A stretch of 63,912 bases of DNA, the filler included, from Sandaracinaceae bacterium (GTDB taxonomy: Bacteria; Myxococcota_A; Polyangia; Polyangiales; JADJQN01), in NCBI GenBank assembly GCA_947483975.1. It is 3 parts of 3 records of this genome, joined end to end, with 100 filler letters (N's around TTAATTAATTAA, not from the genome) between each part and the next. Parts side by side here need not be neighbours in the genome. Positions count along the whole stretch, not along the records: positions 24,924 to 49,585 come from CANKOL010000032.1; 2 more parts are not named here. One strand, given 5' to 3'. The first letter of the stretch is position 1. Each line of letters opens with the position of its first letter. The notes beneath the pieces were generated by a model. It saw only the letters and a program-made list of their open reading frames with translations. It was not told the DNA's origin and ran no database searches. The position numbers and the translations under genes were made by a program. Positions 1 through 63,912 of the stretch are shown here, one piece after another.

Positions 1-1797
1 CGCGCGGCACGACGTGCCCGCGCTCGCAAAGGCATCCAGGCAGAGGAAGCTCGACCCGTTGCAGGTGTCCGCGACGTCGCAGACGCCGACCGCCGCCCGG
101 CACACCGTCCCGGCGGCCGTGGCGGCGCCCGGCGTGCAGGTCGGTACGCCCCCGACGCTGCAGCTGATGGTGCCCGTGCGGCAGGGCGCGCCCGGCACAT
201 CGCACGCGACGCCGGGCGTGCACCCCACGGTGCACATCGTCGTCGCGCCGTTGCAGTAGCCGCCGCTGCAGGCGAGGCCCGCCGACGCGAACTCGTCCAC
301 CGGGCACGCGGTGCTCGCGCCCGTGCACGTCTCCGCGACATCGCAGCCGCCCGCGACGGCGGGGCGACAAGCCGTACCCGCTGCCGCGAGATCGTCCACC
401 GGACACGCCGCGCTGCTGCCCGAGCAGCGCTCCGCGGAGTCACAGAGGTCCGCGCTCGCGCGACACATGACGGACGCCGCCGCGAAGCTGTCCGCGGGGC
501 AGTCCGAGCCCGCTCCGGTGCACGCCTCCGCGACGTCGCACGGGCCGGCGCTCACGCGGCAGGAGGTCCCGGCGCTGGTGAACGTGTCCGCCGGGCAGGC
601 GGACGAAGTGCCTGTGCACGCCTCTGCGAGGTCACAGGCACCGTTGGCCGCACGGCACGTGGTCGCTGCCGCCGCAAAGCCGTCCACCGGGCACGCCGCC
701 GCGGTCCCCGAGCACACCTCCGCGAGGTCACAGTCCCCGGAGGTCGCGCGGCAGACGGTTCCAGCTGCGACGAACGCGTCGACGGGACACGCCGCGCTCG
801 CGCCGGTGCAGGTCTCCGCGACGTCGCAGGCTTGATTCGCGAGACGGCACACGCTCGTGTCCGCCGCGAAGAGGTCGACCGGGCAGATCATCGAGACTCC
901 GTCGCAGACCTCCGCGGTGTCGCAGACGTCAGCGCGCGCGCGGCACTCCGTGCCCGCGCTCATCGGAAAGCCAGCGCCGCGGCAGACGGAGACCCCCGCC
1001 TCGCAGACGAAGAAGGCGCGCTCGCAGGGTGACGTCGGAAGCGCACACGGGACGAGCGGGCCTCCCGCGCTGCACCCGCCGCCGTCAGCCGGACCGAGGT
1101 CCGCGGGGCCGAGATCGTCGGTGCCGAGGTCGGTGTCCATCGTGGCGTCCTCACCGAGATCCGCGCCGCCATCGACGGCGTTCAGGTCGGGGCCGAGGTC
1201 GCGCGAGGTCATGTCGGTCGAGGCGTCTGCGGGGCTGACGCCAGCGTCCGCGTCGAGCGGCACGAGCACGCCGCGGGGCGCATCTCGGCACATCCCGTCG
1301 ACGGGATCACACGCCTCATCCGTCGCATCGCAGAGGACGTCCGCGCAGATGTCCCGCAGCCACAGATCGAGTCGCATCGTGCGCCCCGCCGCGTAGCCAG
1401 CGCGGAGGTGCGCGCGCACGACGAGCGCGGTGTCGCCGTCCGGGTCGGCGATGCCATCGGACGCGGAACGCGCAGTCGCCGTCACGACGTACTCGCGCGT
1501 GCTCTCGTTGTTCGTCGGCGCGAGCGCGAGCCGATACGGGAAGGCGAAGTCGCCGGCGTCGGGCGCGACGATCTCCTTCGCGACGGCGACGCGCGAGGGA
1601 GTCGTCGCGCTGAGGCGGTCGTAGCTGTCCACTCGCACGTCGAGCGCGAGCGTGCGCGCGGCGACGCCGGGCTCCGCCCAGACGTAGACGACGACCTCCG
1701 TCGCGGGTACGTCGGCGGCACAACTGACGAGCAGCGCGAGCAAGCCCGCGAGCCCGAGGCGAAGACACACGGACAGGTTCTTCTGAGGAAAGGTCAT
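1..1797 (-). CDS. Cys-rich secreted lipoprotein with tandem disintegrin-like repeats (3' end runs off the window)
   Basis: Absent from the ORF track because it has no stop inside the window. ATG at 1797 overlaps the upstream TGA (TGATG). Reads MTFPQKNLSVCLRLGLAGLLALLVSC (lipobox-like), then a DLGPA linker, then 32-aa repeats CRxxxxxCDxAExCxGxxxxCPxD. Confidence 0.85.
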   Translation of the reverse strand, partial: MTFPQKNLSVCLRLGLAGLLALLVSCAADVPATEVVVYVWAEPGVAARTLALDVRVDSYDRLSATTPSRVAVAKEIVAPDAGDFAFPYRLALAPTNNESTREYVVTATARSASDGIADPDGDTALVVRAHLRAGYAAGRTMRLDLWLRDICADVLCDATDEACDPVDGMCRDAPRGVLVPLDADAGVSPADASTDMTSRDLGPDLNAVDGGADLGEDATMDTDLGTDDLGPADLGPADGGGCSAGGPLVPCALPTSPCERAFFVCEAGVSVCRGAGFPMSAGTECRARADVCDTAEVCDGVSMICPVDLFAADTSVCRLANQACDVAETCTGASAACPVDAFVAAGTVCRATSGDCDLAEVCSGTAAACPVDGFAAAATTCRAANGACDLAEACTGTSSACPADTFTSAGTSCRVSAGPCDVAEACTGAGSDCPADSFAAASVMCRASADLCDSAERCSGSSAACPVDDLAAAGTACRPAVAGGCDVAETCTGASTACPVDEFASAGLACSGGYCNGATTMCTVGCTPGVACDVPGAPCRTGTISCSVGGVPTCTPGAATAAGTVCRAAVGVCDVADTCNGSSFLCLDAFASAGTSCRA

Positions 1798-2570
1798 CAC
1801 TGCGCCCCCAAGGTCATGTGCACGCCGCCGTCAGTGCCGTTCACGAACGGCCCGAGCCCGCGCCCGCTGCTCGCCGCAACGACGATCCCAGTCGTCGTCC
1901 CCACGACGACGGCGCCGACGACCGTCCAGAACCACCACTCTTTGAAGATGCTGCGGCCGGAGTCGCGCGGCGTGTCGCCGCCAGCCCCACCGACCCGGAG
2001 CGACGCGTCGAGCGCCGCCTCGTGCGCGGTCTCGCTCCCGAGGGGCGGGGTCACCGTCGCGGTCGTGTCGCCGGAGCCCGGCGTCGCTGCCACCGTCGTC
2101 GCCGTCCCGGTCAGCTGCGCGGCGGCGACGACCTGCTCGAGCACGTGAATGCGCGACTCGACCTCAGCGCGATTCTCTGCGGCGGGCACCGCCTCGAGGT
2201 ACCGACGAAACGCGTCGAGGGCGACCGCATCGCGCCGCAGCTTGTCGGCGGCAGAGCCGACGTTGTAGAGCAAGATCCCGCGCCCCGACATCGCGTGCGC
2301 GCGCTGAAAGTAGTCGAGCGAGTCCTCGAAGCGACCGGCGGCGTACGCGACGCGGCCAGCCTCGAAGAGCATGCGCGCCTCTTGGTCCTGCGAGCTCGTC
2401 GGCCCCTGCGCCTGCGGCGGGGAACCGGGCGGCAAATCGGGCGGCGATTCCACGGCAACGGGAGGCGTCCCGGTTGTGGGTTGAGGCCGGCGGTGCCGCT
2501 GCGCCGCAGCCGAAGAACCGACCAAGAGGGAGCCCCCGAGCACGACCGCTAGCACGGAAATAAGTCGCAT
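1797..2570 (-). CDS. Tetratricopeptide-repeat protein with signal peptide and C-terminal membrane segment
   Basis: MRLISVLAVV signal; TPR-like EARMLFEAGRVAYAAGRFEDSLDYFQRA...LLYNVG; C-terminal KEWWFWTVVGAVVVG. Start trimmed from ORF 1797..2606. Confidence 0.85.
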   Translation of the reverse strand: MRLISVLAVVLGGSLLVGSSAAAQRHRRPQPTTGTPPVAVESPPDLPPGSPPQAQGPTSSQDQEARMLFEAGRVAYAAGRFEDSLDYFQRAHAMSGRGILLYNVGSAADKLRRDAVALDAFRRYLEAVPAAENRAEVESRIHVLEQVVAAAQLTGTATTVAATPGSGDTTATVTPPLGSETAHEAALDASLRVGGAGGDTPRDSGRSIFKEWWFWTVVGAVVVGTTTGIVVAASSGRGLGPFVNGTDGGVHMTLGAQ

Positions 2571-2651
2571 GGGCAGAACAATAACAGAAGTTCCAGCGGC
2601 GCTCACGTCTCCGCAGATCGCGGCGCGCGGCGCGGGAGCCGGGCCAGCGCG

Positions 2652-4970
2652 TCAGCGCCCGGCGCGCAGCGCGAGCGTCATGGAGAGCGTCGCGCCCGGG
2701 GCGCCCTCGACGCGGAGAAAGTCCTGCGCGTTCGGGGTACGCAGCGGGGCGCCGGGCGTCAGCGCGCCGTCCCAGCTCACGATCGCGAGGTCATCGAACG
2801 CCGCGACGCCCTCACCGGACGCCGGCGCGCGATGCTCCAGAAAAAAGCGCATCGCGCGCGGGTTCGCCGTCGGGTCGTCGAGGCTCGTGATGTCGGGCGG
2901 CACGTGCAGCTCGCCCGCGAACATCGTCCAGTCGTAGGTCCCGCCCGGAAGCTGCGCGACCTGCTCATCGCCGAACTCCGCCGGGCCCTCGCTCGCGTAG
3001 TAGCCCATGCGCACGGTCAGCGGCCCAGCGCCTTCGCCGCGCGCGTAGCCGACGAACGTCAGCTCGCGGTTCGGCGTGTTCGTCGCGTCTCCCCAGACCC
3101 GCACGCGGTTGCGAAAGGCGACGACCGCGGGCGCGACGTTCGTCGAGCTCCGCACCAAGCACAGCCCCTGCATCCCGCGCCGCGCCATCGACAAGCACAC
3201 GTCGTTGTAGGCGGACGTCACGTCGTAGCGCGCGGCCTCGCCGAAGTCCTCGTCGACATCCTCGTCCTCGAAGGTCCCGTAGAGCAGCAGGTCGCGACCA
3301 CCGCGCACGCGCGAGGCCCCGTCCGCCGCGAGCACGCTGAGCAGGCTCTCGCCCGGCGCGAGCGCCGACCGCAGATCGAGCACGCCGACGCCGTCGGCGC
3401 CGAGCTTCACCTCGAGCGTCACGCTGCGCTCCGCGGGGACGGACGTGCGCTCGCCTGCGCGAAACACGAGCAGGCGCCCCGGCTCGAGCGCGAACTCCAC
3501 AGTGTCGTCGGAGAGCTCCGCGAGGCGGCGCAGGACCGCGTCAGCCGGCGGTCCGACGGCGAGCCGCGGGCGGTAGTCCTCGAGGTAGACCGGATAGATG
3601 GCGACCTCATGCTCGCGCTCCGCGTCGAGGTCGACGACGGCGACGGCGCCGAGCATCGTCTCTTGACGGTCTTGGTCGAACGCCAGATTGCCGAGCGAGA
3701 AGAGCTGCATCACGCCCGCGTGCACGCCGAAGCCCTGCGGTACGTGCGGGTGATGCCCGACGACGAGCAGCGCGCCCGACTCCGCCGCGAGGTCGAGGCG
3801 CGTGCGCGTGTAGTCGCTCGGCGCGACCGAGTACTCGATCCCCGTGTGGACCTGCACGATCGGCAAGCGCCCCGCCGCACGCTCGCCGCCGATCGCCGCC
3901 GCGACGCGCGCGTCATCGTTGAGGTCCGCCGCGCCGCCCTGCGTCGACGACGCGTTGTAGTGAATCGGGTGCTCGGCTCCGCTCACCGAGCTTGCGCCGA
4001 GGAACGAGAACGCGAGCCCTCCGAGCGAAGCGCGCCATGGGGCGAACGCCTCCTCCGGCGTCGCGCCTGCGCCCGAGTACGCGATGCCGTGCGCGTCGAG
4101 CGCAGCGCGCGTGTCGACGATGCCACGAGCTTGGTAGTCGTAGATGTGGTTGTTGCCGATGGACACGAACGACACGCCGAGCCGCGCGAGCGCCTCGAGC
4201 GAGCCGGGGAGCGTGAAGTAGCAGTAGTCCTTGGTCGGATGGGGCGTCGCGGGCACCTCGGTCACCGGCGTCTCGAGGTTCAGCACCGGGAAGTCCACCA
4301 CGTCGAAGAGCGGCGCGATCCGCGAGACGACATCGATGCTGCCGGGCGCCGGATCACTGACGAGGACGAGCGCGTTCGGATCGTCCGGCGGAAACGTGTA
4401 GCGGTCCGTGCGCTCCTCCGGATCGAGGAAGCGCCGCGCGAAGCTCGTGTCGCCCCCGAAGAGCAGCCGCTGTTCGGCGCCCTCCTGCACGACGGTGAGC
4501 GCCCCCAAGTCCACGGCATCGACCGCCGCTGGCTGCGCGAGCCAAGCCCCGAAGCGCGTCGTGCGGAGGCCAGGGCCGCGCGCGGTCAGCCACGCGTTGT
4601 GCCGGTCCGTGAAGAGCCGAAAGCGCCCCTCTGCGTCCACTCCAGAACTCGGCGTGCCGGGCTCCGCGGTCCCGGGCTCTGCGGTCCCAACCTCCACCGT
4701 CGCGCCGGCGGCAGGCGCCCCATCGGGCAGCACGAGCCTGCCGGTCACCACCAGCTCCTGCCGAGCGAGCGCCGCCCGCGCGAGGGCGTCGGCGACGAAC
4801 AGGGCCGGCGTCGGTGGCGGCCCCTCGCTGACAGGGCCTCCCGAGCACCCGACGAGCAGCGCGACCCACACCGCCCCCGCGAGCCCCGCCGGATGGCGCG
4901 CATCGCCGCGTCCCACCCAGGCCCTGCGGGCGCGCCTCCCACCGACGAGCGCGCGGGCCGTCCAGTTCAT
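2652..4970 (-). CDS. CapA (PGA_cap) family metallophosphoesterase-fold lipoprotein with C-terminal carbohydrate-binding-like domain
   Basis: Motifs FGGD, NLETP, IGNNHIYDY, HTGIEY, GHHPHVPQ, SLGNLAFDQ. Start set at MNWTAR (4970); the ORF-track extension runs through the 85-bp repeat. Confidence 0.8.
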   Translation of the reverse strand: MNWTARALVGGRRARRAWVGRGDARHPAGLAGAVWVALLVGCSGGPVSEGPPPTPALFVADALARAALARQELVVTGRLVLPDGAPAAGATVEVGTAEPGTAEPGTPSSGVDAEGRFRLFTDRHNAWLTARGPGLRTTRFGAWLAQPAAVDAVDLGALTVVQEGAEQRLLFGGDTSFARRFLDPEERTDRYTFPPDDPNALVLVSDPAPGSIDVVSRIAPLFDVVDFPVLNLETPVTEVPATPHPTKDYCYFTLPGSLEALARLGVSFVSIGNNHIYDYQARGIVDTRAALDAHGIAYSGAGATPEEAFAPWRASLGGLAFSFLGASSVSGAEHPIHYNASSTQGGAADLNDDARVAAAIGGERAAGRLPIVQVHTGIEYSVAPSDYTRTRLDLAAESGALLVVGHHPHVPQGFGVHAGVMQLFSLGNLAFDQDRQETMLGAVAVVDLDAEREHEVAIYPVYLEDYRPRLAVGPPADAVLRRLAELSDDTVEFALEPGRLLVFRAGERTSVPAERSVTLEVKLGADGVGVLDLRSALAPGESLLSVLAADGASRVRGGRDLLLYGTFEDEDVDEDFGEAARYDVTSAYNDVCLSMARRGMQGLCLVRSSTNVAPAVVAFRNRVRVWGDATNTPNRELTFVGYARGEGAGPLTVRMGYYASEGPAEFGDEQVAQLPGGTYDWTMFAGELHVPPDITSLDDPTANPRAMRFFLEHRAPASGEGVAAFDDLAIVSWDGALTPGAPLRTPNAQDFLRVEGAPGATLSMTLALRAGR

Positions 4971-5181
4971 CGGCCGACCGTGCGGGACGCTCCCCGGCAA
5001 GTCAAAGCGCAGCCGCGCCCCCAACCGCGAGCGAGCGGATGTCGAGGTTGATGGCGACCAGCGCCGCGTCCGGCGCCGCCGCGATCTCTGCTCTCGGAAC
5101 TGCGAGCAGCCGCGAAGGCGGTGGGCGCGGCGGGACGCCGGCTGCGGGGTGCGCGAAAGGCGGTGGGCCGCGCGAATTTTC

Positions 5182-5471
5182 GGGCTGCGGGCAGCCGCGA
5201 AGGCGTCGCGGGCGACGCGATTTGGGCGCCGGGCAGGGGGAAAAGAGGCGGAGGGCGGCGCGATTTGGGCTGCGGGCAAGCGCGAAGGCGTCGCGGGCGA
5301 CGCGATTTGGGCGCCGGGCAGGGGGAAAAGAGGCGGAGGGCGGCGCGATTTGGGCTGCGGGCAGCCGCGAAGGCGTCGCGGGCGACGCGATTTGGGCGCC
5401 GGGCAGGGGGAAAAGAGGCGGAGGGCGGCGCGATTTGGGCTGCGGGCAAGCGCGAAGGCGTCGCGGGCGAC
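5182..5471. repeat. Intergenic tandem repeat, 85-bp unit, about 3.4 copies
   Basis: AAAAGAGG recurs at 5241, 5326 and 5411. Each unit holds two CGCGATTTGGGC-led half-units. Degenerate copies extend to about 5090. Confidence 0.95.
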
Positions 5472-5758
5472 GGCTTTGGGGGCAGCGGGGGGCGCGGGAG
5501 GCCAACGGGACGACGGATCTTCGAGCGGCGGGGAATGGGCGCTGTCGGCAGTATCGGTCGCCGTGGCCCTCGTCGACAACAGCGGCGAGAACATGGCTCA
5601 GGGCCGAACACCGGCCTGCGACGGCCCGGCGATGAGCGCTCGTCGGACAGGACCACGCCGTCACCTACCCCGAGCGCCTACGCGACGTCGGGCGCTTCAC
5701 CTCGCGCCGCTCCCCCGACCTTGCGCCCCCCGCCATCCGAGTGGAGACTGCCTCGCCC

Positions 5759-8134
5759 ATGACGGAATCCTTCCGCCCACCGCCGGCGCCCGAGACTCTC
5801 CCTGTCCTTCCGTTGAGGAACTCGGTCCTGTTCCCCGCGTCCGTCGTGCCGATCAACGTCGGCCGACCGCGCTCCGTGCGGCTGATCGAGGAGGCCTTCG
5901 GCAACGACCGGCCCACGATCGCCGTCGTCGCGCAGCGCGTCGCGGAGACCGAGGATCCGAAGTTCGAGGACATCTTCGACGTCGGCACGATCGCCCGCGT
6001 CTTGAAGGTGATTCGGCTCTCGTCCGGGAACTACAGCGTCGTGCTGCAGGGCGTCGCGCGGATGCGCATCGAGGAGCAACTCGGCCGGCACCCGTACCTG
6101 CAGGGGCGCGTGCTGCGCGTCGGGGAGCCGCCGCTCCGCGACGTCGAGATCGACGCGCTCGCCGTCAACCTGCGCGAGAGCGCGCGGCGCCTGCTGGCGC
6201 TCTTGCCGCACGCCTCGCGGGAAGCGACGGCAGTGCTCGACAACGTGCAGGAGCCGGGCGCCCTCGCGGACCTCGTCGCGTCGAACCTCCCGATCACGAC
6301 CGCGCAGAAGCAGGCGGTGCTCGAGACGTTCGACCTCCGCGCGCGCCTCCGGAAGGTGCTCGAGCTCGTCACGCGGCAGTCCGAGGTCTTCCGCGTGAAG
6401 AAGGAGATCTCGACGATGGTGCAGGAGGAGATGTCGCGCTCACAGCGCGAATTCCTCCTCCGGCAGCAGGCGAAGACGATCCGCAAGGAGCTCGGTGAGG
6501 GCGACGAGGAGGAGGACGAGATCGAGCAACTGCGCGATCGCGTCGCCCGCGCAGACATGCCGATCGAGGCCGAAAAAGCGGCGAAGAAGCAGCTCTCGCG
6601 GATGCGCTCGATGTCCCCGGCGGGCGCGGAATATCAGAGCGCGCGCACGTACGTGGAGTGGCTCTGCGACCTGCCTTGGTCGAAGACGACCCCGGACCGC
6701 CTCGAGGTCGCGGAGGTGAGGCGGGTGCTCGACGAAGACCACCACGGGCTCGAGAAGGTCAAGAAGCGGATCCTCGAGTACATCGCGGTTCGTCGGCTGC
6801 GCAGCGACAAGAAGGGGCCGATCCTGTGCCTCGTCGGGCCGCCCGGCGTCGGCAAGACCTCCCTCGGGCGCTCGATCGCGCGGGCGACGGGGCGGCAGTT
6901 CGTGCGCATCTCGCTCGGCGGCGTCTCCGACGAGGCCGAGATCCGCGGGCACCGCCGCACCTACGTCGGCAGCTTCCCCGGGCGCATCGTCGCCGGCCTG
7001 AAGAAGGCGGCGGCCCGCAACCCGGTCTTCGTCCTCGACGAGGTCGACAAGCTCGCGAGCGACTCGCGCGGCGACCCGGCGAGCGCGCTCCTCGAGGTGC
7101 TCGATCCCGAGCAGAACTTCGCGTTCGTGGACCACTACATCGAGGTCCCGGTCGACCTGACGCAGGTGATGTTCGTCGCGACGGCGAACCGCAAGGACAC
7201 CATCCCGACGGCGCTCCTCGACCGTATGGAGGTCATCGAGCTACCCGGCTACACGCGCGACGAGAAGATCGCGATCGCCCGGCAATTCCTGGTTCCGAAG
7301 CAGCTGAGCGAGCACGGGCTGACGCCGGATCGCCTCGACTTCTCGCTCGACGGAATCGACTTCATCGTCGATCACTACACGCGCGAAGCGGGCGTGCGCG
7401 GGCTCGAGCGGCAGGTCGCGTCCATCTGTCGGAACGTCGCGGTGCGCGTCGCCGCGGGCGAGGACCTGCAGATCGTCGCCGACCCTGCGTTCATCGAGGC
7501 GGCGCTCGGCGCCCCGCGGCACGAGCGCAACATCGCCGAGAAGCTCGGCGTGCCGGGCGTCGCGACGGGCCTGACCTGGACGGCGTCGGGCGGCGACCTG
7601 ATGTTCGTCGAGGCGAGCCGGATGCCGGGCAAGGGCCTGGTGCACCTGACCGGGCAGATGAGCGATGTGATGAAGGAGTCCGTCGCGGCGGCCTTCACCT
7701 ACATCCGCTCGCACGCCGCGCAGCTTGGGCTCGCGGACGACTTCCTCACGACCATCGACGTCCATGTGCACATGCCGCAGGGCGGGATTCACGAGGGGCC
7801 GAGCGCAGGCGTCGCGATCTTCGTGTCGATCGCCAGCATGCTGACGCGCTTGCGGGTGCGGCCCGACGTCGCGATGACGGGCGAGATCACGCTGCGCGGC
7901 ACGATCCTGCGCGTCGAGGGCATCAAGGAGAAGCTCCTCGCGGCCCACCGCGCGGGCGTGCGGCACATCATCCTGCCGAAGCGGAACGAGCGCGATCTCG
8001 AGGACGTGCCGGATTCCGTGCGCAAGGACCTGACGATTCACCTGATCTCCCGCATCGACGAGGTGCTCGCGCTCGCGCTCGAGGTGCCGACGATCCCGCC
8101 GCCGCCCATCGAGACCGCGCCCGCGGCTCCCTGA
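5759..8134 (+). CDS. lon: ATP-dependent Lon protease (endopeptidase La)
   Basis: [12 protein letters not shown]-domain, Walker [18 protein letters not shown], Walker B LDEVDK, catalytic GPSAG serine and IKEK lysine. Alternative GTG start at 5741. Confidence 0.97.
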
Positions 8135-8137
8135 ACG

Positions 8138-10417
8138 TTGCGAGCGCTCCTCCGCCTTCGCAGCCTGCGGGTCGCGCTCGGCGTCGGCGCGCTCGTCGGC
8201 GTCGTGCTCGCCGCGCTCCCGCTCGCGGGGTCGCTCGGTCCGGAGAGCGCGCTCGCGCTCGGCCTCGTCCTGGCGCCGCTCGCCGCGGCGTTCGGCGCCG
8301 GAGTGGTGCGCGACGCCCGCCAGCGCAAGCTCGCGCTGACGACAGCGGAGATCGCAGCGCGCGCGCTCGGCGGGGCGCTCCTGATCGTCGGCGCCCCGCT
8401 CGCGGTGCTGTTGCTCAATCTGCTGCGCATTCCGAGCTGCGCGCCTTTCGCGGGCGTCGCGTTCGAGCTCGTCGGCCCCGTCGCGGGCGTGCTCGTCTCG
8501 GCGACCCTCGGCGTGTGGAGCGCGACCCTGGTCCGCGCGCCGCGCACCTCGACGGCGCTCGCCGCGCTCGCGCCGATGGCCGAGATGGCGTTGGCCCTCT
8601 ACCGCTTCCGCGCAAGCCCAGCGATCTTCGCGTACGGACACGTCTTCGGCTGGTTCCCCGGGACGCTCTACGACGAAGGCACGGCGATCGGCGCCCCCTA
8701 CATCGCGCTCCGCCTCGCCTCGCTCGCGCTCGTGCTCGGGGCGCTCCTCTTGCGCGACGCGCTGGTCGAGCCCCCCACGCAGCGTCTCTCGCTCCGACGC
8801 GGCTGGGCCCAGCTGCCACGGCTCTGCGTCGCGCTGGGGCTCCTGGCGGGCTTCGCGAGCATCGAGTGGCACGGCGAGGCGCTCGGGCTCCGGTCGAGCG
8901 CGGCGTCGATCCGCGAACAGCTCGGCGGACGCTCCACCGCGGGGCGCTGCACGGCGATCGTGCCGCGCGAGCTGCCGCACGACGAGGCGCGGCGTCTCGC
9001 GGAGGACTGCGCGTTCCGCCTGACCCAAATGGAGCGGGTGCTCGGCGTGAAGGCGGGGCGCCCCGTCACGGCGTTCTTCTTCCGCGACGTGAACGAGAAG
9101 CGGGCGCTGATGGGCGCCGCCGACACCTATGTGGCCAAGCCGTGGCGGCGCGAGGTGTACCTGCAGCTCGGCGAGTGGCCGCATCCCGTGCTCGCGCACG
9201 AGCTTGCGCACGTCGTCGCGGGGGACGTCGCGAGCGGGCCGTTTCGCGTCGGGGGACAGCTCGGCGGGTTCCTGCCCGACGCCGGGATGATCGAGGGAGT
9301 CGCCGTCGCCATGGCTTGGGCAGACCGCGATGGGCTCACGCCCGACGAGTGGGCCCGCGCGATGCTCGCGCTCGGCATCGCGCCGACGGTCGAGGACACG
9401 CGCGGCCTCGCCTTCTTGCTCGAGCCAGCGGGGCGCGCCTACACGATCTCCGGCTCCTTCTATCACTTTCTCTTCGAGCGCTACGGCGCCGCGATCGTCC
9501 GCCGCGCGTACCGCACGGGCGATCTGGCCGCCGCGGCGGGCAAGCCCGTCCCGGAGCTCGCGCGCGAGTGGCGCGCGTACGTGGAGACGGTGCCGCTGCC
9601 CGAGGATGCGCTCGCGCTCGCCCGCGTGAGGTTCGCGCGCGGCGGGATCTTCGCGCGCCCGTGCCCGCATCGCGTCGCGCAGCTCCGGCAGCAGCTCGCT
9701 GGCGATCTAGCGGCGAGCGACGCGCCGCGGACCGCGAGCACCTGCCGGGAGGTCCTCGCGATCGACCCAGCCGACACGAGCACCCGCGCCGTGCTCGCGG
9801 AGGCGCTCACGCAGCTCGGGAAGCACGCCGAGGCCGACCGTGAGCTCGAGGCGCTCGCGCAGCGCTGGGACGCACCCACGCCGGTCCTGAGCGCCGCGCG
9901 CGAGGCGATCGCCGACGCCGAGTGGCGCCGGGGAGACGTCGCGGGCGCGCTGCGCCGGCTGAGCGCGCTCGAGGCTGAGCCGCGCACCGACGACGCCCAG
10001 CGCGTCTTCGAGGTGAAGCTGCTCGCGCTGCGCGCCGGAGGTCGACAGGCGGAGCTGCTCGGTCAGCTCCTCGCGGGCGAAATGGCGCCGGACGGCGCCT
10101 ACGCCGTTCACCAGGCGCGCGAGCTCGGCGAGGTCCGCAGCGACGGCCTCGCCCCCTACCTCGAGGCGCGGCAGCTCGTGAACTACCGCCGTCACGCGGA
10201 CGCCGTGCCGCTGCTCCGCGCGGCCCTCCGCCGTGGGCTGCCCACGCCGCTCCTCACGAAAGAGGCCCGCCGCTTACTTGCGACGAGCCTCTGGGCGAGC
10301 GGGGAGCGTGTCGAGAGTGTCCGGCTCTGGAGCGCCGTCAGCGCAGGCCCCGCGGCCAGCCAGTCAGAGCGACTCGAGGCGCGCGACTGGTTGGCGCGCG
10401 CCCGACTCGCTCCCTGA
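8138..10417 (+). CDS. Polytopic membrane protein with a gluzincin-like HExxH peptidase domain and TPR-like C-terminus
   Basis: About 7 hydrophobic segments, then LAHELAHV...GMIEGVA, then helical repeats. TTG start 3 bp after the lon stop. Confidence 0.7.
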   Translation: MRALLRLRSLRVALGVGALVGVVLAALPLAGSLGPESALALGLVLAPLAAAFGAGVVRDARQRKLALTTAEIAARALGGALLIVGAPLAVLLLNLLRIPSCAPFAGVAFELVGPVAGVLVSATLGVWSATLVRAPRTSTALAALAPMAEMALALYRFRASPAIFAYGHVFGWFPGTLYDEGTAIGAPYIALRLASLALVLGALLLRDALVEPPTQRLSLRRGWAQLPRLCVALGLLAGFASIEWHGEALGLRSSAASIREQLGGRSTAGRCTAIVPRELPHDEARRLAEDCAFRLTQMERVLGVKAGRPVTAFFFRDVNEKRALMGAADTYVAKPWRREVYLQLGEWPHPVLAHELAHVVAGDVASGPFRVGGQLGGFLPDAGMIEGVAVAMAWADRDGLTPDEWARAMLALGIAPTVEDTRGLAFLLEPAGRAYTISGSFYHFLFERYGAAIVRRAYRTGDLAAAAGKPVPELAREWRAYVETVPLPEDALALARVRFARGGIFARPCPHRVAQLRQQLAGDLAASDAPRTASTCREVLAIDPADTSTRAVLAEALTQLGKHAEADRELEALAQRWDAPTPVLSAAREAIADAEWRRGDVAGALRRLSALEAEPRTDDAQRVFEVKLLALRAGGRQAELLGQLLAGEMAPDGAYAVHQARELGEVRSDGLAPYLEARQLVNYRRHADAVPLLRAALRRGLPTPLLTKEARRLLATSLWASGERVESVRLWSAVSAGPAASQSERLEARDWLARARLAP

Positions 10418-10424
10418 GCGGAGC

Positions 10425-11027
10425 TCAGTGGTTGGCGACCGAGCCGCCGATGCCGGCGCTGTGGCTCTGGCCGGTCTGGATGACCACGAAACGCACGTTC
10501 TTGAACTCCGCCTGACCGCAGGTGTAGACGACCTCGATCAGCGTGCGGTAGGGAGTGTGTCGGTCCGCGATGATCTGCACCTGCCCGGTGAAGGGGCGCT
10601 GCGGATTGCGCGAGGCGATCAGCTTCAGCAGCTCCTTCTTGGCCTGCATCGGCTCGATCAGCGGGTTGATGAGGAAGGCGTTCGCGCCGCCGTTCTTCTG
10701 GCTCGGGTCGACGAGCCCGTTGCGCAGTGAGAGCGCGCGCGTGCCGTCCACGAGGATGTCGTTCGCGGAGATCGTGACGACGACGGCGGGCTCCGCCGTG
10801 CGCTCCGACGTCGACGTCGGGATCTGAAGCTCTGCGCTCTGCGTGATGTTCGCGGAGGTCGTCGCAAATTGCTGGATCAAGAAGACGAGCAGGATCGTCA
10901 TCATGTCCATCATCGCGTAGATGTTGAGCTCTTGATGCTCGTGCTCGGGCATGCGGCGAATGCGCTTGCGGATGATCCGCTTCACGTCGCTCGTACGCGC
11001 CATCTCGGGATTGTTCGGATCGCTCAT
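10425..11027 (-). CDS. aglS: ExbD/TolR-family protein, AglS-like
   Basis: ELNIYAMMDMMTILLVFLI membrane segment with the conserved Asp; IIADRHTPY. Third gene of a TolQ-R-R operon. Orthology recalled from motif, not tested. Confidence 0.75.
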   Translation of the reverse strand: MSDPNNPEMARTSDVKRIIRKRIRRMPEHEHQELNIYAMMDMMTILLVFLIQQFATTSANITQSAELQIPTSTSERTAEPAVVVTISANDILVDGTRALSLRNGLVDPSQKNGGANAFLINPLIEPMQAKKELLKLIASRNPQRPFTGQVQIIADRHTPYRTLIEVVYTCGQAEFKNVRFVVIQTGQSHSAGIGGSVANH

Positions 11028-11052
11028 CGCTGTCTCCGTCGTCCCACTCCGC

Positions 11053-11610
11053 TCAGCGCACGCCTGCGGAGAGCATCACGTTCGGGAAGAGCTCGGTCGT
11101 GCCCTGGCCGCGCAGCGCGTCCATCGCATGGACCATGTTCTCGTACTCGATCGTCGGATCCGCTCCGACGATCACCTGAGTCTCATCGGCGAACTGCGGC
11201 TCAGCCTTGACGCGCGCCACGCACGCGGTGAGCGCGGCCCAGTCGTAGCCCGTCGCGGTCTTGGGGACCGTGATCACGCGGCCGCTCGCGGTGTTCGCGC
11301 AACCCGGCGCGAGCTTGCCGCCCGACCCGGCGACGACGATGCCCTCGGGGGTCACCGTCACGCTCAGGTTGAGCGCGCTGCCCTCGGTCTGCGCCCCGCG
11401 CCCTCGACCAAGCTGCGGAAGCTGCGCCTCGATCTCGGCGATCGCGAGGACCGCCTGCGTCGTGGCGAGCAGGAACATGATGATGTTCATGACGATGTCG
11501 AGGAACGGGACGATGTTGAGCTCGCCCGCGGCCTCCGACGGATCGAGGTCGTGTACGGTCGTCTTCTTCCGTATGTACGACCGCTGCGAACCGGTCAGCT
11601 TGCGCGCCAT
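11053..11610 (-). CDS. aglQ: ExbD/TolR-family protein, AglQ-like
   Basis: GELNIVPFLDIVMNIIMFLL, ADPTIEYENMVHAMDALR, LFPNV. GGAGG ribosome site before ATG 11610. Orthology not tested. Confidence 0.75.
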   Translation of the reverse strand: MARKLTGSQRSYIRKKTTVHDLDPSEAAGELNIVPFLDIVMNIIMFLLATTQAVLAIAEIEAQLPQLGRGRGAQTEGSALNLSVTVTPEGIVVAGSGGKLAPGCANTASGRVITVPKTATGYDWAALTACVARVKAEPQFADETQVIVGADPTIEYENMVHAMDALRGQGTTELFPNVMLSAGVR

Positions 11611-11710
11611 GGGACCTCCGACCGCTGCACCCCGCGATTGTTCCACCCGGCGCCGAGCACGCAGACGTTCTGCGCAGCCCGACGCTGTAGCTCGCCGCGG
11701 GGAGCGGCGA

Positions 11711-12340
11711 TCACTCGGGGCGGCCCTTGAGGGTCAGCAGGTTCTCGAGCTTCATGACCGACTTCTCGAGCTCGGACTTGTGCTTCTTCGCCATGCCGTG
11801 AAGGATCAGGTGGAAGAACATGCACGTCACGGCGATGCCGAGACCGAGCGCCGTGTTCCACATGGCTTCCGAGATGCCCTTCGAGAGCAGCGCCGACTTC
11901 TGGTCGGGCGACGCGAAGGCGACGGCGGCGAACGACTTGATCAGACCGGAGATCGTTCCGAGCAGACCGATGAGGGTCGCGATGTTCGCGAGCGACCACA
12001 GCGAGCCGATGCGCTTCTCGAGCTCGGGGAGCACCTCGGCGAGGCGCTCCTCCATCGAGGCGATCACAGCGTCTTCACCGCGGTTCACCTGCGTGAGACC
12101 CGCCTTGACGACCTGCAAAAGCGGCAGCGGGGCCGCCTCGCAGAGCTTGATCGCGCGGTCGATGTTGCCGGCCTGAACGAGCTTGCGCACCTGCGCCATG
12201 AACTCGGGCGCGTTCACTCGATAGCGGGTCAGGATGAAGACGAACCGCTCGACGACGATACCCAACACGAACGCGAGCACGGCGACGTTGATGAAAGAGA
12301 ACGGTGCGCCGTCCGAAAGAGCTTTCCAGATAGTGTCCAT
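11711..12340 (-). CDS. aglR: MotA/TolQ/ExbB proton-channel protein, AglR-like
   Basis: ANIATLIGLLGTISGLIKSF, GISEAMWNTALGL, GNIDRAIKLC. Start MDTIWK at 12340. Orthology not tested. Confidence 0.8.
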   Translation of the reverse strand: MDTIWKALSDGAPFSFINVAVLAFVLGIVVERFVFILTRYRVNAPEFMAQVRKLVQAGNIDRAIKLCEAAPLPLLQVVKAGLTQVNRGEDAVIASMEERLAEVLPELEKRIGSLWSLANIATLIGLLGTISGLIKSFAAVAFASPDQKSALLSKGISEAMWNTALGLGIAVTCMFFHLILHGMAKKHKSELEKSVMKLENLLTLKGRPE

Positions 12341-12377
12341 CGCCGAGATCCTTTCGATCGTCCTCTCGTGTGACCGT

Positions 12378-12448
12378 GAGCCCTGCCCAGCATTTTGCTG
12401 GTCTGCGTCCGCGAGCCCTGCCCAGCAGCTTTTGCTGGCCTGCGTCCG
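12378..12448. repeat. Two tandem ~35-bp direct repeats, each containing a hairpin, in the leader of the aglR-like gene
   Basis: GAGCCCTGCCCAGCA-TTT-TGCTGGTCTGCGTCCG (12378) and GAGCCCTGCCCAGCA-GCTTT-TGCTGGCCTGCGTCCG (12413); stem CCAGCA/TGCTGG. Confidence 0.85.
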
Positions 12449-13033
12449 TGGAGTCGGGGCGACACGGATAGCACACACCGAATACGCCCTTCGCGGCTCT
12501 TGTAGAGCAGCTACCCGGCGTGTCCCCCGCCACCGCAAACAGTAGACCATGCCCGACGGGCTGGCGGGAAACGAACGGGACGCTATCCCAGCGCTCCGCG
12601 CGTTGTCAACGGACGAATGCGAGTAGATCGATCATCCGCCCCGCCGGGAACTCGGAGCCGTCCACGGCGTCTGAAGGTCTTGCCGACGCGAGCGGGGTCG
12701 GAGGTGGCCTGGCGGAGGTCAGCGGAGGTCGGCGGATGGGCCCCCGAGGACCGCGCCGCGCGGGTCGTCGAGCGCACGAGCGCAGATCGATGTTGACACC
12801 CCGGGTGACCTGGGTAGGATGGCTCCGCTTCGAGCGGCCGCCAATTGCGAGCAATCACGATCGATTTCAAGCAGTTCGCTGGGTCCAGACGGAATAACGG
12901 TTCTCTGGGCTCGGATTAGGCAGCAGTTCGATAGTCGGCGGTCCGCCAAGAGCGGTCGTCGCTAGTGATAACGGGAGCTTCGTGGGGGTCGCCGGTGACT
13001 CGCCACGCGGTATCGCGAGGAGGATGGAGATCG

Positions 13034-13684
13034 ATGTCGACGATTTTCAAGCATTTCGAAGAGGGTGGCTTTGGTATGTACCCCATCCTGTTCTGGCAGG
13101 TCATCGCGATCGGTGTGATCATCGAGCGCTCGATCTATCTCTACAAGTCGTCGATCAACAAGGACGTCTTCCTCGCGACCATGCAGAAGTGCATCCTCGC
13201 GGGTGACGTCGGCCGCGCGATCAAGCTCTGCTCGGCGGCGAATGCGCCCCTCGCGCGGATCGTCAAGGCGGGCCTGATGCGCGTCAACCGCCCGGACAAC
13301 GAAGTCCAGGCGGCCATGGACGAGTCCGCGCTCCGCGAGCTCCCCAAGATCGAGCACCGCACGGGCTACCTCGCCCTCCTCGCCAACCTCGCGATGCTCT
13401 CGGGCCTGTTCGGCACCGTGACGGGCCTCATCGGCGCGTTCGGCGCGGTCGCGAACGCGGACGCCGCGTCCAAGGCGACCATGCTCGCGAAGGGCATCTC
13501 GGAGGCCATGAACTGCACGGCCTTCGGTCTCCTCGCCGCGATCATCGCGCTCATCGGCTTCGCGCTGCTCAACGGCAAGACGCAGGGCCTCGTCGACGAC
13601 ATCAACGGCGCGACCGTCGAAGTGATGAACCTCGTCGTCAACAACCGCTCGAAGGTCAACGTCTCCGGCCTCCAGCAGGGCTGA
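13034..13684 (+). CDS. MotA/TolQ/ExbB proton-channel protein (second paralog)
   Basis: GGFGMYPI, ANLAMLSGLFGTVTGLIGAF, GISEAMNCTAFGL. GGAG ribosome site before ATG 13034. Confidence 0.92.
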   Translation: MSTIFKHFEEGGFGMYPILFWQVIAIGVIIERSIYLYKSSINKDVFLATMQKCILAGDVGRAIKLCSAANAPLARIVKAGLMRVNRPDNEVQAAMDESALRELPKIEHRTGYLALLANLAMLSGLFGTVTGLIGAFGAVANADAASKATMLAKGISEAMNCTAFGLLAAIIALIGFALLNGKTQGLVDDINGATVEVMNLVVNNRSKVNVSGLQQG

Positions 13685-13835
13685 GCGAACCCTACCCGCC
13701 CGGAGGTCGTGAGACCGCGGGCGGGTGGATGGTTCCTCGCTTCGCTCGGTAGGCTCGAGTTTCGGTCAGCAGTCGCAGTCTTTCGCTCAGTGTTCCCGGA
13801 CCGCGCGGGCGGTCGCAAGATAGGAGTGCGTCAGC

Positions 13836-14309
13836 ATGGGTGGCATCAGCGTCGGCGGTCACGGCGGGAAGAAGTCTCTCGACTCGGAGATTCCGCTCGT
13901 CCCTTTCATCGACCTTCTCCTCTGCTGCGTCATGTTCCTGCTCGTCACGGCGGTGTGGAACCAGTTGGCGCGCCTCAACGCGAACCAGCAGTCCCCCGGT
14001 CAACCGAACGTCGATACCCCGCCGCCTCAGACCCCGCAGATCAAGCTGATCCTGCAGGTGACGAGCACGGGCTTCGTCCTCGCGTCGACGGCGGGCGATC
14101 GCACGGAGATCCCGAAGGCGGGCACGACGTTCGATCTCGAGGAGCTCCGCAACAAGCTGCAGGAGCGTCATCGCATGGAGCCGAACCGCCGCGACATCAC
14201 CGTCGCCCCGGAAGACGGCGTGCAGTACAAGGACGTGATCGCCGCGATGGATATCGTCGTCGGCGAGGGCTACCCGGACATGAACCTCTCGGACGGCGCC
14301 AGCATGTGA
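13836..14309 (+). CDS. ExbD/TolR-family protein
   Basis: IPLVPFIDLLLCCVMFLLVTA, PEDGVQYKDVIAAMD; AGGAG ribosome site. Confidence 0.92.
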   Translation: MGGISVGGHGGKKSLDSEIPLVPFIDLLLCCVMFLLVTAVWNQLARLNANQQSPGQPNVDTPPPQTPQIKLILQVTSTGFVLASTAGDRTEIPKAGTTFDLEELRNKLQERHRMEPNRRDITVAPEDGVQYKDVIAAMDIVVGEGYPDMNLSDGASM

Positions 14310-14377
14310 TGGACGCGCTCGCGTCCTCGCTTCGCCTCGATTTCTGCTGACCTGTCGACAGCCTCTAGGAGCCACCA

Positions 14378-14917
14378 GTGCCCATCGGTAAACCCGGCAA
14401 AGTTCTGCTCACGCGCGTCCCGCTCAAGTTCGTCGCGAAGCGCGTCGGCGGCGCGAACCACAAGTCCCTGGACGCGTCGATCCCGCTCGTCCCCTTCATC
14501 GACTTCCTGATCACGCTCGTCGTCTTCCTCCTGACGTCGTTCAGCGCGTCCGGTGAGCTGCTCGCGCAGCAGGCGAACCTCAAAATGCCCGACGCGCACA
14601 ACGTCGTGGACCTCGAGATCGCGCCGATCATCGCGATCAACCCGCAGGTGATGACGCTCGACGGTCGCCGCATGGGCGACACGAACAGCCTCGCCGCGAA
14701 CCCGCAGCTCGAGCGCATCGAGCAGCTCGTGCAGGACCTCGAGACGCTCAAGCGCAACTGGGCGATCCTCCACCCGTCCCAGCCCTTCCCGGCGACCGTC
14801 GTGATCCAGGCGGACCAGGCGATCGACTTCCGCGTGATCAAGAAGGCGATGTTCTCGGCGGCGCAAGCCGGTTACTCGAACATCAGCTTCGCGGTCAATC
14901 GGCGCGGCGGCAGCTGA
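14378..14917 (+). CDS. ExbD/TolR-family protein
   Basis: IPLVPFIDFLITLVVFLL, IQADQAIDFRVIKKAM...AGYSNISFAV; AGGAG before GTG. Confidence 0.92.
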   Translation: MPIGKPGKVLLTRVPLKFVAKRVGGANHKSLDASIPLVPFIDFLITLVVFLLTSFSASGELLAQQANLKMPDAHNVVDLEIAPIIAINPQVMTLDGRRMGDTNSLAANPQLERIEQLVQDLETLKRNWAILHPSQPFPATVVIQADQAIDFRVIKKAMFSAAQAGYSNISFAVNRRGGS

Positions 14918-14967
14918 GTCGGTCGGAAGGGCCGTCCGCGAAAGCGACCCGAAAAGGTCGTGTCGAG

Positions 14968-15002
14968 AGAAAGCCCTGCGGGAACGCGGGGCTTTTTCTT
15001 TT
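14968..15002 (+). terminator. Rho-independent terminator
   Basis: AAAGCCCTGCG-GGAA-CGCGGGGCTTT stem followed by TTCTTTT, downstream of the ExbB/ExbD operon. Confidence 0.8.
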
Positions 15003-15026
15003 GTCTGCTTCACAATGCGGCCGACC

Positions 15027-16139
15027 ATGAGCGACCTCGACCCAAGCGACGACACGAGCGAGCGCAGCGACTCCGGCGAGACGCCTCCGAGCGAGGGGGC
15101 AGCGCCTGAGGGCGCTCCGCTCGAGGCCGCGGCGTCGGAGGCCGCGCAAGTGGAGAGCGGCAAGCTCGAGCCCGCGCGTCCGCACACCGACGACGAGGAG
15201 CGCGAGTTCGCCCACCGTCTGCCGTGGAAGTGGCTCGTGAGCGTGGCGCTCCTGATCACGCTGGTGGTGGGCGGCTACCGCTACAAGCAGAGCGTCGAAG
15301 CAGACGCGCTGCGGGCTCAGATCCTGCGCGTGAACAGCGGGGAGCTCGCGCAGATCGGCGGGCGCTTCACGACGTTCCTGACGAAGCTCGAGGGGCTCGT
15401 GACGACCGAGGCGCGGCGCAGTGAGCCCGAGCGCTTCGTCGATCCGCGGCTGCGGCTGTCGTCGCTCGGGCGCGGACAAGGGCTCTACCTGCGGGTGAGG
15501 GCCGCGGACGCGACCGACCCAGACAAGCTCGCGCGGGCTGCCCTGGGGATGGAGGGCGACGCGATCACGCGCTGCCTCGGGATCGCGCCGGCGTCGGCGC
15601 GCAGCCTGTACGCGCTGAAGGGCTTTCTGGGGCCGGACCTCGTCGAGCGGGCGAACGCGACGACCGATGTGATGGGGCTGCGCGTGATCGACGATGAGCT
15701 TCGGCGCCGGATGGTGCGCGATCTGCCGCCGGTCTCGAACCTGCTGCAGAGCGACTGGTTCCTGCTCGTGCTGCAGCGTGGGGACACGCGGCGCGATCAT
15801 CCGGTCGACGTGTACCTCTGGGATCTGCACACGAACCAGCGGTTGCTCTCCGTGCGCACGCAGCCCAACGGGATGCTCGTGCCGGTGCGCATCGAGCTGC
15901 CCGGGGTCGCGGCAGGCCCTCGGCTGCCGCAGAACCTGCGCTCGGGAGGCGCGACCGACTGCTCGATCGCGGCGCAGGTGAAGGAGCTGACCGGCGAGCC
16001 GGTGACGACCTTCGGCGCGAGCGTGGGGGCGTTTGCCCCGGCAGAGCCCGCCGACGGTGGCGTCGGTGACGGCGAAGCGCCGCACACCGCGGGGGATGCG
16101 GCGGCGAGCGAGGCGGCGGACGCAGGAGGAGCGCGATGA
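15027..16139 (+). CDS. Hypothetical single-pass membrane protein
   Basis: Acidic low-complexity N-terminus, one membrane segment (WKWLVSVALLITLVVGGY), GC3-rich codons. Confidence 0.75.
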   Translation: MSDLDPSDDTSERSDSGETPPSEGAAPEGAPLEAAASEAAQVESGKLEPARPHTDDEEREFAHRLPWKWLVSVALLITLVVGGYRYKQSVEADALRAQILRVNSGELAQIGGRFTTFLTKLEGLVTTEARRSEPERFVDPRLRLSSLGRGQGLYLRVRAADATDPDKLARAALGMEGDAITRCLGIAPASARSLYALKGFLGPDLVERANATTDVMGLRVIDDELRRRMVRDLPPVSNLLQSDWFLLVLQRGDTRRDHPVDVYLWDLHTNQRLLSVRTQPNGMLVPVRIELPGVAAGPRLPQNLRSGGATDCSIAAQVKELTGEPVTTFGASVGAFAPAEPADGGVGDGEAPHTAGDAAASEAADAGGAR

Positions 16140-16723
16140 CGCTGGAGACGATGCTGGCGGGCGCGCAGCCCGATATGCGAGCGATCTCGACGTACCTCGA
16201 CGGGCTCGCGTCGAGCGCGCGCATCGCCGAGACGCAGGGGCTCTCGGCGCGGGCTCAGGCGAAGCTCTTCGAGGCGGCGCGCGGCTTTCGAGCGATTGGG
16301 CTCGCGGACCTCGTGCCGGAGGACGCGCCGCCGCTGAGCGAGGTGCCGCACTTCGGGCGCAATTCGCTGCTCGCGTTCACGCGCTTCGCCAAGGTGTTCT
16401 GTCGGCCGGACGGGGACGTGAAGGGCGAGCTCTGGGGCTACAACCGCAACCCGCTCGCGCTGATCGAGACCGTCGTCGGGCCGGGCTACTACGTCGCGTA
16501 TCCGCACACGACGGCGGGCGAGGTGCTGGTCGACTACCTGCGCACGCCGCCCCGCAAGCCCGCGCACTGGCCGGCGATCCTGCCGAACTCCGCGCGCCTC
16601 TCGCGCGTGGTCTACAACGGCACGCAGGACGTGCTCCGCGGGGTGTCGGCGCACGTCACGATCGGGCGTGCGATGCGCGCCGGCAAGGACATGGACAACT
16701 GGTTCGTGCTCTGTCGCGCCTGA
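16136..16723 (+). CDS. Hypothetical protein
   Basis: ATGA overlap with the previous gene, GGAG ribosome site, globular aromatic-rich composition. Confidence 0.8.
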   Translation: MTLETMLAGAQPDMRAISTYLDGLASSARIAETQGLSARAQAKLFEAARGFRAIGLADLVPEDAPPLSEVPHFGRNSLLAFTRFAKVFCRPDGDVKGELWGYNRNPLALIETVVGPGYYVAYPHTTAGEVLVDYLRTPPRKPAHWPAILPNSARLSRVVYNGTQDVLRGVSAHVTIGRAMRAGKDMDNWFVLCRA

Positions 16724-16781
16724 CGCCTGCGGCCGGACGTTGGCGCCGGGTGCCAATCCAGGTCAAACCAGAGCGGCAGCC

Positions 16782-17270
16782 GTGAAGAAAGTCCTCAAGG
16801 AGACGCTGCGAGTGCTTGCGCTGGGGTGTGCGCTCGGCGTTGCGCACGGCGTCATGCGCGGCTGGCCGGAGCTGCCCGTGCAGGCAGCGGCGGCGGCAAC
16901 GAGCTGTGGCAGCCCGATCGCCGCTCAGCCGCGCGTCGCGTGGATCCGCTGCGCGGCGGCGCGCCCGCTGACGAGCGACGCGAGCGTCACCTTCGTCGAC
17001 GCCCGCTCCCGCGACGAGTTCCTCGCGGGGCACGTCACCGACGCGCTCTCGGCGCCCATCGAGGAGACCGGCGTCGTCGGCCCGGCCGTCGTGGAGGCGC
17101 TGCGCGGCGCGCGGGTCGTCATCGCGTACTGCGACACCACGAGCGGCTGTGCGCGTTCGACGCGGCTCGCGGGGCTGCTCGCGGGCGCGGGGCTACGCGA
17201 CGTGCGCGTGCTCGAGGGCGGGATGCCCGCGTGGCTCGAGAACGGCTACCCGGCGGAGGCTGGCCCATGA
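16782..17270 (+). CDS. Membrane-anchored rhodanese-like domain protein
   Basis: FVDARSRDEFLAGHVTDA, IAYCDTTSGCARS, VLEGGMPAW; GTG start at 16782. Confidence 0.85.
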   Translation: MKKVLKETLRVLALGCALGVAHGVMRGWPELPVQAAAAATSCGSPIAAQPRVAWIRCAAARPLTSDASVTFVDARSRDEFLAGHVTDALSAPIEETGVVGPAVVEALRGARVVIAYCDTTSGCARSTRLAGLLAGAGLRDVRVLEGGMPAWLENGYPAEAGP

Positions 17271-17728
17271 CCCAGTGGCTCGAGACACGGAACGGGCGGC
17301 TGCTCGTGGTGCTCGCGCGCTTCGTCGTGGGCGGCGTGTTCATCTTCGCCGCCGTGCCGAAGATCGCCGACCCGCACGCGTTCGCGGTCGCCGTCAGCAA
17401 CTACCATCTGGTCCCGGACCTCGTCTCGCGCGTCACTGGCGCTGTGCTGCCACCGCTCGAGCTGCTGATGGGCGTGGCGCTCGTCACGGGCGTGCAGGCG
17501 CGCGGCGCCGCCGTCGTCTCCGTGGGGCTGCTGGTCTTCTTCGCGGTCGCGCTGACGCGCGCGATGCTGCTCGACATCAACGTCGACTGCGGCTGCTTCG
17601 GCTCTGCGGCGAGGGCGAAGATCGGCTGGGACAGCGTGGCACGCAACACCGTGCTCTCAGGGCTCGGCGCCCTCGTCGTCCGCTCGCCCGACGTAAGCCT
17701 GCGCGGGCTCTTCAAGCCGAAGACCTAG
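17267..17728 (+). CDS. MauE/DoxX-family membrane protein
   Basis: RFVVGGVFIFAAVPKIADP, LPPLEL, DCGCFG, ARN; ATGA overlap with the rhodanese gene. Confidence 0.9.
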   Translation: MTQWLETRNGRLLVVLARFVVGGVFIFAAVPKIADPHAFAVAVSNYHLVPDLVSRVTGAVLPPLELLMGVALVTGVQARGAAVVSVGLLVFFAVALTRAMLLDINVDCGCFGSAARAKIGWDSVARNTVLSGLGALVVRSPDVSLRGLFKPKT

Positions 17729-18660
17729 ACGGCGCGGCGCGTTCGGCGACGGGCCCCCACGACACCGGTGAGGGCCAGGAGGGCGAAGCCGACGAGCGCC
17801 GACGTGGACGTGCCTGCGCCGACGGCGCTGCAGTCGCAGCCCTCGTCGACGGCGCCGCAGGTCAGCGTCGCACCACCGCGCGGCGTGTCGTTGCAGGCCA
17901 CGCCGTCGAAGTGCCCGGGCGGGTAGACGGTGCAGAAGCCCTCGACGTCGTCGGGCTTGAGCGTGCGCTTGCCGACCTCTCCGGCGACCGAGCTCGCGAA
18001 CATCGCGGCGGTGGTGATCGGCGTATGCGCGAGCCCAAAGTAGTGACCAGCCTCGTGGGTGATCACGTTCTGGAGGTCGACACGCCCATCGGCGCAGCCC
18101 GTGGCCGCTGGGCAGTCGGCGTAGGTGTGCCCGTCCTCGTTGATCTCCATGTCGACGTCGTAGATCTCGCCGGTCCGGGTGCTGTGCCAGACCGTCGTGA
18201 CGGCGTACGCGCTCGAGTCGTAGTCGCGCGCCGCCCAGTCCTGCACGAAGACGATCGTGCTCACGTTGGCGCCGCCCGTGACGTACGCGGAGGCGTCGCA
18301 CTGGCTCGCGCTGGGGCTCAAATGCGCCTCGAGGTTGGGCATCCCGTCGACCGTGACGCCGGTGCAGTCGATGGACTCCCACTGCGCGAACGACGTCTCG
18401 AAGATGGTGCGCACCGTCGCGAGCGGGAGCGTGCGCGAGCCGTCGGCGAAGATGTTGTAGCGCGAGCACGGGCGGTGCCACTCGAGGGGGATGCCCGTGG
18501 GGCACATCCCGAAGGGCGCCGGCAACTGGGACGTGGTCATGCGACACCAGGCGCGCGCCGAGGGCGGCACGGCGAGCGCGATGAGGAGGGCCGCGAACGC
18601 CGCGAGCACACCCGGCGCGGCGCGCAGGGCGCGCACAGCGAGGCGGCGCTCAGGGCGCAC
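17725..18660 (-). CDS. Matrixin-family (metzincin) metalloprotease with MYXO-CTERM-like tail
   Basis: THEAGHYFGLAH zinc motif, Met-turn AAMFA, C-terminal GCDCSAVG...FALLALTGVVGARRRTRR. Start uncertain (GTG at 18660 or 18636). Confidence 0.88.
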   Translation of the reverse strand: MRPERRLAVRALRAAPGVLAAFAALLIALAVPPSARAWCRMTTSQLPAPFGMCPTGIPLEWHRPCSRYNIFADGSRTLPLATVRTIFETSFAQWESIDCTGVTVDGMPNLEAHLSPSASQCDASAYVTGGANVSTIVFVQDWAARDYDSSAYAVTTVWHSTRTGEIYDVDMEINEDGHTYADCPAATGCADGRVDLQNVITHEAGHYFGLAHTPITTAAMFASSVAGEVGKRTLKPDDVEGFCTVYPPGHFDGVACNDTPRGGATLTCGAVDEGCDCSAVGAGTSTSALVGFALLALTGVVGARRRTRRAV

Positions 18661-19249
18661 GGCGGGCCCCCGACGAGAGCGCGCGCACGGCTTCGCGCAC
18701 CTCTGCGAGGGGGCGCGGGGAGGCGAGCGCGGGGGGCGCTGCCGCGAGCCCCCTGGTCCCGCCCTGCACGAGCGCGAGACCGTCACCCCCCGGCAGGACG
18801 AGGTCGTCTCCGCTCGGGGCACCGCGCTCGCGCATGGGCATCACGCCCTGCGCCATGCCGACCGCCCTCAGGTGCGCCGGGTTCAGCTGCGACGGCGCGG
18901 CGAAGAGCAGCACGAGCGCGCCGTCCGCGAAGAGCGGCTCGCCCTCGATGCGCATCCCGACCTCCCCGACCTCGCCTCCGAAGCGCTCGAGCACGAGGAG
19001 CTCTCCCGGCCGCGCCCCGCCCTTCAGGGACTCCTCGACGCGCAGCGAGACGTCGGTGACGATGCGCCCCGACGAGTCCCAGCGAGCGTGCTGGGCCTCC
19101 ACGCGCACGACGACGGCGTGCGAAGCACGTTGCACGAGCGTCGGCAGGTCGAGCGCGACCATCACCGACGCAGAGGCCGGGAGCGCGACGGCGAGCGCGA
19201 GGCCGAGGGCCGCGAGCGAGACCAAGAATCGACGAGTTTGCACGGGCAC
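18650..19249 (-). CDS. Hypothetical secreted protein upstream of the matrixin
   Basis: Signal peptide ...LAVALPASA-S, then LDLPTLVQRASHAVVVRV, GRIVT, GGEVG. Overlaps the matrixin start. Confidence 0.8.
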   Translation of the reverse strand: MPVQTRRFLVSLAALGLALAVALPASASVMVALDLPTLVQRASHAVVVRVEAQHARWDSSGRIVTDVSLRVEESLKGGARPGELLVLERFGGEVGEVGMRIEGEPLFADGALVLLFAAPSQLNPAHLRAVGMAQGVMPMRERGAPSGDDLVLPGGDGLALVQGGTRGLAAAPPALASPRPLAEVREAVRALSSGARRAP

Positions 19250-19330
19250 AGCATGAGGAGCGCCCCACACCTGGGTCAAGCGCAGGCAGCGGAAGAACCA
19301 CGCCTGCGCGACGGGCAGGCCCTGGAACGG

Positions 19331-19368
19331 CGAAGGCCGCGCTCCCCTGCGGGTTGGCGCGGCCTTCG
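19331..19368. other. 12-bp perfect stem-loop downstream of the OmpA-family gene
   Basis: CGAAGGCCGCGC...GCGCGGCCTTCG. No U-tract on the minus strand, so the role (terminator or RNA stabiliser) is uncertain. Confidence 0.5.
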
Positions 19369-19393
19369 GCGAACCGAGCGAGCGGACCGCGAC

Positions 19394-21709
19394 TCAGGGC
19401 GTCGCTTCGGCCTGCTCGACGATCATGAACTGCGAGCGGCGATTGCGCGCGCGGTTCGCGGGCGTGATGTTCGGGACGAGCGGGCGCGTCGCGCCGTAGC
19501 CCTTGGCCTCGAGCCGACCCGCCTCGACGCCGCCCTGCTCGATGAGCCAGCGACGCACGGCGTCGGCACGACGCTGCGAGAGGTCGAGGTTGTGGTCAGC
19601 CGAGCCGACGTTGTCGGTGTGGCCCTGGAGCTCGATCCTGGTGATCTGCGGGTTGCGCAGCATCGCGTCGGCGATCTCCGTCAGCAGTCCGGTGCTCGAC
19701 GCGTCGATCACGTCGCTGTCGGTCGCGAAGTTGATCTGGCGGCGGATCACGATCTCGCGGCGGTTGATCGTGACGGTCGCGCGGCGCGGCTTGCTGACGA
19801 GCGTGACCGAGACGTTCGTCGTCTCGCGGGGGCGGACCTCGAAGGTCGCGATCTTCAGGAGGAAGCCCTCGGCCTCGAGGCGAGCGGTGTAGCTGCCGGG
19901 GGTCAGGCCATCCAGCGTGAAGTTGCCAGCGCCGTCGGTCGTCGCCTGACGAGCCATCGGGCCGGTGATGGCGACCGCGGTGCCGGTGACGGCAGCGCCG
20001 GTGTCGCCCGTGACGTTCGCGCGGACGTTGCCGAGGCGCGGAAGCGGCTCGAGCTCGCAGCGGACCTCGACGACGGGGACGGTGACTGCGGCGGCCGGGA
20101 CGGGAGCGGCCCCAGCGGCGGCGGGCTCAGCGGCCGCGGGGGCGGCGATCGTCGCGACGCAGGTCCCCGCGTTGTACTCGGGGTGACTGACGTCGAAGCG
20201 CACTTCGCCGGGGTCGAGCTCGTAGGTGGTGAAGGTGCCGTCCGGCGCGGCGTGGAGCGCCGTGAGCGTGCGGCCGGGGAAGTCGATGTTCGCGCCAGCG
20301 ATCGCCGTGCCCGAGCCGCGCTCGACGACGACACCGTGGATGCGGCCCTTGGGCGGAGCGGGCGTCTCGCGGACGACCTCGACCGGGACCTCGCGGACGA
20401 CCTCGACGCGCTCGACGCGCTCGTGCGTGTCGTAGGCGTAGGCGAGGCCGAGCAGCACGTCGTAGGGCGCGGTCGCGGCCATCTCGCGCACGGGGTTCGA
20501 GACACCCGTGACGCCGATGTCGACGGCTGCGAACGCCGCGAGACCACGGACCGGCGGCAGCACGCGCACGCCGAGGGTCAAGGTCTGCGGGAACGCGCCC
20601 GCGCCCTGGATGTCGAGGCAGCCGTCATCGCCCGCGAGCGGGGTCGAGCCGCCGGGGGTGCTCGGCACGAAGAGGCAGCTGTAGCCCTGCCGGTTGATCG
20701 GCACGCCGAGGCGCCACTCGAGCATCGGGCTGATGTAGAAGTTCTCCATCGCCTTGAGCGGCGCCTCGAGGCCGAGGGCGAACGTCAGGCGGTCGAGGCG
20801 GTTGATGCCGAGCGCGAAGCGCTCGACGCGCGTCAGCAGGTTGCGCGTCTCGTCGCCGTAGGTCGGGTCCGCGTCGGGGAGCGCGGCGTAGCGCTCGTGC
20901 TCGATCGTGTTCGTCAGCTGCGACGAGTTGTCGATGTAGTACTGGAGGTTGAAGCGCGCGACGAGCGGGATGGCGCTCGCGAGGCGGCGGAAGTCGGCGG
21001 ACACGTTGCCGCGCATACCGAGGCTCGTGCTCTTGCCGACGAGGCCGATGTCGCCGACCGTGTTCAGCAGGCCGAGCGTCAGGTCACCGCCGAGCGTGAG
21101 CCAGGGGTTCGACGGGAGCGTGTAGAAGAGCTTCGCGCCGAGCGTGGTGTCGCCGAGCACCTGGAAGAGCGGCGGGACCTCGGTGTCGTTCGAGTTCGCG
21201 TAGCTCGAGAGGTTGCCGAAGATCTCGAGGAAGTCGAAGGGCGTCCAGCTGATGCTGAGCGAGCCGCCGACGTGCGAATTCGTGTCGCCGACGTTGAGGA
21301 AGTCGCTCGCGACGAAGAAGTCGGTGCCGAGCTGCACGCGGAAGGTGCCGCGCGGGCCCGAGCCTGCGTCGAGCACGCGGATGCCGCCCGTCGAGCCACC
21401 CCAGGTGTTGTGCGAGAGAAAACGCTGCTCGCGCAGGCGCTCAGTGTCTTCCTCGGGGGTGCCGGGCGCGGCCGCGTCGCCGTCCTCGGACGAGGCGTCG
21501 TCGACGACGTCCTCGTCGCCGGTCGCGGCGGCATCATCTGCCGTCGCCGCGGGGCCAGCAGCCGTCCCGGCGGCTGGTTCGGTAGCGTTGTCGAACTCGT
21601 CCTCGAAGTCGTCCTGCGCGAAAGCAGAAGACGTCGTCAGACCCACGCCGGCGATGAGCGCTGCGGCGAGAAGGACGGGGAGATTGGAGGGAAGATTCGC
21701 GAAGCGCAT
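19394..21709 (-). CDS. OmpA-family outer-membrane protein (putative beta-barrel + carboxypeptidase-regulatory-like domains + OmpA C-domain)
   Basis: Signal peptide; C-terminal INFATDS, LQGHTDNVG, NLDLSQRRADAV, GYGATRP, RARNRR. Confidence 0.92.
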   Translation of the reverse strand: MRFANLPSNLPVLLAAALIAGVGLTTSSAFAQDDFEDEFDNATEPAAGTAAGPAATADDAAATGDEDVVDDASSEDGDAAAPGTPEEDTERLREQRFLSHNTWGGSTGGIRVLDAGSGPRGTFRVQLGTDFFVASDFLNVGDTNSHVGGSLSISWTPFDFLEIFGNLSSYANSNDTEVPPLFQVLGDTTLGAKLFYTLPSNPWLTLGGDLTLGLLNTVGDIGLVGKSTSLGMRGNVSADFRRLASAIPLVARFNLQYYIDNSSQLTNTIEHERYAALPDADPTYGDETRNLLTRVERFALGINRLDRLTFALGLEAPLKAMENFYISPMLEWRLGVPINRQGYSCLFVPSTPGGSTPLAGDDGCLDIQGAGAFPQTLTLGVRVLPPVRGLAAFAAVDIGVTGVSNPVREMAATAPYDVLLGLAYAYDTHERVERVEVVREVPVEVVRETPAPPKGRIHGVVVERGSGTAIAGANIDFPGRTLTALHAAPDGTFTTYELDPGEVRFDVSHPEYNAGTCVATIAAPAAAEPAAAGAAPVPAAAVTVPVVEVRCELEPLPRLGNVRANVTGDTGAAVTGTAVAITGPMARQATTDGAGNFTLDGLTPGSYTARLEAEGFLLKIATFEVRPRETTNVSVTLVSKPRRATVTINRREIVIRRQINFATDSDVIDASSTGLLTEIADAMLRNPQITRIELQGHTDNVGSADHNLDLSQRRADAVRRWLIEQGGVEAGRLEAKGYGATRPLVPNITPANRARNRRSQFMIVEQAEATP

Positions 21710-21838
21710 CGGAGCTCCTTGCCCGGAACGGCAGGCGCCGGGGTTCGTACCCGCCCCGACAGCCGCGCTTTCATACACCGTTCGCGCGCAAAGGTCCAAG
21801 AAGGAAGGTGCGGGAGCACCGTGGCTCCCCGTGAGGGC

Positions 21839-22180
21839 TCAGCGACCGCTCGGCACCGTGAGGCGGACGTTGCCGCTCGGCGCGATCATCACGGTGTGCG
21901 GAGCAGGCGCGACGCCGCCGCCATCCGGGACGAAGCGGACGGTCGCGAGGCCCCCAGGAACGCCGGCGATGGTGCACGCGGCGGCCGTCGTGTGGCACGA
22001 GTAGGAGCGCGCGCCTGGGGCGTTGGGCGTCACCGTGACGGTGCCGTTGGCCGCGGGCCGCACCTCGACCTGCACGGTCGCCTCGGCGCGGGCGGTGCCG
22101 AGGACCGCCGTGCCGAGCGCGGCGAGCGTGAAGGCGAGCGTGAGCGCGAAGGGAGCGAGGCGGGCGCGCGTCGGGGACAT
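21839..22180 (-). CDS. Small secreted hypothetical protein
   Basis: Last 113 aa of ORF 21839..23578: MSPTRARLAPFALTLAF signal, beta-rich body with two Cys; GAGG before ATG. Confidence 0.7.
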   Translation of the reverse strand: MSPTRARLAPFALTLAFTLAALGTAVLGTARAEATVQVEVRPAANGTVTVTPNAPGARSYSCHTTAAACTIAGVPGGLATVRFVPDGGGVAPAPHTVMIAPSGNVRLTVPSGR

Positions 22181-22336
22181 CGGTTCAGACCTCGCGGAGG
22201 TGGACGACAGGGCGGCGGTGTGACGCAGCGGGCGGGGCGCTGATTCTATGGAGCCCGACCGAAGGACGCCAGGGCGCCGACCACGGAGCGCTGGCGTTTT
22301 CTGGCCATCGATCACGGCCGGGCTAGAGTCCCGGCC

Positions 22337-24697
22337 ATGAAGCGCCGTACTTCCCATGCTGCCAGGCCGCTCTTGGCGGGGCTCGCCACCATCCTCACCG
22401 CGCTGGCTGGCTGCAGCTCCGCGCGCAGCGGCCCGCCGGCGAACGCGGAGGCGCACATCCGGCAGGAGCAGGCGCGGACCCCAGCGGCGGACGTCACGCA
22501 CGCGCCCGAACCCGGTACTCCCCCGACCGAAGCTCACGTCGAAGCGCCGAGCCACAGCGGCAGCGTGCGCGTGCACTACGCGCTCGCGGGCCACGTCGCC
22601 CGCGCTGAGCTTCATGAAGGCGCCGTCCTCGTCGAGGATCACGGCGTTCCCGGCGGTGCCAAGTACACGCTCGGCGGCTGGCTCACGAGCACGGGCGAGG
22701 ATCGCGTGGTCGCGGGCGCGAGCGCGATGGTCATCCCGGGCATGAGCGCCAAGCTCGCCCTCCCCTCGGACGGAACCGCGGCACAGGTGCTCGCCGTGCG
22801 CGTGCGAGGTGCGCAGCGCGGTCGGCTGCAGGTCTTCCTGAACACGCACGAGATCGGCGGGGGCGACCTCGCGGCGGATGGCGCTTGGACGATCGTGCGG
22901 GTGTCGATCGCCGCGGGCGTCCTCAAGCGCGGCGAGAACACGCTGCTGCTCCGCTCGGGCAGCTCCGGCACGGCGGTCGACTGGGTGAAGCTCGGCCCCG
23001 CCGCGGAGGTCACGGACACCTCCCCGCCGACGCCGGAGCAGCTCTCGGTCACCGACGGGCACGCCGCCGCGCTCGCGCTGCCGGTGGGCCTGACGCTCGG
23101 CTTCGCGATGGAGGTGCCTGCTGCCGCGCGCCTGCGCGGGCTGGTCAAGGGGGTGGCCGGGGCGCGCCTCGAGGTCGTCGCCAAGCGCGACGGCGCGGAG
23201 GACCTCGTGCTGGCGCGCGTCGACGCGACGACCGCAGGCGCGGCCCTCGACGCCGACCTCGGCCCGCTCGCGGGCAGCATCGTGCGGCTCGATCTGCGCG
23301 CGGTCGGTGGCGAGGCGCACGTCGTCGCGCCGGAGGTCGTCACGCTCGACGGCGCCCCGCCGACGGCGACGCGCCCGATCAAGAACGCGATCGTCTACCT
23401 GATCGACACGCTGCGCGCAGACAAGCCGCAGGCGCTCAACGCGCACAGCCGCGTGCAGACGCCGGGGCTCGCGCGCTTCCTCGACAGCGCCGCCGTGATG
23501 ACCGGCGCGCACACCCAGGAGAACTGGACGAAGCCGAGCGTCGCGACGCTCCTCTCGTCGCTCTATCCGTGGCAGCACAACGCGGTGACGACCGAGGCCG
23601 TCGTGCCGGAGTCGGTCGAGATGATCTCGGAGACGCTCTCAGGGCGCGGCTTCTACACGGGCACGTTCATCGCGAACGGCTACGTCTCCGATCGCTTCGG
23701 CTTCCGGCAAGGCTGGAACACCTACCGCAACTACGTCCGAGAGGGGCGCCGGAACGTCGCGCAGTACGTCGCCGCCGATGTGCTCGAGTGGCTCGATCAG
23801 CGCCCGCAGGACAAGCCGTTCTTCCTCTACGTGCACGTCATCGACCCGCACGTCCCGTACAAGCCGCCGCATCAGTTCCTCGAGATGTACGACCCGGCGC
23901 CCTACGCTGGCGTCGTCGACTTCACCAACGACAGCGAGCTGCTCGAGAAGATCAAGGCGGGGCAGATCCCGCTGAACGCGCGCGACAAGGTGCACCTCGA
24001 GGCGCTCTACGACGGCGAGGTCAGCTACCAGGACGTCCACTTCAACTCGGTCATCGACGGGCTCGCGCGCCGCAACCTCGCGGACGACACGATGGTCATC
24101 ATCGTCGCGGATCATGGCGAGGAGTTCTGGGATCATGGCTCGGTCGGGCACGGGCACTCGGTGTGGGAGGAGCTGCTCCATGTGCCGATGATCGTGCGGC
24201 TGCCGGGCACGACGCCTGGCGCGACGCACATCCCCGACGCGGTCGGGCTGATCGACGTGGAGCCGACGGTGCTCGAGGCGCTCGGGCAGCGAATCCCCGA
24301 CGGGCTCGCGGGGCAGTCGTTCTTGCCGCTCTTGCGCGGCGAGACGCCGGACGCGCCGCGCATGACGGTGAGCGGCTTCATGGACGGCTGGCGCACTGTG
24401 GTCAGCGGGCGCTTCAAGCTGATCCACCGGACGCTCGAGCGGCAGATGGTCTACGACCTCGAGCGCGACCCGCACGAGCAGACGGACCTCGGCCCCGAGC
24501 ATCCCATCGCGGTGCGCTATCTGCGCGGGCTGCTCGGGCTCGGGCTCGGCGCGGCGGAGAGCACCCCGGCGACGACGCCCGGCGCGGCGCCACGGCGAGC
24601 GCGCCCGCAGGTGCACGAGCAAGAGACGACGACGATCGATCCGGAGACGGAAGCTCAGCTGCGCGCGCTCGGCTACGTGCCTGGCGCGCGCCGCTGA
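22337..24697 (+). CDS. Sulfatase-like (alkaline phosphatase superfamily) lipoprotein
   Basis: LAGC lipobox; IDTLRAD, WTKPSVATLLS, DPHVPY, LYDGEV, ADHGEEF, GHGH, LRALGY. Confidence 0.9.
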   Translation: MKRRTSHAARPLLAGLATILTALAGCSSARSGPPANAEAHIRQEQARTPAADVTHAPEPGTPPTEAHVEAPSHSGSVRVHYALAGHVARAELHEGAVLVEDHGVPGGAKYTLGGWLTSTGEDRVVAGASAMVIPGMSAKLALPSDGTAAQVLAVRVRGAQRGRLQVFLNTHEIGGGDLAADGAWTIVRVSIAAGVLKRGENTLLLRSGSSGTAVDWVKLGPAAEVTDTSPPTPEQLSVTDGHAAALALPVGLTLGFAMEVPAAARLRGLVKGVAGARLEVVAKRDGAEDLVLARVDATTAGAALDADLGPLAGSIVRLDLRAVGGEAHVVAPEVVTLDGAPPTATRPIKNAIVYLIDTLRADKPQALNAHSRVQTPGLARFLDSAAVMTGAHTQENWTKPSVATLLSSLYPWQHNAVTTEAVVPESVEMISETLSGRGFYTGTFIANGYVSDRFGFRQGWNTYRNYVREGRRNVAQYVAADVLEWLDQRPQDKPFFLYVHVIDPHVPYKPPHQFLEMYDPAPYAGVVDFTNDSELLEKIKAGQIPLNARDKVHLEALYDGEVSYQDVHFNSVIDGLARRNLADDTMVIIVADHGEEFWDHGSVGHGHSVWEELLHVPMIVRLPGTTPGATHIPDAVGLIDVEPTVLEALGQRIPDGLAGQSFLPLLRGETPDAPRMTVSGFMDGWRTVVSGRFKLIHRTLERQMVYDLERDPHEQTDLGPEHPIAVRYLRGLLGLGLGAAESTPATTPGAAPRRARPQVHEQETTTIDPETEAQLRALGYVPGARR

Positions 24698-24707
24698 AGC
24701 GCGCGGG

Positions 24708-24823
24708 TCAGCTCGCCTGGGGGCGGGGTGCGGGCTCTATGCGCCGCACTTCGCCGTCGGGGCGCGGCGGATGGGCCGGCACTGGCAGACCCCGGTCACC
24801 GTAGGCGAAGTAGCCCGGCGACG
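24708..24823 (-). CDS. 3' fragment of a gene cut by the contig end
   Basis: Open frame ...SPGYFAYGDRGLPVPAHPP...QAS-stop at 24708, converging on the sulfatase-like gene. Confidence 0.45.
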
Positions 24824-24923
24824 NNNNNNNNNNNNNNNNNNNNNNNNNNNNNNNNNNNNNNNNNNNNTTAATTAATTAANNNNNNNNNNNNNNNNNNNNN
24901 NNNNNNNNNNNNNNNNNNNNNNN
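24824..24923. other. Artificial contig linker
   Basis: N44-TTAATTAATTAA-N44; stop codons in all six frames. Confidence 0.98.
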
Positions 24924-25061
24924 CAGCGATGCGGCGACCCCGCCCGGCACGACCTCGGCGACGTACTCGAGGTGCCGCTTGTAGATGGTCCCCTTGATGC
25001 CGAAGGGGCCCGCGCCGGGCTCGAATGGCCACTTCGTGTGGTCGGGGACGAAGCTCGCCAT
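24924..25061 (-). CDS. 5' fragment of a hypothetical protein cut by the contig end
   Basis: MASFVPDHTKWPFEPGAGPFGIKGTIYKRHLEYV... runs into the gap. Confidence 0.6.
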
Positions 25062-25182
25062 CGCGATCAATTGCGCGGCACCCCCGCGCCACGCAAACCG
25101 AGCGCCCTCGCGAGCGCACAGCGCAGGCTCACGCGCAATCGAGAGGCGGCGAGCCTCGAGCCCTCACGCTACGCTGCCACCC

Positions 25183-25317
25183 ATGATGGGTATCGGCGTC
25201 GGAGAGCTCATGATCATCGCCAGCCTCTGCTGCGGCCTAGTCGTCGGCGGCGGCGGCCTCGTCGGAGGCGCCGTCGCCGTCTACTACGCGCTCAAGAGGA
25301 GGCCCGAGGGCGACTAG
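25183..25317 (+). CDS. Small (44 aa) membrane protein
   Basis: MMGIGVGELMIIASLCCGLVVGGGGLVGGAVAVYYALKRRPEGD: hydrophobic core, basic tail. Stop overlaps the nrdJ stop (CTAG). Confidence 0.55.
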   Translation: MMGIGVGELMIIASLCCGLVVGGGGLVGGAVAVYYALKRRPEGD

Positions 25318-28300
25318 GAGCAGCCCATCGAGTTGCCGCAGTTCAGGCACTTGTAGCAAGCGCCGTTGCGGACCGTGATGTGCCCGCAGCCGTCGCACAT
25401 CGGCGCGTCGCCCATCATCGAGCTGAGCTGCACGTCGAGCGCGTTGGCGCTGGTGTGTGCGTCGGGCTTGTGCCCGATCGCCTCCGCCTCGAAGCGCAGC
25501 GCCTGCTGCGGCGCGGGCTCTGTGAGCGCCGCCGGCGGGATGCTCTGCGTCTCCGACGGGCCTCCGACGTCGGTCGGGTTCATCTGCTCCTCCGTCGGAG
25601 GTACGTGCGCGAGGTCGTACCTGCGCAGGTACTCGACGCCGAGCACGCGGAACACGTAGTCGATCATCGAGGTCGCGAGCTTGATGTTCGGGTGCCCGTC
25701 CACCATGCCCTGCGGCTCGAAGCGCGTGAACGTGAACTGCTCGACGTAGCTCTCGAGCGGCACGCCGTGCTGCAGGCCCATCGAGACGCTGATGGCGAAG
25801 CAGTTCATCAGCGAGCGGAAGGCGGCGCCCTCCTTGTGCATGTCGATGAAGATCTCGCCGAGCGCGCCGTTCTCGTACTCGCCCGTGCGCAGGAAGATCT
25901 TGTGTCCGGCGACGCGCGCCTCCTGCGTGAAGCCCGTGCGCTTCTTCGGCAGGCGATGGCGGTTCGTCTTCGGCGGGTTGGCCGTCTCGCGCTCGAGCTT
26001 GACCGGCAGGCTCGCGACGGTCTGCGCCAGCGCGGGCTGCGCGGCGACGAGCTGCACGTCGGCGGGCAGGTCCTTGACGGGCTTCTTGCCCGCCTTGTCG
26101 GCGGCGTTCTTCGCCGTCTGCTTGTCGCCCGCGTCGTCCTTCTGGTCCTCGTTCGAGGTGTTGAGCGGCTGCGACGCCTTGCAGCCGTCGCGGTAGAGCG
26201 CGACCGCCTTCAGGCCGAGCTTCCAGCCCTCCATGTAGACGTTCGCGACCTCTTCGACCGTCGCGTCGTTCGGCAGGTTCACGGTCTTGGAGATCGCGCC
26301 CGACAGGAACGGCTGCGCGGCCGCCATCATGCGGACGTGCGACATCGGCGCGAGGTAGCGCTGCCCGTGCTTGCCGCAGCGGTTCGCGCAGTCGAAGACC
26401 GGCAGATGCTCGGCGCGCAGGTGCGGCGCGCCCTCGATCGTCATGCGACCGACGATGTGATCGTTGAGCTCATCCGTCTGCGCCTGCGTCAGCCCGAAGT
26501 GCTTGAGCAGCGAGAAGCCCGGCTTGCTCAGCGTCGTCTGGTCGATGCCGAGGCGGTCGTACGCCTCCTTGCCGATCACCCAGGGGGCGAGCGCGAGCGA
26601 GACGTCGAACGCGCCCGCGAGCGCGCCCTCGGCCTTGTCGATCTCGCGGTCGTTGAGCCCGCGGTCGAGCAGCCCGCGCCGGTTGAGGTGCGGCGCGCCC
26701 GTGAAGGTGTTGGTGCCCGTGACGTACGCGACGATCGCCGCGACCTCTGCCTTGGAGTAGCCGAGCGACTCGAGCGCGCCCGGCACCGACTGATTGACGA
26801 TCTTGAAGTAGCCGCCGCCCGCGAGCTTCTTGAACTTCACGAGCGCGAAGTCCGGCTCGATGCCCGTGGTGTCGCAGTCCATCAGCAGGCCGATGGTGCC
26901 AGTCGGCGCGAGCACGGTCGTCTGCGCGTTGCGATAGCCGAACTGCTCGCCGAGGCGCACCGCCTCGTCCCAGTCCTGCTGCGCGGCGCTGAGCAGGTAC
27001 TCCGGGCAGACCTCGTTCGGATCGCGCGTCGAGTTCTCGCCGGGGCGCCCGTTGATCTTGTAGGCCGCGTCGCGGTGCTTGCGCATCACGCGGAGCATCG
27101 GCTCACGGTTCTGCGGGAAGCCGGCGAACGAGCCCTTGCTCGCCGCGATCTCGGCCGAGACGCGGTACGCGTGCCCGGTGAGGATCGCCGTGAGCGAGCC
27201 ACACATCGCGCGCCCTTCGTCCGAGTCGTACGAGATGCCCATGCGCATCAGCAGCGTCCCGAGGTTCGCGTAGCCGAGGCCGAGCGGGCGATAGTCGTGG
27301 CTGTTCTGCGCGATCTGCTTGGTCGGATACGCGCTGAAGTCGACGAGGATCTCCTGCGCGAGGAACATCACGCGGATCGCGTGCCGATAGCCCTCCACGT
27401 CGAACTGACCATCATCCGAGCAGAGCTTGCTCAGGTTGATCGAGGAGAGGTTACAAGCGGTGTTGTCGAGGAACATGTACTCCGAGCACGGGTTGCTCGC
27501 GTTGATGCGATCCGTGTTCGGGCAGGTGTGCCAGTCGTTGATCGTGGTGTCGTATTGCAGACCCGGATCCGCGCACCACCAGGCGCTCTCGGAGAGCTTG
27601 CGCCAGAGGTCGCGCGCCTTGTAGGTGTCGCAGACCTGGCCATTGGTGCGCATATAAGTGCGCCAGTCGCCGTCGTTCTCGACTGCCGACATGAACGCGT
27701 CGGTGACTCGAATGCTGTTGTTCGAGTTCTGGCCCGAGACCGTGTGATAGGCCTCGCCGTTGAAGTCCGACGGATAGCCCGAGGCGATCAGCGCGCGCGC
27801 CTTCTTCTCCTCGCGGACCTTCCACTCGATGAAGTCGACGATCTCCGGGTGATCCATGTCGAGGCAGACCATCTTCGCCGCGCGCCGCGTGGTGCCGCCC
27901 GACTTGGTCGCGCCCGCCGCGCGATCGAGGACCTCGAGGAAGCTCATCAGGCCGCTCGAGGTGCCGCCGCCGGAGAGCTTCTCCTGCCGCCCGCGGAGCT
28001 TGCTGAAGTTCGTGCCGGTGCCCGAGCCGTACTTGAAGAGGCGCGCCTCGTTCTTGATCAGCTCGTAGATGTCCATCAGGTCGTCGCCGACCGACTGGAT
28101 GAAGCACGCCGAGCACTGGGGCTGCTCGTACGCGTTCTTCGTCTCGACGATCGCGCTCTGCGCGAGGTCCCACGCGTAGCTGCCGCCCTGGCCCGTGATG
28201 CCGTAGCGCTGAAAGAGCCCGCAGTTGAACCAGACGGGCGAGTTGAACGCCGCGGTCTGCGTGACGAGCAGGTGCAGGAGCTCCGCCTCGAAGGTGTCGG

Positions 28301-28673
28301 CGTCCTCCTTGCTCGCGAAGTAGTTGCCCTGCTTCTCGCCGGCCTCGCGGATCGTACGGGCGACGCGGTAGACGAGCTCCTTGACGGACCGCTCGCCGCG
28401 CTTCGGGTCGCCGTTGACGCCCGCCTTGCGGAAGTACTTGGAGACGGCGATGTCGGTCGCGAGCTGCGACCACGAGGTCGGCACCTCGACGCCGCGCATC
28501 TCGAAGACGACCGAGCCGTCCGGGTTCGTGATGACCGAGTCGCGCAGCTCGTAGGTCAGCTCGTCGAGCGGGTTGACGCCGACGCGGGTGTTCCGGCGCT
28601 CGAGCGCAACTCCCGTTGGGCGTCCAGAAAACTGCCTGGGGGTCGTGGTCTTCGGGGTGGTGCCGTGCGTCAT
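25314..28673 (-). CDS. nrdJ: Vitamin B12-dependent (class II) ribonucleotide reductase
   Basis: WSQLATDIAVSKYFRK, FNSPVWFN, QCSACFI, SNPCSEY, LAPTGTIG, SGAISKTVNLP, YRDG, C-terminal CxxC..RNGACYKCLNCG. No intein seen. Start MTHGTT at 28673. Confidence 0.97.
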   Translation of the reverse strand: MTHGTTPKTTTPRQFSGRPTGVALERRNTRVGVNPLDELTYELRDSVITNPDGSVVFEMRGVEVPTSWSQLATDIAVSKYFRKAGVNGDPKRGERSVKELVYRVARTIREAGEKQGNYFASKEDADTFEAELLHLLVTQTAAFNSPVWFNCGLFQRYGITGQGGSYAWDLAQSAIVETKNAYEQPQCSACFIQSVGDDLMDIYELIKNEARLFKYGSGTGTNFSKLRGRQEKLSGGGTSSGLMSFLEVLDRAAGATKSGGTTRRAAKMVCLDMDHPEIVDFIEWKVREEKKARALIASGYPSDFNGEAYHTVSGQNSNNSIRVTDAFMSAVENDGDWRTYMRTNGQVCDTYKARDLWRKLSESAWWCADPGLQYDTTINDWHTCPNTDRINASNPCSEYMFLDNTACNLSSINLSKLCSDDGQFDVEGYRHAIRVMFLAQEILVDFSAYPTKQIAQNSHDYRPLGLGYANLGTLLMRMGISYDSDEGRAMCGSLTAILTGHAYRVSAEIAASKGSFAGFPQNREPMLRVMRKHRDAAYKINGRPGENSTRDPNEVCPEYLLSAAQQDWDEAVRLGEQFGYRNAQTTVLAPTGTIGLLMDCDTTGIEPDFALVKFKKLAGGGYFKIVNQSVPGALESLGYSKAEVAAIVAYVTGTNTFTGAPHLNRRGLLDRGLNDREIDKAEGALAGAFDVSLALAPWVIGKEAYDRLGIDQTTLSKPGFSLLKHFGLTQAQTDELNDHIVGRMTIEGAPHLRAEHLPVFDCANRCGKHGQRYLAPMSHVRMMAAAQPFLSGAISKTVNLPNDATVEEVANVYMEGWKLGLKAVALYRDGCKASQPLNTSNEDQKDDAGDKQTAKNAADKAGKKPVKDLPADVQLVAAQPALAQTVASLPVKLERETANPPKTNRHRLPKKRTGFTQEARVAGHKIFLRTGEYENGALGEIFIDMHKEGAAFRSLMNCFAISVSMGLQHGVPLESYVEQFTFTRFEPQGMVDGHPNIKLATSMIDYVFRVLGVEYLRRYDLAHVPPTEEQMNPTDVGGPSETQSIPPAALTEPAPQQALRFEAEAIGHKPDAHTSANALDVQLSSMMGDAPMCDGCGHITVRNGACYKCLNCGNSMGCS

Positions 28674-28776
28674 ATTGCCCTGGTGCGAGCTAGCCGATTC
28701 AGCGATGCGATCGAGTGCCACGATGCCCCTCCTGTTTCCATAGCCCTGCTGGGCTTCCGCCAATGCTCCGCCGGAC

Positions 28777-28829
28777 GAACGCACAGGTTCATCACAGCTT
28801 CCCCCCAGGGAATCCACCCTCTGTCCACA
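28777..28829 (+). promoter_or_regulatory. Five degenerate DnaA-box-like 9-mers in exact 11-bp phase upstream of nrdJ
   Basis: GAACGCACA (28777), TTCATCACA (28788), TTCCCCCCA (28799), GAATCCACC (28810), CTGTCCACA (28821) against consensus TTATCCACA. Confidence 0.5.
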
Positions 28830-28872
28830 AGCTATAGGGCCCGTCGCCGGACCAGACCGCTACTCGTTGTGG
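28825..28872. promoter_or_regulatory. Tandem NrdR boxes
   Basis: ccaCaAgcTaTaGggc (28825) and ccgCtActcgTtGtgg (28857) fit acaCwAtATaTwGtgt at the outer core positions, are 32 bp apart, and lie upstream of an RNR gene. Confidence 0.7.
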
Positions 28873-29315
28873 GGAGGCCGTGTGTACCCGCCCCGTCCGT
28901 GGCCGTCAAGTGAAGATCGAAGCGCCCGCCCTACGTGACGCTACACGGCGCGGCACATCCGCACGACTACAACAACCGGGAGGGGATAAGCAACAATCCG
29001 ACTACGACAGGGAGGGTATCGTCCGTGCTGCCAACCCCTCCGGGCGCTCCTCCGCTTCGGCGCGGAAGCCAGCGAAGGCACGACCGAATTCCGCCTCCAC
29101 GGGAGGGGCGCGCGGGGGGGCTCGAGGGGCCTCGAGGGGGCAAAAAAAGTTCTCAGCGGGCTGCGCGGCGACGGATCTCGGAGCGATCCGTCGGGCCCGT
29201 AGGGGCGCCGCAGCGCTCGATCGGAGCCGCGAGGAGGGGGGCGATTTCTCGCGGCTCCGAGCACGCCGCGTCGTCTCGCGCGGCGGTCCGTCAGGACGCT
29301 CGACGCGCCCGGACC

Positions 29316-30323
29316 CTACGGAGTGTGGCCGTCGGGGGGGCGCGCGCCGCGGTCGCTCACGCTCGCGTCAGGGTCTCCGCCCGCGGTGACCGGGAAGGCG
29401 AGGTCGGACGCGTCCCGGAGGGCCGTCAGCAGCGCCTTGGCCTCGACGGCGAAGGCGTCGGTGCTGTTGACCCGGAGCGCCAGGTCGAGCGCCTCGGCAG
29501 CGAAGGGCACTCGCACCGCCGCGAACACGGCCAGCACGCGTCGATCCCGGCTCTCGACGCGGCTGAGCAGGGTGAGCTCGCACGCGACGCGCTCGTCGCC
29601 AGAGAGCTGATGGAACGGCGCGACGTCGAGGGGCAGCTGAGCGGGATCGAACACGGCGGCATGGAACTGCGCGACGATGGCCGGCGAGCCGGGGCGGTAT
29701 CCGAAGTCTGTCGCCGGCGCCCCTGCGCTGAGCGCGTCGAGGTAGCGCTCGAGGTCTGCGATGCCTGCCGCACGCACCGCGGGGAGCGTGTGAAACGACC
29801 GCCGGTAGGCGAGCCCCCACGGGCCGTGGGCGCCGAGCGCCTTCAGGTCGAGACCGAGCAGGCGTACGAGCGCGTTGTAAGCGTGGATTCGGGCCAGGTT
29901 GTCCCGGGCCTCGCGAAACACCCAGCGAAGGAAGGGCCCGACCTGCGGCTCGCTCCGGGTTCCCAGCGCATACGCCGCGCGCACCGCGCTCGAGCCGCGC
30001 ACCGCGATCTGCGCGACCGAGCGCAGGTCCTCGTCGGTGCCGCGCAGCTCGAGCAAGGCGAGCTGCGCCTCCTCGCGCAGGTGGCGATCTTCATGCTCCG
30101 CGAGGGGGAGGAGCAGCGGCAGCAACCCCGCCCGCGAGGCCTCGCCGGCTGTGCAGACGGCGCGCAGATCGCCCTCCGCGATGCGCGCGGCGAGCAGTCG
30201 ATCGGCCTCGCGCCCTTGCTCGACCGACAGCTTCTTGAACAGCTCGCTGCGATAGCCCCACTCGTCGGTGGGTGGCTGCGCCAGGACACCGAGGAACACC
30301 GACCACGTCGCGTCATCGGCCAT
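29316..30323 (-). CDS. Hypothetical HEAT-repeat-like protein
   Basis: Helical repeats such as EDRHLREEAQLALLEL and VRAAYALG. Start MADDATW overlaps the upstream gene. Confidence 0.7.
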   Translation of the reverse strand: MADDATWSVFLGVLAQPPTDEWGYRSELFKKLSVEQGREADRLLAARIAEGDLRAVCTAGEASRAGLLPLLLPLAEHEDRHLREEAQLALLELRGTDEDLRSVAQIAVRGSSAVRAAYALGTRSEPQVGPFLRWVFREARDNLARIHAYNALVRLLGLDLKALGAHGPWGLAYRRSFHTLPAVRAAGIADLERYLDALSAGAPATDFGYRPGSPAIVAQFHAAVFDPAQLPLDVAPFHQLSGDERVACELTLLSRVESRDRRVLAVFAAVRVPFAAEALDLALRVNSTDAFAVEAKALLTALRDASDLAFPVTAGGDPDASVSDRGARPPDGHTP

Positions 30324-31440
30324 CGGGGACCGTCTCTCGAGGCTCGCCGAGCGCAGCGATCGCCGCCGCGCGCGTCGGGCCGAACATGACCGGCGCGACC
30401 GCATCGATCACCGCTTGTCGGTCGAGGCCCGGCACGGCCGCGAGGCGCGGCCACCACGCCAGCGGGATTCCGTCGCCGAGCTCGATCGAGCGGACCATCG
30501 CGGGCGCGCGTGACGCCGCCGCAGCGAGGAGGCCCTCGAGGTTCGCGTCGGCCCACGCGGGGTCGAGCCGGAGCAGGTCGCGGAACACCCAGGGCGCGAG
30601 GCCCTCGCGCGCGGCGCGGCGCAGTTCAGGGAGGGCGCGCTCGGCTGGGATGAGCCCCGCGACGGCGAACCCAGCGTACGTGCTCCAGAGGCGCGCCTCG
30701 AGGTCGCCGCCCTCCAGGGGGAGCTCAACGGCGACGCCGCGAAACCCCTGCGCGCCGTCGCGCACGACCGCCTCGACCGCGTCGACCAAGAGGCGCGCTC
30801 CGCGCGAACACGCGACGCTCAGGCCGACGCGCCGCTGCCGCGGAGTGCCCCCGAAGAGCCACGCCGCCATCGTGCGGTCGAAGGTCTCGACGGCCTCCGT
30901 GCCCGCGAGCGCTTCGCGAAAGGCGATCAGCGCGTCCACGTGGTCCTCGGCGTCGATCAGCTGCGCCAGCTGTTGCGTCCAGGCGCCGTCGTCCGCCACG
31001 ACGATCCCTCGGACCCGCGTCGGCAGGGACAGCGTCGCGTGTCCCGCGCACTCCCAGGGCGCGAACACCTGGGGCCCGCCGAAGCCGTTTTCACCGAGGT
31101 CGAGCTGCGTCGCTTGGAACACAGCGCGGAAGGTGCAGCGGCACAGATAGGTCCGAAACTCGGGCCCCTGACGCGCCCGCGCGCTGGGCTGGTCGGTCCA
31201 CGTCGGGTCGTCGTACAAGGCCGACAGCCACTCGATCACCGGCCGCCCCGAGACGAGCCCCGTATCGTCCAGAAACCAACCGTCCCGCGCGCTCACGTCG
31301 TGGCAGCAGCTTCTGCATAGGAGGTGGGAGCACGGCGTCGGTGGCGCAGGCTCACCGACCCAGGCGTACGCGTGTGGATCGACGGGGATGGGGACGGTCG
31401 GGCCGGTGACCCAGCCGCGGCGCGCGCAGAGGTTCGTCAT
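30313..31440 (-). CDS. Hypothetical protein with Cys/His-rich N-terminal domain
   Basis: CSHLLCRSCCH, YLCRC, WECAGH, followed by a helical region. Confidence 0.7.
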   Translation of the reverse strand: MTNLCARRGWVTGPTVPIPVDPHAYAWVGEPAPPTPCSHLLCRSCCHDVSARDGWFLDDTGLVSGRPVIEWLSALYDDPTWTDQPSARARQGPEFRTYLCRCTFRAVFQATQLDLGENGFGGPQVFAPWECAGHATLSLPTRVRGIVVADDGAWTQQLAQLIDAEDHVDALIAFREALAGTEAVETFDRTMAAWLFGGTPRQRRVGLSVACSRGARLLVDAVEAVVRDGAQGFRGVAVELPLEGGDLEARLWSTYAGFAVAGLIPAERALPELRRAAREGLAPWVFRDLLRLDPAWADANLEGLLAAAASRAPAMVRSIELGDGIPLAWWPRLAAVPGLDRQAVIDAVAPVMFGPTRAAAIAALGEPRETVPDGR

Positions 31441-31749
31441 CGACGAGACCTAGCCACTGGGTCGGCGTCGTCTCCGCGGGTCGTCGGCTGTGCGGCGAGC
31501 GCGTGTCCGCCGAGCGAACTGCTGATTCGTCCCCGCGCCATCCAGCGAGCAACGCTACGTGAGCGGCCTCTGAAGCACAAACGCAGAGTCGATGCCGCGC
31601 TGTTGGGCGGAGCCGAGCGCGCGCTGGCCGCCGCCCCGAGTGACAGTGCGTGCGACGGCCCACGGCGTGCTCAAGAGGGCAGCGGCGCCGTGCTACAAGG
31701 GCGGGCCGGCGAGCGCTTCTCGCCGGGTTCTCGCCCGAGGGAGGGTCAC

Positions 31750-32538
31750 GTGGATCCACAGCAGCAGCAGATGGGGCCAGCGCCCCAGGCACCACCGCAA
31801 GCAGTCTCAGCCTATGGCGCCGCGCAGGGCGGCCCGCCGAGCATCCCGCACGAGATCACGCACGGGCCGGCGTTCGCGCTGCTCCGCGTCGATCTCCCGC
31901 CGGGGCAGGTCGTCATCGCGGAGGCGGGGTCCATGGTCGCGCGCCACTCCGGCGTCGGCATGGAGGTCAAGATGAACGCCGGGAAGAACCCCGGCTTCTT
32001 CGGGATGCTCAAGGCGATCTTGATCGCGCTGATCCGCAAGTTCGTCGGCGGCGAGACGTTCTTCGTCAATCACTTCTCGTCGCCGCAGGGCGGCAGCGTG
32101 TGGGTCGCGCCGACGATGAGCGGGCAGATCGTGCACCGCCGCATGAACGGCGAGACGATCACGCTCTCGACGGGCGCGTTCCTCTGCTCGGCGGGCGACG
32201 TGGATATGTCGCTCAAGTTCGGCGGCTTTCGCGCGCTGCTCGCGCGAGAGGGCGCGTTCTTCTTGACGGTGACGGGGAGAGGCGATCTCTGGTTCACGAG
32301 CTATGGCGGCATCGAGGCGATCGACGTCAACGGCTCGTACATCGTCGATAACGGACATCTCGTCGGCTACGAGGGAGCGCTCACGTTCGACATCCGCGCG
32401 GCGGGCGGCGGGCTGATGGGCATGATGGCGAGCGGCGAAGGGCTCGTCTGCGAGTTCAAGGGTCAAGGGCGCGTGTACATCCAATCACGCAATCAGAGCT
32501 CGCTGCTCTCGTGGCTCACGCCCCTCGTGGGCGGCTGA
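31750..32538 (+). CDS. AIM24 / TIGR00266 family protein
   Basis: AEAGSMV, GGETFFVNHF, IVDNGHLV, SGEGLVCEFKGQGRVYIQSRN; GGAGGG before GTG 31750. Confidence 0.93.
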   Translation: MDPQQQQMGPAPQAPPQAVSAYGAAQGGPPSIPHEITHGPAFALLRVDLPPGQVVIAEAGSMVARHSGVGMEVKMNAGKNPGFFGMLKAILIALIRKFVGGETFFVNHFSSPQGGSVWVAPTMSGQIVHRRMNGETITLSTGAFLCSAGDVDMSLKFGGFRALLAREGAFFLTVTGRGDLWFTSYGGIEAIDVNGSYIVDNGHLVGYEGALTFDIRAAGGGLMGMMASGEGLVCEFKGQGRVYIQSRNQSSLLSWLTPLVGG

Positions 32539-32555
32539 AGGATAGGGAGAGAACC

Positions 32556-33227
32556 ATGCAGATCAATCTCCTTCACCGTCCCGCGCAGGCGCTCGCGCAG
32601 GTGTGGCTCGAGCCCAACGAGTCGATCGTCGCCGAGTCTGGCGCGATGGTCGGTATGACGACCAACGTGCAGATGCAGACGCAGTCCGGCGGGATGATGT
32701 CCGGACTCAAGCGGATGTTCGGCGGCGAGTCGTTCTTCCGCAACACGTTCACCTCGCAGAATGGCAATGGCGAGGTGCTCCTCGCGCACGCGCTCTCGGG
32801 CGATATGACCGTGCTCGAGATGACGCAGCAGGGGTACTTCCTGCAGTCGTCGGCGTTCATCGCGTCGTCGCCCGCGGTCAACCTCGACACGAAGGTCGGT
32901 GGTTTTCGCGGGTTCTTCTCGGGCGCGGGAGTGTTCGTCCTCAAGGCGACCTCGCAGGGGCCCGGACAGGTGCTCGTCGGCGGCTTCGGCGGGATTCAAG
33001 AGCTGGTGTGTGACGGCAACATCGTCATCGACACTGGGCATCTCGTCGCGTGGGACGCGTCGCTGACGTACACGGTCGGCAAGAGCGGGGCGGGCTGGAT
33101 CGCGTCGTTCCTCTCGGGCGAGGGGCTCGTCTGTCACTTCAAGGGGCAGGGACGCATCTGGATTCAGACGCGCAACCCCGTCGAATACGGCCGCGCCGTC
33201 GGCTCGCAGCTTCCGCCGAGGGGATGA
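32556..33227 (+). CDS. AIM24 / TIGR00266 family protein
   Basis: AESGAMV, GGESFFRNTF, IDTGHLVAW, SGEGLVCHFKGQGRIWIQTRN. Confidence 0.93.
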   Translation: MQINLLHRPAQALAQVWLEPNESIVAESGAMVGMTTNVQMQTQSGGMMSGLKRMFGGESFFRNTFTSQNGNGEVLLAHALSGDMTVLEMTQQGYFLQSSAFIASSPAVNLDTKVGGFRGFFSGAGVFVLKATSQGPGQVLVGGFGGIQELVCDGNIVIDTGHLVAWDASLTYTVGKSGAGWIASFLSGEGLVCHFKGQGRIWIQTRNPVEYGRAVGSQLPPRG

Positions 33228-33236
33228 GGAGGGCAT

Positions 33237-33920
33237 ATGCGTTACGAAGTCCGTCAGAAGCCTGATTTCGGAATCGTCCGCGTCGTCTTCGATGCGCCCG
33301 GCGAGCAGCTGCTCGTCGAGTCCGCCGCGATGGTCGCGCGAGACACGGCGATGGAGATGAAGACCGCGATGACCGGGGGGATCCTCGGCGCCGCCAAGCG
33401 CAAGCTGCTCGGGGGCGAGAGCATCTTCCAAAACACGTTCACGGCGACGGCCGCGGGGCAGACGCTGTGGGTCGCGCCGGGGCCCGAGGGCGACGTCCAA
33501 GAGCTGCTCTGCGACGGGCAGACGCCCGTGTTCATGCAGTCGGGCGCGTTCCTCGCGTGCGCGCCGACGGTGCAGCTCGACACCAAGTGGGGCGGGGCCA
33601 AGGGGTTCTTCTCGGGCGCGGGGCTGTTCTTGCTGCGCGCGATGGGGACTGGGCCGCTGTTCTTCTCGTGTTATGGCGGGATTCATCCCGTCGACGTCGG
33701 GGCGAATGGCTACATCGTGGACACGAGCCACATCGTCGGCTGGACGGGCGGGCTCGAGTATCGAGTGACCAAGCTCGGCGGGCTCAAGTCGCTGTTCTTG
33801 TCGGGTGAGGGGCTCGTCTGCGAGTTCCGCGGGCAGGGGCGGGTGTGGGTCTCGACGCGCAATCCGTCGAGCCTCGCGGCGTTCTTGCAGCCGTTCCGGC
33901 CGGTGAAGGCGAAGCAGTAG
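33237..33920 (+). CDS. AIM24 / TIGR00266 family protein
   Basis: VESAAMV, GGESIFQNTF, VDTSHIV, SGEGLVCEFRGQGRVWVSTRN. Confidence 0.93.
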   Translation: MRYEVRQKPDFGIVRVVFDAPGEQLLVESAAMVARDTAMEMKTAMTGGILGAAKRKLLGGESIFQNTFTATAAGQTLWVAPGPEGDVQELLCDGQTPVFMQSGAFLACAPTVQLDTKWGGAKGFFSGAGLFLLRAMGTGPLFFSCYGGIHPVDVGANGYIVDTSHIVGWTGGLEYRVTKLGGLKSLFLSGEGLVCEFRGQGRVWVSTRNPSSLAAFLQPFRPVKAKQ

Positions 33921-33922
33921 TC

Positions 33923-35098
33923 ATGCTGCGCGCTGCGCTCTGCTCGCTGTTCATGGTGGCCCTCGTTGGCTGTCGCGGAGGGCAGGACGCGGCGGCTGTG
34001 CGCCCTCCTTCTGCTGTGCTCACGCCGACTCCGACGAGCGCTCCGACGAAGCGAGTCGTGGCGCCCGTCAGCGTGCCGGTGTCCGCAGCCGTTGCGGGGG
34101 ACGACGCGGGGGACGACGCGGCGGTCGCAGGGGCTGACGGCGGCGCCGACGCGGGGGACCACCCGGCCGCCCTCTCGTATTACGGCGGCGCCCATGCGGC
34201 TGCGGCGACAGCGCAGGCGCTGGTCGGCGACACTCAGCCCCTCACGCATTGCCTCTGGTACGCCGACTCGTCTCAGCCTCCCGTGGAGGGGGCGGGGAGC
34301 ATGGTCGAGCTCGACGAGCGCATCACCGCGCTGCTGCATCGCGAGGCGCTCGTGGTGGGTCGCGTGCGGCTTGCCGCGCGCGGGTGCCCGGTCGTGTCGG
34401 CGGGCGTCGTCCTCGTGCGCGACGCGGCTGACCGGGCGGAGGACGGCGCCTCTGAGGGGCCGCCGCTCCGGATCACCGGGGACGACGCGGACCGCGGGCC
34501 TGTCGTGGGCGCGCGGGGCGATGAGCGGCGCGATGGTCCGTGGCCCGGCCCGACTGAAAAGAACGCGGACTGCACCTACGGCGCACCACCTTCGCTGTAC
34601 CTGTTCCGCGCGGTGCACAGCCCCGGCGGGGCGGTGAGCGCGCTCGCGGTCGCGTATCTCTGGGATGATGCGTGCGGCGTCTATGGGCATGACCTGCAGT
34701 TCGGCGACCTCGATGGCGATGGCACGACCGAGCTTCGGGTCGAGTCCCTGACCGGCGGCGCGGAGGAGATGACCGGCGGGAATAGCCGCGCGCAACTCCT
34801 GTGGATCTTCGACTTGGCGTCGTTCCGTCCCGAGTTCGCGCTCAACCTCGGGGTTGACTTCGTCGATGGCAACGCTCCCGGTCTGGGCTCGAGCACGACT
34901 GGGTCCGTTTCGCTCCGTGACTTGGACGGCGATGGAGCCCGCGACGTCATCGTCCGTCGCTTTATTGACGCGGTGAATGAGTGGGAAGGCCTCGGGAGGA
35001 CGGTGCAATGGACGACGGAGGTCCACTCCTACGCCCCGGCGACGGACACCTACGTTCGCGCGCCGGCGCTCGACGCGCGCGTCACGCGGCGCCGCTGA
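33923..35098 (+). CDS. Hypothetical lipoprotein with two DxDGDG calcium-binding-type loops
   Basis: LVGC lipobox; DLDGDGTTEL and DLDGDGARDV; start 2 bp after the third AIM24 stop. Confidence 0.7.
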   Translation: MLRAALCSLFMVALVGCRGGQDAAAVRPPSAVLTPTPTSAPTKRVVAPVSVPVSAAVAGDDAGDDAAVAGADGGADAGDHPAALSYYGGAHAAAATAQALVGDTQPLTHCLWYADSSQPPVEGAGSMVELDERITALLHREALVVGRVRLAARGCPVVSAGVVLVRDAADRAEDGASEGPPLRITGDDADRGPVVGARGDERRDGPWPGPTEKNADCTYGAPPSLYLFRAVHSPGGAVSALAVAYLWDDACGVYGHDLQFGDLDGDGTTELRVESLTGGAEEMTGGNSRAQLLWIFDLASFRPEFALNLGVDFVDGNAPGLGSSTTGSVSLRDLDGDGARDVIVRRFIDAVNEWEGLGRTVQWTTEVHSYAPATDTYVRAPALDARVTRRR

Positions 35099-35180
35099 CG
35101 GCGTCAGGCGAGCATAGCGGCGCGGCTCAGCGGGAGCGCGCGACGAGCACGCTCCCCGGACCTCGAACCGCGACAACTCG

Positions 35181-36104
35181 CTACGCGCCGAAGACCTCGA
35201 GGGCTGCGCGCGCGGTGTTTGCGTGGACGGCGACGACCTTGGACACGTCCTTCGTGTAGCCGCCCGCGAGCACCCACGCGATGGGGATTCCCGCGCGCTT
35301 CGCCGCCTCGAAGACGCGACGATCACGCTCGTAGAGATCGGTCACGCCGAGGTCGAGCGGCGAGTACGGGTCCTCGCGATAGGGGTCGGCGCCGGCCTGA
35401 TAGAGGATGACGCTCGGCTTGGCGCGCTCGAGCGCGCGGGGCAGATGCTCCTCGAGGAGCGCCAGATAGCCAGCGCCATCCGTGCCATTCGCGACTGGCA
35501 CGGACCAGCTGTTGTCGGTGTCCGGCGCGCGCTCGGTGTCGACGTCGCGAGAGGCGGTGTTGGCTTTGTACCAGCTGCCGTAGAGCGACAGCGCGAAGAG
35601 GTTCGGCCGCGTCGCGAGCAGGGACGCGGTGCCGTTGCCGTAGTGCACGTCGAGGTCGACCACGAGGCCGCGCTCGAGGCGCCCGTCGTGACGCGCGCGC
35701 TCGAGCGCGACGACGAGGCCGTGGAACGTGCAGAAGCCCTCGCCGTGATCGGCGTGCGCGTGATGAAAGCCGCTCGCGAGGTTGCCGGCGACGCCGTCTT
35801 CGAGCGCGGCGTAGAGCGCGGCGATGCAGCCGCCGCTCGTGAAGCGAACGGCCTCCGCGAGGCGCGCGGACCACGGGAATTTCTGAGACTCGGCGAGCGC
35901 CCTCGGCTCACCGGTCGCGACGGCGCGCACGTACTCTGCCGTGTGGACTCGGAGCAGGTCCTCGTCGGTCGCGGGCGCGGGTTCGAGGAACTCGAGCGCG
36001 AGCGCCTGCTCCTCGAGCGCGCGCCGCACGAGGTCGAATTTGCGAATCGGCATCACGTGTTCGCCGAGGTCCGCGGTGTACTTCGGCGAGTGAAAGACGC
36101 GCAT
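35181..36104 (-). CDS. Zn-dependent histone-deacetylase-family amidohydrolase
   Basis: GFHHAH, GFC, VDLDVHYGNGT, AGADP..EDP, AGGY. TGATG coupling to the upstream gene. Confidence 0.93.
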   Translation of the reverse strand: MRVFHSPKYTADLGEHVMPIRKFDLVRRALEEQALALEFLEPAPATDEDLLRVHTAEYVRAVATGEPRALAESQKFPWSARLAEAVRFTSGGCIAALYAALEDGVAGNLASGFHHAHADHGEGFCTFHGLVVALERARHDGRLERGLVVDLDVHYGNGTASLLATRPNLFALSLYGSWYKANTASRDVDTERAPDTDNSWSVPVANGTDGAGYLALLEEHLPRALERAKPSVILYQAGADPYREDPYSPLDLGVTDLYERDRRVFEAAKRAGIPIAWVLAGGYTKDVSKVVAVHANTARAALEVFGA

Positions 36105-38395
36105 CACGCCAGCGCTTTGGCGGCGCTCTCGAGGACGCCCGCGAGCTCCGCGACGTGCCGCGGCAGGAGGATGTTCGCGGGGCGGAACCGCACGCTCCGC
36201 GCGCCCGAGCCGCCGCACTCGACGCCGCCTCTGCGCAGCGCCTCGAGGAGCTTGGCGAGCGTCTGAGGGTCACGCGCGTCGACCGCCGCGAACGTGCCGC
36301 GCCCGCGCGCGTTCGAGAGGACGCCGGGGTACTTCGCGCTGAGCTCCTCGAGGGTCTTCACGAGGAGCGCGCCGGTGCTCCGCGCGTTGTCGAGGAGGCC
36401 GTCGCGCTCGGTGATCTCGATGATGACCTCGAGCTGCGCGAGCCGCAGCGGGTCGCCGAGGAAGGTGTTGAAGATCCGCAGCGGCTCGGCCGGGAAGAAC
36501 TCTTCTTTGCAGTAGTAGCCGCCCGTCTGCAGCTTCTTCGAGAACGTGACGAGGTCCGGCGGATCGTCGAGGCCCCACGCCTCGTGCGCCCACCACGCGC
36601 CGGTCGAGCCGCCGCAGGTCTGCACCTCATCGGCGATGAACGCGACGCCGTGCTCGCTCGCCAGGCGCCGCAGCCTTCGGAAGAAGTCCGCGCTCGCGTG
36701 GCAGTCGCCGCCTTCCCCTTGGATGGGCTCCACGATCAGCGCCGCGACCTCGTCTGGGTGCGCCTCGAAGACGGCGCGCACGGCGTCGAGCGAGCGCTCC
36801 TCGGCCGCGAGGTTCTCTGCGGCGTGCTCGGCGAGCGGAAATCTGTTCGCGGGGAACGGCGCTGTCGGCCACGCGAACGCGGGGAAGTCGACCTTGTGGA
36901 TCGCCTTGCTGCGAGTCGCCGAGAGCGCGCCGAGCGAGCGGCCGTGAAAGCCCCCCTCGAAGGAGAGCACCTTGAAGGCGTTCGCCATCGGCTGAGCGTT
37001 CTGCATGCACGAGGCGAGGTCGGCGTCCGTCGGGCCCTTGCCGCCGCGGCGACGGCGCGCCAGCCAGACGAAGGCCGCCTTGAGCGCGTTCTCGACGGCC
37101 TCCGCGCCGGTCGTCACGGTGACGAGCTTCGTGAGGCCCTTCGGCGCGATGCGGGTCATCGCCCCGGTGACGAGGTCGACCCACTCGGGCGAAGGCGCGA
37201 CGCCGAGCGCCGGTCGGTAGCCTGCGCACCAGTCGAAGCGCCCGGACTTCCACGCGGCGAGGAGGTCAGGGTGGTTGTAGCCGATAGGCAAGCACGCGAT
37301 GTGTCCGTACACGTCGAGGAGGACATTGCCGTCGACGTCGACGAGGTAGTTGCCGCGGCTCTTCTTCGCGTCTTGATAGACGTGCACCGTGCGCGCGTCC
37401 TGGATCGCTGAGTGCCGCTGCCGCAGCTCCTCGGTGCGGGGCCCGGGGATCGTGGTCTTGAGCTCGAGGTGGTCGGGCTCGCCGGGAATACGAGGAGTGG
37501 TCATGGTCTTTGGAGGATATTGGTGGACGACGGTGTGGAGCAGAGGGGCCAACGCGGGCTCGTCATGGAGGGAGCTCGGCGGCTCGAGGAGCGGGACCAG
37601 CGGGCCCGAGAAGGCGGCGAGGGTGTCGAGCGTGTGCGCGCGCGGCGGGGCCAGATCGGCCTCGCGGCAGTGCGCCGACACGACGCGATAGAGGTGCTCC
37701 ACGAACGCCGCCGCGAGGTGTCGCGGGAGCGCGCGCGCGGTCTCGTGGCCGACCCAGCGGACGACCGCGAGGAGCGGCACCGGGCGCAGCCGATCGGCGT
37801 CGATGAGCGCGTGCTCGCGATAGTCCGGCTGACAGTAAGGCAGCACGCGCGGGTCGATGATCTTGAAGCCCGCGCGCCCGTAGACGAGGAGCCGGACGCG
37901 CGTCTCCTCCGACTCGGCGACAGGCTCCATCTCGGCCGCGAGCACGAGATCGACGTCGCTTACTCCTTGTTCCCGCAGCTCCGACACGGCGCGTCGGCCG
38001 AGCGACGCGGGCACTTCGCGGAGCAGGCTCGCGAGCCCCGTGCGCCGATGAGCCGGCAGCACGACGGCGTGCGAGAGAAAGACCACGACGACGCGCGCGT
38101 CGCGGTCGACGCTCACATGACAGTCGCGGACGGCGGCGAGGTCGCCGGCTTCGTCGCGCGCGACGACGAGCTTGTAGCCGGTGGTGGGGCCGGCGCTGGC
38201 GAAGTACGCGAGGAGCGCGGGCCGGGTCTCGAGCTCGCCCTTGGCGGCGAACTCGTCGTGGAGGACCGTGTACGCGGCCTCGAAGCTCGGGTCCTCGGGG
38301 GACGCGACCAGCGAGAGCGCGTAGCGGTCCCACGCCGCGCGCGCCTTGGCGTCGCCCGGCGGAAGCTCGGTCAGCGCGAGGAGAGGCTGCGTCAC
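36104..38395 (-). CDS. gabT: Fusion of a GNAT-fold acetyltransferase (N-terminal) and a eukaryote-type 4-aminobutyrate aminotransferase (class III PLP)
   Basis: N-terminal VLPAHRRTGLAS (GNAT motif A) and YGRAGF. From 37504: KTTIPGP, SRGNYLVDVDGN, FHGRSLGALSATRSKAIHK, IVEPIQGEGG, DEVQT, TFSKK. Confidence 0.88.
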   Translation of the reverse strand: MTQPLLALTELPPGDAKARAAWDRYALSLVASPEDPSFEAAYTVLHDEFAAKGELETRPALLAYFASAGPTTGYKLVVARDEAGDLAAVRDCHVSVDRDARVVVVFLSHAVVLPAHRRTGLASLLREVPASLGRRAVSELREQGVSDVDLVLAAEMEPVAESEETRVRLLVYGRAGFKIIDPRVLPYCQPDYREHALIDADRLRPVPLLAVVRWVGHETARALPRHLAAAFVEHLYRVVSAHCREADLAPPRAHTLDTLAAFSGPLVPLLEPPSSLHDEPALAPLLHTVVHQYPPKTMTTPRIPGEPDHLELKTTIPGPRTEELRQRHSAIQDARTVHVYQDAKKSRGNYLVDVDGNVLLDVYGHIACLPIGYNHPDLLAAWKSGRFDWCAGYRPALGVAPSPEWVDLVTGAMTRIAPKGLTKLVTVTTGAEAVENALKAAFVWLARRRRGGKGPTDADLASCMQNAQPMANAFKVLSFEGGFHGRSLGALSATRSKAIHKVDFPAFAWPTAPFPANRFPLAEHAAENLAAEERSLDAVRAVFEAHPDEVAALIVEPIQGEGGDCHASADFFRRLRRLASEHGVAFIADEVQTCGGSTGAWWAHEAWGLDDPPDLVTFSKKLQTGGYYCKEEFFPAEPLRIFNTFLGDPLRLAQLEVIIEITERDGLLDNARSTGALLVKTLEELSAKYPGVLSNARGRGTFAAVDARDPQTLAKLLEALRRGGVECGGSGARSVRFRPANILLPRHVAELAGVLESAAKALA

Positions 38396-38405
38396 GCTCG
38401 AGGAC

Positions 38406-39806
38406 TCACGCCGACATCTCGACGAGCACCGCGTCGAAGACGCCCAGCGCGTCGTCGACCTCCGCCGGGCGCGTCACGAGGTGCGGTCGCAGGCGCACCG
38501 AGCGGGTGCCCGTGTACGTCGCCATCACGCCGCGCCGCTGCGCGCGCTTGAGAAAGTCGTCGCGCAGGGCCGCCGTCGGCAGGTCGAACGCGAGGAGAAA
38601 GCCCTGGCCGCGAGGCGACGTCACGAGGGCCGGATAGCGCTCGGCGAGCGCCTCGATCCCGGACAGAAAGTGCGCGCCCGTGGACTTCACGTTCGTCAGC
38701 AGGTCGTCGCTCGCGATCGTGCGGAGGATCTCGAGGCCGAGCAGCGCGCGCGCGCGGTCGCCGTTGCGCGTCTGGTACATGCGCCCGAACTGCGAGATGG
38801 CGTAGTCCGCGCTGGCGAAGAAGCCGCCCATCTGCATCTTCTTGCCGAACGTCACCATATCCGGCGGCTCGGGCAGCTCGAATTGCTCGTGCGCCCAGAG
38901 CGTGCCGCTCGGCCCGCAGCCCGTCTGCACCTCGTCGAAGATGAGCGCCGCTCCCGCCTGCCTCGTGAGCGCCTGCACGCGCCGGAAGAACGCGGGGCTC
39001 GCGTGCCTGTCGCCGCCCTCGGACTGCAGCGGCTCGACGATGACCGCCGCGACGCGCCCGGCGTGCCGCGCGAGGACGTGCGCGAGCTCCGTCAGCGACG
39101 CCTCCTCTGCGCGCGCGTTCTCGTCGGGGAAGCGCGCGAGCGGATAGCGGCTCTCCGGGAAGGGCACCTGCGGCCAAGGGAACGCGGGCAGGTCGGCCTT
39201 GTGCATCAGCTTGCTGTGCGTCGCCGACAGCGGGCCGAGGCCGCGGCCGTGAAACGCGCCGCCGAACGAGACGATGACCGCGTCCGTGCCCGCGTTGTCG
39301 AGGACCGCGCGCTGCTCGCCCTCCGGGAGCTCGAGCGGGTTCGGCGACCTGCCGTCGGCCTTGCGGCGCCGCTCGCCGTGCACGATGAACGCCGCCTTCA
39401 TCGCGCTCTCGACGCCCTCGCCGCCGGCGTCGACGCAGTACATCTTGGTCATGCCGCGCGGCGCAAAGCGCGCGCCGATCTCCTCGACGTACTCGATCCA
39501 GAACGGCGTCGTGAGGAACGGCGTCGAGGTCGGGTTGACCGACGCGTGCGCGAACGCCGGCGAGCGCGCGAGGTCGAGCAGCGCGGGGTGGTTGTAGCCG
39601 AGCGCGCCGAGCGCGAAGCTCGCGAAGAGGTCGAGGAAGACGTTGCCGTCGACGTCGTGGAGCCAAGGGCCCGACGAGGTCACGTCGTCCGCGATCACCG
39701 CGCGGTAGATCGACTGCATGTCGAAGCCGCCCCTCGCGATCAGCGCTTTGGCGAGGGGGCCTGGGAGCTCGGTCGTGACGAGGCGCTGGCTCTTCGGGGT
39801 GGTCAT
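38406..39806 (-). CDS. Class III aminotransferase (lysine 6-aminotransferase / GABA-AT subfamily)
   Basis: DVDGNVFLD, LGYNHP, FHGRGLG, VEPLQSEGGD, FDEVQTG, TFGKK, LRPHL. Confidence 0.9.
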   Translation of the reverse strand: MTTPKSQRLVTTELPGPLAKALIARGGFDMQSIYRAVIADDVTSSGPWLHDVDGNVFLDLFASFALGALGYNHPALLDLARSPAFAHASVNPTSTPFLTTPFWIEYVEEIGARFAPRGMTKMYCVDAGGEGVESAMKAAFIVHGERRRKADGRSPNPLELPEGEQRAVLDNAGTDAVIVSFGGAFHGRGLGPLSATHSKLMHKADLPAFPWPQVPFPESRYPLARFPDENARAEEASLTELAHVLARHAGRVAAVIVEPLQSEGGDRHASPAFFRRVQALTRQAGAALIFDEVQTGCGPSGTLWAHEQFELPEPPDMVTFGKKMQMGGFFASADYAISQFGRMYQTRNGDRARALLGLEILRTIASDDLLTNVKSTGAHFLSGIEALAERYPALVTSPRGQGFLLAFDLPTAALRDDFLKRAQRRGVMATYTGTRSVRLRPHLVTRPAEVDDALGVFDAVLVEMSA

Positions 39807-39904
39807 GGCGCGGCAAGTATCGAGCAGCGCGGCGCGCTTGTCACCGCGCTCGACTCAGCGCGCTTGAGGTGTCTGCGCCGTTCGTGGTCTGCTGCGGCTC
39901 GCTC

Positions 39905-41302
39905 ATGGCATCTCCGCTCCGACCGATCGAAGAGGCCTGTTATTGGCTCGCCAAGCACCAGCGTCCGGCGCTGCCGCCGCTCCGCGGGAGGCGCGAGGCA
40001 GACCTCGCGATCATCGGCGCGGGCTTCACGGGCCTCTGGACGGCGCACTTTCTAAAAGAGCTCGAGCCGAGCCTCGAGATCGTCGTCGTCGAGCAGGCGA
40101 CCGCGGCGTACGGCGCGAGCGGGCGCAACGCCGGGATGGTCCTCGACACGATCGATCACTCGCACGACCTCGCCATCTCGCACTTCGGTGAGGCAGAGGC
40201 CCAACGCCTCGCGACCCTCGGGCGCGACAACGTCGACGAGCTGCTCGCGACGCTCGCGGCGCGCGGGATCGACTGCGACGTCGAGCGAACTGGCACGCTC
40301 ATCGTCGCGCTCCACGACGCGCACCTCGAGGGCTTTCGCGCGGACGTCGAGCGCGCGCGCGCGTTCGGGATCGATGACCTCCAGGTCCTCGACGCCGGCG
40401 AGGTGCGGCAGCGCCTCCACAGCGAGCGCTACCTCGGTGGGCTCTTCAACCCGCACGGCGCGGTGCTCGATCCCGCCGCGCTCGTGGAGGGCCTCGCGCG
40501 CGATGTGCGGGCGCGCGGCGTGTCGATCTACGAGCAGACGCGCGTGACGAGCCTCGAGCGGGACGGGGAGCGCGTCCGCCTGCGCACGCTCGCCGGCGAG
40601 CCGGGTGAGGTCGTCGCGAAGACCGCGATCCTCGCGACGAACGCGTACAGCCACCTCCTCCTGCCCTCGCTGAGCCGCTACTTCGTCCCGCTCTACGACT
40701 ACATCCTCGTGAGCGAGCCGCTCGACCGAGCGCAGCGCGCCGCGCTCGGCTGGCGCGGGCGCGAGGGCGTCAACGACGTGCGCACGTTCTTCAACTACTA
40801 CCGGCTGACGAAGGACGACCGCGTGCTCTGGGGCTCGAGCGACGCGTCCTATTACGGCGACAACCGCGTGGACGCGTCCTGCGATCACTCCGAGCGCCAC
40901 TACGCGGCGCTGCGCGCGAGCTTCGCGGCGCATTTTCCTGCCCTCGCGGGCCTCGCGTTTCCGTACGCCTGGGGCGGTCCCATCGACGCGACGACGCGCT
41001 TCACGCCGTTCTTCGGGACCGCGCACGGCGGCCGCGTCCTCTACGGCCTCGGCTTCACGGGGCACGGGATCGCGACGACGCACCTCGCGGGCAAGCTCCT
41101 CGCGCACCTGGGCCTCGCGAAGCCGAGCGCGCTGCTCGACCTCGCGCTCGTGCGCAAGAAGCCGTTCCCGTATCCGCCGGAGCCGTTTCGCTCGTGGGGA
41201 GTCGCCGCAGTCACGCGCGATCTGCGGCGCCTCGACGAGGGCGGTACGCCGAGCCTCCTGCTGCGCGCGCTCGATCTGCTCGGGATCGGCCTCTCGAGCT
41301 AG
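39905..41302 (+). CDS. FAD-dependent amine oxidoreductase (DAO family, PuuB-like)
   Basis: IIGAGFTGLWTA, GASGRNAG, LATNAY, NYYRLTKDDRVLWG, WGGPID, GFTGHGIA. Confidence 0.9.
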   Translation: MASPLRPIEEACYWLAKHQRPALPPLRGRREADLAIIGAGFTGLWTAHFLKELEPSLEIVVVEQATAAYGASGRNAGMVLDTIDHSHDLAISHFGEAEAQRLATLGRDNVDELLATLAARGIDCDVERTGTLIVALHDAHLEGFRADVERARAFGIDDLQVLDAGEVRQRLHSERYLGGLFNPHGAVLDPAALVEGLARDVRARGVSIYEQTRVTSLERDGERVRLRTLAGEPGEVVAKTAILATNAYSHLLLPSLSRYFVPLYDYILVSEPLDRAQRAALGWRGREGVNDVRTFFNYYRLTKDDRVLWGSSDASYYGDNRVDASCDHSERHYAALRASFAAHFPALAGLAFPYAWGGPIDATTRFTPFFGTAHGGRVLYGLGFTGHGIATTHLAGKLLAHLGLAKPSALLDLALVRKKPFPYPPEPFRSWGVAAVTRDLRRLDEGGTPSLLLRALDLLGIGLSS

Positions 41303-41421
41303 GCAATCCCGTCGAACGCGGAGCGCGGCAGTCGGAATTGGATGAGCGATGGCGGGTGCCGTCGCCGTCGTGGGTGCGCGCTGGAAGGCCTCACTTGGGT
41401 CGGGGCGTGTAGCATTGGCCG

Positions 41422-42867
41422 ATGACCGAAGCGCACGTTCGACCCGGTAAGCTCCTCATCGGTGGCCAAGAGCTCGACGCCAAGAGCGGCGAGACGCTCG
41501 ACACCGTCAACCCCGCGACTGGCGCGCGCCTCACCACGCTCGCGCGCGGGAGCGCCGTAGACGTCGACGACGCGGTGCGCTCAGCGCGGGTCGGCTTCGA
41601 GGCGTGGACGAAGCTCGGGCACGCCGAGCGCGCGCGCATCCTCTGGAAGGTCGGCGAGCTGATGATGGCGAAGCTCGAGGAGCTCGCGGTGCTCGAGACG
41701 CTCGACACGGGCAAGCCCATCGCCGCGTCGCGCCTCGTCGACGTCCCTCGGAGCGCCGACACGTTCTTCTACTTCTCGGGCTGGGCGACGAAGCTCCACG
41801 GCGAGACGATCCCCGTGCGAGGTCCGTTCCTCAACTACACGGTCCGAGAGCCGCTCGGCGTGATCGGCGCGATCATCCCCTGGAATTTCCCGCTCCTGCT
41901 CGGCACTCGAAAGGTCGCCGCGGCGCTCGCCGCGGGCAACTCCGTCGTGCTCAAGCCACCCGAGCAGGCGAGCCTCGCCTGCCTCGAGCTCGGCAAGCTC
42001 CTCCTCGAGGCGGGCGCGCCTCCGGGCGTGCTCAACGTCGTGACGGGCCTCGGCGAGGAGGCGGGCGCCGCCCTCGTCGAGCACCCGGGCGTCGACAAGA
42101 TCTCGTTCACCGGCGGGACGGCGACGGGCAAGCGCATCATGCGCGCCGCCGCGAGCACGCTGAAGCGGGTCTCGCTCGAGCTCGGCGGCAAGAGCGCGAA
42201 CATCATCTTCGCGGACGCGAACCTCGACGTCGCCATCCCCGCGGCCGTCCGCGCGGTGTTCTACAACCAGGGGGAGCTCTGCACGGCGGGCACTCGCCTC
42301 CTCGTCGAGCGGAGCATCCACGAGCGCGTGCTCGAGGGCGTCGTCGCCGGCGCGAAGGCGCTCAAGGTCGGCGACCCGCTCGACCCGTCGACGCAGATGG
42401 GACCGCTGATCACCGCGGAGCACAGGGCCATGGTCGAGCGGTACATCGCGAGCGGTGAGCAAGAGGGCGCGACGCGTGTCTCCGGCGCGAAGCGAGCCGA
42501 ACCGGGCTTCTTCGTCGAGCCGACGGTCTTCGCCGCCGTCTCGGAGCAGATGACCATCGCGCGCGAGGAGATCTTCGGCCCCGTGCTCAGCGTGATCCCG
42601 TTCGACGGCGTGGACGAGGCCGCGCGGATCGCCGACGCCACGGAGTTCGGGCTCGCGGCGGGCGTCTGGACGAGAGACGTCGGGCGCGCGCACTCGCTCG
42701 CGTCGCGCCTCCGCGCGGGCACCGTCTGGATCAACACGTACAACCTCTTCGACGCAGCGAGCCCCTACGGCGGCTACAAGCAGTCCGGCTTCGGCCGCGA
42801 GAACGGCGCCGAGGTGCTGCAGGAGCTCACGCAGTCGAAGAGCGTCTGGGTCTCGCTCGCGACCTAG
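41422..42867 (+). CDS. NAD-dependent aldehyde dehydrogenase
   Basis: IIPWNFP, FTGGT, LELGGKS, NQGELC, EEIFGPV, GGYKQSGFGRE. Confidence 0.95.
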   Translation: MTEAHVRPGKLLIGGQELDAKSGETLDTVNPATGARLTTLARGSAVDVDDAVRSARVGFEAWTKLGHAERARILWKVGELMMAKLEELAVLETLDTGKPIAASRLVDVPRSADTFFYFSGWATKLHGETIPVRGPFLNYTVREPLGVIGAIIPWNFPLLLGTRKVAAALAAGNSVVLKPPEQASLACLELGKLLLEAGAPPGVLNVVTGLGEEAGAALVEHPGVDKISFTGGTATGKRIMRAAASTLKRVSLELGGKSANIIFADANLDVAIPAAVRAVFYNQGELCTAGTRLLVERSIHERVLEGVVAGAKALKVGDPLDPSTQMGPLITAEHRAMVERYIASGEQEGATRVSGAKRAEPGFFVEPTVFAAVSEQMTIAREEIFGPVLSVIPFDGVDEAARIADATEFGLAAGVWTRDVGRAHSLASRLRAGTVWINTYNLFDAASPYGGYKQSGFGRENGAEVLQELTQSKSVWVSLAT

Positions 42868-42880
42868 CGCCGCGCGCTGC

Positions 42881-44242
42881 TCAGCCGAGCCAGACAGTCT
42901 TCACGTTCGTGAACTCTCGGAGGCCGTAGACCGAGAGCTCGCGGCCGTAGCCCGAGCGCTTGATCCCGCCGAAGGGGATGCGCGGATCGCTCTTCACGAG
43001 CCCGTTCACGAACACCCCGCCCGCCTCGATTTGCACGGCGAGGCGCTCGGCGCGCGCGCGGTCCGCGGTCCACAGGGACGCGCCGAGGCCGTAGGGAGTG
43101 TCGTTCGCGAGCGCGATGGCGTCCTCTTCGCTCTTGGCGCGCGTCACCGCCGCGACGGGGCCGAACGTCTCCTCGTCGAACACCGGCGTGCCCTTCTCGG
43201 CCTCGAGCACGGTCGGCGGATAGAACGCGCCCTTACCGGCGGGGAGCTGCGCCCCACACAGCACCTTCGCGCCCCGGGCGAGCGACTCGGTCACTTGCCG
43301 GTGCAGGTTGTCTCGGAGGTCGAGGCGCGCTTGCGGCCCAATCTGCGTGTCAACGTCGAGGGGATCTCCCAGCTTTCGTCGCTTCACCTCGGCGACGAAG
43401 AGCTCGATGAAGCGGTCCGCGACTTGCTCGACGACGATGAAGCGCTTCGCCGCGATGCAGCTCTGCCCGCTGTTCAAGAGGCGGGCGGCGGCCGCCGTCG
43501 ACGCGGCTCTCGCGAGGTCCGCGTCGGCGAGGACGATGAACGGGTCGCTCCCGCCGAGCTCGAGGACGACCTTCTTCAGCGCGCGGCCCGCCTGCTCGGC
43601 GACGCTGCTGCCGGCGCGCTCGCTCCCCGTCAGCGTGACCGCGACGACGCTCGGGTGCGCGATCGCGCGAGACGCGACCTCGGCGCCTCCGTGCACGACG
43701 CCGAAGAGCCCGCTCGGCAAGCCCGCGTCTCGAAAGACCTGCTCGATGTGGAGCGCGCAGCGCGTGACGTTCGGCGCGTGCTTGAGCACGGCGCCGTTGC
43801 CCGCCATCAGCGCCGGCGCGGCGAAGCGGAAGACCTGCCAAAAAGGGAAATTCCAGGGCATCACGGCGAAGACGACGCCGAGCGGATCGAAGCGCACATA
43901 GCTCTTCTGCGCGTCCGTCTCGTAGACCTCGGGCGCGAGGAGTCGCTCCGCGTTCGTGGCGTAGTAGTCGCACGTCGTCGCGCACTTCTCGGCCTCGGCC
44001 TTCCCCTCGGCGAGGGGCTTCCCCATCTCGAGCGCCATCGTGCGCGCGAAGGGGAGCGCGTCTCTGCGCAGGAGCTCCGCCGCCGCGCGCAGCGCCCCCG
44101 CGCGGTCTGCATAGGAGCGCCGCCGCCACGCGCCGAACGCGTCGTGCGCGCGCAGGACGACGCGGTCGACGTCCTCGTCGCTCGAGGTGTCGAACGTCTC
44201 GAGGAGCTCGCCGTTCGCAGGGTTCCGCGACTCGATGTCCAT
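42881..44242 (-). CDS. sad: Succinate-semialdehyde dehydrogenase (Sad/GabD1 type)
   Basis: AVMPWNFPFWQVFRFAAPALMAGN, LKHA, LTGSERAG, LELGGSDP, NSGQSCIAAKR, EETFGP. Confidence 0.9.
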   Translation of the reverse strand: MDIESRNPANGELLETFDTSSDEDVDRVVLRAHDAFGAWRRRSYADRAGALRAAAELLRRDALPFARTMALEMGKPLAEGKAEAEKCATTCDYYATNAERLLAPEVYETDAQKSYVRFDPLGVVFAVMPWNFPFWQVFRFAAPALMAGNGAVLKHAPNVTRCALHIEQVFRDAGLPSGLFGVVHGGAEVASRAIAHPSVVAVTLTGSERAGSSVAEQAGRALKKVVLELGGSDPFIVLADADLARAASTAAAARLLNSGQSCIAAKRFIVVEQVADRFIELFVAEVKRRKLGDPLDVDTQIGPQARLDLRDNLHRQVTESLARGAKVLCGAQLPAGKGAFYPPTVLEAEKGTPVFDEETFGPVAAVTRAKSEEDAIALANDTPYGLGASLWTADRARAERLAVQIEAGGVFVNGLVKSDPRIPFGGIKRSGYGRELSVYGLREFTNVKTVWLG

Positions 44243-44393
44243 CGTCTCTCGCTCCTCGTTTGGGGGACGCGCATCCTAGCAACGCACGGGCGCGCGCGGC
44301 CAACGTTGACTTTGAGGAGCCGCTTCCCGCAGGCTCAGGCCGGTCGATGCTCTGGTTCAAAAATGCGCGGGGGCTGGCGATGGAGGAACGGTC

Positions 44394-44564
44394 ATGACGC
44401 GAGCAGTGGCCAGCTTCCGATGCGCTCGTGGCGACCTGACCCGCTCGCTCGAGGCGTACTTCCCCTCGTACTGCCTCGGCGTCGTCGTGGACGACCCGAC
44501 GGGCGCTGGCGCAATCCCCAACACGAGCCACCAGACTACGGTCCTCCTGGGCCTCACCACCTGA
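44394..44564 (+). CDS. Candidate 56-aa small ORF upstream of the ABC importer
   Basis: GGAGGA 6 nt before ATG; MTRAVASFRCARGDLTRSLEAYFPSYCLGVVVDDPTGAGAIPNTSHQTTVLLGLTT; ends 13 bp before the next start. Too short for the ORF track. Confidence 0.4.
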   Translation: MTRAVASFRCARGDLTRSLEAYFPSYCLGVVVDDPTGAGAIPNTSHQTTVLLGLTT

Positions 44565-44577
44565 TTCTGAGAGCCGC

Positions 44578-46191
44578 ATGAAACATCGACTACGACGCTT
44601 GATGGGTCTCGCCGCGTGCATGGCCGTCGCCGCCATCGCGGTTCAGTCGTGTGGGGGAAACGGCTCTGGCGCCCCCGGCCGCGATGCGGGGGCCGCAGCA
44701 CCTTCGGGCGCACGACGACCCGATGGAAGCCTCGCGCGCGTACGCGCCGCGGGAGTGCTCCGCTGGGGCGGCGATGTGCAGGGTGGAGCGCCCTATGTGT
44801 ACGACGACCCCGACCATCCGGGGCAGAACAAGGGCTTCGAGGTCGACCTCGCCATCGCGCTCGCGCGCGAGCTCGGCGTGCGCGCGGAGTTCGTGCAGAA
44901 CGACTGGTCGGCGCTGGTGCCGTCCCTCGAGCGCAACACCTTCGACGTCATCCTCAACGGCTTCGAGGTGACGCGCCCGCGCGTGGGCCGCGTGCGCTTC
45001 TCGCCGCCGTACTACGTGTTCGCCGCGCGGCTGATGGCCCGGCGCGACGACGCCCGCATACGCGCCGACGTCAACTCGCTGCGCGGGATGCGCATCGGTA
45101 CGCTCACCAACTCGTTCTCCGAGGAGGTGCTCAAGGGCCACGCCGAGATCGTCGGCTACGAGGGGACCGAAGAGCCCTACGCCGACTGCGTCGCCGGGCG
45201 CACCGACGGCGTGCTCCTCGACGACATCATCGCGACCATCTACGGCGTGCCGAAGCCCGAGCTGCGCGTCGTGGGCGATCTGGCCGACGGCTTCTACGCC
45301 ATCGCCGGGCGGCCCGCCGACGAGGACCTCGGCGTGGCGCTCGACGCGGCCCTCGCGCGCATCATCGCGAGCGGCGAGCTCGAGCGGATCCTCAAGCGCG
45401 AGAACATCTACAACGACCGGCAGCTCGGGCTCCGCACTTGGTCCGCCGATGACCAGCGCCGCATGCTCGGCCTGAGCCCCGCGGCCCCGGGCCAGACTGG
45501 CGCGCTCGGTGGCCCGCCGCCCGGCGCGGCGGGTGTCTCGAGCACGGCGCCGCACCGGATGACCCTCGGCCAGGTGTGGATGTTCATCCAGGGCGCGGGC
45601 ATCACGCTGCTCCTGTCGATCCTCGCGATGGGCCTCGCGGTCCCGCTCGGCCTCGCGCTCGCCGTGTCGCGGCTCTACGGGCCAAAATTCGTCGCGCGCC
45701 TCGCCGACCTCTACGTCGAGTTCTACCGCGGCACGCCGGTGCTCTTGCAGCTCTACGTTCTCTACTACGGACTCGCGAGCATCATCCGCCTCGACGCCGT
45801 CACGGCCGCGGTGCTCGGCCTCGGGATGAACTACGCCGCCTACGAGGCCGAGGTCTATCGCGCCGGCATCCAAGCCGTCCCCAAAGGCCAGCTCGAGGCG
45901 GCGCTCTCGCTCGGAATGACCACGCCCCTCGCGCTGCGCAGAGTCGTGCTCCCGCAGGCGTTCCGGCTCGCGCTGCCGTCGGTCACCAACGACTTCATCG
46001 CGCTCCTGAAGGACAGCTCGCTCGTGTCGGTGATCACCGTCGTGGAGCTCACCAAGCGCATGACCATCGTCGCCGTCGACACCCGCAGCTACGTGGTCCC
46101 CGGCCTGCTCTGCGCGTTCCTCTACTTCGCGATGAGCTACCCCCTGTCGATCTTGGCGAAACGGCTCGAGGAGAGGCTGGCGCGGTCATGA
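44578..46191 (+). CDS. Polar amino-acid ABC transporter, fused substrate-binding domain and permease
   Basis: Lipobox VQSC; SBP family 3 motifs GFEVDLA and FSPPYY; permease RGTPVLLQL, AAYEAEVYRAGI, EAA loop, LLKDSSL. Confidence 0.93.
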   Translation: MKHRLRRLMGLAACMAVAAIAVQSCGGNGSGAPGRDAGAAAPSGARRPDGSLARVRAAGVLRWGGDVQGGAPYVYDDPDHPGQNKGFEVDLAIALARELGVRAEFVQNDWSALVPSLERNTFDVILNGFEVTRPRVGRVRFSPPYYVFAARLMARRDDARIRADVNSLRGMRIGTLTNSFSEEVLKGHAEIVGYEGTEEPYADCVAGRTDGVLLDDIIATIYGVPKPELRVVGDLADGFYAIAGRPADEDLGVALDAALARIIASGELERILKRENIYNDRQLGLRTWSADDQRRMLGLSPAAPGQTGALGGPPPGAAGVSSTAPHRMTLGQVWMFIQGAGITLLLSILAMGLAVPLGLALAVSRLYGPKFVARLADLYVEFYRGTPVLLQLYVLYYGLASIIRLDAVTAAVLGLGMNYAAYEAEVYRAGIQAVPKGQLEAALSLGMTTPLALRRVVLPQAFRLALPSVTNDFIALLKDSSLVSVITVVELTKRMTIVAVDTRSYVVPGLLCAFLYFAMSYPLSILAKRLEERLARS

Positions 46192-46922
46192 TCACCATCG
46201 ACAAGCTCCAAAAGAAGTTCGGCGATCGCGTCGTGCTCTCGGACATCTCGGTGACCTTCGAGAAGGGCAAGGTCGTCTCGCTGATCGGCCCGTCGGGGGG
46301 CGGCAAGAGCACGCTCCTGCGCTGCGTGAACGGGCTCGAGACCTTCGACGCGGGCTCGATCACCGTCGACGATCTCAAGCTCGAGCCCGGCGACGCGAAG
46401 AAGAACAAGCACGCCTTGCTCGCGATCCGGCAGCGGGTGGGGATGGTGTTCCAGCAGTGGAACCTCTTCTCGCATCGCACGGCCCTCGGGAACGTCATGG
46501 AGGCGCCCGTGCACGTGAAGGGCGTGTCCCCTGCGCAGGCGACGGAACGCGCGAAGGCGCTGCTCGATCGCGTCGGGCTCTCGCACCGGATGGGCGCTTA
46601 CCCGCACGAGATGTCGGGCGGCGAGCAGCAGCGCGTCGCCATCGCGCGGGCGCTCGCGATGGACCCCGAGGCGCTGCTCCTCGACGAGCCGACGAGCGCG
46701 CTCGATCCGGAGCGCGTCGGCGAGGTGCTCGACGTGCTGCGCAAGCTCGCGAAAGAGGGGCAGACGATGCTCGTGGTCACGCACGAGATGCGGTTCGCGC
46801 GCGAGGCGAGCCACCGCACGCTCGTGCTCCACGGCGGCGCCATCATCGAGGACGGCCCGCCCGAGCAGGTCATGGACCACCCGACGCACGAGCGCACTCG
46901 CGCGTTTCTCGGCAAGGGCTGA
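46188..46922 (+). CDS. Polar amino-acid ABC transporter ATPase (GlnQ/HisP family)
   Basis: GPSGGGKS, GMVFQQWNLF, MSGGEQQRVAIARAL, LDEPTSALDPE, VTHEM; ATGA overlap. Confidence 0.95.
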   Translation: MITIDKLQKKFGDRVVLSDISVTFEKGKVVSLIGPSGGGKSTLLRCVNGLETFDAGSITVDDLKLEPGDAKKNKHALLAIRQRVGMVFQQWNLFSHRTALGNVMEAPVHVKGVSPAQATERAKALLDRVGLSHRMGAYPHEMSGGEQQRVAIARALAMDPEALLLDEPTSALDPERVGEVLDVLRKLAKEGQTMLVVTHEMRFAREASHRTLVLHGGAIIEDGPPEQVMDHPTHERTRAFLGKG

Positions 46923-47252
46923 GAGAGGCGACGCTGCGGCCACCGCCCTCTCGTCGCAGCGCGGGCGAGGTGCTCGTCACTCCGCTCTTGGGCGCCCGAG
47001 CGCAGCAAGCTGAGCGACCTCGGGGAGGGTTGAGCTCGTCGTTCCATGGGCCTCGACCGCCGTCTCGAGCGTGCGCAGTGGCCTGCCTCTCCGGCTCTGG
47101 GTGATGTGGCAGAAGCGGCGGTGTTCGAGCTTGGCCCGCTGGCTCCTGCGAGGCGGGAAGTGAGGGACTCAGACGCGAGCTCTGCGCCCAGCTTGCGAGG
47201 GAGCTCTCGCCTCTATGGATGACTGCGTCCACGGAGAGCGCACGATGTCCCC

Positions 47253-48677
47253 ATGACCCGAGCGCTCAGCCTTCGAATCGCGGTGGTGGTGGGACTCCTC
47301 TGTGGTGCGTGCAGCTCTGGCGCCGCGCCGACCGCCAACGGTGCGGACCCTTCGCCCAGCGCGGTGCAGCCAGCGGGACCGGGCGCGAGGCCGCGGGCAA
47401 ACCCCGCTCAAAACGCTCTGCCTGCCGCGCCTGCCGCGCCTGCGCCAGTGGCGCCGCTCGCCGCGCCGGTCGATCTCCTGCACGCGGTGCGGACGGAGGT
47501 CGCCGTGTCGTCGGTCTATCGCGACCAGCGGAGCCAAGCGGACAAGCTCGTCGACGGGGACCTCACCACCGCGTGGAACTCGCGCACGGCAGACCTCGTG
47601 GGGGCTTGGATCGAGGTGCGCGTCCCCGCTGACGCGACGGTGACGTCGATCGCCATCACCCCTGGGTTCGCGCGCGTGAGCGGGACTTCGGATCTGTTCA
47701 CCGGCAACCACCGAGTCTCGCAGGTGCGAGTGCTGCGCGACGGAGCGGAGGTCGGCGTCTACCCGCTCGAGGTCTCGGCGCCGGTGCTCGTCTCGGTGCC
47801 CGTCAGCGGGCCTGGGGGCGTGTATCGCATCGAGGTCACTGAGGTCGTGCCCGGCGGTCACGCAGACTGGCGCGAGACGTGTATTTCGGAGCTGCAGATC
47901 CTGGGTCGCGCCCCGGATATGCACGCTGGCGCGCGGCTGCCGCGCACCGTTGTCGGCGCGCTGCCCGAGCCTCGCTCGGTGGCAGGGACGGCCGACCGCG
48001 CCCTCGTCGACCGCAACGACCGGCGCGATGTGGTCTGGCTCGCGACCGCGTGGGGCGCGTTGCAGAGGGAGATTGACGAGCAGGCGCTCAACACGGGCGA
48101 GCCGGATTTCAGCGTCGAGGCGCAGCGAGACCTCGAGCGCCAGCGAGTCGCCATGCTCTCGCGCATCGCGGGGCTCGTCGAGCCGATCGACGAGGTCCGC
48201 GCGGACGCGCTGCGAATCGCCGCGTCACACGTCAACCCGTGGGGCGAGTGGGGCGCCTCGGGGACGGCGCTCGGCGCGGACCTCGCCACGATCGGAGCCG
48301 CGCTCGACGCCGTCGGCACGTGGCTCGGTGACGACGAGGCGCGCTGCCGCACGGCGCGGATGCAAGTAGGGATACGCCTGCAGCGGGTGGCTGGCGCGGT
48401 GCACACGGCCTCCTACTACAACGAGATCGACGACTCCGAGCCGGCGCAGGGGGGCGAGGGCGCCGGGCGGGACGCGCGGCGGGGCGCGCGCACCCTCGAG
48501 CGCGATGACGAGGCGTTCGCCGCCCTGGTCGACGACTGGGACGGCAACTCGCGCGGCTGCGCCCTGCGCCTCTTGCGTCGAGAGGCCCCGGCTCTGCCCG
48601 CCGCGGCGGCCGACTGGGCCGCGCTGCGCGCCCAGCTCGAGGCGGGGCGTACTGCGTGCGGCTGGGCGCCTCCCTGA
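47253..48677 (+). CDS. Lipoprotein with a discoidin / galactose-binding-like domain
   Basis: CGAC lipobox, Pro/Ala linker, LVDGDLTTAWNS...WIEV...CISELQILG. Confidence 0.75.
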   Translation: MTRALSLRIAVVVGLLCGACSSGAAPTANGADPSPSAVQPAGPGARPRANPAQNALPAAPAAPAPVAPLAAPVDLLHAVRTEVAVSSVYRDQRSQADKLVDGDLTTAWNSRTADLVGAWIEVRVPADATVTSIAITPGFARVSGTSDLFTGNHRVSQVRVLRDGAEVGVYPLEVSAPVLVSVPVSGPGGVYRIEVTEVVPGGHADWRETCISELQILGRAPDMHAGARLPRTVVGALPEPRSVAGTADRALVDRNDRRDVVWLATAWGALQREIDEQALNTGEPDFSVEAQRDLERQRVAMLSRIAGLVEPIDEVRADALRIAASHVNPWGEWGASGTALGADLATIGAALDAVGTWLGDDEARCRTARMQVGIRLQRVAGAVHTASYYNEIDDSEPAQGGEGAGRDARRGARTLERDDEAFAALVDDWDGNSRGCALRLLRREAPALPAAAADWAALRAQLEAGRTACGWAPP

Positions 48678-48828
48678 CGGGCGGGGCATCTGAGCTGCCC
48701 GCCACGGCGCATCGTTCCTGCCGCGCGTCGGTGAGACGGCGGGCCCATGGCGTCCTCGCTCGCCCCGGGCCTTTCTCGGCAAGGGCTGAGAGACGCCCAG
48801 GCCGAGAGTACGCGGCTCGCGCGGCGGC

Positions 48829-49350
48829 TCAAGCGAGCTCGACGAACCCCACCGGAATCCAGTGTATGGCGCCGTCGGGGAAGGCCACCTGCGCTTGCCC
48901 CTCGCCGAGCGCCTGCACCGTCCCGCCATATCGATTGCCGTCGTTCCAAGCGACGAGGACGGCGGCGCCCACCGCGAGCGCGCGCGGAGCCGGCGTCGCA
49001 GACACGGCGGCGACTCGCGCGGCCGCGGCCTTCAGCTCCGCGATCGACTTCGGCGACAGCGCCGCGGTGAAGCTGCCGAGCTGGACGCGCGGTGCGCCTC
49101 TCTGCTCGAGCGCCTGCAGCACCGCCGGCTCGATCACGGTCGGGAAGCTCGTCGGGTCGCCGCAGAGCTTCGCCGCGTCGGCGCTCTGCGCGGCCAGCTG
49201 GGAGAACACCTCGAGGATCACGGCGCCGATCTGCGTCGCCGTCGGCGCGTCGCAGTCGCTGAGAAACTCGCCGAACACGGTCACAGATAGCTTCACCCCG
49301 CTCGGTCGATCCAACGTCGTCACGGGCCCACCAAATCGATGCGTGCTCAT
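48829..49350 (-). CDS. Hypothetical protein with C-terminal Tudor/SH3-like domain
   Basis: C-terminal VGAAVLVAWNDGNRYGGTV...VAFPDGAIHWIP. Confidence 0.7.
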   Translation of the reverse strand: MSTHRFGGPVTTLDRPSGVKLSVTVFGEFLSDCDAPTATQIGAVILEVFSQLAAQSADAAKLCGDPTSFPTVIEPAVLQALEQRGAPRVQLGSFTAALSPKSIAELKAAAARVAAVSATPAPRALAVGAAVLVAWNDGNRYGGTVQALGEGQAQVAFPDGAIHWIPVGFVELA

Positions 49351-49455
49351 GGGAGCGAGGCTATCACGCGACGAGATGTATCGCGGGGGCGCGCGTCGGA
49401 CCCGCCGAGACGCCGTGCGCGCTCACTCGCGCCAAAGTCACGGTACGCTGCGCCG

Positions 49456-49585
49456 ATGTCCCTCGAGGTCGTGACCGCGCTGCTCGTGCTCGCAGGAGGT
49501 TTCGCCGGGTGCACGCTCGAGCGCGGCGGGCGGCTGCGCGCGGACGCAGCGGTGGACGCGGGGCGCGTCGACGGCGGGCGCCGCG
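49456..49585 (+). CDS. 5' fragment of a lipoprotein cut by the contig end
   Basis: MSLEVVTALLVLAGGFAGC lipobox followed by DAA/DAG/DGG linker. Confidence 0.55.
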
Positions 49586-49685
49586 NNNNNNNNNNNNNNN
49601 NNNNNNNNNNNNNNNNNNNNNNNNNNNNNTTAATTAATTAANNNNNNNNNNNNNNNNNNNNNNNNNNNNNNNNNNNNNNNNNNNN
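49586..49685. other. Artificial contig linker
   Basis: N44-TTAATTAATTAA-N44. Confidence 0.98.
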
Positions 49686-49687
49686 AA

Positions 49688-49809
49688 CGCAGGCGCCGAA
49701 TGACCGTCTCCGAAGCCAGCGCAGGCGCCGAATGACCGTCTCCGAAGCCAGCGCAGGCGCCGAATGACCGTCTCCGAAGCCAGCGCAGGCGCCGAATGAC
49801 CGTCTCCGA
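49688..49809 (+). repeat. Perfect 32-bp tandem repeat, about 3.8 copies, at the contig start
   Basis: CGCAGGCGCCGAATGACCGTCTCCGAAGCCAG; ATG recurs at 49700, 49732, 49764 and 49796. Confidence 0.95.
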
Positions 49810-50569
49810 GGCAGCCGCTCGCTTCCGCCGAACCGCCGCGCGCCCGCTCGTCTTCGCGCACCGCGGCGCGAGCGCGCGCGCGCCAGAGAACACCCTCGCA
49901 GCGTTCGCCCTCGCGATGGATGACGGCGCCGATGGCGTCGAGCTCGACGTCTGCCGCTGCGCCTCGGGCGAGGTCGTCGTCATCCACGACCCGACGCTCG
50001 CTCGAACGACCGGCGACCCTCGCCAGGTGCGCGACGTATCACTCGTGGAACTGCGCCGCCTCGACGCCGGCTGGGGCGAGCGACTTCCGCTCCTCGACGA
50101 GGCGCTCGACCTCGTGCTCGGGCGCGGCGGCCTCGTCAACGTCGAGGTGAAGGCCGACGACGACGACTGCTCCTTGGTCGCCCGCCGCGTCGCGGCGACG
50201 CTCGCCCGGCGTCGCCCGCGGGACCTCGCCTCGCTCGTCGTCTCGACGTTCGACCCTCGCCTGCTGCTCGCGCTCCGCGGCTTCGGGGTCGCGCCGCCGC
50301 TGCTGTTTCTCGTCGCGGACACGCGGCAGGGCCGTTTCTTCGCGCGCACGCTGCCGCCGCTTCTGCGCCCAGCGGGTATCAATCCCGAGCACACCCTGAT
50401 CAGCGAGGCGCGCGTCCGCGCGTGGCACGCCCGCGGACTCCTCGTGATGGCCTGGACCGTCGACGGCGCGCCGCTCGTCCGGCAGCTCGCGCAGACCGGC
50501 CTCGACGCGCTGATCACGAACGACCCGCTCGGCACGCTCGCCGCCCTCCGCGCGCCGTCGACTCCGTAG
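49796..50569 (+). CDS. Glycerophosphodiester phosphodiesterase
   Basis: FAHRGASARAPENTLAAF, GVELDV, VIHDPTLARTT, NVEVK, AWTVD, LITNDP. Confidence 0.93.
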   Translation: MTVSEAAARFRRTAARPLVFAHRGASARAPENTLAAFALAMDDGADGVELDVCRCASGEVVVIHDPTLARTTGDPRQVRDVSLVELRRLDAGWGERLPLLDEALDLVLGRGGLVNVEVKADDDDCSLVARRVAATLARRRPRDLASLVVSTFDPRLLLALRGFGVAPPLLFLVADTRQGRFFARTLPPLLRPAGINPEHTLISEARVRAWHARGLLVMAWTVDGAPLVRQLAQTGLDALITNDPLGTLAALRAPSTP

Positions 50570-50612
50570 CGCTTTCCTCGCTCGCGCGACCCAAGGCCCC
50601 GCACGAACCCGC

Positions 50613-50654
50613 TTGACGCGGAGCGGAACCGCTCTACGACTGACTGGTTAGTCA
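50613..50654 (+). promoter_or_regulatory. Putative sigma70-type promoter with adjacent TetR operator palindrome
   Basis: TTGACG (50613)-N16-TACGAC, immediately followed by TGACT-GGTT-AGTCA (50641-50654), 24 bp upstream of the TetR gene. Confidence 0.65.
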
Positions 50655-50678
50655 ATCAACCGCTGACTCGCCCCTCCG

Positions 50679-51287
50679 ATGCCCCGCACTCCCGCCGACA
50701 ACCAACGCATCAAGGACGAGCGTCGCGCCGCCATCTTGGCCGCGGCGCGCTCTGTCTTCGTGCGCAAGGGCCTCGCGGCGGCGAAGATCAGCGACGTCGC
50801 GGCGGCTGCCGGGCTCTCGCACGGCCTCGTCTACCACTACTTCTCGAGCAAGGAGGCGATGTACGCCGGCCTCCTCGAGGCGCTCTTCGCGCGCGCCACC
50901 GTCGAGCTCGAGGTCCTCGCCGGCGACGAAGGCACTCCGCTCGAGCGGGTCCGCGCGTTCGTCGTGCAGCGCCTCGAGCGCTTCAGCGCGGAGCCCGAGA
51001 TGTTCGGGCTCGTCATGCAGGCGTTCCTGCACCGCGACGCGCTGCCCTCGTCGACGCTCGCCGCCCTGCAGAACTTCGCCGCGCTGAGCATGAGCGCGAT
51101 GACCAAGACGCTCGCCGACGGCCAACGCCGCGGCGACTTCGTCGAAGGCGATCCTGCGGAGCTCGCCGCCGCGCTGCTCGCCGTGCTGCACGGGCTCGCC
51201 ATGGCCCGCTCCGTCGACCTCGAACTCCCGCGCCCGCTGCCCAACGTCGCGCTGATCCTCCGTCTCATCGTGTCTGGAGTCTCCTGA
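50679..51287 (+). CDS. TetR/AcrR-family transcriptional regulator
   Basis: ILAAARSVFVRKG...ISDVAAAAGLSHGLVYHYFSSKE helix-turn-helix. Confidence 0.95.
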   Translation: MPRTPADNQRIKDERRAAILAAARSVFVRKGLAAAKISDVAAAAGLSHGLVYHYFSSKEAMYAGLLEALFARATVELEVLAGDEGTPLERVRAFVVQRLERFSAEPEMFGLVMQAFLHRDALPSSTLAALQNFAALSMSAMTKTLADGQRRGDFVEGDPAELAAALLAVLHGLAMARSVDLELPRPLPNVALILRLIVSGVS

Positions 51288-52489
51288 TGTCCGCTGATTT
51301 CCGTCTCCTCGCTGTGCTGTTCGTCGCGCTCTCTCTCACCGCCTGCCGCCCCAAGTCGCCGAGCCCCGGTGAGGTGCTGCCGACGAACGAGGCGGCGACT
51401 GTCACCGTGCACGTCGCGGCGGCCGCGCCCCGGGCGCTGCCGACCACGCTCAGCGTCAACGGTCCGCTCGTCGCCGATCAGCAGTCCGACGTCACCGGCG
51501 TCGTGCCCGGGCGCGTCGTCGAGGTGCTCGTCGAGCGCGGCGCGATCGTCGCCGAGGGCGACCCGCTCGTGCGCCTACGCGACGTCGACTATCGCCTGCA
51601 GGCGGCGGGCGCGAGCGCGGCCGTCGCGCAGGCGCAGGCTCGCCTCGGCATCACGGACACGCGCGCTCCGGTCCGCGCTGAGGACACCGCCGAGGTGCGC
51701 GCCGCCGCCGCGAACCGCGACCTCGCCGACGAGTCCCTGCGTCGCGCCGAGCAGCTTTCGCAGACTGGCGCGATGAGCCAGTCGGACCTCGACCGGGCGC
51801 GCGCCGGCGCGACGGCAGCGCGCGAGCAGTACAACAGCGCGCTCAACGGAATGCGCGGCGCGGCCGTCGCGCTGACGCTCGCGCGCGTCGCTTTGCAGCA
51901 GGCGGGCACGGCGGTGCGAGAGTCGATCGTCCGCGCGCCGTTCGCCGGCGAGATCGCGGACCGCTTCGTCGACGTCGGCGAGTACGTCGTGCCGCAGATG
52001 CGCGTCGTCAGCCTCGTCAAGACCGACCCGCTCCGGCTCGAGATGCCGGTGCCGCAGGAGCACGCCGGCGCGATCGCGCGCGGGCAGACCGTCGCCATCC
52101 ACGTCGACGCGTTCCCGACGCGGCCCTTCGTCGGCACGGTCCGCTACATCAGCGCAGCGGTCCGCGCGGACACGCGGGCGATGACCGTCGAGGCGCTCGT
52201 GCCGAACCCCGACGGCGCGCTCCGCCCGGGCATGTTCGCCACCGCCAACATCGACCTCGGCGGCACGCGTCAGGGCGTCTCGGTGCCCGCGACGGCCGTG
52301 CTGAGCGAGGCAGGCGTCAACCGGGTGTTCATCGTCGGCGCGGACGGCGCCATCGAGGAGCGCGTCGTGTCCGTCGCCTCCCGCGAGGGCGACACCGTCG
52401 TCATCGCCGAGGGCGTCCGCGCGGGTGAGCGCGTCGCGACCGAGACGCTCGACCGCCTCGCCGACGGCGTGCGCGTCCAGGTTCGGTAA
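51287..52489 (+). CDS. RND efflux periplasmic adaptor (membrane fusion protein)
   Basis: LTAC lipobox, PGRVVEVLVERG, VRAPFAG, LRPGMFA, VPATAV; TGATG coupling to TetR. Confidence 0.95.
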   Translation: MSADFRLLAVLFVALSLTACRPKSPSPGEVLPTNEAATVTVHVAAAAPRALPTTLSVNGPLVADQQSDVTGVVPGRVVEVLVERGAIVAEGDPLVRLRDVDYRLQAAGASAAVAQAQARLGITDTRAPVRAEDTAEVRAAAANRDLADESLRRAEQLSQTGAMSQSDLDRARAGATAAREQYNSALNGMRGAAVALTLARVALQQAGTAVRESIVRAPFAGEIADRFVDVGEYVVPQMRVVSLVKTDPLRLEMPVPQEHAGAIARGQTVAIHVDAFPTRPFVGTVRYISAAVRADTRAMTVEALVPNPDGALRPGMFATANIDLGGTRQGVSVPATAVLSEAGVNRVFIVGADGAIEERVVSVASREGDTVVIAEGVRAGERVATETLDRLADGVRVQVR

Positions 52490-52501
52490 AGGAATCACGT
52501 C

Positions 52502-55500
52502 ATGCAGTGGCTAGCCGCAATATGCGTTCGTCGACCTGTCTTCACCTGGGTGCTCATGGCGGCGCTCGTCGTCGTCGGCAGCGCCAGCATCTTCGGGCTC
52601 GGCGTCGACCGCTTCCCGAACATCGACTTCCCAGTCGTCGTCGTGACGACGGTGCTCCCCGGCGCGTCTCCCGAGCAGATCGAGACGGAGGTCTCCGACA
52701 AGATCGAGGAGGCGCTCAACTCGATCAGCGGCGTCGATGAGCTGCGCTCGAACAGCTACGAGGGCCTCTCCGTCGTCATCGCGCGCTTCGACCTCGACAA
52801 GAGCACGACCGTCGCGGCCCAAGAGGTGCGTGACCGCGTGAACCGCACGCTCGCGCTCCTGCCGAGCGGCATCGAGCAGCCGAAGGTCGAGCGCATGGAC
52901 CCGGACGCCGCGCCGGTGATGCTGATCGCCCTCGAGTCCACGCGCACGACGCGCGAGGCGACCGAGTTCGCGACGCGCCGAATTCGCCGCCGCATCGAGT
53001 CGCTCAGCGGCGTCGGCGGCGTGTCGGTGCTCGGCGGGCGAGACCGGCAGATCGACGTCGTCGTCGACCCGGCGACGCTCGAGTCGCGCGGCATCACCGT
53101 CGGCGAGGTGCAGCGCGCGCTCGCGACGCAGAACGTCGAATTCCCAGGCGGAAACGTCGATCAGGGCGCGCGCACCCTCGGTATCCGCGTGCGCGGGCGC
53201 GTGCAGAGCGTCGAGGACTTCGGGCGCATCTTCGTGGCGAACCGCGGCGGCACGCCCGTCTACGTGCGCGACATCGCCAGCATCGAAGACAGCGAGGCGT
53301 CGTCGAGCAGCGCCGCGTCGTACGACGGGCGCGACATCGTCGTGCTCGCGGTGCGCAAGCAGTCGGGCACCAACACGGTCGCCGTGATCCAAGCGCTGAG
53401 CGAGCGCGTCGTGGAGCTTCGCGGGGAGCTCCCCGCCGCCTACAAGCTGACGATCGTCCGCGACGAGAGCGAGTTCATTCGGAACGCGATCTCCGCGGTC
53501 GAGGAGCATCTCTTCTTCGGCGGGCTGCTCGCCGCGTTCGTCGTGCTGCTCTTCCTCCGCAACGGGCGCACCACGGTCATCGCCGCGCTCGCGATCCCGA
53601 CCTCGATCATCGCGACCTTCACGCTGATCCGCGCGATGGGGCTCACGCTCAACACGCTGACCTTGCTCGCGCTGACGCTCTCGGTCGGCATCGTCATCGA
53701 TGACGCGATCGTCGTGCTCGAGAACATCTTCCGCTTCATCGAAGAGAAGGGCATGGCGCCGCGCCGTGCCGCGATCCTCGCGACGAAGGAGATCGGCCTC
53801 GCCGTGCTCGCGACGACGCTGTCGCTGATCGCCGTCTTCCTGCCCGTCGCGTTCATGGGCGGCATCGTGGGCCGCTTCATGCAGAGCTTCGGCTTCACGA
53901 TGAGCTTCGCGATCGGCGTCTCGCTGCTCGTGTCGTTCACGCTGACGCCGATGCTCTCGTCCCGCTGGATCAAGGGCAAGGGCGCGCCGAAGCGCAACGC
54001 GAACGACGGCGGCTCGCCCTATCGCGCGGCCGTCGCCGAGGAGCCCCTGCTCGCCAAGGAAGACGAGGAGCGCCTCGACGCGGAGTGGGTCGATCCGGCG
54101 CCCGGGCCGCGCGAGGAGGAGCGCGCGCAGTACACCGAGTGGGCCAAGCACACGCGCGTGCTGCCGCCCGGCTTCGCCTCGCGGCACCACGCGCCGAAGG
54201 GCGTCTACGGCTTCGTCGAGCGCGCCTACACGCGCGCGCTCGCAGGCGCGATGCGCAACCGCTGGGTCGTGGGCATCGCGATGCTCTGCGCGCTCGCGGC
54301 GATCGTGCCGCTCGGCAAGGTCGTGCAGAAGAACTTCCTGCCGGTCGACGACGAGTCGCGCTTCGAGATCCAGGTGCGCGCGCCCGAGGGCACCAGCCTC
54401 GACGAGACGCGCCTCGTGATGGAGCGCATCGCCCGCGCGACGCGGACCATCACCGGCGTGCAGCACACGGTGACCCAGGTGGGCTCGCCGCCCGGCGACC
54501 CGAGCGGTCGCGGCGCGAATCAGGGGTCCATCTTCGTCAAGCTCGTGCCCGCGAACGAGCGCGACCTCAACCAGCAACAGCTGATGATCCAGGTGCGCGA
54601 GCGGGTCATCCCGCGCTTCGCCTCCCTCGGACTCCGCACCTCGGTCGTGCCGGTCAACGCGTTCGGCGGCGGCGGAGCGTCGGACTCCGCGAGCATTCAG
54701 TTCGTGATTCGTGGGCCCGAGCTAGAGCCGCTCTCGGGCTACTCGGCGGCGATGCTCGAGAAGCTGCGCGCGATCCCCGGCATGGTGGACACCGACACGA
54801 CGCTCGTCGTCGGTAAGCCGGAGTTCGTCGTCGCCGTCAATCGCGGAAGAGCGGCGGACCTCGGCGTCAACGTGCTCGACATCGCGACGGCGATCCGCGC
54901 GCTCGTCGGCGGCGTCGAGGTGACGAGCTACACCGAGGGCGGTGAGCAGTTCGAGGTGCACCTGCGCGCCCGCGACACGGCGCGCGTCGACCCCGCTCAG
55001 ATCCTGCAGATCACGGTGCCCGCGGGTCAGACGGGTCGCTCGGTGCGCCTCGCCGACGTCGTCACCGTGAGCCCCGGCACGGGCCCGTCGCTCGTGCAGC
55101 GGCTCGCGCGTCAGCGCCAAGTCACCGTCTACGGCAACGTCACGCCGGGGATGTCCGAGGCGGCGGTCGTCGACACGCTCAACGAGGCTTGGAAGGGCCT
55201 GCATCCTGCGGCGGGCTACAAGGGGGAGCTCGCGGGGCGCTCCAAGGAGCTCGGCAAGGCGGCGGCGAGCTTCGCGTTCGCGTTCATCCTGTCCTTCGCG
55301 TTCATGTATCTCGTGCTCGCGGCGCAGTTCGAGAGCTGGATTCACCCGATCACGATCTTGATCTCACTCCCGCTGACGGTGCCCTTCGCGCTGCTCTCGC
55401 TCGTCGTGCTCAATCAGTCGATGAACATCTTCTCGACGCTCGGCATTCTCGTGCTCTTCGGCATCGTGAAGAAGAACTCGATTCTGCAGGTCGACCACAT

Positions 55501-55906
55501 GCGCGATCTGCGCCGACAAGGGCTCTCACGCGCAGACGCGGTGATGCTCGGCAATCGCGACCGACTCCGCCCCATCTTGATGACGACGGTGGCGTTCGTC
55601 GCGGGCATGATGCCGCTCGTCGTCTCCTCGGGCGCCGGCTCCGGCACCAACCGCGCGATCGGCTCGGTCATCATCGGCGGGCAGTCGCTCTCGCTGCTGC
55701 TGACGCTGCTCGCGACCCCCGTCGTGTTCTCGTGGTTCGACGACCTCGCGCACTCGCGCGCGGTGAAGTTCGCCAAGCGCGTCATCGTCTGGCCGTTTCA
55801 GAAGCTCGACGCGCTCTTGACGAGCAAGGACTCGGAGCCTGTCGCGCTCGACTCCACGCTCACCGACGACGGCGCGTACCGCACCGGCGACAAGCCCGCA
55901 GAGTGA
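52502..55906 (+). CDS. RND efflux permease (AcrB-like)
   Basis: RRPVFT, PGASPEQIE, GIVIDDAIVVLENI, GIVKKNSIL, RLRPILMTT. Confidence 0.96.
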   Translation: MQWLAAICVRRPVFTWVLMAALVVVGSASIFGLGVDRFPNIDFPVVVVTTVLPGASPEQIETEVSDKIEEALNSISGVDELRSNSYEGLSVVIARFDLDKSTTVAAQEVRDRVNRTLALLPSGIEQPKVERMDPDAAPVMLIALESTRTTREATEFATRRIRRRIESLSGVGGVSVLGGRDRQIDVVVDPATLESRGITVGEVQRALATQNVEFPGGNVDQGARTLGIRVRGRVQSVEDFGRIFVANRGGTPVYVRDIASIEDSEASSSSAASYDGRDIVVLAVRKQSGTNTVAVIQALSERVVELRGELPAAYKLTIVRDESEFIRNAISAVEEHLFFGGLLAAFVVLLFLRNGRTTVIAALAIPTSIIATFTLIRAMGLTLNTLTLLALTLSVGIVIDDAIVVLENIFRFIEEKGMAPRRAAILATKEIGLAVLATTLSLIAVFLPVAFMGGIVGRFMQSFGFTMSFAIGVSLLVSFTLTPMLSSRWIKGKGAPKRNANDGGSPYRAAVAEEPLLAKEDEERLDAEWVDPAPGPREEERAQYTEWAKHTRVLPPGFASRHHAPKGVYGFVERAYTRALAGAMRNRWVVGIAMLCALAAIVPLGKVVQKNFLPVDDESRFEIQVRAPEGTSLDETRLVMERIARATRTITGVQHTVTQVGSPPGDPSGRGANQGSIFVKLVPANERDLNQQQLMIQVRERVIPRFASLGLRTSVVPVNAFGGGGASDSASIQFVIRGPELEPLSGYSAAMLEKLRAIPGMVDTDTTLVVGKPEFVVAVNRGRAADLGVNVLDIATAIRALVGGVEVTSYTEGGEQFEVHLRARDTARVDPAQILQITVPAGQTGRSVRLADVVTVSPGTGPSLVQRLARQRQVTVYGNVTPGMSEAAVVDTLNEAWKGLHPAAGYKGELAGRSKELGKAAASFAFAFILSFAFMYLVLAAQFESWIHPITILISLPLTVPFALLSLVVLNQSMNIFSTLGILVLFGIVKKNSILQVDHMRDLRRQGLSRADAVMLGNRDRLRPILMTTVAFVAGMMPLVVSSGAGSGTNRAIGSVIIGGQSLSLLLTLLATPVVFSWFDDLAHSRAVKFAKRVIVWPFQKLDALLTSKDSEPVALDSTLTDDGAYRTGDKPAE

Positions 55907-55929
55907 CGTAGAGCGGAGGCGCTCGGCTC

Positions 55930-57837
55930 ATGTCCCCACCGCCGCTCCCTCCCGCGCCGCCCGCGCTGACCCTCGCGGGAGTGCGCGCGGCTGGCGCGCG
56001 CCTGCTGAAGGCGCTCGCGCTCGTGTGGCAGTCGTCGCCGTCGGCGACCATCACGCTCGGCGCGCTGACGCTCGGCTCCGCTGCGCTGCCGCTGATGGTC
56101 GCGTATGCGGCCAAGCGCATCATCGACGCGATCGTGGCGCATGACCGCGACGCCGCGCTCCGCTGGGTCGCGCTCGAGCTGCTCGCCGTCGTCGTGCTGC
56201 TCCTGCTCGGGCGGGGCTTGGTGCTCGTGCGTTCGCTGCTCGGCGCGCGCCTGAGCGTCGACATCAACGTGCGCATCCTCGAGAAGGCGCTGTCGCTCGA
56301 CCTCGCGCACTTCGAGGACTCGACGACGTACGACCTGCTGCAGCGCGCGCGCCGGGAGGCGTCGTCGCGCCCCGTCGCGACGATCACCGACGGCTTTCAG
56401 CTCCTGCAGAATGCGCTGCAATTCCTCGGTTACGCCGGGCTCCTCGTCGGCTTCAACCCATGGATCCTCGTCGGCTTGGTCGCCGCCGCAGTGCCCGCGA
56501 CCGTCGCCGAAATGACCTTCTCGAAGGCAGCGTTTCGAGTGCGCAACTGGCGCTCGCCCGAGGCGCGTCGGCTCAATTATCTCGAGTACGTGCTCGCCAA
56601 CGATGGGCATGTGAAGGAGATCAAGCTCTTCGATCTGGGGCCCCTGTTGCTCTCGCGCTTTCGCGGCCTCGGGGAGCTGTTCTACGTCGAAGATCGCAAG
56701 CTCGCGGTGCGCCGTGCGGGCTGGGGGGCGGCGCTCACGCTGGTCGGCACGGTCGCGCTCTACGTCTGCTACGGGATGATGGCGGGGAGCGCCGCCGCAG
56801 GGCTGTTGTCGCTCGGCAACGTGACGCTCTACATGGTCGCGCTGCGCCAAGGGCAGCAATCGTTTCAGGCGGCCCTCGGCGCCGTCAACAGCGTCTACGA
56901 GAACAGCCTCTACATCTCGAGCCTGTTCGAGTTCTTCGCGATTCCGACGGAGCGCCAGAGCCTGCCAGTCTCCGCGGCGCCGAGCACGGCAGTCGCAGAC
57001 TTGCCGAGCACGGCAGTCGCAGACTTGCCGAGCACGGCAGTCGCGGGCTCGCCGAGCATGGCAGTGTCAGGCTCGCCGAGCGAGCGCGGGATTCGCTTCG
57101 AGAACGCTGGTTTTCGCTATCCAAACCGCGAGGAGTGGGCCTTGCGGGGCGTGGACTTGTTCATCCCAGAGGGGCAGTCGATCGCGCTCGTCGGTCACAA
57201 TGGCGCGGGCAAGACGACGATCATCAAGCTCCTCGCGGGGCTCTACGAGCCGAGCGAAGGGCGGGTGTTGCTCGATGGGCGCGACCTCCGCAGCTGGGAG
57301 CCTGCGGCCCTCCGACGCAGGATCGGGGTCATCTTCCAGGACTTCAATCGGTATCAGCTGTCGCTGCGCGAGAACGTCGCGTTCGGCGACACGCGGCGAC
57401 TCGACGATGACGCCGCGGTCGACGTCGCCGTCTCGCAGGGCGGCGCGGAGGCGGTCGTGGCGTCCCTGCGGCAGGGCCTCGACACGGGGCTCGGGCACTG
57501 GTTCAAGGGCGGCGTCGAGCTCTCGGGTGGTCAGTGGCAGAAGGTCGCCCTCGCGCGGGCGTTCATGCGGACGGAGGCCGATATCCTCGTGCTCGACGAG
57601 CCGACCGCGGCGCTCGACGCGGAGGCGGAGCACGCGGTCTTCGAGCGCTTTCGCGCGCTCACGCAGGGGCGGACGACGCTCCTGATCTCGCATCGTTTTC
57701 CGACGGTGCGCATGGCCGATCGCATCCTCGTGCTCGACGCGGGGCGCGTCGTCGAGGACGGCACGCACGACGAGCTCGTCGCGGCCAACGCCCGCTACGC
57801 GCAGCTCTTCGCGCTGCAGGCGCGCGGCTACCTCTGA
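55930..57837 (+). CDS. ABC exporter, fused permease and ATPase
   Basis: Six membrane segments; GHNGAGKT, LSGGQWQK, LDEPTAALD, ISHR. Confidence 0.95.
   Translation: MSPPPLPPAPPALTLAGVRAAGARLLKALALVWQSSPSATITLGALTLGSAALPLMVAYAAKRIIDAIVAHDRDAALRWVALELLAVVVLLLLGRGLVLVRSLLGARLSVDINVRILEKALSLDLAHFEDSTTYDLLQRARREASSRPVATITDGFQLLQNALQFLGYAGLLVGFNPWILVGLVAAAVPATVAEMTFSKAAFRVRNWRSPEARRLNYLEYVLANDGHVKEIKLFDLGPLLLSRFRGLGELFYVEDRKLAVRRAGWGAALTLVGTVALYVCYGMMAGSAAAGLLSLGNVTLYMVALRQGQQSFQAALGAVNSVYENSLYISSLFEFFAIPTERQSLPVSAAPSTAVADLPSTAVADLPSTAVAGSPSMAVSGSPSERGIRFENAGFRYPNREEWALRGVDLFIPEGQSIALVGHNGAGKTTIIKLLAGLYEPSEGRVLLDGRDLRSWEPAALRRRIGVIFQDFNRYQLSLRENVAFGDTRRLDDDAAVDVAVSQGGAEAVVASLRQGLDTGLGHWFKGGVELSGGQWQKVALARAFMRTEADILVLDEPTAALDAEAEHAVFERFRALTQGRTTLLISHRFPTVRMADRILVLDAGRVVEDGTHDELVAANARYAQLFALQARGYL
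56979..57081 (+). repeat. In-frame 24-bp tandem repeat, about 4.3 copies, in the ABC exporter linker
   Basis: GCCGAGC at 56979, 57003, 57027, 57051, 57075, encoding PSTAVADL x2, PSTAVAGS, PSMAVSGS. Confidence 0.92.
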
Positions 57838-57865
57838 CGCGCCCGTCCGCGCCGAGGAGCCGGGC

Positions 57866-59014
57866 TCAGTCGTCGCCTGCGGCTACGGCGCGCGCCCGGC
57901 CGCGGTCCTTGGCCGCGTAGAGCGCGGCGTCGGCGTCGGCGATCAGCAGGGACGACTCGCCGCCGGCGTGCGGCGTGCGCGTCGCGACGCCGACGCTGAC
58001 CGTCACGTACGCCGCGACGGGCGAGGTGCGGTGCGAGAGGGCAGCGCGCTCCACCGACGCGCAGACCTCCCGGGCCACGACCAGCGCGCCCGCGCTCGGC
58101 GTGTTGGGCAGCATCATCACGAGCTCTTCGCCGCCGTAGCGCGCGAGGAGGTCGGCCGGTCGCCTGCCTGCGCCGACGCACGCCGTCACCGCCCTCAGAC
58201 AGTCGTCGCCCGCCTGATGGCCGTAGGCGTCGTTGTAGAGCTTGAAGTGATCGACATCGATCATCAGCAGCGAGAGCGGCGTGCGCTCACGCTGCGCGCG
58301 GCGCCACTCCTGCTCGAAGCGCTCGTCGAAGTGCCGGCGGTTCGCGATGCTGAGCAGCCCGTCGACGCGGGCGAGGTCCTCCATCTGCCGGTACGCAGCG
58401 CGCAGCGCGTCGTTGGCCTCCGCGAGGCTCCGGGTGCGCTCGGCGACGCGCTCCTCGAGCTGTCGATTCGCGCTCGTCAGCTCCCGGTTCGTCAGGGAGA
58501 GCGTCTGGTAGAGACCCTGCAGCGCGTCGACGAGCGCCGCCGTCCGGTCCTGCGGGCCCCGCTGCTCGTGCGCGCTCGCGAGCGCCGCCTCGGGGCTCGC
58601 GCCCGCGCGGATGGCGGCCATCTGACCGGCCATCGCCTGATCCTCGCGCAGGATGTGAAAGCCGAGCCACGCGACCAAGAAGCCGAGCAGGATCTCGCCC
58701 GGGTTCTCCATGGTGTTCCGCGACTCCCACAGCACCGCGAGCTGCTCGCCGAACGCCGCGTGCACCTCGTGATGGCGCTCGATGTACGCCGGCGCGAGCT
58801 CCGCGTCGTACATCAAGCTCTCCTCGTAGGTGAAGTGGAGCTCGGCGTACGCCGCGAGCTCGTCGAACACCGCCCTCAGCGCGCGCTCATCCGAGGCATC
58901 GCCCACGAGGAACGAGTGGCCCAGCCGATTGATCAGCCCGACGAGCTCCTGGTGCTGGCCGTCGATGACGGTGAGCCCGGTCTCGAAGTGAGCGCTCCAC
59001 TGAAAGGTCCGCAT
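57866..59014 (-). CDS. Bacteriohemerythrin-domain diguanylate cyclase
   Basis: W...FETG..IDGQHQEL, HFTYEE, HHEVH, WLGFHILRED; coiled coil; DVDHFKLYNDAYGH, RPAD I-site, RYGGEEL. Confidence 0.95.
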   Translation of the reverse strand: MRTFQWSAHFETGLTVIDGQHQELVGLINRLGHSFLVGDASDERALRAVFDELAAYAELHFTYEESLMYDAELAPAYIERHHEVHAAFGEQLAVLWESRNTMENPGEILLGFLVAWLGFHILREDQAMAGQMAAIRAGASPEAALASAHEQRGPQDRTAALVDALQGLYQTLSLTNRELTSANRQLEERVAERTRSLAEANDALRAAYRQMEDLARVDGLLSIANRRHFDERFEQEWRRAQRERTPLSLLMIDVDHFKLYNDAYGHQAGDDCLRAVTACVGAGRRPADLLARYGGEELVMMLPNTPSAGALVVAREVCASVERAALSHRTSPVAAYVTVSVGVATRTPHAGGESSLLIADADAALYAAKDRGRARAVAAGDD

Positions 59015-59201
59015 CGGTCGCTGGTGCTCTTCGAAGGCGTTCGTTTGCTTGGGAGTCGGGCCGGGCCAGTGTTACACGCGTGGCGCCTGGTGCGCATCGG
59101 TGGTCGCTGAGCTGCGAGTCGACACAGGGAGACGCGCGCGGGGGAAAAGCGTGTGCGAACCCACGCTTGACCAGATTCCTCGTCTGCCGCCTACTTGTCT
59201 C

Positions 59202-59972
59202 ATGATTCTGCGGTGGGCGCTTTCGCTTTTCTGCGTGCTGCTCGCTGGGTGCGCGCTCGACCGCAGCGGTCTGAAGATCGAGGACGCCGGCGCCGCTGAC
59301 CTCGCGCTCCGCGATCTCGGGTCTCGTGACCTCGGGACCGTCGACCTGGCGCTCGTCGACTCGGGGCCGGCTGACCTCGGTCGCCTCGACCTCGGCGCGG
59401 CCGATCTCGGCGCTGCTGACCTCGGCCCGCCTGACCTCGGCCCGCCTGACCTCGGTCCGGCGGATCTCGGCCCGCCCGACCTCGGCTCGGACGCGGGTCC
59501 GTGCGCGTCCGGGCCCGACACCGACGCCGACGGAATCGTGGACGCCTGTGACGACTGGCCGTGCGGCCCGCGCCCGACGGTGCCCGGCACGGTCACCGCG
59601 CAGGGCATCACGATCTCGGGCGTCAGCCTCGCGGCGAGCGGCAACGCCGTCGTCGTGAGGGCCTCGACGTCCGTGGCGCTGACGCTCTCGTATGCGCTCG
59701 ACGACACGACCTGCCCCACCTGCCTCGATCAGATCGAGGTCGGCATCTCGCCTGGGAATCGCGTCTATTGCGCCTATGACGGGAACCCCCCGCCAGGCGG
59801 CGCGGCCGCGGTCTCGTCGCAGACGGTGATGATGCCGCCTGCCCCCGGGCGCTACGATCTGCGCTTCAACCTCGGTCAGAACTACAGCTGCAATTTCGGC
59901 GGCGCGACCGGCTGGTGGGGCCCCGCGCCCGACAATACGCGCACCATCGCGGCGCTCTGTGTCACGCCCTGA
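59202..59972 (+). CDS. Lipoprotein with DLG pentapeptide linker and Cys-containing beta domain
   Basis: LAGC lipobox; run of xxDLG repeats; DTDADGIVDACD; PGRYDLRF. Confidence 0.8.
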   Translation: MILRWALSLFCVLLAGCALDRSGLKIEDAGAADLALRDLGSRDLGTVDLALVDSGPADLGRLDLGAADLGAADLGPPDLGPPDLGPADLGPPDLGSDAGPCASGPDTDADGIVDACDDWPCGPRPTVPGTVTAQGITISGVSLAASGNAVVVRASTSVALTLSYALDDTTCPTCLDQIEVGISPGNRVYCAYDGNPPPGGAAAVSSQTVMMPPAPGRYDLRFNLGQNYSCNFGGATGWWGPAPDNTRTIAALCVTP

Positions 59973-60045
59973 GCGTGAGGCGCGCGGCCTGCGCAGCCTG
60001 CGCAGATGGTCGACCGTGCGCGCTTCCTCGTGCATCCTCTCGCCC

Positions 60046-61248
60046 ATGAAGAGGCTCCTCGCCGGTCTGCTCTGCTCGTCCTTCGCGCTCGCCGGCTGCG
60101 GCAATGGTGGGGTCCCCGGCGTGTGTCGCCTCGACTTCACGCGCCCGGTCGTGGCGAACTTCGGCGACGGAGACCTCGACGCGCTGCTCGAGGCGACGGC
60201 GCGCCTTCATATGGCGGCGACGGATCTCGACACCGAGGTCCGCGCGGCGTGCAACGGCATCGCGACCGACCTCGGCGCGCCACTCGCGACGGACACGGAG
60301 ATCGCGTGCAACCGCGCGGTCGAGCAGATCGAGCGCGTGAAGGCGGAGAACGACGGCGCGACGCTGGTCGTCGACTACACACCCGGCGTGTGTAGCGCGA
60401 GCGGGAGCGCGCTCGTCGACTGCGTCGGACGCTGCGACGCGAGCTTCGATGCGACCGCGACGCCGCCGACCTGCGTGGGCGGGATGCTGTCGGGCTCGTG
60501 CAGCGGCGCGTGCTGCGGAAGCTGCACGATCGAGGGCACGGTCGAGTGCACTGGCTCGTGCGCTGGCTCGTGCGCGGGCACCTGCAGCGGGCAGGTGCGC
60601 GGCGCGTGCACCGGCACCTGCACCGGGCAGTGCGACGGCGTCTGCGCTGCGACCGCCGCGGACGGCTCGTGCGCGGGCGCGTGCGACGGCACCTGCAACG
60701 GCGCGTGCGCCGGGACGGTCACGGGCTCGTGCTCGGGCACCTGCGGCGGGACCTGCCACGGCTCGTGTCGCTACCCCGACGACCTGATGGTCCTGTGCAC
60801 CGGCGTGTGCAGCGGCTCCTGCGACGTCGGCTACACGGCGCCGCGCTGCGAGGGCGGGCACTGGGACGTCACCGCGTCGGCCGAGTGCAAGGCGGCGTGT
60901 CAGGCGGATGTCTCGTTCGACCTCGTCTGCACGGAGCCCGTGCTCGTCGCGAGCTTCTCGGGCGCGGCGACGTCGAGCGCCGACCTCGTGGCGCTCCTCG
61001 CGACGCTCGAGGCGAACCTGCCGAAGCTGCTCGCCGCGGGCGCCAAGGCGGGCGTCGTCGTCAGCGCGACGAACGAGTTCGCGACGCACCTCGAGGGCGC
61101 GACCTCGGCCGCGACCTCCGCGGGGCTCGAGGCGAGCAGCTGCCTCGTGCTCGCGATTCAGGCGCAGCTCGAGGCGCTCGCGACCGTCAACGTCACGGTC
61201 ACCGCGAGCGTCAACATCAGCGCGTCGGCGAGCGCGACCGCGAGGTAG
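60046..61248 (+). CDS. Cys-rich lipoprotein with (CxGx)n core
   Basis: LAGC lipobox; CTGSCAGSCAGTCSG..CTGTCTGQCDGVC; C-terminal VNVTVTASVNISASAS. Confidence 0.88.
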   Translation: MKRLLAGLLCSSFALAGCGNGGVPGVCRLDFTRPVVANFGDGDLDALLEATARLHMAATDLDTEVRAACNGIATDLGAPLATDTEIACNRAVEQIERVKAENDGATLVVDYTPGVCSASGSALVDCVGRCDASFDATATPPTCVGGMLSGSCSGACCGSCTIEGTVECTGSCAGSCAGTCSGQVRGACTGTCTGQCDGVCAATAADGSCAGACDGTCNGACAGTVTGSCSGTCGGTCHGSCRYPDDLMVLCTGVCSGSCDVGYTAPRCEGGHWDVTASAECKAACQADVSFDLVCTEPVLVASFSGAATSSADLVALLATLEANLPKLLAAGAKAGVVVSATNEFATHLEGATSAATSAGLEASSCLVLAIQAQLEALATVNVTVTASVNISASASATAR

Positions 61249-61331
61249 GCGCGGCGGGCGTCTCGCTCGTCGGCCAAACGTCGCGCGCCCTTCGTTTCTC
61301 GGTCGATCGGTGATATCGACGAGCGAGGCCC

Positions 61332-62576
61332 ATGGCTCACTCGACTCTCCGACGCGCCCCCCGAGCGGCCGCAGCGCTCGTCGCCTTCGCGGCCTTCGTC
61401 GCGCTCGGCGGCTGCTACCGCTCGCACGAGCGTGAGGTCGCCTCGGACGCCGGACCGCCCCCCGACGGTGGACGCTGCGGCCCGCCCCCGCCCGGCTGCC
61501 TCGCGCCAGGCGCCGACGCCTGCGCGGCGCCGGTCCGCGTCGCCGCGCGCTGCGACGACCCGAGCGGCGCGTACTTCTGCCCGACAGGCTCGCGCGCCTA
61601 CGAGCGTGAGGCTCCTGACGCGGAGTGCCTGCCGTTCTCTGACCCAGCGCTCGGGCTCGCCGCCGTCGGGGGCTCCCTCGTGCGCGTCCCGACGCCCGAC
61701 GGACGCTGCCTCTGGATCGCCGAGTCGGTGACGACGGCCGATGGCCGCACGGCCTCGAACGTCGCGTTCGAGGTCCCGCGCGACGCGCCGATCGGGCGCT
61801 GCCCGAGGGTCGCTGCGCCGCTCGGCGGCGACTTGCACGACGTGGTCTCGCTGCTCGGTGACGACGGCACGCACCTCGTGCAGCTGACGGGCGGCTTCAC
61901 GCAGGCAGGCGGAACCTGGGCGGTGTATCGGCTCTTCGTCTACGACGCGGCGAGCGGCTACGGCGTGCGCGTGGTCGGCACCGGCCTCGCGGCATGGAAC
62001 GCGGCCACCGAGACGTTCCGCCTCCCGCCGACGACCGGCGCCATCTGGTCCCCCGAGGTCGACCTCGGCGACGCGCTCTATACCGACGGCGACACCATGT
62101 ACGTCTGGGGCTGCCCGCCGCCGATCGTCGACCTCGTCGAGCGCTGCCTCGTCGCGCGCGTCGGCCCCGCGGGCGGCACGGTCTACTGGAGCACGGCCGG
62201 CTGGACCCCGGCGTGGCTCGGCGAGCGCACGGGCTTCGACGCGGGGCCGTGGATCTCGTCCGTGACGAGGCTCGACCCAGGCTACGCGGCGGTCAGCGCC
62301 ATCGGCTTCGGCGCCGACCTCCGCGTGTCGCGGACGACCGCGCTGACGAGCGGCTGGAGCGCCGCGCGAAACGTCGCGCATTGTCGGCTCCCGAGCGGCG
62401 ACCCCGACGCGTTTTGCGCGGGCCCCGTCGTGCACGACGAGCTGCGCGACCCGCTGCGCCCGCACGAGCTGCCCGTGACGTACGGCGTCGGCACGACCGC
62501 GCCCGACGGCGCCGCGCGCCGCGCCGCGCACCCGCGGGACTACTGGTCGCGCCTCGACTACGTCGCGGTCCCGTGA
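61332..62576 (+). CDS. Hypothetical lipoprotein
   Basis: LGGC lipobox, DAG linker, Cys-rich start, beta-rich body. Confidence 0.78.
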   Translation: MAHSTLRRAPRAAAALVAFAAFVALGGCYRSHEREVASDAGPPPDGGRCGPPPPGCLAPGADACAAPVRVAARCDDPSGAYFCPTGSRAYEREAPDAECLPFSDPALGLAAVGGSLVRVPTPDGRCLWIAESVTTADGRTASNVAFEVPRDAPIGRCPRVAAPLGGDLHDVVSLLGDDGTHLVQLTGGFTQAGGTWAVYRLFVYDAASGYGVRVVGTGLAAWNAATETFRLPPTTGAIWSPEVDLGDALYTDGDTMYVWGCPPPIVDLVERCLVARVGPAGGTVYWSTAGWTPAWLGERTGFDAGPWISSVTRLDPGYAAVSAIGFGADLRVSRTTALTSGWSAARNVAHCRLPSGDPDAFCAGPVVHDELRDPLRPHELPVTYGVGTTAPDGAARRAAHPRDYWSRLDYVAVP

Positions 62577-62628
62577 CCCCGCGAGGGCGCGGTCACACCG
62601 AAGGTCACACCATTGGTCCTACCGCCGC

Positions 62629-63912
62629 TCACACCACGTCGACCCAGACGCGCGGGCGCTCGACGCGCGCGACCCCGACGCGCTCGAGGTGCGCGAGCAC
62701 CTGCAGGACGCACGCGTCGTCCCACGCATCACCCAGGATTTGCAGGCCGATCGGCAGCCCTTCGCGGTCCTTGCCGACGGGCGCGGTGCCGGCGGGGAGC
62801 CCCGTCAGGTTGCCGAGGAAGGCGTAGCGACAGAGCGAGTCGAGCACCGGCGGATCGACGAAGCCGTGCCGAAATTCCTCGTCCGTCACGCGCGGCGCGG
62901 TCTTCGCCGTCGTCGGCATCGCGATCACGTCGACCCCGGCGAGCAGCCGCGCGAGCTCGGCGCGCAGCGTGACGCGGAGGCACTGCGCGTCGACGTAAGC
63001 GTCGCCGTCGAGCTCGGAGAGCACGGCGAGCGAGACGGTCAGGTCGTCCCCGATGCGGTTCGCGTGGTGCACGCGCGCCTCGCGGAGCCCGCTGAGCGCC
63101 TCGGCGCCGATGGTCGGATAGCCGATCGCCGGCGCGTATTTCATGAGCTCGCCCGCGATCGGCACGAGCACGGCGCCGTCCTTCTCGAGGGCCGCGAGCG
63201 CCGCGCGACACGCCGAGGCGACCTCCGGGTCGGCGTCGCGCCACTCCTCGTCGTCGACGCCGATGCGCAGCCCGCGCACGCCGCGCCCGAGCGCGCCGAG
63301 CGTGCTCGAGGGCGTCGTGCCGCGCGTCAGCTCGTCGCGCGGATCTTCGCCCGAGACCGCGTCCGTGAAGACGGCGAGGTCGTGCACCGAGCGCCCGAGC
63401 GGACCGAGGTGATTGACCGTGCCGCCGAAAGCATCGCCGCCGCGCGAGATGCGGCCGAACGTCGGCTTCAGGCCGAAGATGCCGCAGAGCGCGGCGGGCG
63501 TGCGGATCGAGCCGCCGCCGTCTGCGCCGAGCGCGACGGGCACGAGGCCGGTCGCGACGCCGACGCCCGCGCCGGTCGAGCTGCCGCCGGCCGTGTGCCC
63601 GACCGCGTGCGGGTTGCGCGGCATCGTGCGGTGCGGGTTGTAGCCGACGGGCGTCATGCCGTACTCGGTCATGGGCGAAGTGCCCAGAATTACAGCGCCC
63701 GCAGCGCGTAGCCGCGCGACGACGCTCGCGTCGGTCATAGCGCGCGCGGCCGAGAGGTACGTCGTGCCGAGCATCGTCGGCAGGCCGACGACGTCCGACT
63801 GCTCCTTGATCGTGACGGGCACGCCGTCGAGCGGGCCGAGCGGCGCGCCGCGCTTCCAGCGCTCGGTCGAGGCGTCGGCGGCGGCGAGCGCGACGGCCTC
63901 GTCGGCGTCGAG
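62629..63912 (-). CDS. Amidase signature (AS) family enzyme, 5' end beyond the window
   Basis: GPLDGVPVTIKE, GGSSTG, LGADGGGSIRTPAALCG, GLKPTFGR. Frame stays open to 63912. Confidence 0.93.
   Translation of the reverse strand, partial: LDADEAVALAAADASTERWKRGAPLGPLDGVPVTIKEQSDVVGLPTMLGTTYLSAARAMTDASVVARLRAAGAVILGTSPMTEYGMTPVGYNPHRTMPRNPHAVGHTAGGSSTGAGVGVATGLVPVALGADGGGSIRTPAALCGIFGLKPTFGRISRGGDAFGGTVNHLGPLGRSVHDLAVFTDAVSGEDPRDELTRGTTPSSTLGALGRGVRGLRIGVDDEEWRDADPEVASACRAALAALEKDGAVLVPIAGELMKYAPAIGYPTIGAEALSGLREARVHHANRIGDDLTVSLAVLSELDGDAYVDAQCLRVTLRAELARLLAGVDVIAMPTTAKTAPRVTDEEFRHGFVDPPVLDSLCRYAFLGNLTGLPAGTAPVGKDREGLPIGLQILGDAWDDACVLQVLAHLERVGVARVERPRVWVDVV

Follow-up and report, generated by a model that had tools for sequence, protein, structure and literature searches.

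We identified an eight-gene cluster in a Sandaracinaceae bacterium that probably encodes a catabolic route in which the substrate is protected by an acyl group. This substrate would be a di- or polyamine-type amine taken up by the cell, or else a basic amino acid that enters the same route. We hold this reading with moderate confidence. We infer its chemical steps from the gene content and the conservation of that content, and from folds and active-site residues. A bacterial example of such a block-oxidise-unblock amine route has probably not been described before at the gene level. Where a 2022 review treats acetylspermidine in E. coli, it states that its fate is unknown (PMC9397018), and one report describes conversion of N-acetylputrescine to 4-acetamidobutanoate in P. 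aeruginosa (PMC10542159).

Organization of the gene cluster

The window, meaning the whole stretch of 63,912 nucleotides that was analysed, consists of joined MAG contigs. Positions 1-24823 correspond to contig G000:C31, and the whole cluster lies within G000:C32. Because the GC content of the window is approximately 70%, many spurious overlapping ORFs are present; the eight cluster genes were selected by GC3 above 0.85 together with domain matches. ORF calls and Pfam and NCBIfam profiles confirm the eight contiguous genes of the initial annotation, all adjacent on one contig:

35181..36107, minus strand: HDAC deacylase, class IV/cluster 5-type zinc enzyme by sequence (Pfam Hist_deacetyl, 176.8 bits)
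36104-38395, minus strand: GNAT_A::AT1 fusion ORF, 763 aa
37496..38395, minus strand: GNAT_A, fusion residues 1-300, predicted member of an unannotated GNAT-fold family
36104..37480, minus strand: AT1, C-terminal domain of the fusion, animal-type GABA (omega-amino acid):2-oxoglutarate aminotransferase (TIGR00699)
38406..39806, minus strand: AT2, second ABAT/LAT-like class III aminotransferase (Aminotran_3, 263 bits)
39869..41302, plus strand: DAO_A, PuuB-like FAD amine oxidase/dehydrogenase (Pfam DAO, 227.7 bits)
41422..42867, plus strand: ALDH1, PuuC/betaine-aldehyde dehydrogenase-like (Aldedh, 582.5 bits)
42881..44242, minus strand: SSADH-like ALDH (Aldedh, 472 bits)
44578..46191, plus strand: importer SBP::permease fusion (SBP_bac_3 and BPD_transp_1)
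about 46188..46922, plus strand: ABC importer ATPase (ABC_tran, 115 bits)

The operon proposed from 39806 to 35181 is indeed tightly coupled. The AT2 stop lies 10 nt ahead of the fusion start, and the start of the HDAC gene overlaps the TGA stop of the upstream fusion gene (TGATG). The HDAC ORF extends over 35181-36218 on the minus strand, with its real start at ATG 36104 or GTG 36107, giving 307-308 aa. DAO_A is separated by 62 nt from the divergent AT2 start. Within 35181-46922 Pfam finds no Gln-synt, Peptidase_C26 or regulator domain, in agreement with the earlier statement that the cluster holds no ligase, hydrolase or regulator. A check of the 81%-complete genome for puuA and puuD, which had been suggested, found no PuuA- or PuuD-like gene; its one Gln-synt_C gene is GlnA-like, and no convincing Peptidase_C26 gene was found.

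Proposed pathway

In the proposed route GNAT_A, or a paralogue (GNAT_B) encoded on another contig (C49), would acylate one amino group using an acyl-CoA donor, most simply acetyl-CoA. The free amino end would be converted to an aldehyde by the PuuB-like DAO flavoenzyme, and the PuuC-like ALDH would oxidise this to an N-acyl omega-amino acid. The acyl group would then be removed by the class IV-type HDAC, or in other genomes by a C45 Ntn amidase. The freed GABA, beta-alanine or 5-aminovalerate would be transaminated by the ABAT-like AT1 and AT2, and the SSADH-like ALDH would yield succinate or a homologue. A single linear route does not account for the two GNAT paralogues and the two ABAT-like aminotransferases. 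The pathway interpretation in the initial annotation is partly supported: the gene calls and co-conservation speak for it, whereas the type of HDAC (and with it the choice of acetyl), the low identity of the oxidase to PuuB, the amino-acid type of the importer and a GNAT-HDAC pair that occurs elsewhere without pathway genes leave parts of it unsupported.

The enzymes and the importer

In the GNAT::aminotransferase fusion annotated initially, Pfam detects Aminotran_3 alone (residues 336-757). The GNAT call for residues 1-300 comes from the predicted fold and a weak match to Acetyltransf_7 (E 0.23); there is no Pfam match at E<=0.001, and a PDB sequence search with the N-terminal domain was without match. 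All top Foldseek matches of an AF2 model of this domain (pLDDT 75.7) are GNATs, and comparison of the model with 3ey5 gives a VIA Z of 14.2. Protein N-terminal acetyltransferases are among the fold matches at similar Z scores. An RRxGLA CoA-loop motif is conserved among 54 and 41 members of the GNAT family. Judged by its modelled fold, GNAT_A is the founding member of an unannotated GNAT-fold family, and we propose that it is an acyl-CoA:amine N-acyltransferase. GNAT_A and AT1 occupy a single ORF in at least 10 relatives.

Contig C49 of the same genome carries a second module, consisting of GNAT_B, an oxidase and an ALDH, which was absent from the initial annotation. In 15 of 24 loci the genes for GNAT_B and the oxidase form a tight pair, and the clade support is 100.

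The HDAC has its best PDB match in 9GKV (VcHdaH, 143 bits), compared with 60 bits for the acetylpolyamine amidohydrolase (APAH) 6phr. Residues H115, H116, D151, D153, H155, D241 and Y284 are invariant across 42 orthologues. The protein lacks the RPP motif and has class IV-type motifs, ASGFHH and AGGY, in its place, and motifs of the SGxxHH/GGY type are common to it and VcHdaH. In the account given in PMC11532494, VcHdaH belongs to cluster 5b and has an extended foot pocket and weak lysine de-decanoylase activity, its activity is shown on acyl-lysine peptides only, small-molecule substrates are left open by the authors of the structure, and bacterial polyamine deacetylases are placed in cluster 4 only. 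The sequence thus marks the HDAC as class IV/cluster 5-like and not of the cluster 4 APAH type. We propose that it deblocks an N-acyl omega-amino acid by removing the acyl group; however, its substrate may be a protein, and the acyl group need not be acetyl. Since the HDAC is class IV-like, nearest to a de-decanoylase and outside cluster 4, acetyl as the blocking group, as first claimed, is not established and is treated here as an assumption.

AT1 scores 503 bits against TIGR00699, below the cutoff of 567, and matches pig/human ABAT at 446 bits versus 173 for LAT and 145 for PuuE. It conserves the ABAT residues F189, R192, E270, D298, Q301, K329 and R445. AT2 scores 376 bits against TIGR00699, 271 against LAT_fam and 305 against ABAT, with R192, E270, K329 and R445 kept. 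The alignments thus indicate that both enzymes keep substrate-binding residues of animal GABA aminotransferase. The lysine 6-transaminase family also matches both (AT1 264, AT2 271 bits), and against M. tuberculosis LAT they score 173-194 bits.

DAO_A aligns with E. coli PuuB over nearly its full length (E 1e-46), at only 30% identity; its identity to the own-genome paralogue DAO_B is 32%. ALDH1 shares 47% identity with E. coli PuuC (E 3e-144), and ALDH1 orthologues, at 64-84% identity, adjoin the cluster in many relatives. The SSADH-like ALDH matches NF006915 (568 bits) and NF010575 (512 bits), both under cutoffs. The importer is of the amino-acid type, as annotated: in the PDB its SBP part is nearest to cationic amino-acid, His and Lys/Arg/Orn binders, and its ATPase is TcyN/GlnQ/EhuA-like (277-296 bits). 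The SBP part does not resemble PotD, and a search of the 81%-complete genome gave no PotD-like gene.

Conservation across genomes

The HDAC, the GNAT family, ABAT-like aminotransferases, PuuB-like oxidase and ALDHs co-occur across Polyangia and beyond, the result for which a neighbourhood search had been suggested. The GNAT family is present in 35 of 401 genomes of the phylum sample and HDAC orthologues in 20, related genomes in these counts being non-independent samples. All 20 HDAC holders have the GNAT family, each with the HDAC no more than 5 kb from the GNAT gene. An HDAC-anchored search gave 302 relatives; in the best 80 loci, for which gene content was scored, we found GNAT in 71, AT1-like genes in 40, DAO in 31, ALDH in 27 and Pot genes in 20. 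PotABCD-type polyamine importers often accompany these genes in relatives, and the neighbouring importers are PotD/PotF- and PotA-like (TIGR01187, 370.8 bits, above the cutoff of 355.6).

Among the 15 GNAT-family genomes without the HDAC, 12 have a C45 amidase orthologue. It adjoins a GabT-like aminotransferase in all 13 mapped loci, often with an SSADH-like ALDH, and one relative (G152) has the operon order AT-ALDH-C45-PotABCD-GNAT_A::AT1. Another 9 genomes, which lack the GNAT family, also have C45-GabT pairs.

Of the units in these clusters, the GNAT-HDAC pair, which is translationally coupled, is conserved most widely. In the sole Verrucomicrobiota locus annotated (L104) this pair stands alone amid unrelated genes, and its occurrence there without pathway genes keeps writer/eraser readings alive. 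In Pot-linked clusters that we term type II, GNAT and HDAC share one operon with PotC, PotD and PotB, no ALDH lies within 8 kb, and a PRK07480-type omega-aminotransferase is also present.

Alternative explanations

The window's importer and aminotransferases could instead serve an AST-like route. Ornithine, lysine or 2,4-diaminobutyrate would be imported and blocked by the GNAT at the alpha-amino group (or at one amino group), the fused or adjacent ABAT/LAT-like aminotransferase would remove the omega-amino group, an ALDH would oxidise the semialdehyde and the HDAC would free glutamate or aminoadipate. The binding protein nearest to cationic amino-acid, His and Lys/Arg/Orn binders, the lysine 6-transaminase matches and retained carboxylate-binding Arg of both aminotransferases, and the fusion, which would join consecutive steps, are all consistent with this. 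However, we consider it unlikely, as the importers of relatives are PotABCD-type rather than amino-acid type, AT1 is far closer to GABA aminotransferase than to LAT, an AstA-type Pfam match is absent, and the SSADH-like ALDH and PuuB-like oxidase are left without a role. It is likewise doubtful that GNAT and HDAC act as a polyamine writer and eraser, comparable to SSAT with HDAC10, with the HDAC also letting the cell use imported N-acylated amines and the other genes forming an ordinary putrescine/GABA route alongside. The wide conservation of the coupled pair, its isolation in L104 and the type II operons without ALDH would fit such homeostasis or salvage, the PRK07480-type enzyme could use free amines, and two aminotransferases with two ALDHs would suffice for the transaminase route given as PatA, PatD, GabT and GabD (PMC9397018). 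Against this, at least 10 genomes have GNAT_A fused to a GABA-type aminotransferase, GNAT_B is paired with the oxidase, and the HDAC falls outside cluster 4, the polyamine-deacetylase type. In addition, the position of C45 beside GabT/SSADH-like genes in HDAC-less genomes fits an omega-amino acid product, not a polyamine.

A protein switch, in which the GNAT and HDAC would acylate and deacylate a lysine of a metabolic enzyme and so regulate the neighbouring catabolic enzymes, as AcuA/AcuC do, seems to us improbable. In its favour, operons that pair a GNAT with an HDAC are known to serve in regulation, the closest relative of the HDAC with a solved structure showed activity on acyl-lysine peptides only, and the GNAT fold matches include protein N-terminal acetyltransferases. 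Yet there are two paralogous GNATs, each tied to a different enzyme gene, the fusion partner is a complete aminotransferase with all catalytic residues, most family holders lacking the HDAC carry the C45 amidase, clusters sit within polyamine importer operons, and small-molecule substrates are left open for VcHdaH. Polyangia are rich in secondary metabolism, the GNAT family is unannotated, and aminotransferase and ALDH-type chemistry is reversible in principle. The enzymes might run anabolically to an N-acylated amine or omega-amino acid, for use as a building block of natural products, a signal or a compatible solute. However, this is very unlikely: the clusters embed importers and not exporters, PKS, NRPS, ligase and tailoring genes do not recur in the flanks, and a deacylase in the acyltransferase's operon would undo the product.

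Comparison with known systems

AcuA acetylates acetyl-CoA synthetase in Bacillus subtilis, where, as here, a GNAT gene and an HDAC-family gene share one operon. AcuC is assigned to cluster 2 (class I-like) and described as deacetylating AcsA (PMC11532494). The GNAT of our cluster differs from AcuA in family, its own being unannotated, in its fusion to an aminotransferase and in having a paralogue that is paired with an oxidase.

The AST pathway (AstA-AstE) uses an acyl-CoA-dependent N-acyl block, a class III aminotransferase, an ALDH and a deacylase in order, and the chemistry encoded here could follow a similar order. However, Pfam found no AstA, AstB or AstE family matches, the cluster has an oxidase, and relatives carry importers of the polyamine rather than the arginine type.

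Bacterial APAHs (M. ramosa, P. aeruginosa PA1409 and PA0321; cluster 4) are described as HDAC-fold zinc amidases of polyamine metabolism (PMC11532494), and the cluster likewise encodes a predicted HDAC-fold zinc amidase. The window's HDAC resembles them only weakly compared with VcHdaH. Moreover, APAHs stand at the beginning of a route, with acetylated polyamines as substrates, whereas the HDAC is proposed to act on an N-acyl amino acid in mid-route.

In yeast and mammalian brain, N-acetylputrescine is converted through N-acetyl-4-aminobutanal and 4-acetamidobutanoate to GABA, which is the chemistry proposed here. The yeast enzymes include the Candida boidinii 4-acetamidobutyrate deacetylase. 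For astrocytes, MAO-B, ALDH1A1 and SIRT2 are named for the putrescine steps (PMC11734448). The cluster would use a new GNAT family in place of SSAT, a DAO-family flavoenzyme in place of MAO and, for the sirtuin, either a class IV-type HDAC or a C45 amidase; the bacterial genes are clustered with an importer, and the acyl group may be other than acetyl.

The E. coli Puu pathway (PuuA-PuuE and Sad) shares the logic of block, oxidise, oxidise, unblock, transaminate and oxidise. DAO_A resembles PuuB and ALDH1 resembles PuuC, and the cluster also encodes an SSADH-like ALDH and an aminotransferase of the GABA type. However, the ligase would be replaced by a GNAT-fold transferase and the C26 hydrolase by an amidase of the HDAC type (or C45), and both aminotransferases belong to the animal ABAT type rather than the PuuE/GabT type.

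Gene content of the cluster

Scans with Pfam and NCBIfam bear out the eight contiguous genes reported by the initial annotation, all of which lie inside contig G000:C32 of the Sandaracinaceae host genome, a MAG that is 81% complete. The GC content is about 70% and 93 ORFs of at least 100 amino acids are found within 22 kb; genes were told from these crowded ORFs by a GC3 above 0.85 together with domain matches.

Genes of the cluster, in window coordinates
35181-36107, minus strand, HDAC-family gene (Pfam PF00850)
36104-38395, minus strand, fusion gene, a 763-amino-acid ORF consisting of an N-terminal domain (GNAT_A) and a class III aminotransferase (AT1, residues 336-757)
38406-39806, minus strand, second class III aminotransferase (AT2)
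39869-41302, plus strand, DAO-family flavoenzyme (DAO_A)
41422-42867, plus strand, ALDH (ALDH1)
42881-44242, minus strand, SSADH-like ALDH
44578-46191, plus strand, SBP_bac_3::permease fusion
about 46188-46922, plus strand, ABC ATPase

The AT2, fusion and HDAC genes on the minus strand are packed: the AT2 stop is 10 nucleotides ahead of the GTG start of the fusion, and the TGA of the fusion overlaps the ATG of the HDAC gene (TGATG). The cluster is flanked by AIM24-domain genes on one side and by an unassigned ORF and GDPD, TetR and HlyD genes on the other. The AIM24-domain genes just upstream are three in tandem (404, 238 and 227 amino acids; 31324-33920). The stretch 50679-57837 has a TetR-family regulator, then an HlyD-type membrane-fusion protein and then two long ORFs of 1134 and 635 amino acids; together they look like an efflux system. 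Positions 1-24823 belong to another contig, G000:C31; the join occupies 24824-24923 and C32 begins at 24924, and anything spanning the join would be an artefact.

The Pfam scan agrees with the earlier statement that no ligase, C26 hydrolase or regulator lies within the cluster, which thus differs from the E. coli Puu system in lacking both a PuuA-like Gln-synt domain and a PuuD-like Peptidase_C26 domain. The check for homologues in the whole genome returned one Gln-synt_C match (462 bits) for PuuA, and for PuuD only three partial C26 matches (24-45 bits, profile positions 100-219); these negatives cover an 81%-complete MAG.

The substrate-binding protein of the importer is nearest to binders of cationic amino acids, histidine and Lys/Arg/Orn rather than to PotD, and one query found no PotD-like gene in this 81%-complete genome. 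Two Orn_Arg_deC_N decarboxylase genes are present elsewhere in the genome, in which, at the same completeness, no OKR_DC_1 gene was found. With such a binding protein and the Orn_Arg_deC_N genes, the compound that enters the route could be a basic amino acid, which would be decarboxylated first or processed through an AST-like variant.

A GNAT family without annotation

Residues 1-300 of the fusion protein have no Pfam match at E<=0.001; among the GNAT models only Acetyltransf_7 comes up below that level, at E 0.23 and with 12.3 bits where the cutoff is 27. Weak matches to Acetyltransf_7 occur in 14 of 54 family members and to Acetyltransf_1 in 11, with best E values of 0.0003-0.003. A profile of five N-domains had no match among PDB sequences at E<=10, and the ESM Atlas neighbours are clusters of 'hypothetical protein' that share no common Pfam family.

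The assignment comes from structure prediction. An AF2 model of the N-domain on five homologues has a mean pLDDT of 75.7 and a pTM of 0.77, and every top Foldseek match in the PDB is a GNAT, at E about 1e-5 and a probability of 1.0. VIA-align superposes 174 residues on 3ey5 (Z 14.2, rmsd 2.9), and gives Z scores of 11-12.6 to many small-molecule and N-terminal acetyltransferases and 11.4 to the polyamine acetyltransferase Dpa (8a9n). What we take to be the loop motif of GNATs that binds the acyl-CoA pyrophosphate, R/Q-x-x-G-x-G/A, corresponds to HRRTGLA at residues 115-121, and the form RRxGxA is kept in the family: among the 54 members R117 never varies and G120 is kept in at least 90%, and neither residue varies in the 41 HDAC-linked members. 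Thus the original GNAT call is right by predicted fold, but the family is a new and unannotated one.

The domain may still be related to AstA, the arginine/ornithine N-succinyltransferase of the AST pathway, although the AstA Pfam model matches neither the window domain (E<=10) nor the 54 members (E<=0.1) and the top 50 VIA rows include none of the AstA structures.

Querying with the whole fusion protein for related loci gave no relative, and a homologue search with residues 1-300 returned only the query itself out of 8000 scored candidates. The latter reflects a word-index limit, since 406 representative clusters came up at E<=0.001, and 168 at E<=1e-30, when a profile was searched exhaustively; most of them are stand-alone proteins of about 280-330 amino acids.

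The HDAC-family deacylase

The HDAC protein matches Hist_deacetyl (PF00850) at 176.8 bits. Residues H115, H116, D151, D153, H155, D241 and Y284, which we take to be the catalytic His-His pair, the Asp/His/Asp metal ligands and the catalytic Tyr, are invariant in 42 orthologues. Its best PDB match is VcHdaH (9GKV, 143 bits), and the aligned motifs are ASGFHH in the window protein and SGGYHH in VcHdaH, and AGGY and GGGY, respectively. By nearest relative and motifs, the predicted protein is of the class IV, or cluster 5, type. In the VcHdaH study, this enzyme is grouped with HDAC11 in cluster 5, a Gly-rich xGGxHH replaces the RPP motif in class IV/cluster 5 proteins, and the GGY motif lines an extended foot pocket (PMC11532494). 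The same study places bacterial polyamine deacetylases in cluster 4 only (PMC11532494). In comparison with APAH of cluster 4, the window protein matches 6phr at 60 bits over residues 113-295 only, far below enzymes of clusters 5, 1 and 2, and from its sequence it is judged not to be of APAH type.

This bears on the initial proposal that the HDAC removes an acetyl group. The deacetylase domain and all of its catalytic positions are present as expected, but VcHdaH, the nearest relative, is described as having only weak lysine de-decanoylase activity, with decanoate in the extended foot pocket lined by SGGYHH and GGGY, and its small-molecule substrates were left open by the authors (PMC11532494). 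Given the likeness to VcHdaH, the blocking group may be a longer acyl chain than acetyl, and the substrate may be a protein. A predicted complex of HDAC and GNAT_A scored 0.00 in a run made without controls, which is uninformative on binding either way.

Aminotransferases, oxidases and ALDHs

AT1 matches the pig and human GABA aminotransferases at 446 bits (E 2e-132), against 173 bits for lysine epsilon-aminotransferase and 145 bits for PuuE. It keeps F189, R192, E270, D298, Q301, K329 and R445, and does not keep the Fe-S cysteines 135 and 138. Residues are given in pig ABAT numbering, in which we take K329, R192, R445 and E270 to be the PLP lysine and the residues that bind the substrate carboxylate; this numbering was checked against the C135/C138 pattern, the CGSC motif, in the 1OHV chain. 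AT2 reaches 305 bits to GABA aminotransferase and keeps R192, E270, K329 and R445. The ABAT model TIGR00699 gives 503 bits for AT1 and 376 for AT2, both below its cutoff of 567. Because of these scores and the kept residues, both proteins look like omega-amino-acid aminotransferases. AT2 was also considered as an enzyme that transaminates N-acyl-diamines and has no carboxylate site, which the retention of R192 and R445 does not support.

PuuB of E. coli shares 30% identity with DAO_A (E 1e-46), which is equally distant from its own paralogue in this genome, DAO_B (32%), and has no match among PDB sequences at E<=1e-10. ALDH1 is 47% identical to PuuC, and the PuuC model scores 493 bits against a cutoff of 850. 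The best model for DAO_A is TIGR03329, at 256 bits and below cutoff. We considered 2-aminoethylphosphonate catabolism, as this is the best model for both DAOs of the genome, and rejected it: the scores are 256 and 218 bits against a cutoff of 633, and no Pfam match to a C-P-cleaving, phosphonatase-type enzyme occurs among the genes of the cluster or its flanks.

Co-conservation in Myxococcota

With the GNAT alignment as query against a phylum sample of 401 genomes from 254 genera, we found the family in 35 genomes and 19 genera, usually in two copies; G001, a genome of the same genus, gave no match. Twenty-four loci of about 20 kb each were mapped by tblastn, four from a separate set of matches and twenty from the upper part of a list of 75 places, with two-copy contigs favoured. 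In this set the A-type GNAT is present in 20 loci, 16 of which have an AT1 orthologue (56-68% identity) beside it, and in at least ten relatives GNAT_A and AT1 form a single ORF. An HDAC is present in 12 of the 24 loci, and in three a C45 Ntn amidase occurs instead.

The second, B-type GNAT adjoins a DAO in 15 of the 24 loci. The B module of the window's own genome (DAO_B, 32% identical to DAO_A; GNAT_B; ALDH_B) is on contig G000:C49, at 7291-8679 (minus), 8673-9977 (plus) and 9949-11439 (minus) of locus L016; most relatives have it only a few kb from the HDAC operon. Spacers of several kb that separate the A and B modules were considered as a place for missing pathway genes, which was rejected, as their contents are variable and unrelated (MopE/FG-GAP proteins, prolyl oligopeptidase, transposases, a sulfatase). 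In a quick IQ-TREE tree, the DAO-linked GNATs form one clade (27 rows, support 100) and the HDAC-linked GNATs two groups (35 rows, support 94; 22 rows, support 98).

With the deacylase as anchor, orthologues of the HDAC (E<=1e-60, 54-70% identity) turn up in 20 genomes of this sample of 401; each of the 20 also has the GNAT family, with a member no more than 5 kb from the HDAC gene. Among the 15 GNAT genomes that have no HDAC, 12 carry a C45 amidase orthologue (E<=1e-99) and three have neither; one genome carries both deacylases. The C45 gene adjoins a GabT-like aminotransferase (NCBIfam GABAtrnsam, 437 bits) in all 13 mapped loci, often accompanied by an SSADH-like ALDH. G152 has the operon AT-ALDH-C45-PotA-PotB-PotC-PotD-GNAT_A::AT1; an SSADH-like gene lies opposite it and DAO_B is close by. 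The strongest single argument that the deacylase yields an omega-amino acid is this coupling of each of two unrelated amidases to an aminotransferase of the GABA type. The recurrence of GNAT, deacylase, aminotransferase, oxidase and ALDHs together is the outcome that the initial annotation had anticipated.

Nine of the 22 C45 holders have no member of the GNAT family, and the conserved pair of GabT-like aminotransferase and C45 amidase (L039-L046, for example L041: 8487-10867) is also found in these nine genomes. This pair may be an independent salvage unit for compounds of the N-acyl-GABA type.

Distribution and gene order in other bacteria

An HDAC-anchored scan, with one genome per species, gave 302 relatives, and counts were made from the best 80 loci. 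These include Sorangium cellulosum So ce26, So0157-2 and So ceGT47 and many other Sorangium strains; MAGs of Polyangiaceae, Labilithrix and Byssovorax; "Deltaproteobacteria" and Binatia MAGs; and Verrucomicrobiota. The cluster is present in complete genomes of cultivable Sorangium strains.

Genes accompanying the HDAC in the best 80 of 302 loci
GNAT family: 71 of 80 (60 of the 66 with at least 3 kb upstream)
AT1-like, at least 50% identity: 40 of 80
AT2-like: 30 of 80
DAO: 31 of 80
Any ALDH: 27 of 80
Pot-type importer genes: 20 of 80

GNATs were detected here with two protein queries at E<=1e-10. Of the nine loci that gave no match, three have fewer than 250 bases upstream of the HDAC gene and one more is a short contig. 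Three layouts can be distinguished.

Layouts of the cluster
Type I (Polyangia): ALDH1<- AT2-GNAT_A-AT1-HDAC-> <-GNAT_B DAO_B->
Type II: PotA<-GNAT_B<- DAO_B-> <-omega-aminotransferase GNAT->HDAC->PotC->PotD->PotB
Type III (Verrucomicrobiota): GNAT-HDAC pair, nine loci

A Sorangium cellulosum strain has the type I layout. Type II loci have unrelated flanks and no ALDH, and their aminotransferase is above the PRK07480 subfamily cutoff (558 against 510 bits). In the one type III locus that was annotated, L104, the GNAT and HDAC genes overlap and the neighbours are unrelated. In relatives the importers resemble PotD/PotF, with 194-246 bits that fall short of the cutoff of 582, and PotA, with 370.8 bits that exceed the TIGR01187 cutoff of 355.6.

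Several neighbouring genes were also recorded. Beside the cluster of a Polyangiaceae MAG (L028), a fusion of an Acetyltransf_1 GNAT and a CN_hydrolase, a nitrilase-superfamily amidase (3759-5318, minus), is followed by a bacterial GabT-like aminotransferase (2329-3762, minus), and this is another acyltransferase/amidase pairing in the neighbourhood. Three genomes of one genus have a luciferase-like monooxygenase gene upstream of the PotA/GNAT_B/DAO_B module (L030: 19-762; L034: 3604-5088; L035: 3514-5442). In G103 a gene of the saccharopine-dehydrogenase family, which includes homospermidine- and carboxynorspermidine-type enzymes, adjoins an extra ALDH near the cluster (L024: 17275-18555, minus). 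Five loci (L091, L111, L109, L128 and L117) are titled as Klebsiella pneumoniae, Bifidobacterium, Akkermansia muciniphila or Enterobacteriaceae MAGs and carry a high-GC, Polyangia- or Verrucomicrobia-like cluster with 52-70% identity to the HDAC; these organism labels look wrong.

Proposed function

Comparison across genomes strongly supports a functional unit in which GNATs of the new family are combined with a deacylase, either HDAC or C45, with aminotransferases of the GABA type, with ALDHs and with an oxidase like PuuB, and which is tied to polyamine import in relatives. The route first proposed was Puu-like, with a GNAT in place of PuuA, the HDAC in place of PuuD and acetyl as the blocking group. 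Gene content and co-conservation favor an acyl-protected route of this kind, but the choice of acetyl is weakened by the nearness of the HDAC to VcHdaH.

Blocking, oxidation and unblocking of an amine would be the most economical mechanism, and we put the chances that it operates here at about even. A writer/eraser reading of the GNAT-HDAC pair is kept alive by the type II and type III layouts. Two GNAT paralogues and two ABAT-like aminotransferases exceed the needs of a linear putrescine route; all of these paralogues would find a use, as we speculate, if a triamine were broken down in two branches, through GABA and through beta-alanine.

On the acyl-protection reading, we tentatively propose, with rather more doubt than confidence, that acyl-CoA-dependent protection by the unannotated GNAT family (406 clusters), with class IV-type HDACs or C45 amidases, is a further strategy of bacterial polyamine catabolism. 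Its range would take in Polyangia, cultivable Sorangium among them, as well as other Myxococcota and Verrucomicrobiota. Taken furthest, which is speculation, the two GNATs, two oxidases, two ALDHs and two ABAT-like aminotransferases of this genome would split spermidine-type triamines into the GABA and beta-alanine branches. Such a pathway would give a function to a sizeable 'hypothetical protein' family and a metabolic role to bacterial class IV/HDAC11-like deacylases, including, if true, their first physiological small-molecule substrate. The one member of these deacylases that has been assayed had no more than weak de-decanoylase activity on peptides (PMC11532494). The cultivable Sorangium carriers make the idea directly testable by genetics and enzymology.

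An acetyl pathway of putrescine breakdown is known in yeast. A search of openly accessible literature brought up no cluster of bacterial genes for a route under acetyl or acyl protection. In P. aeruginosa, according to a preprint, 4-acetamidobutanoate is formed from N-acetylputrescine (PMC10542159), and a study on astrocytes describes a route through MAO-B, ALDH1A1 and SIRT2 (PMC11734448). A 2022 review lists five bacterial routes of polyamine utilization; it describes acetylation as leading no further than acetylspermidine, and gives the fate of this compound in E. coli as unknown (PMC9397018). A conserved acyl-protection pathway at the gene level would fill this gap and, if true, answer the question of the fate of acylated polyamines in bacteria. 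The proposed strategy would then be an addition to gamma-glutamylation, to direct transamination or oxidation, and to spermidine dehydrogenase.
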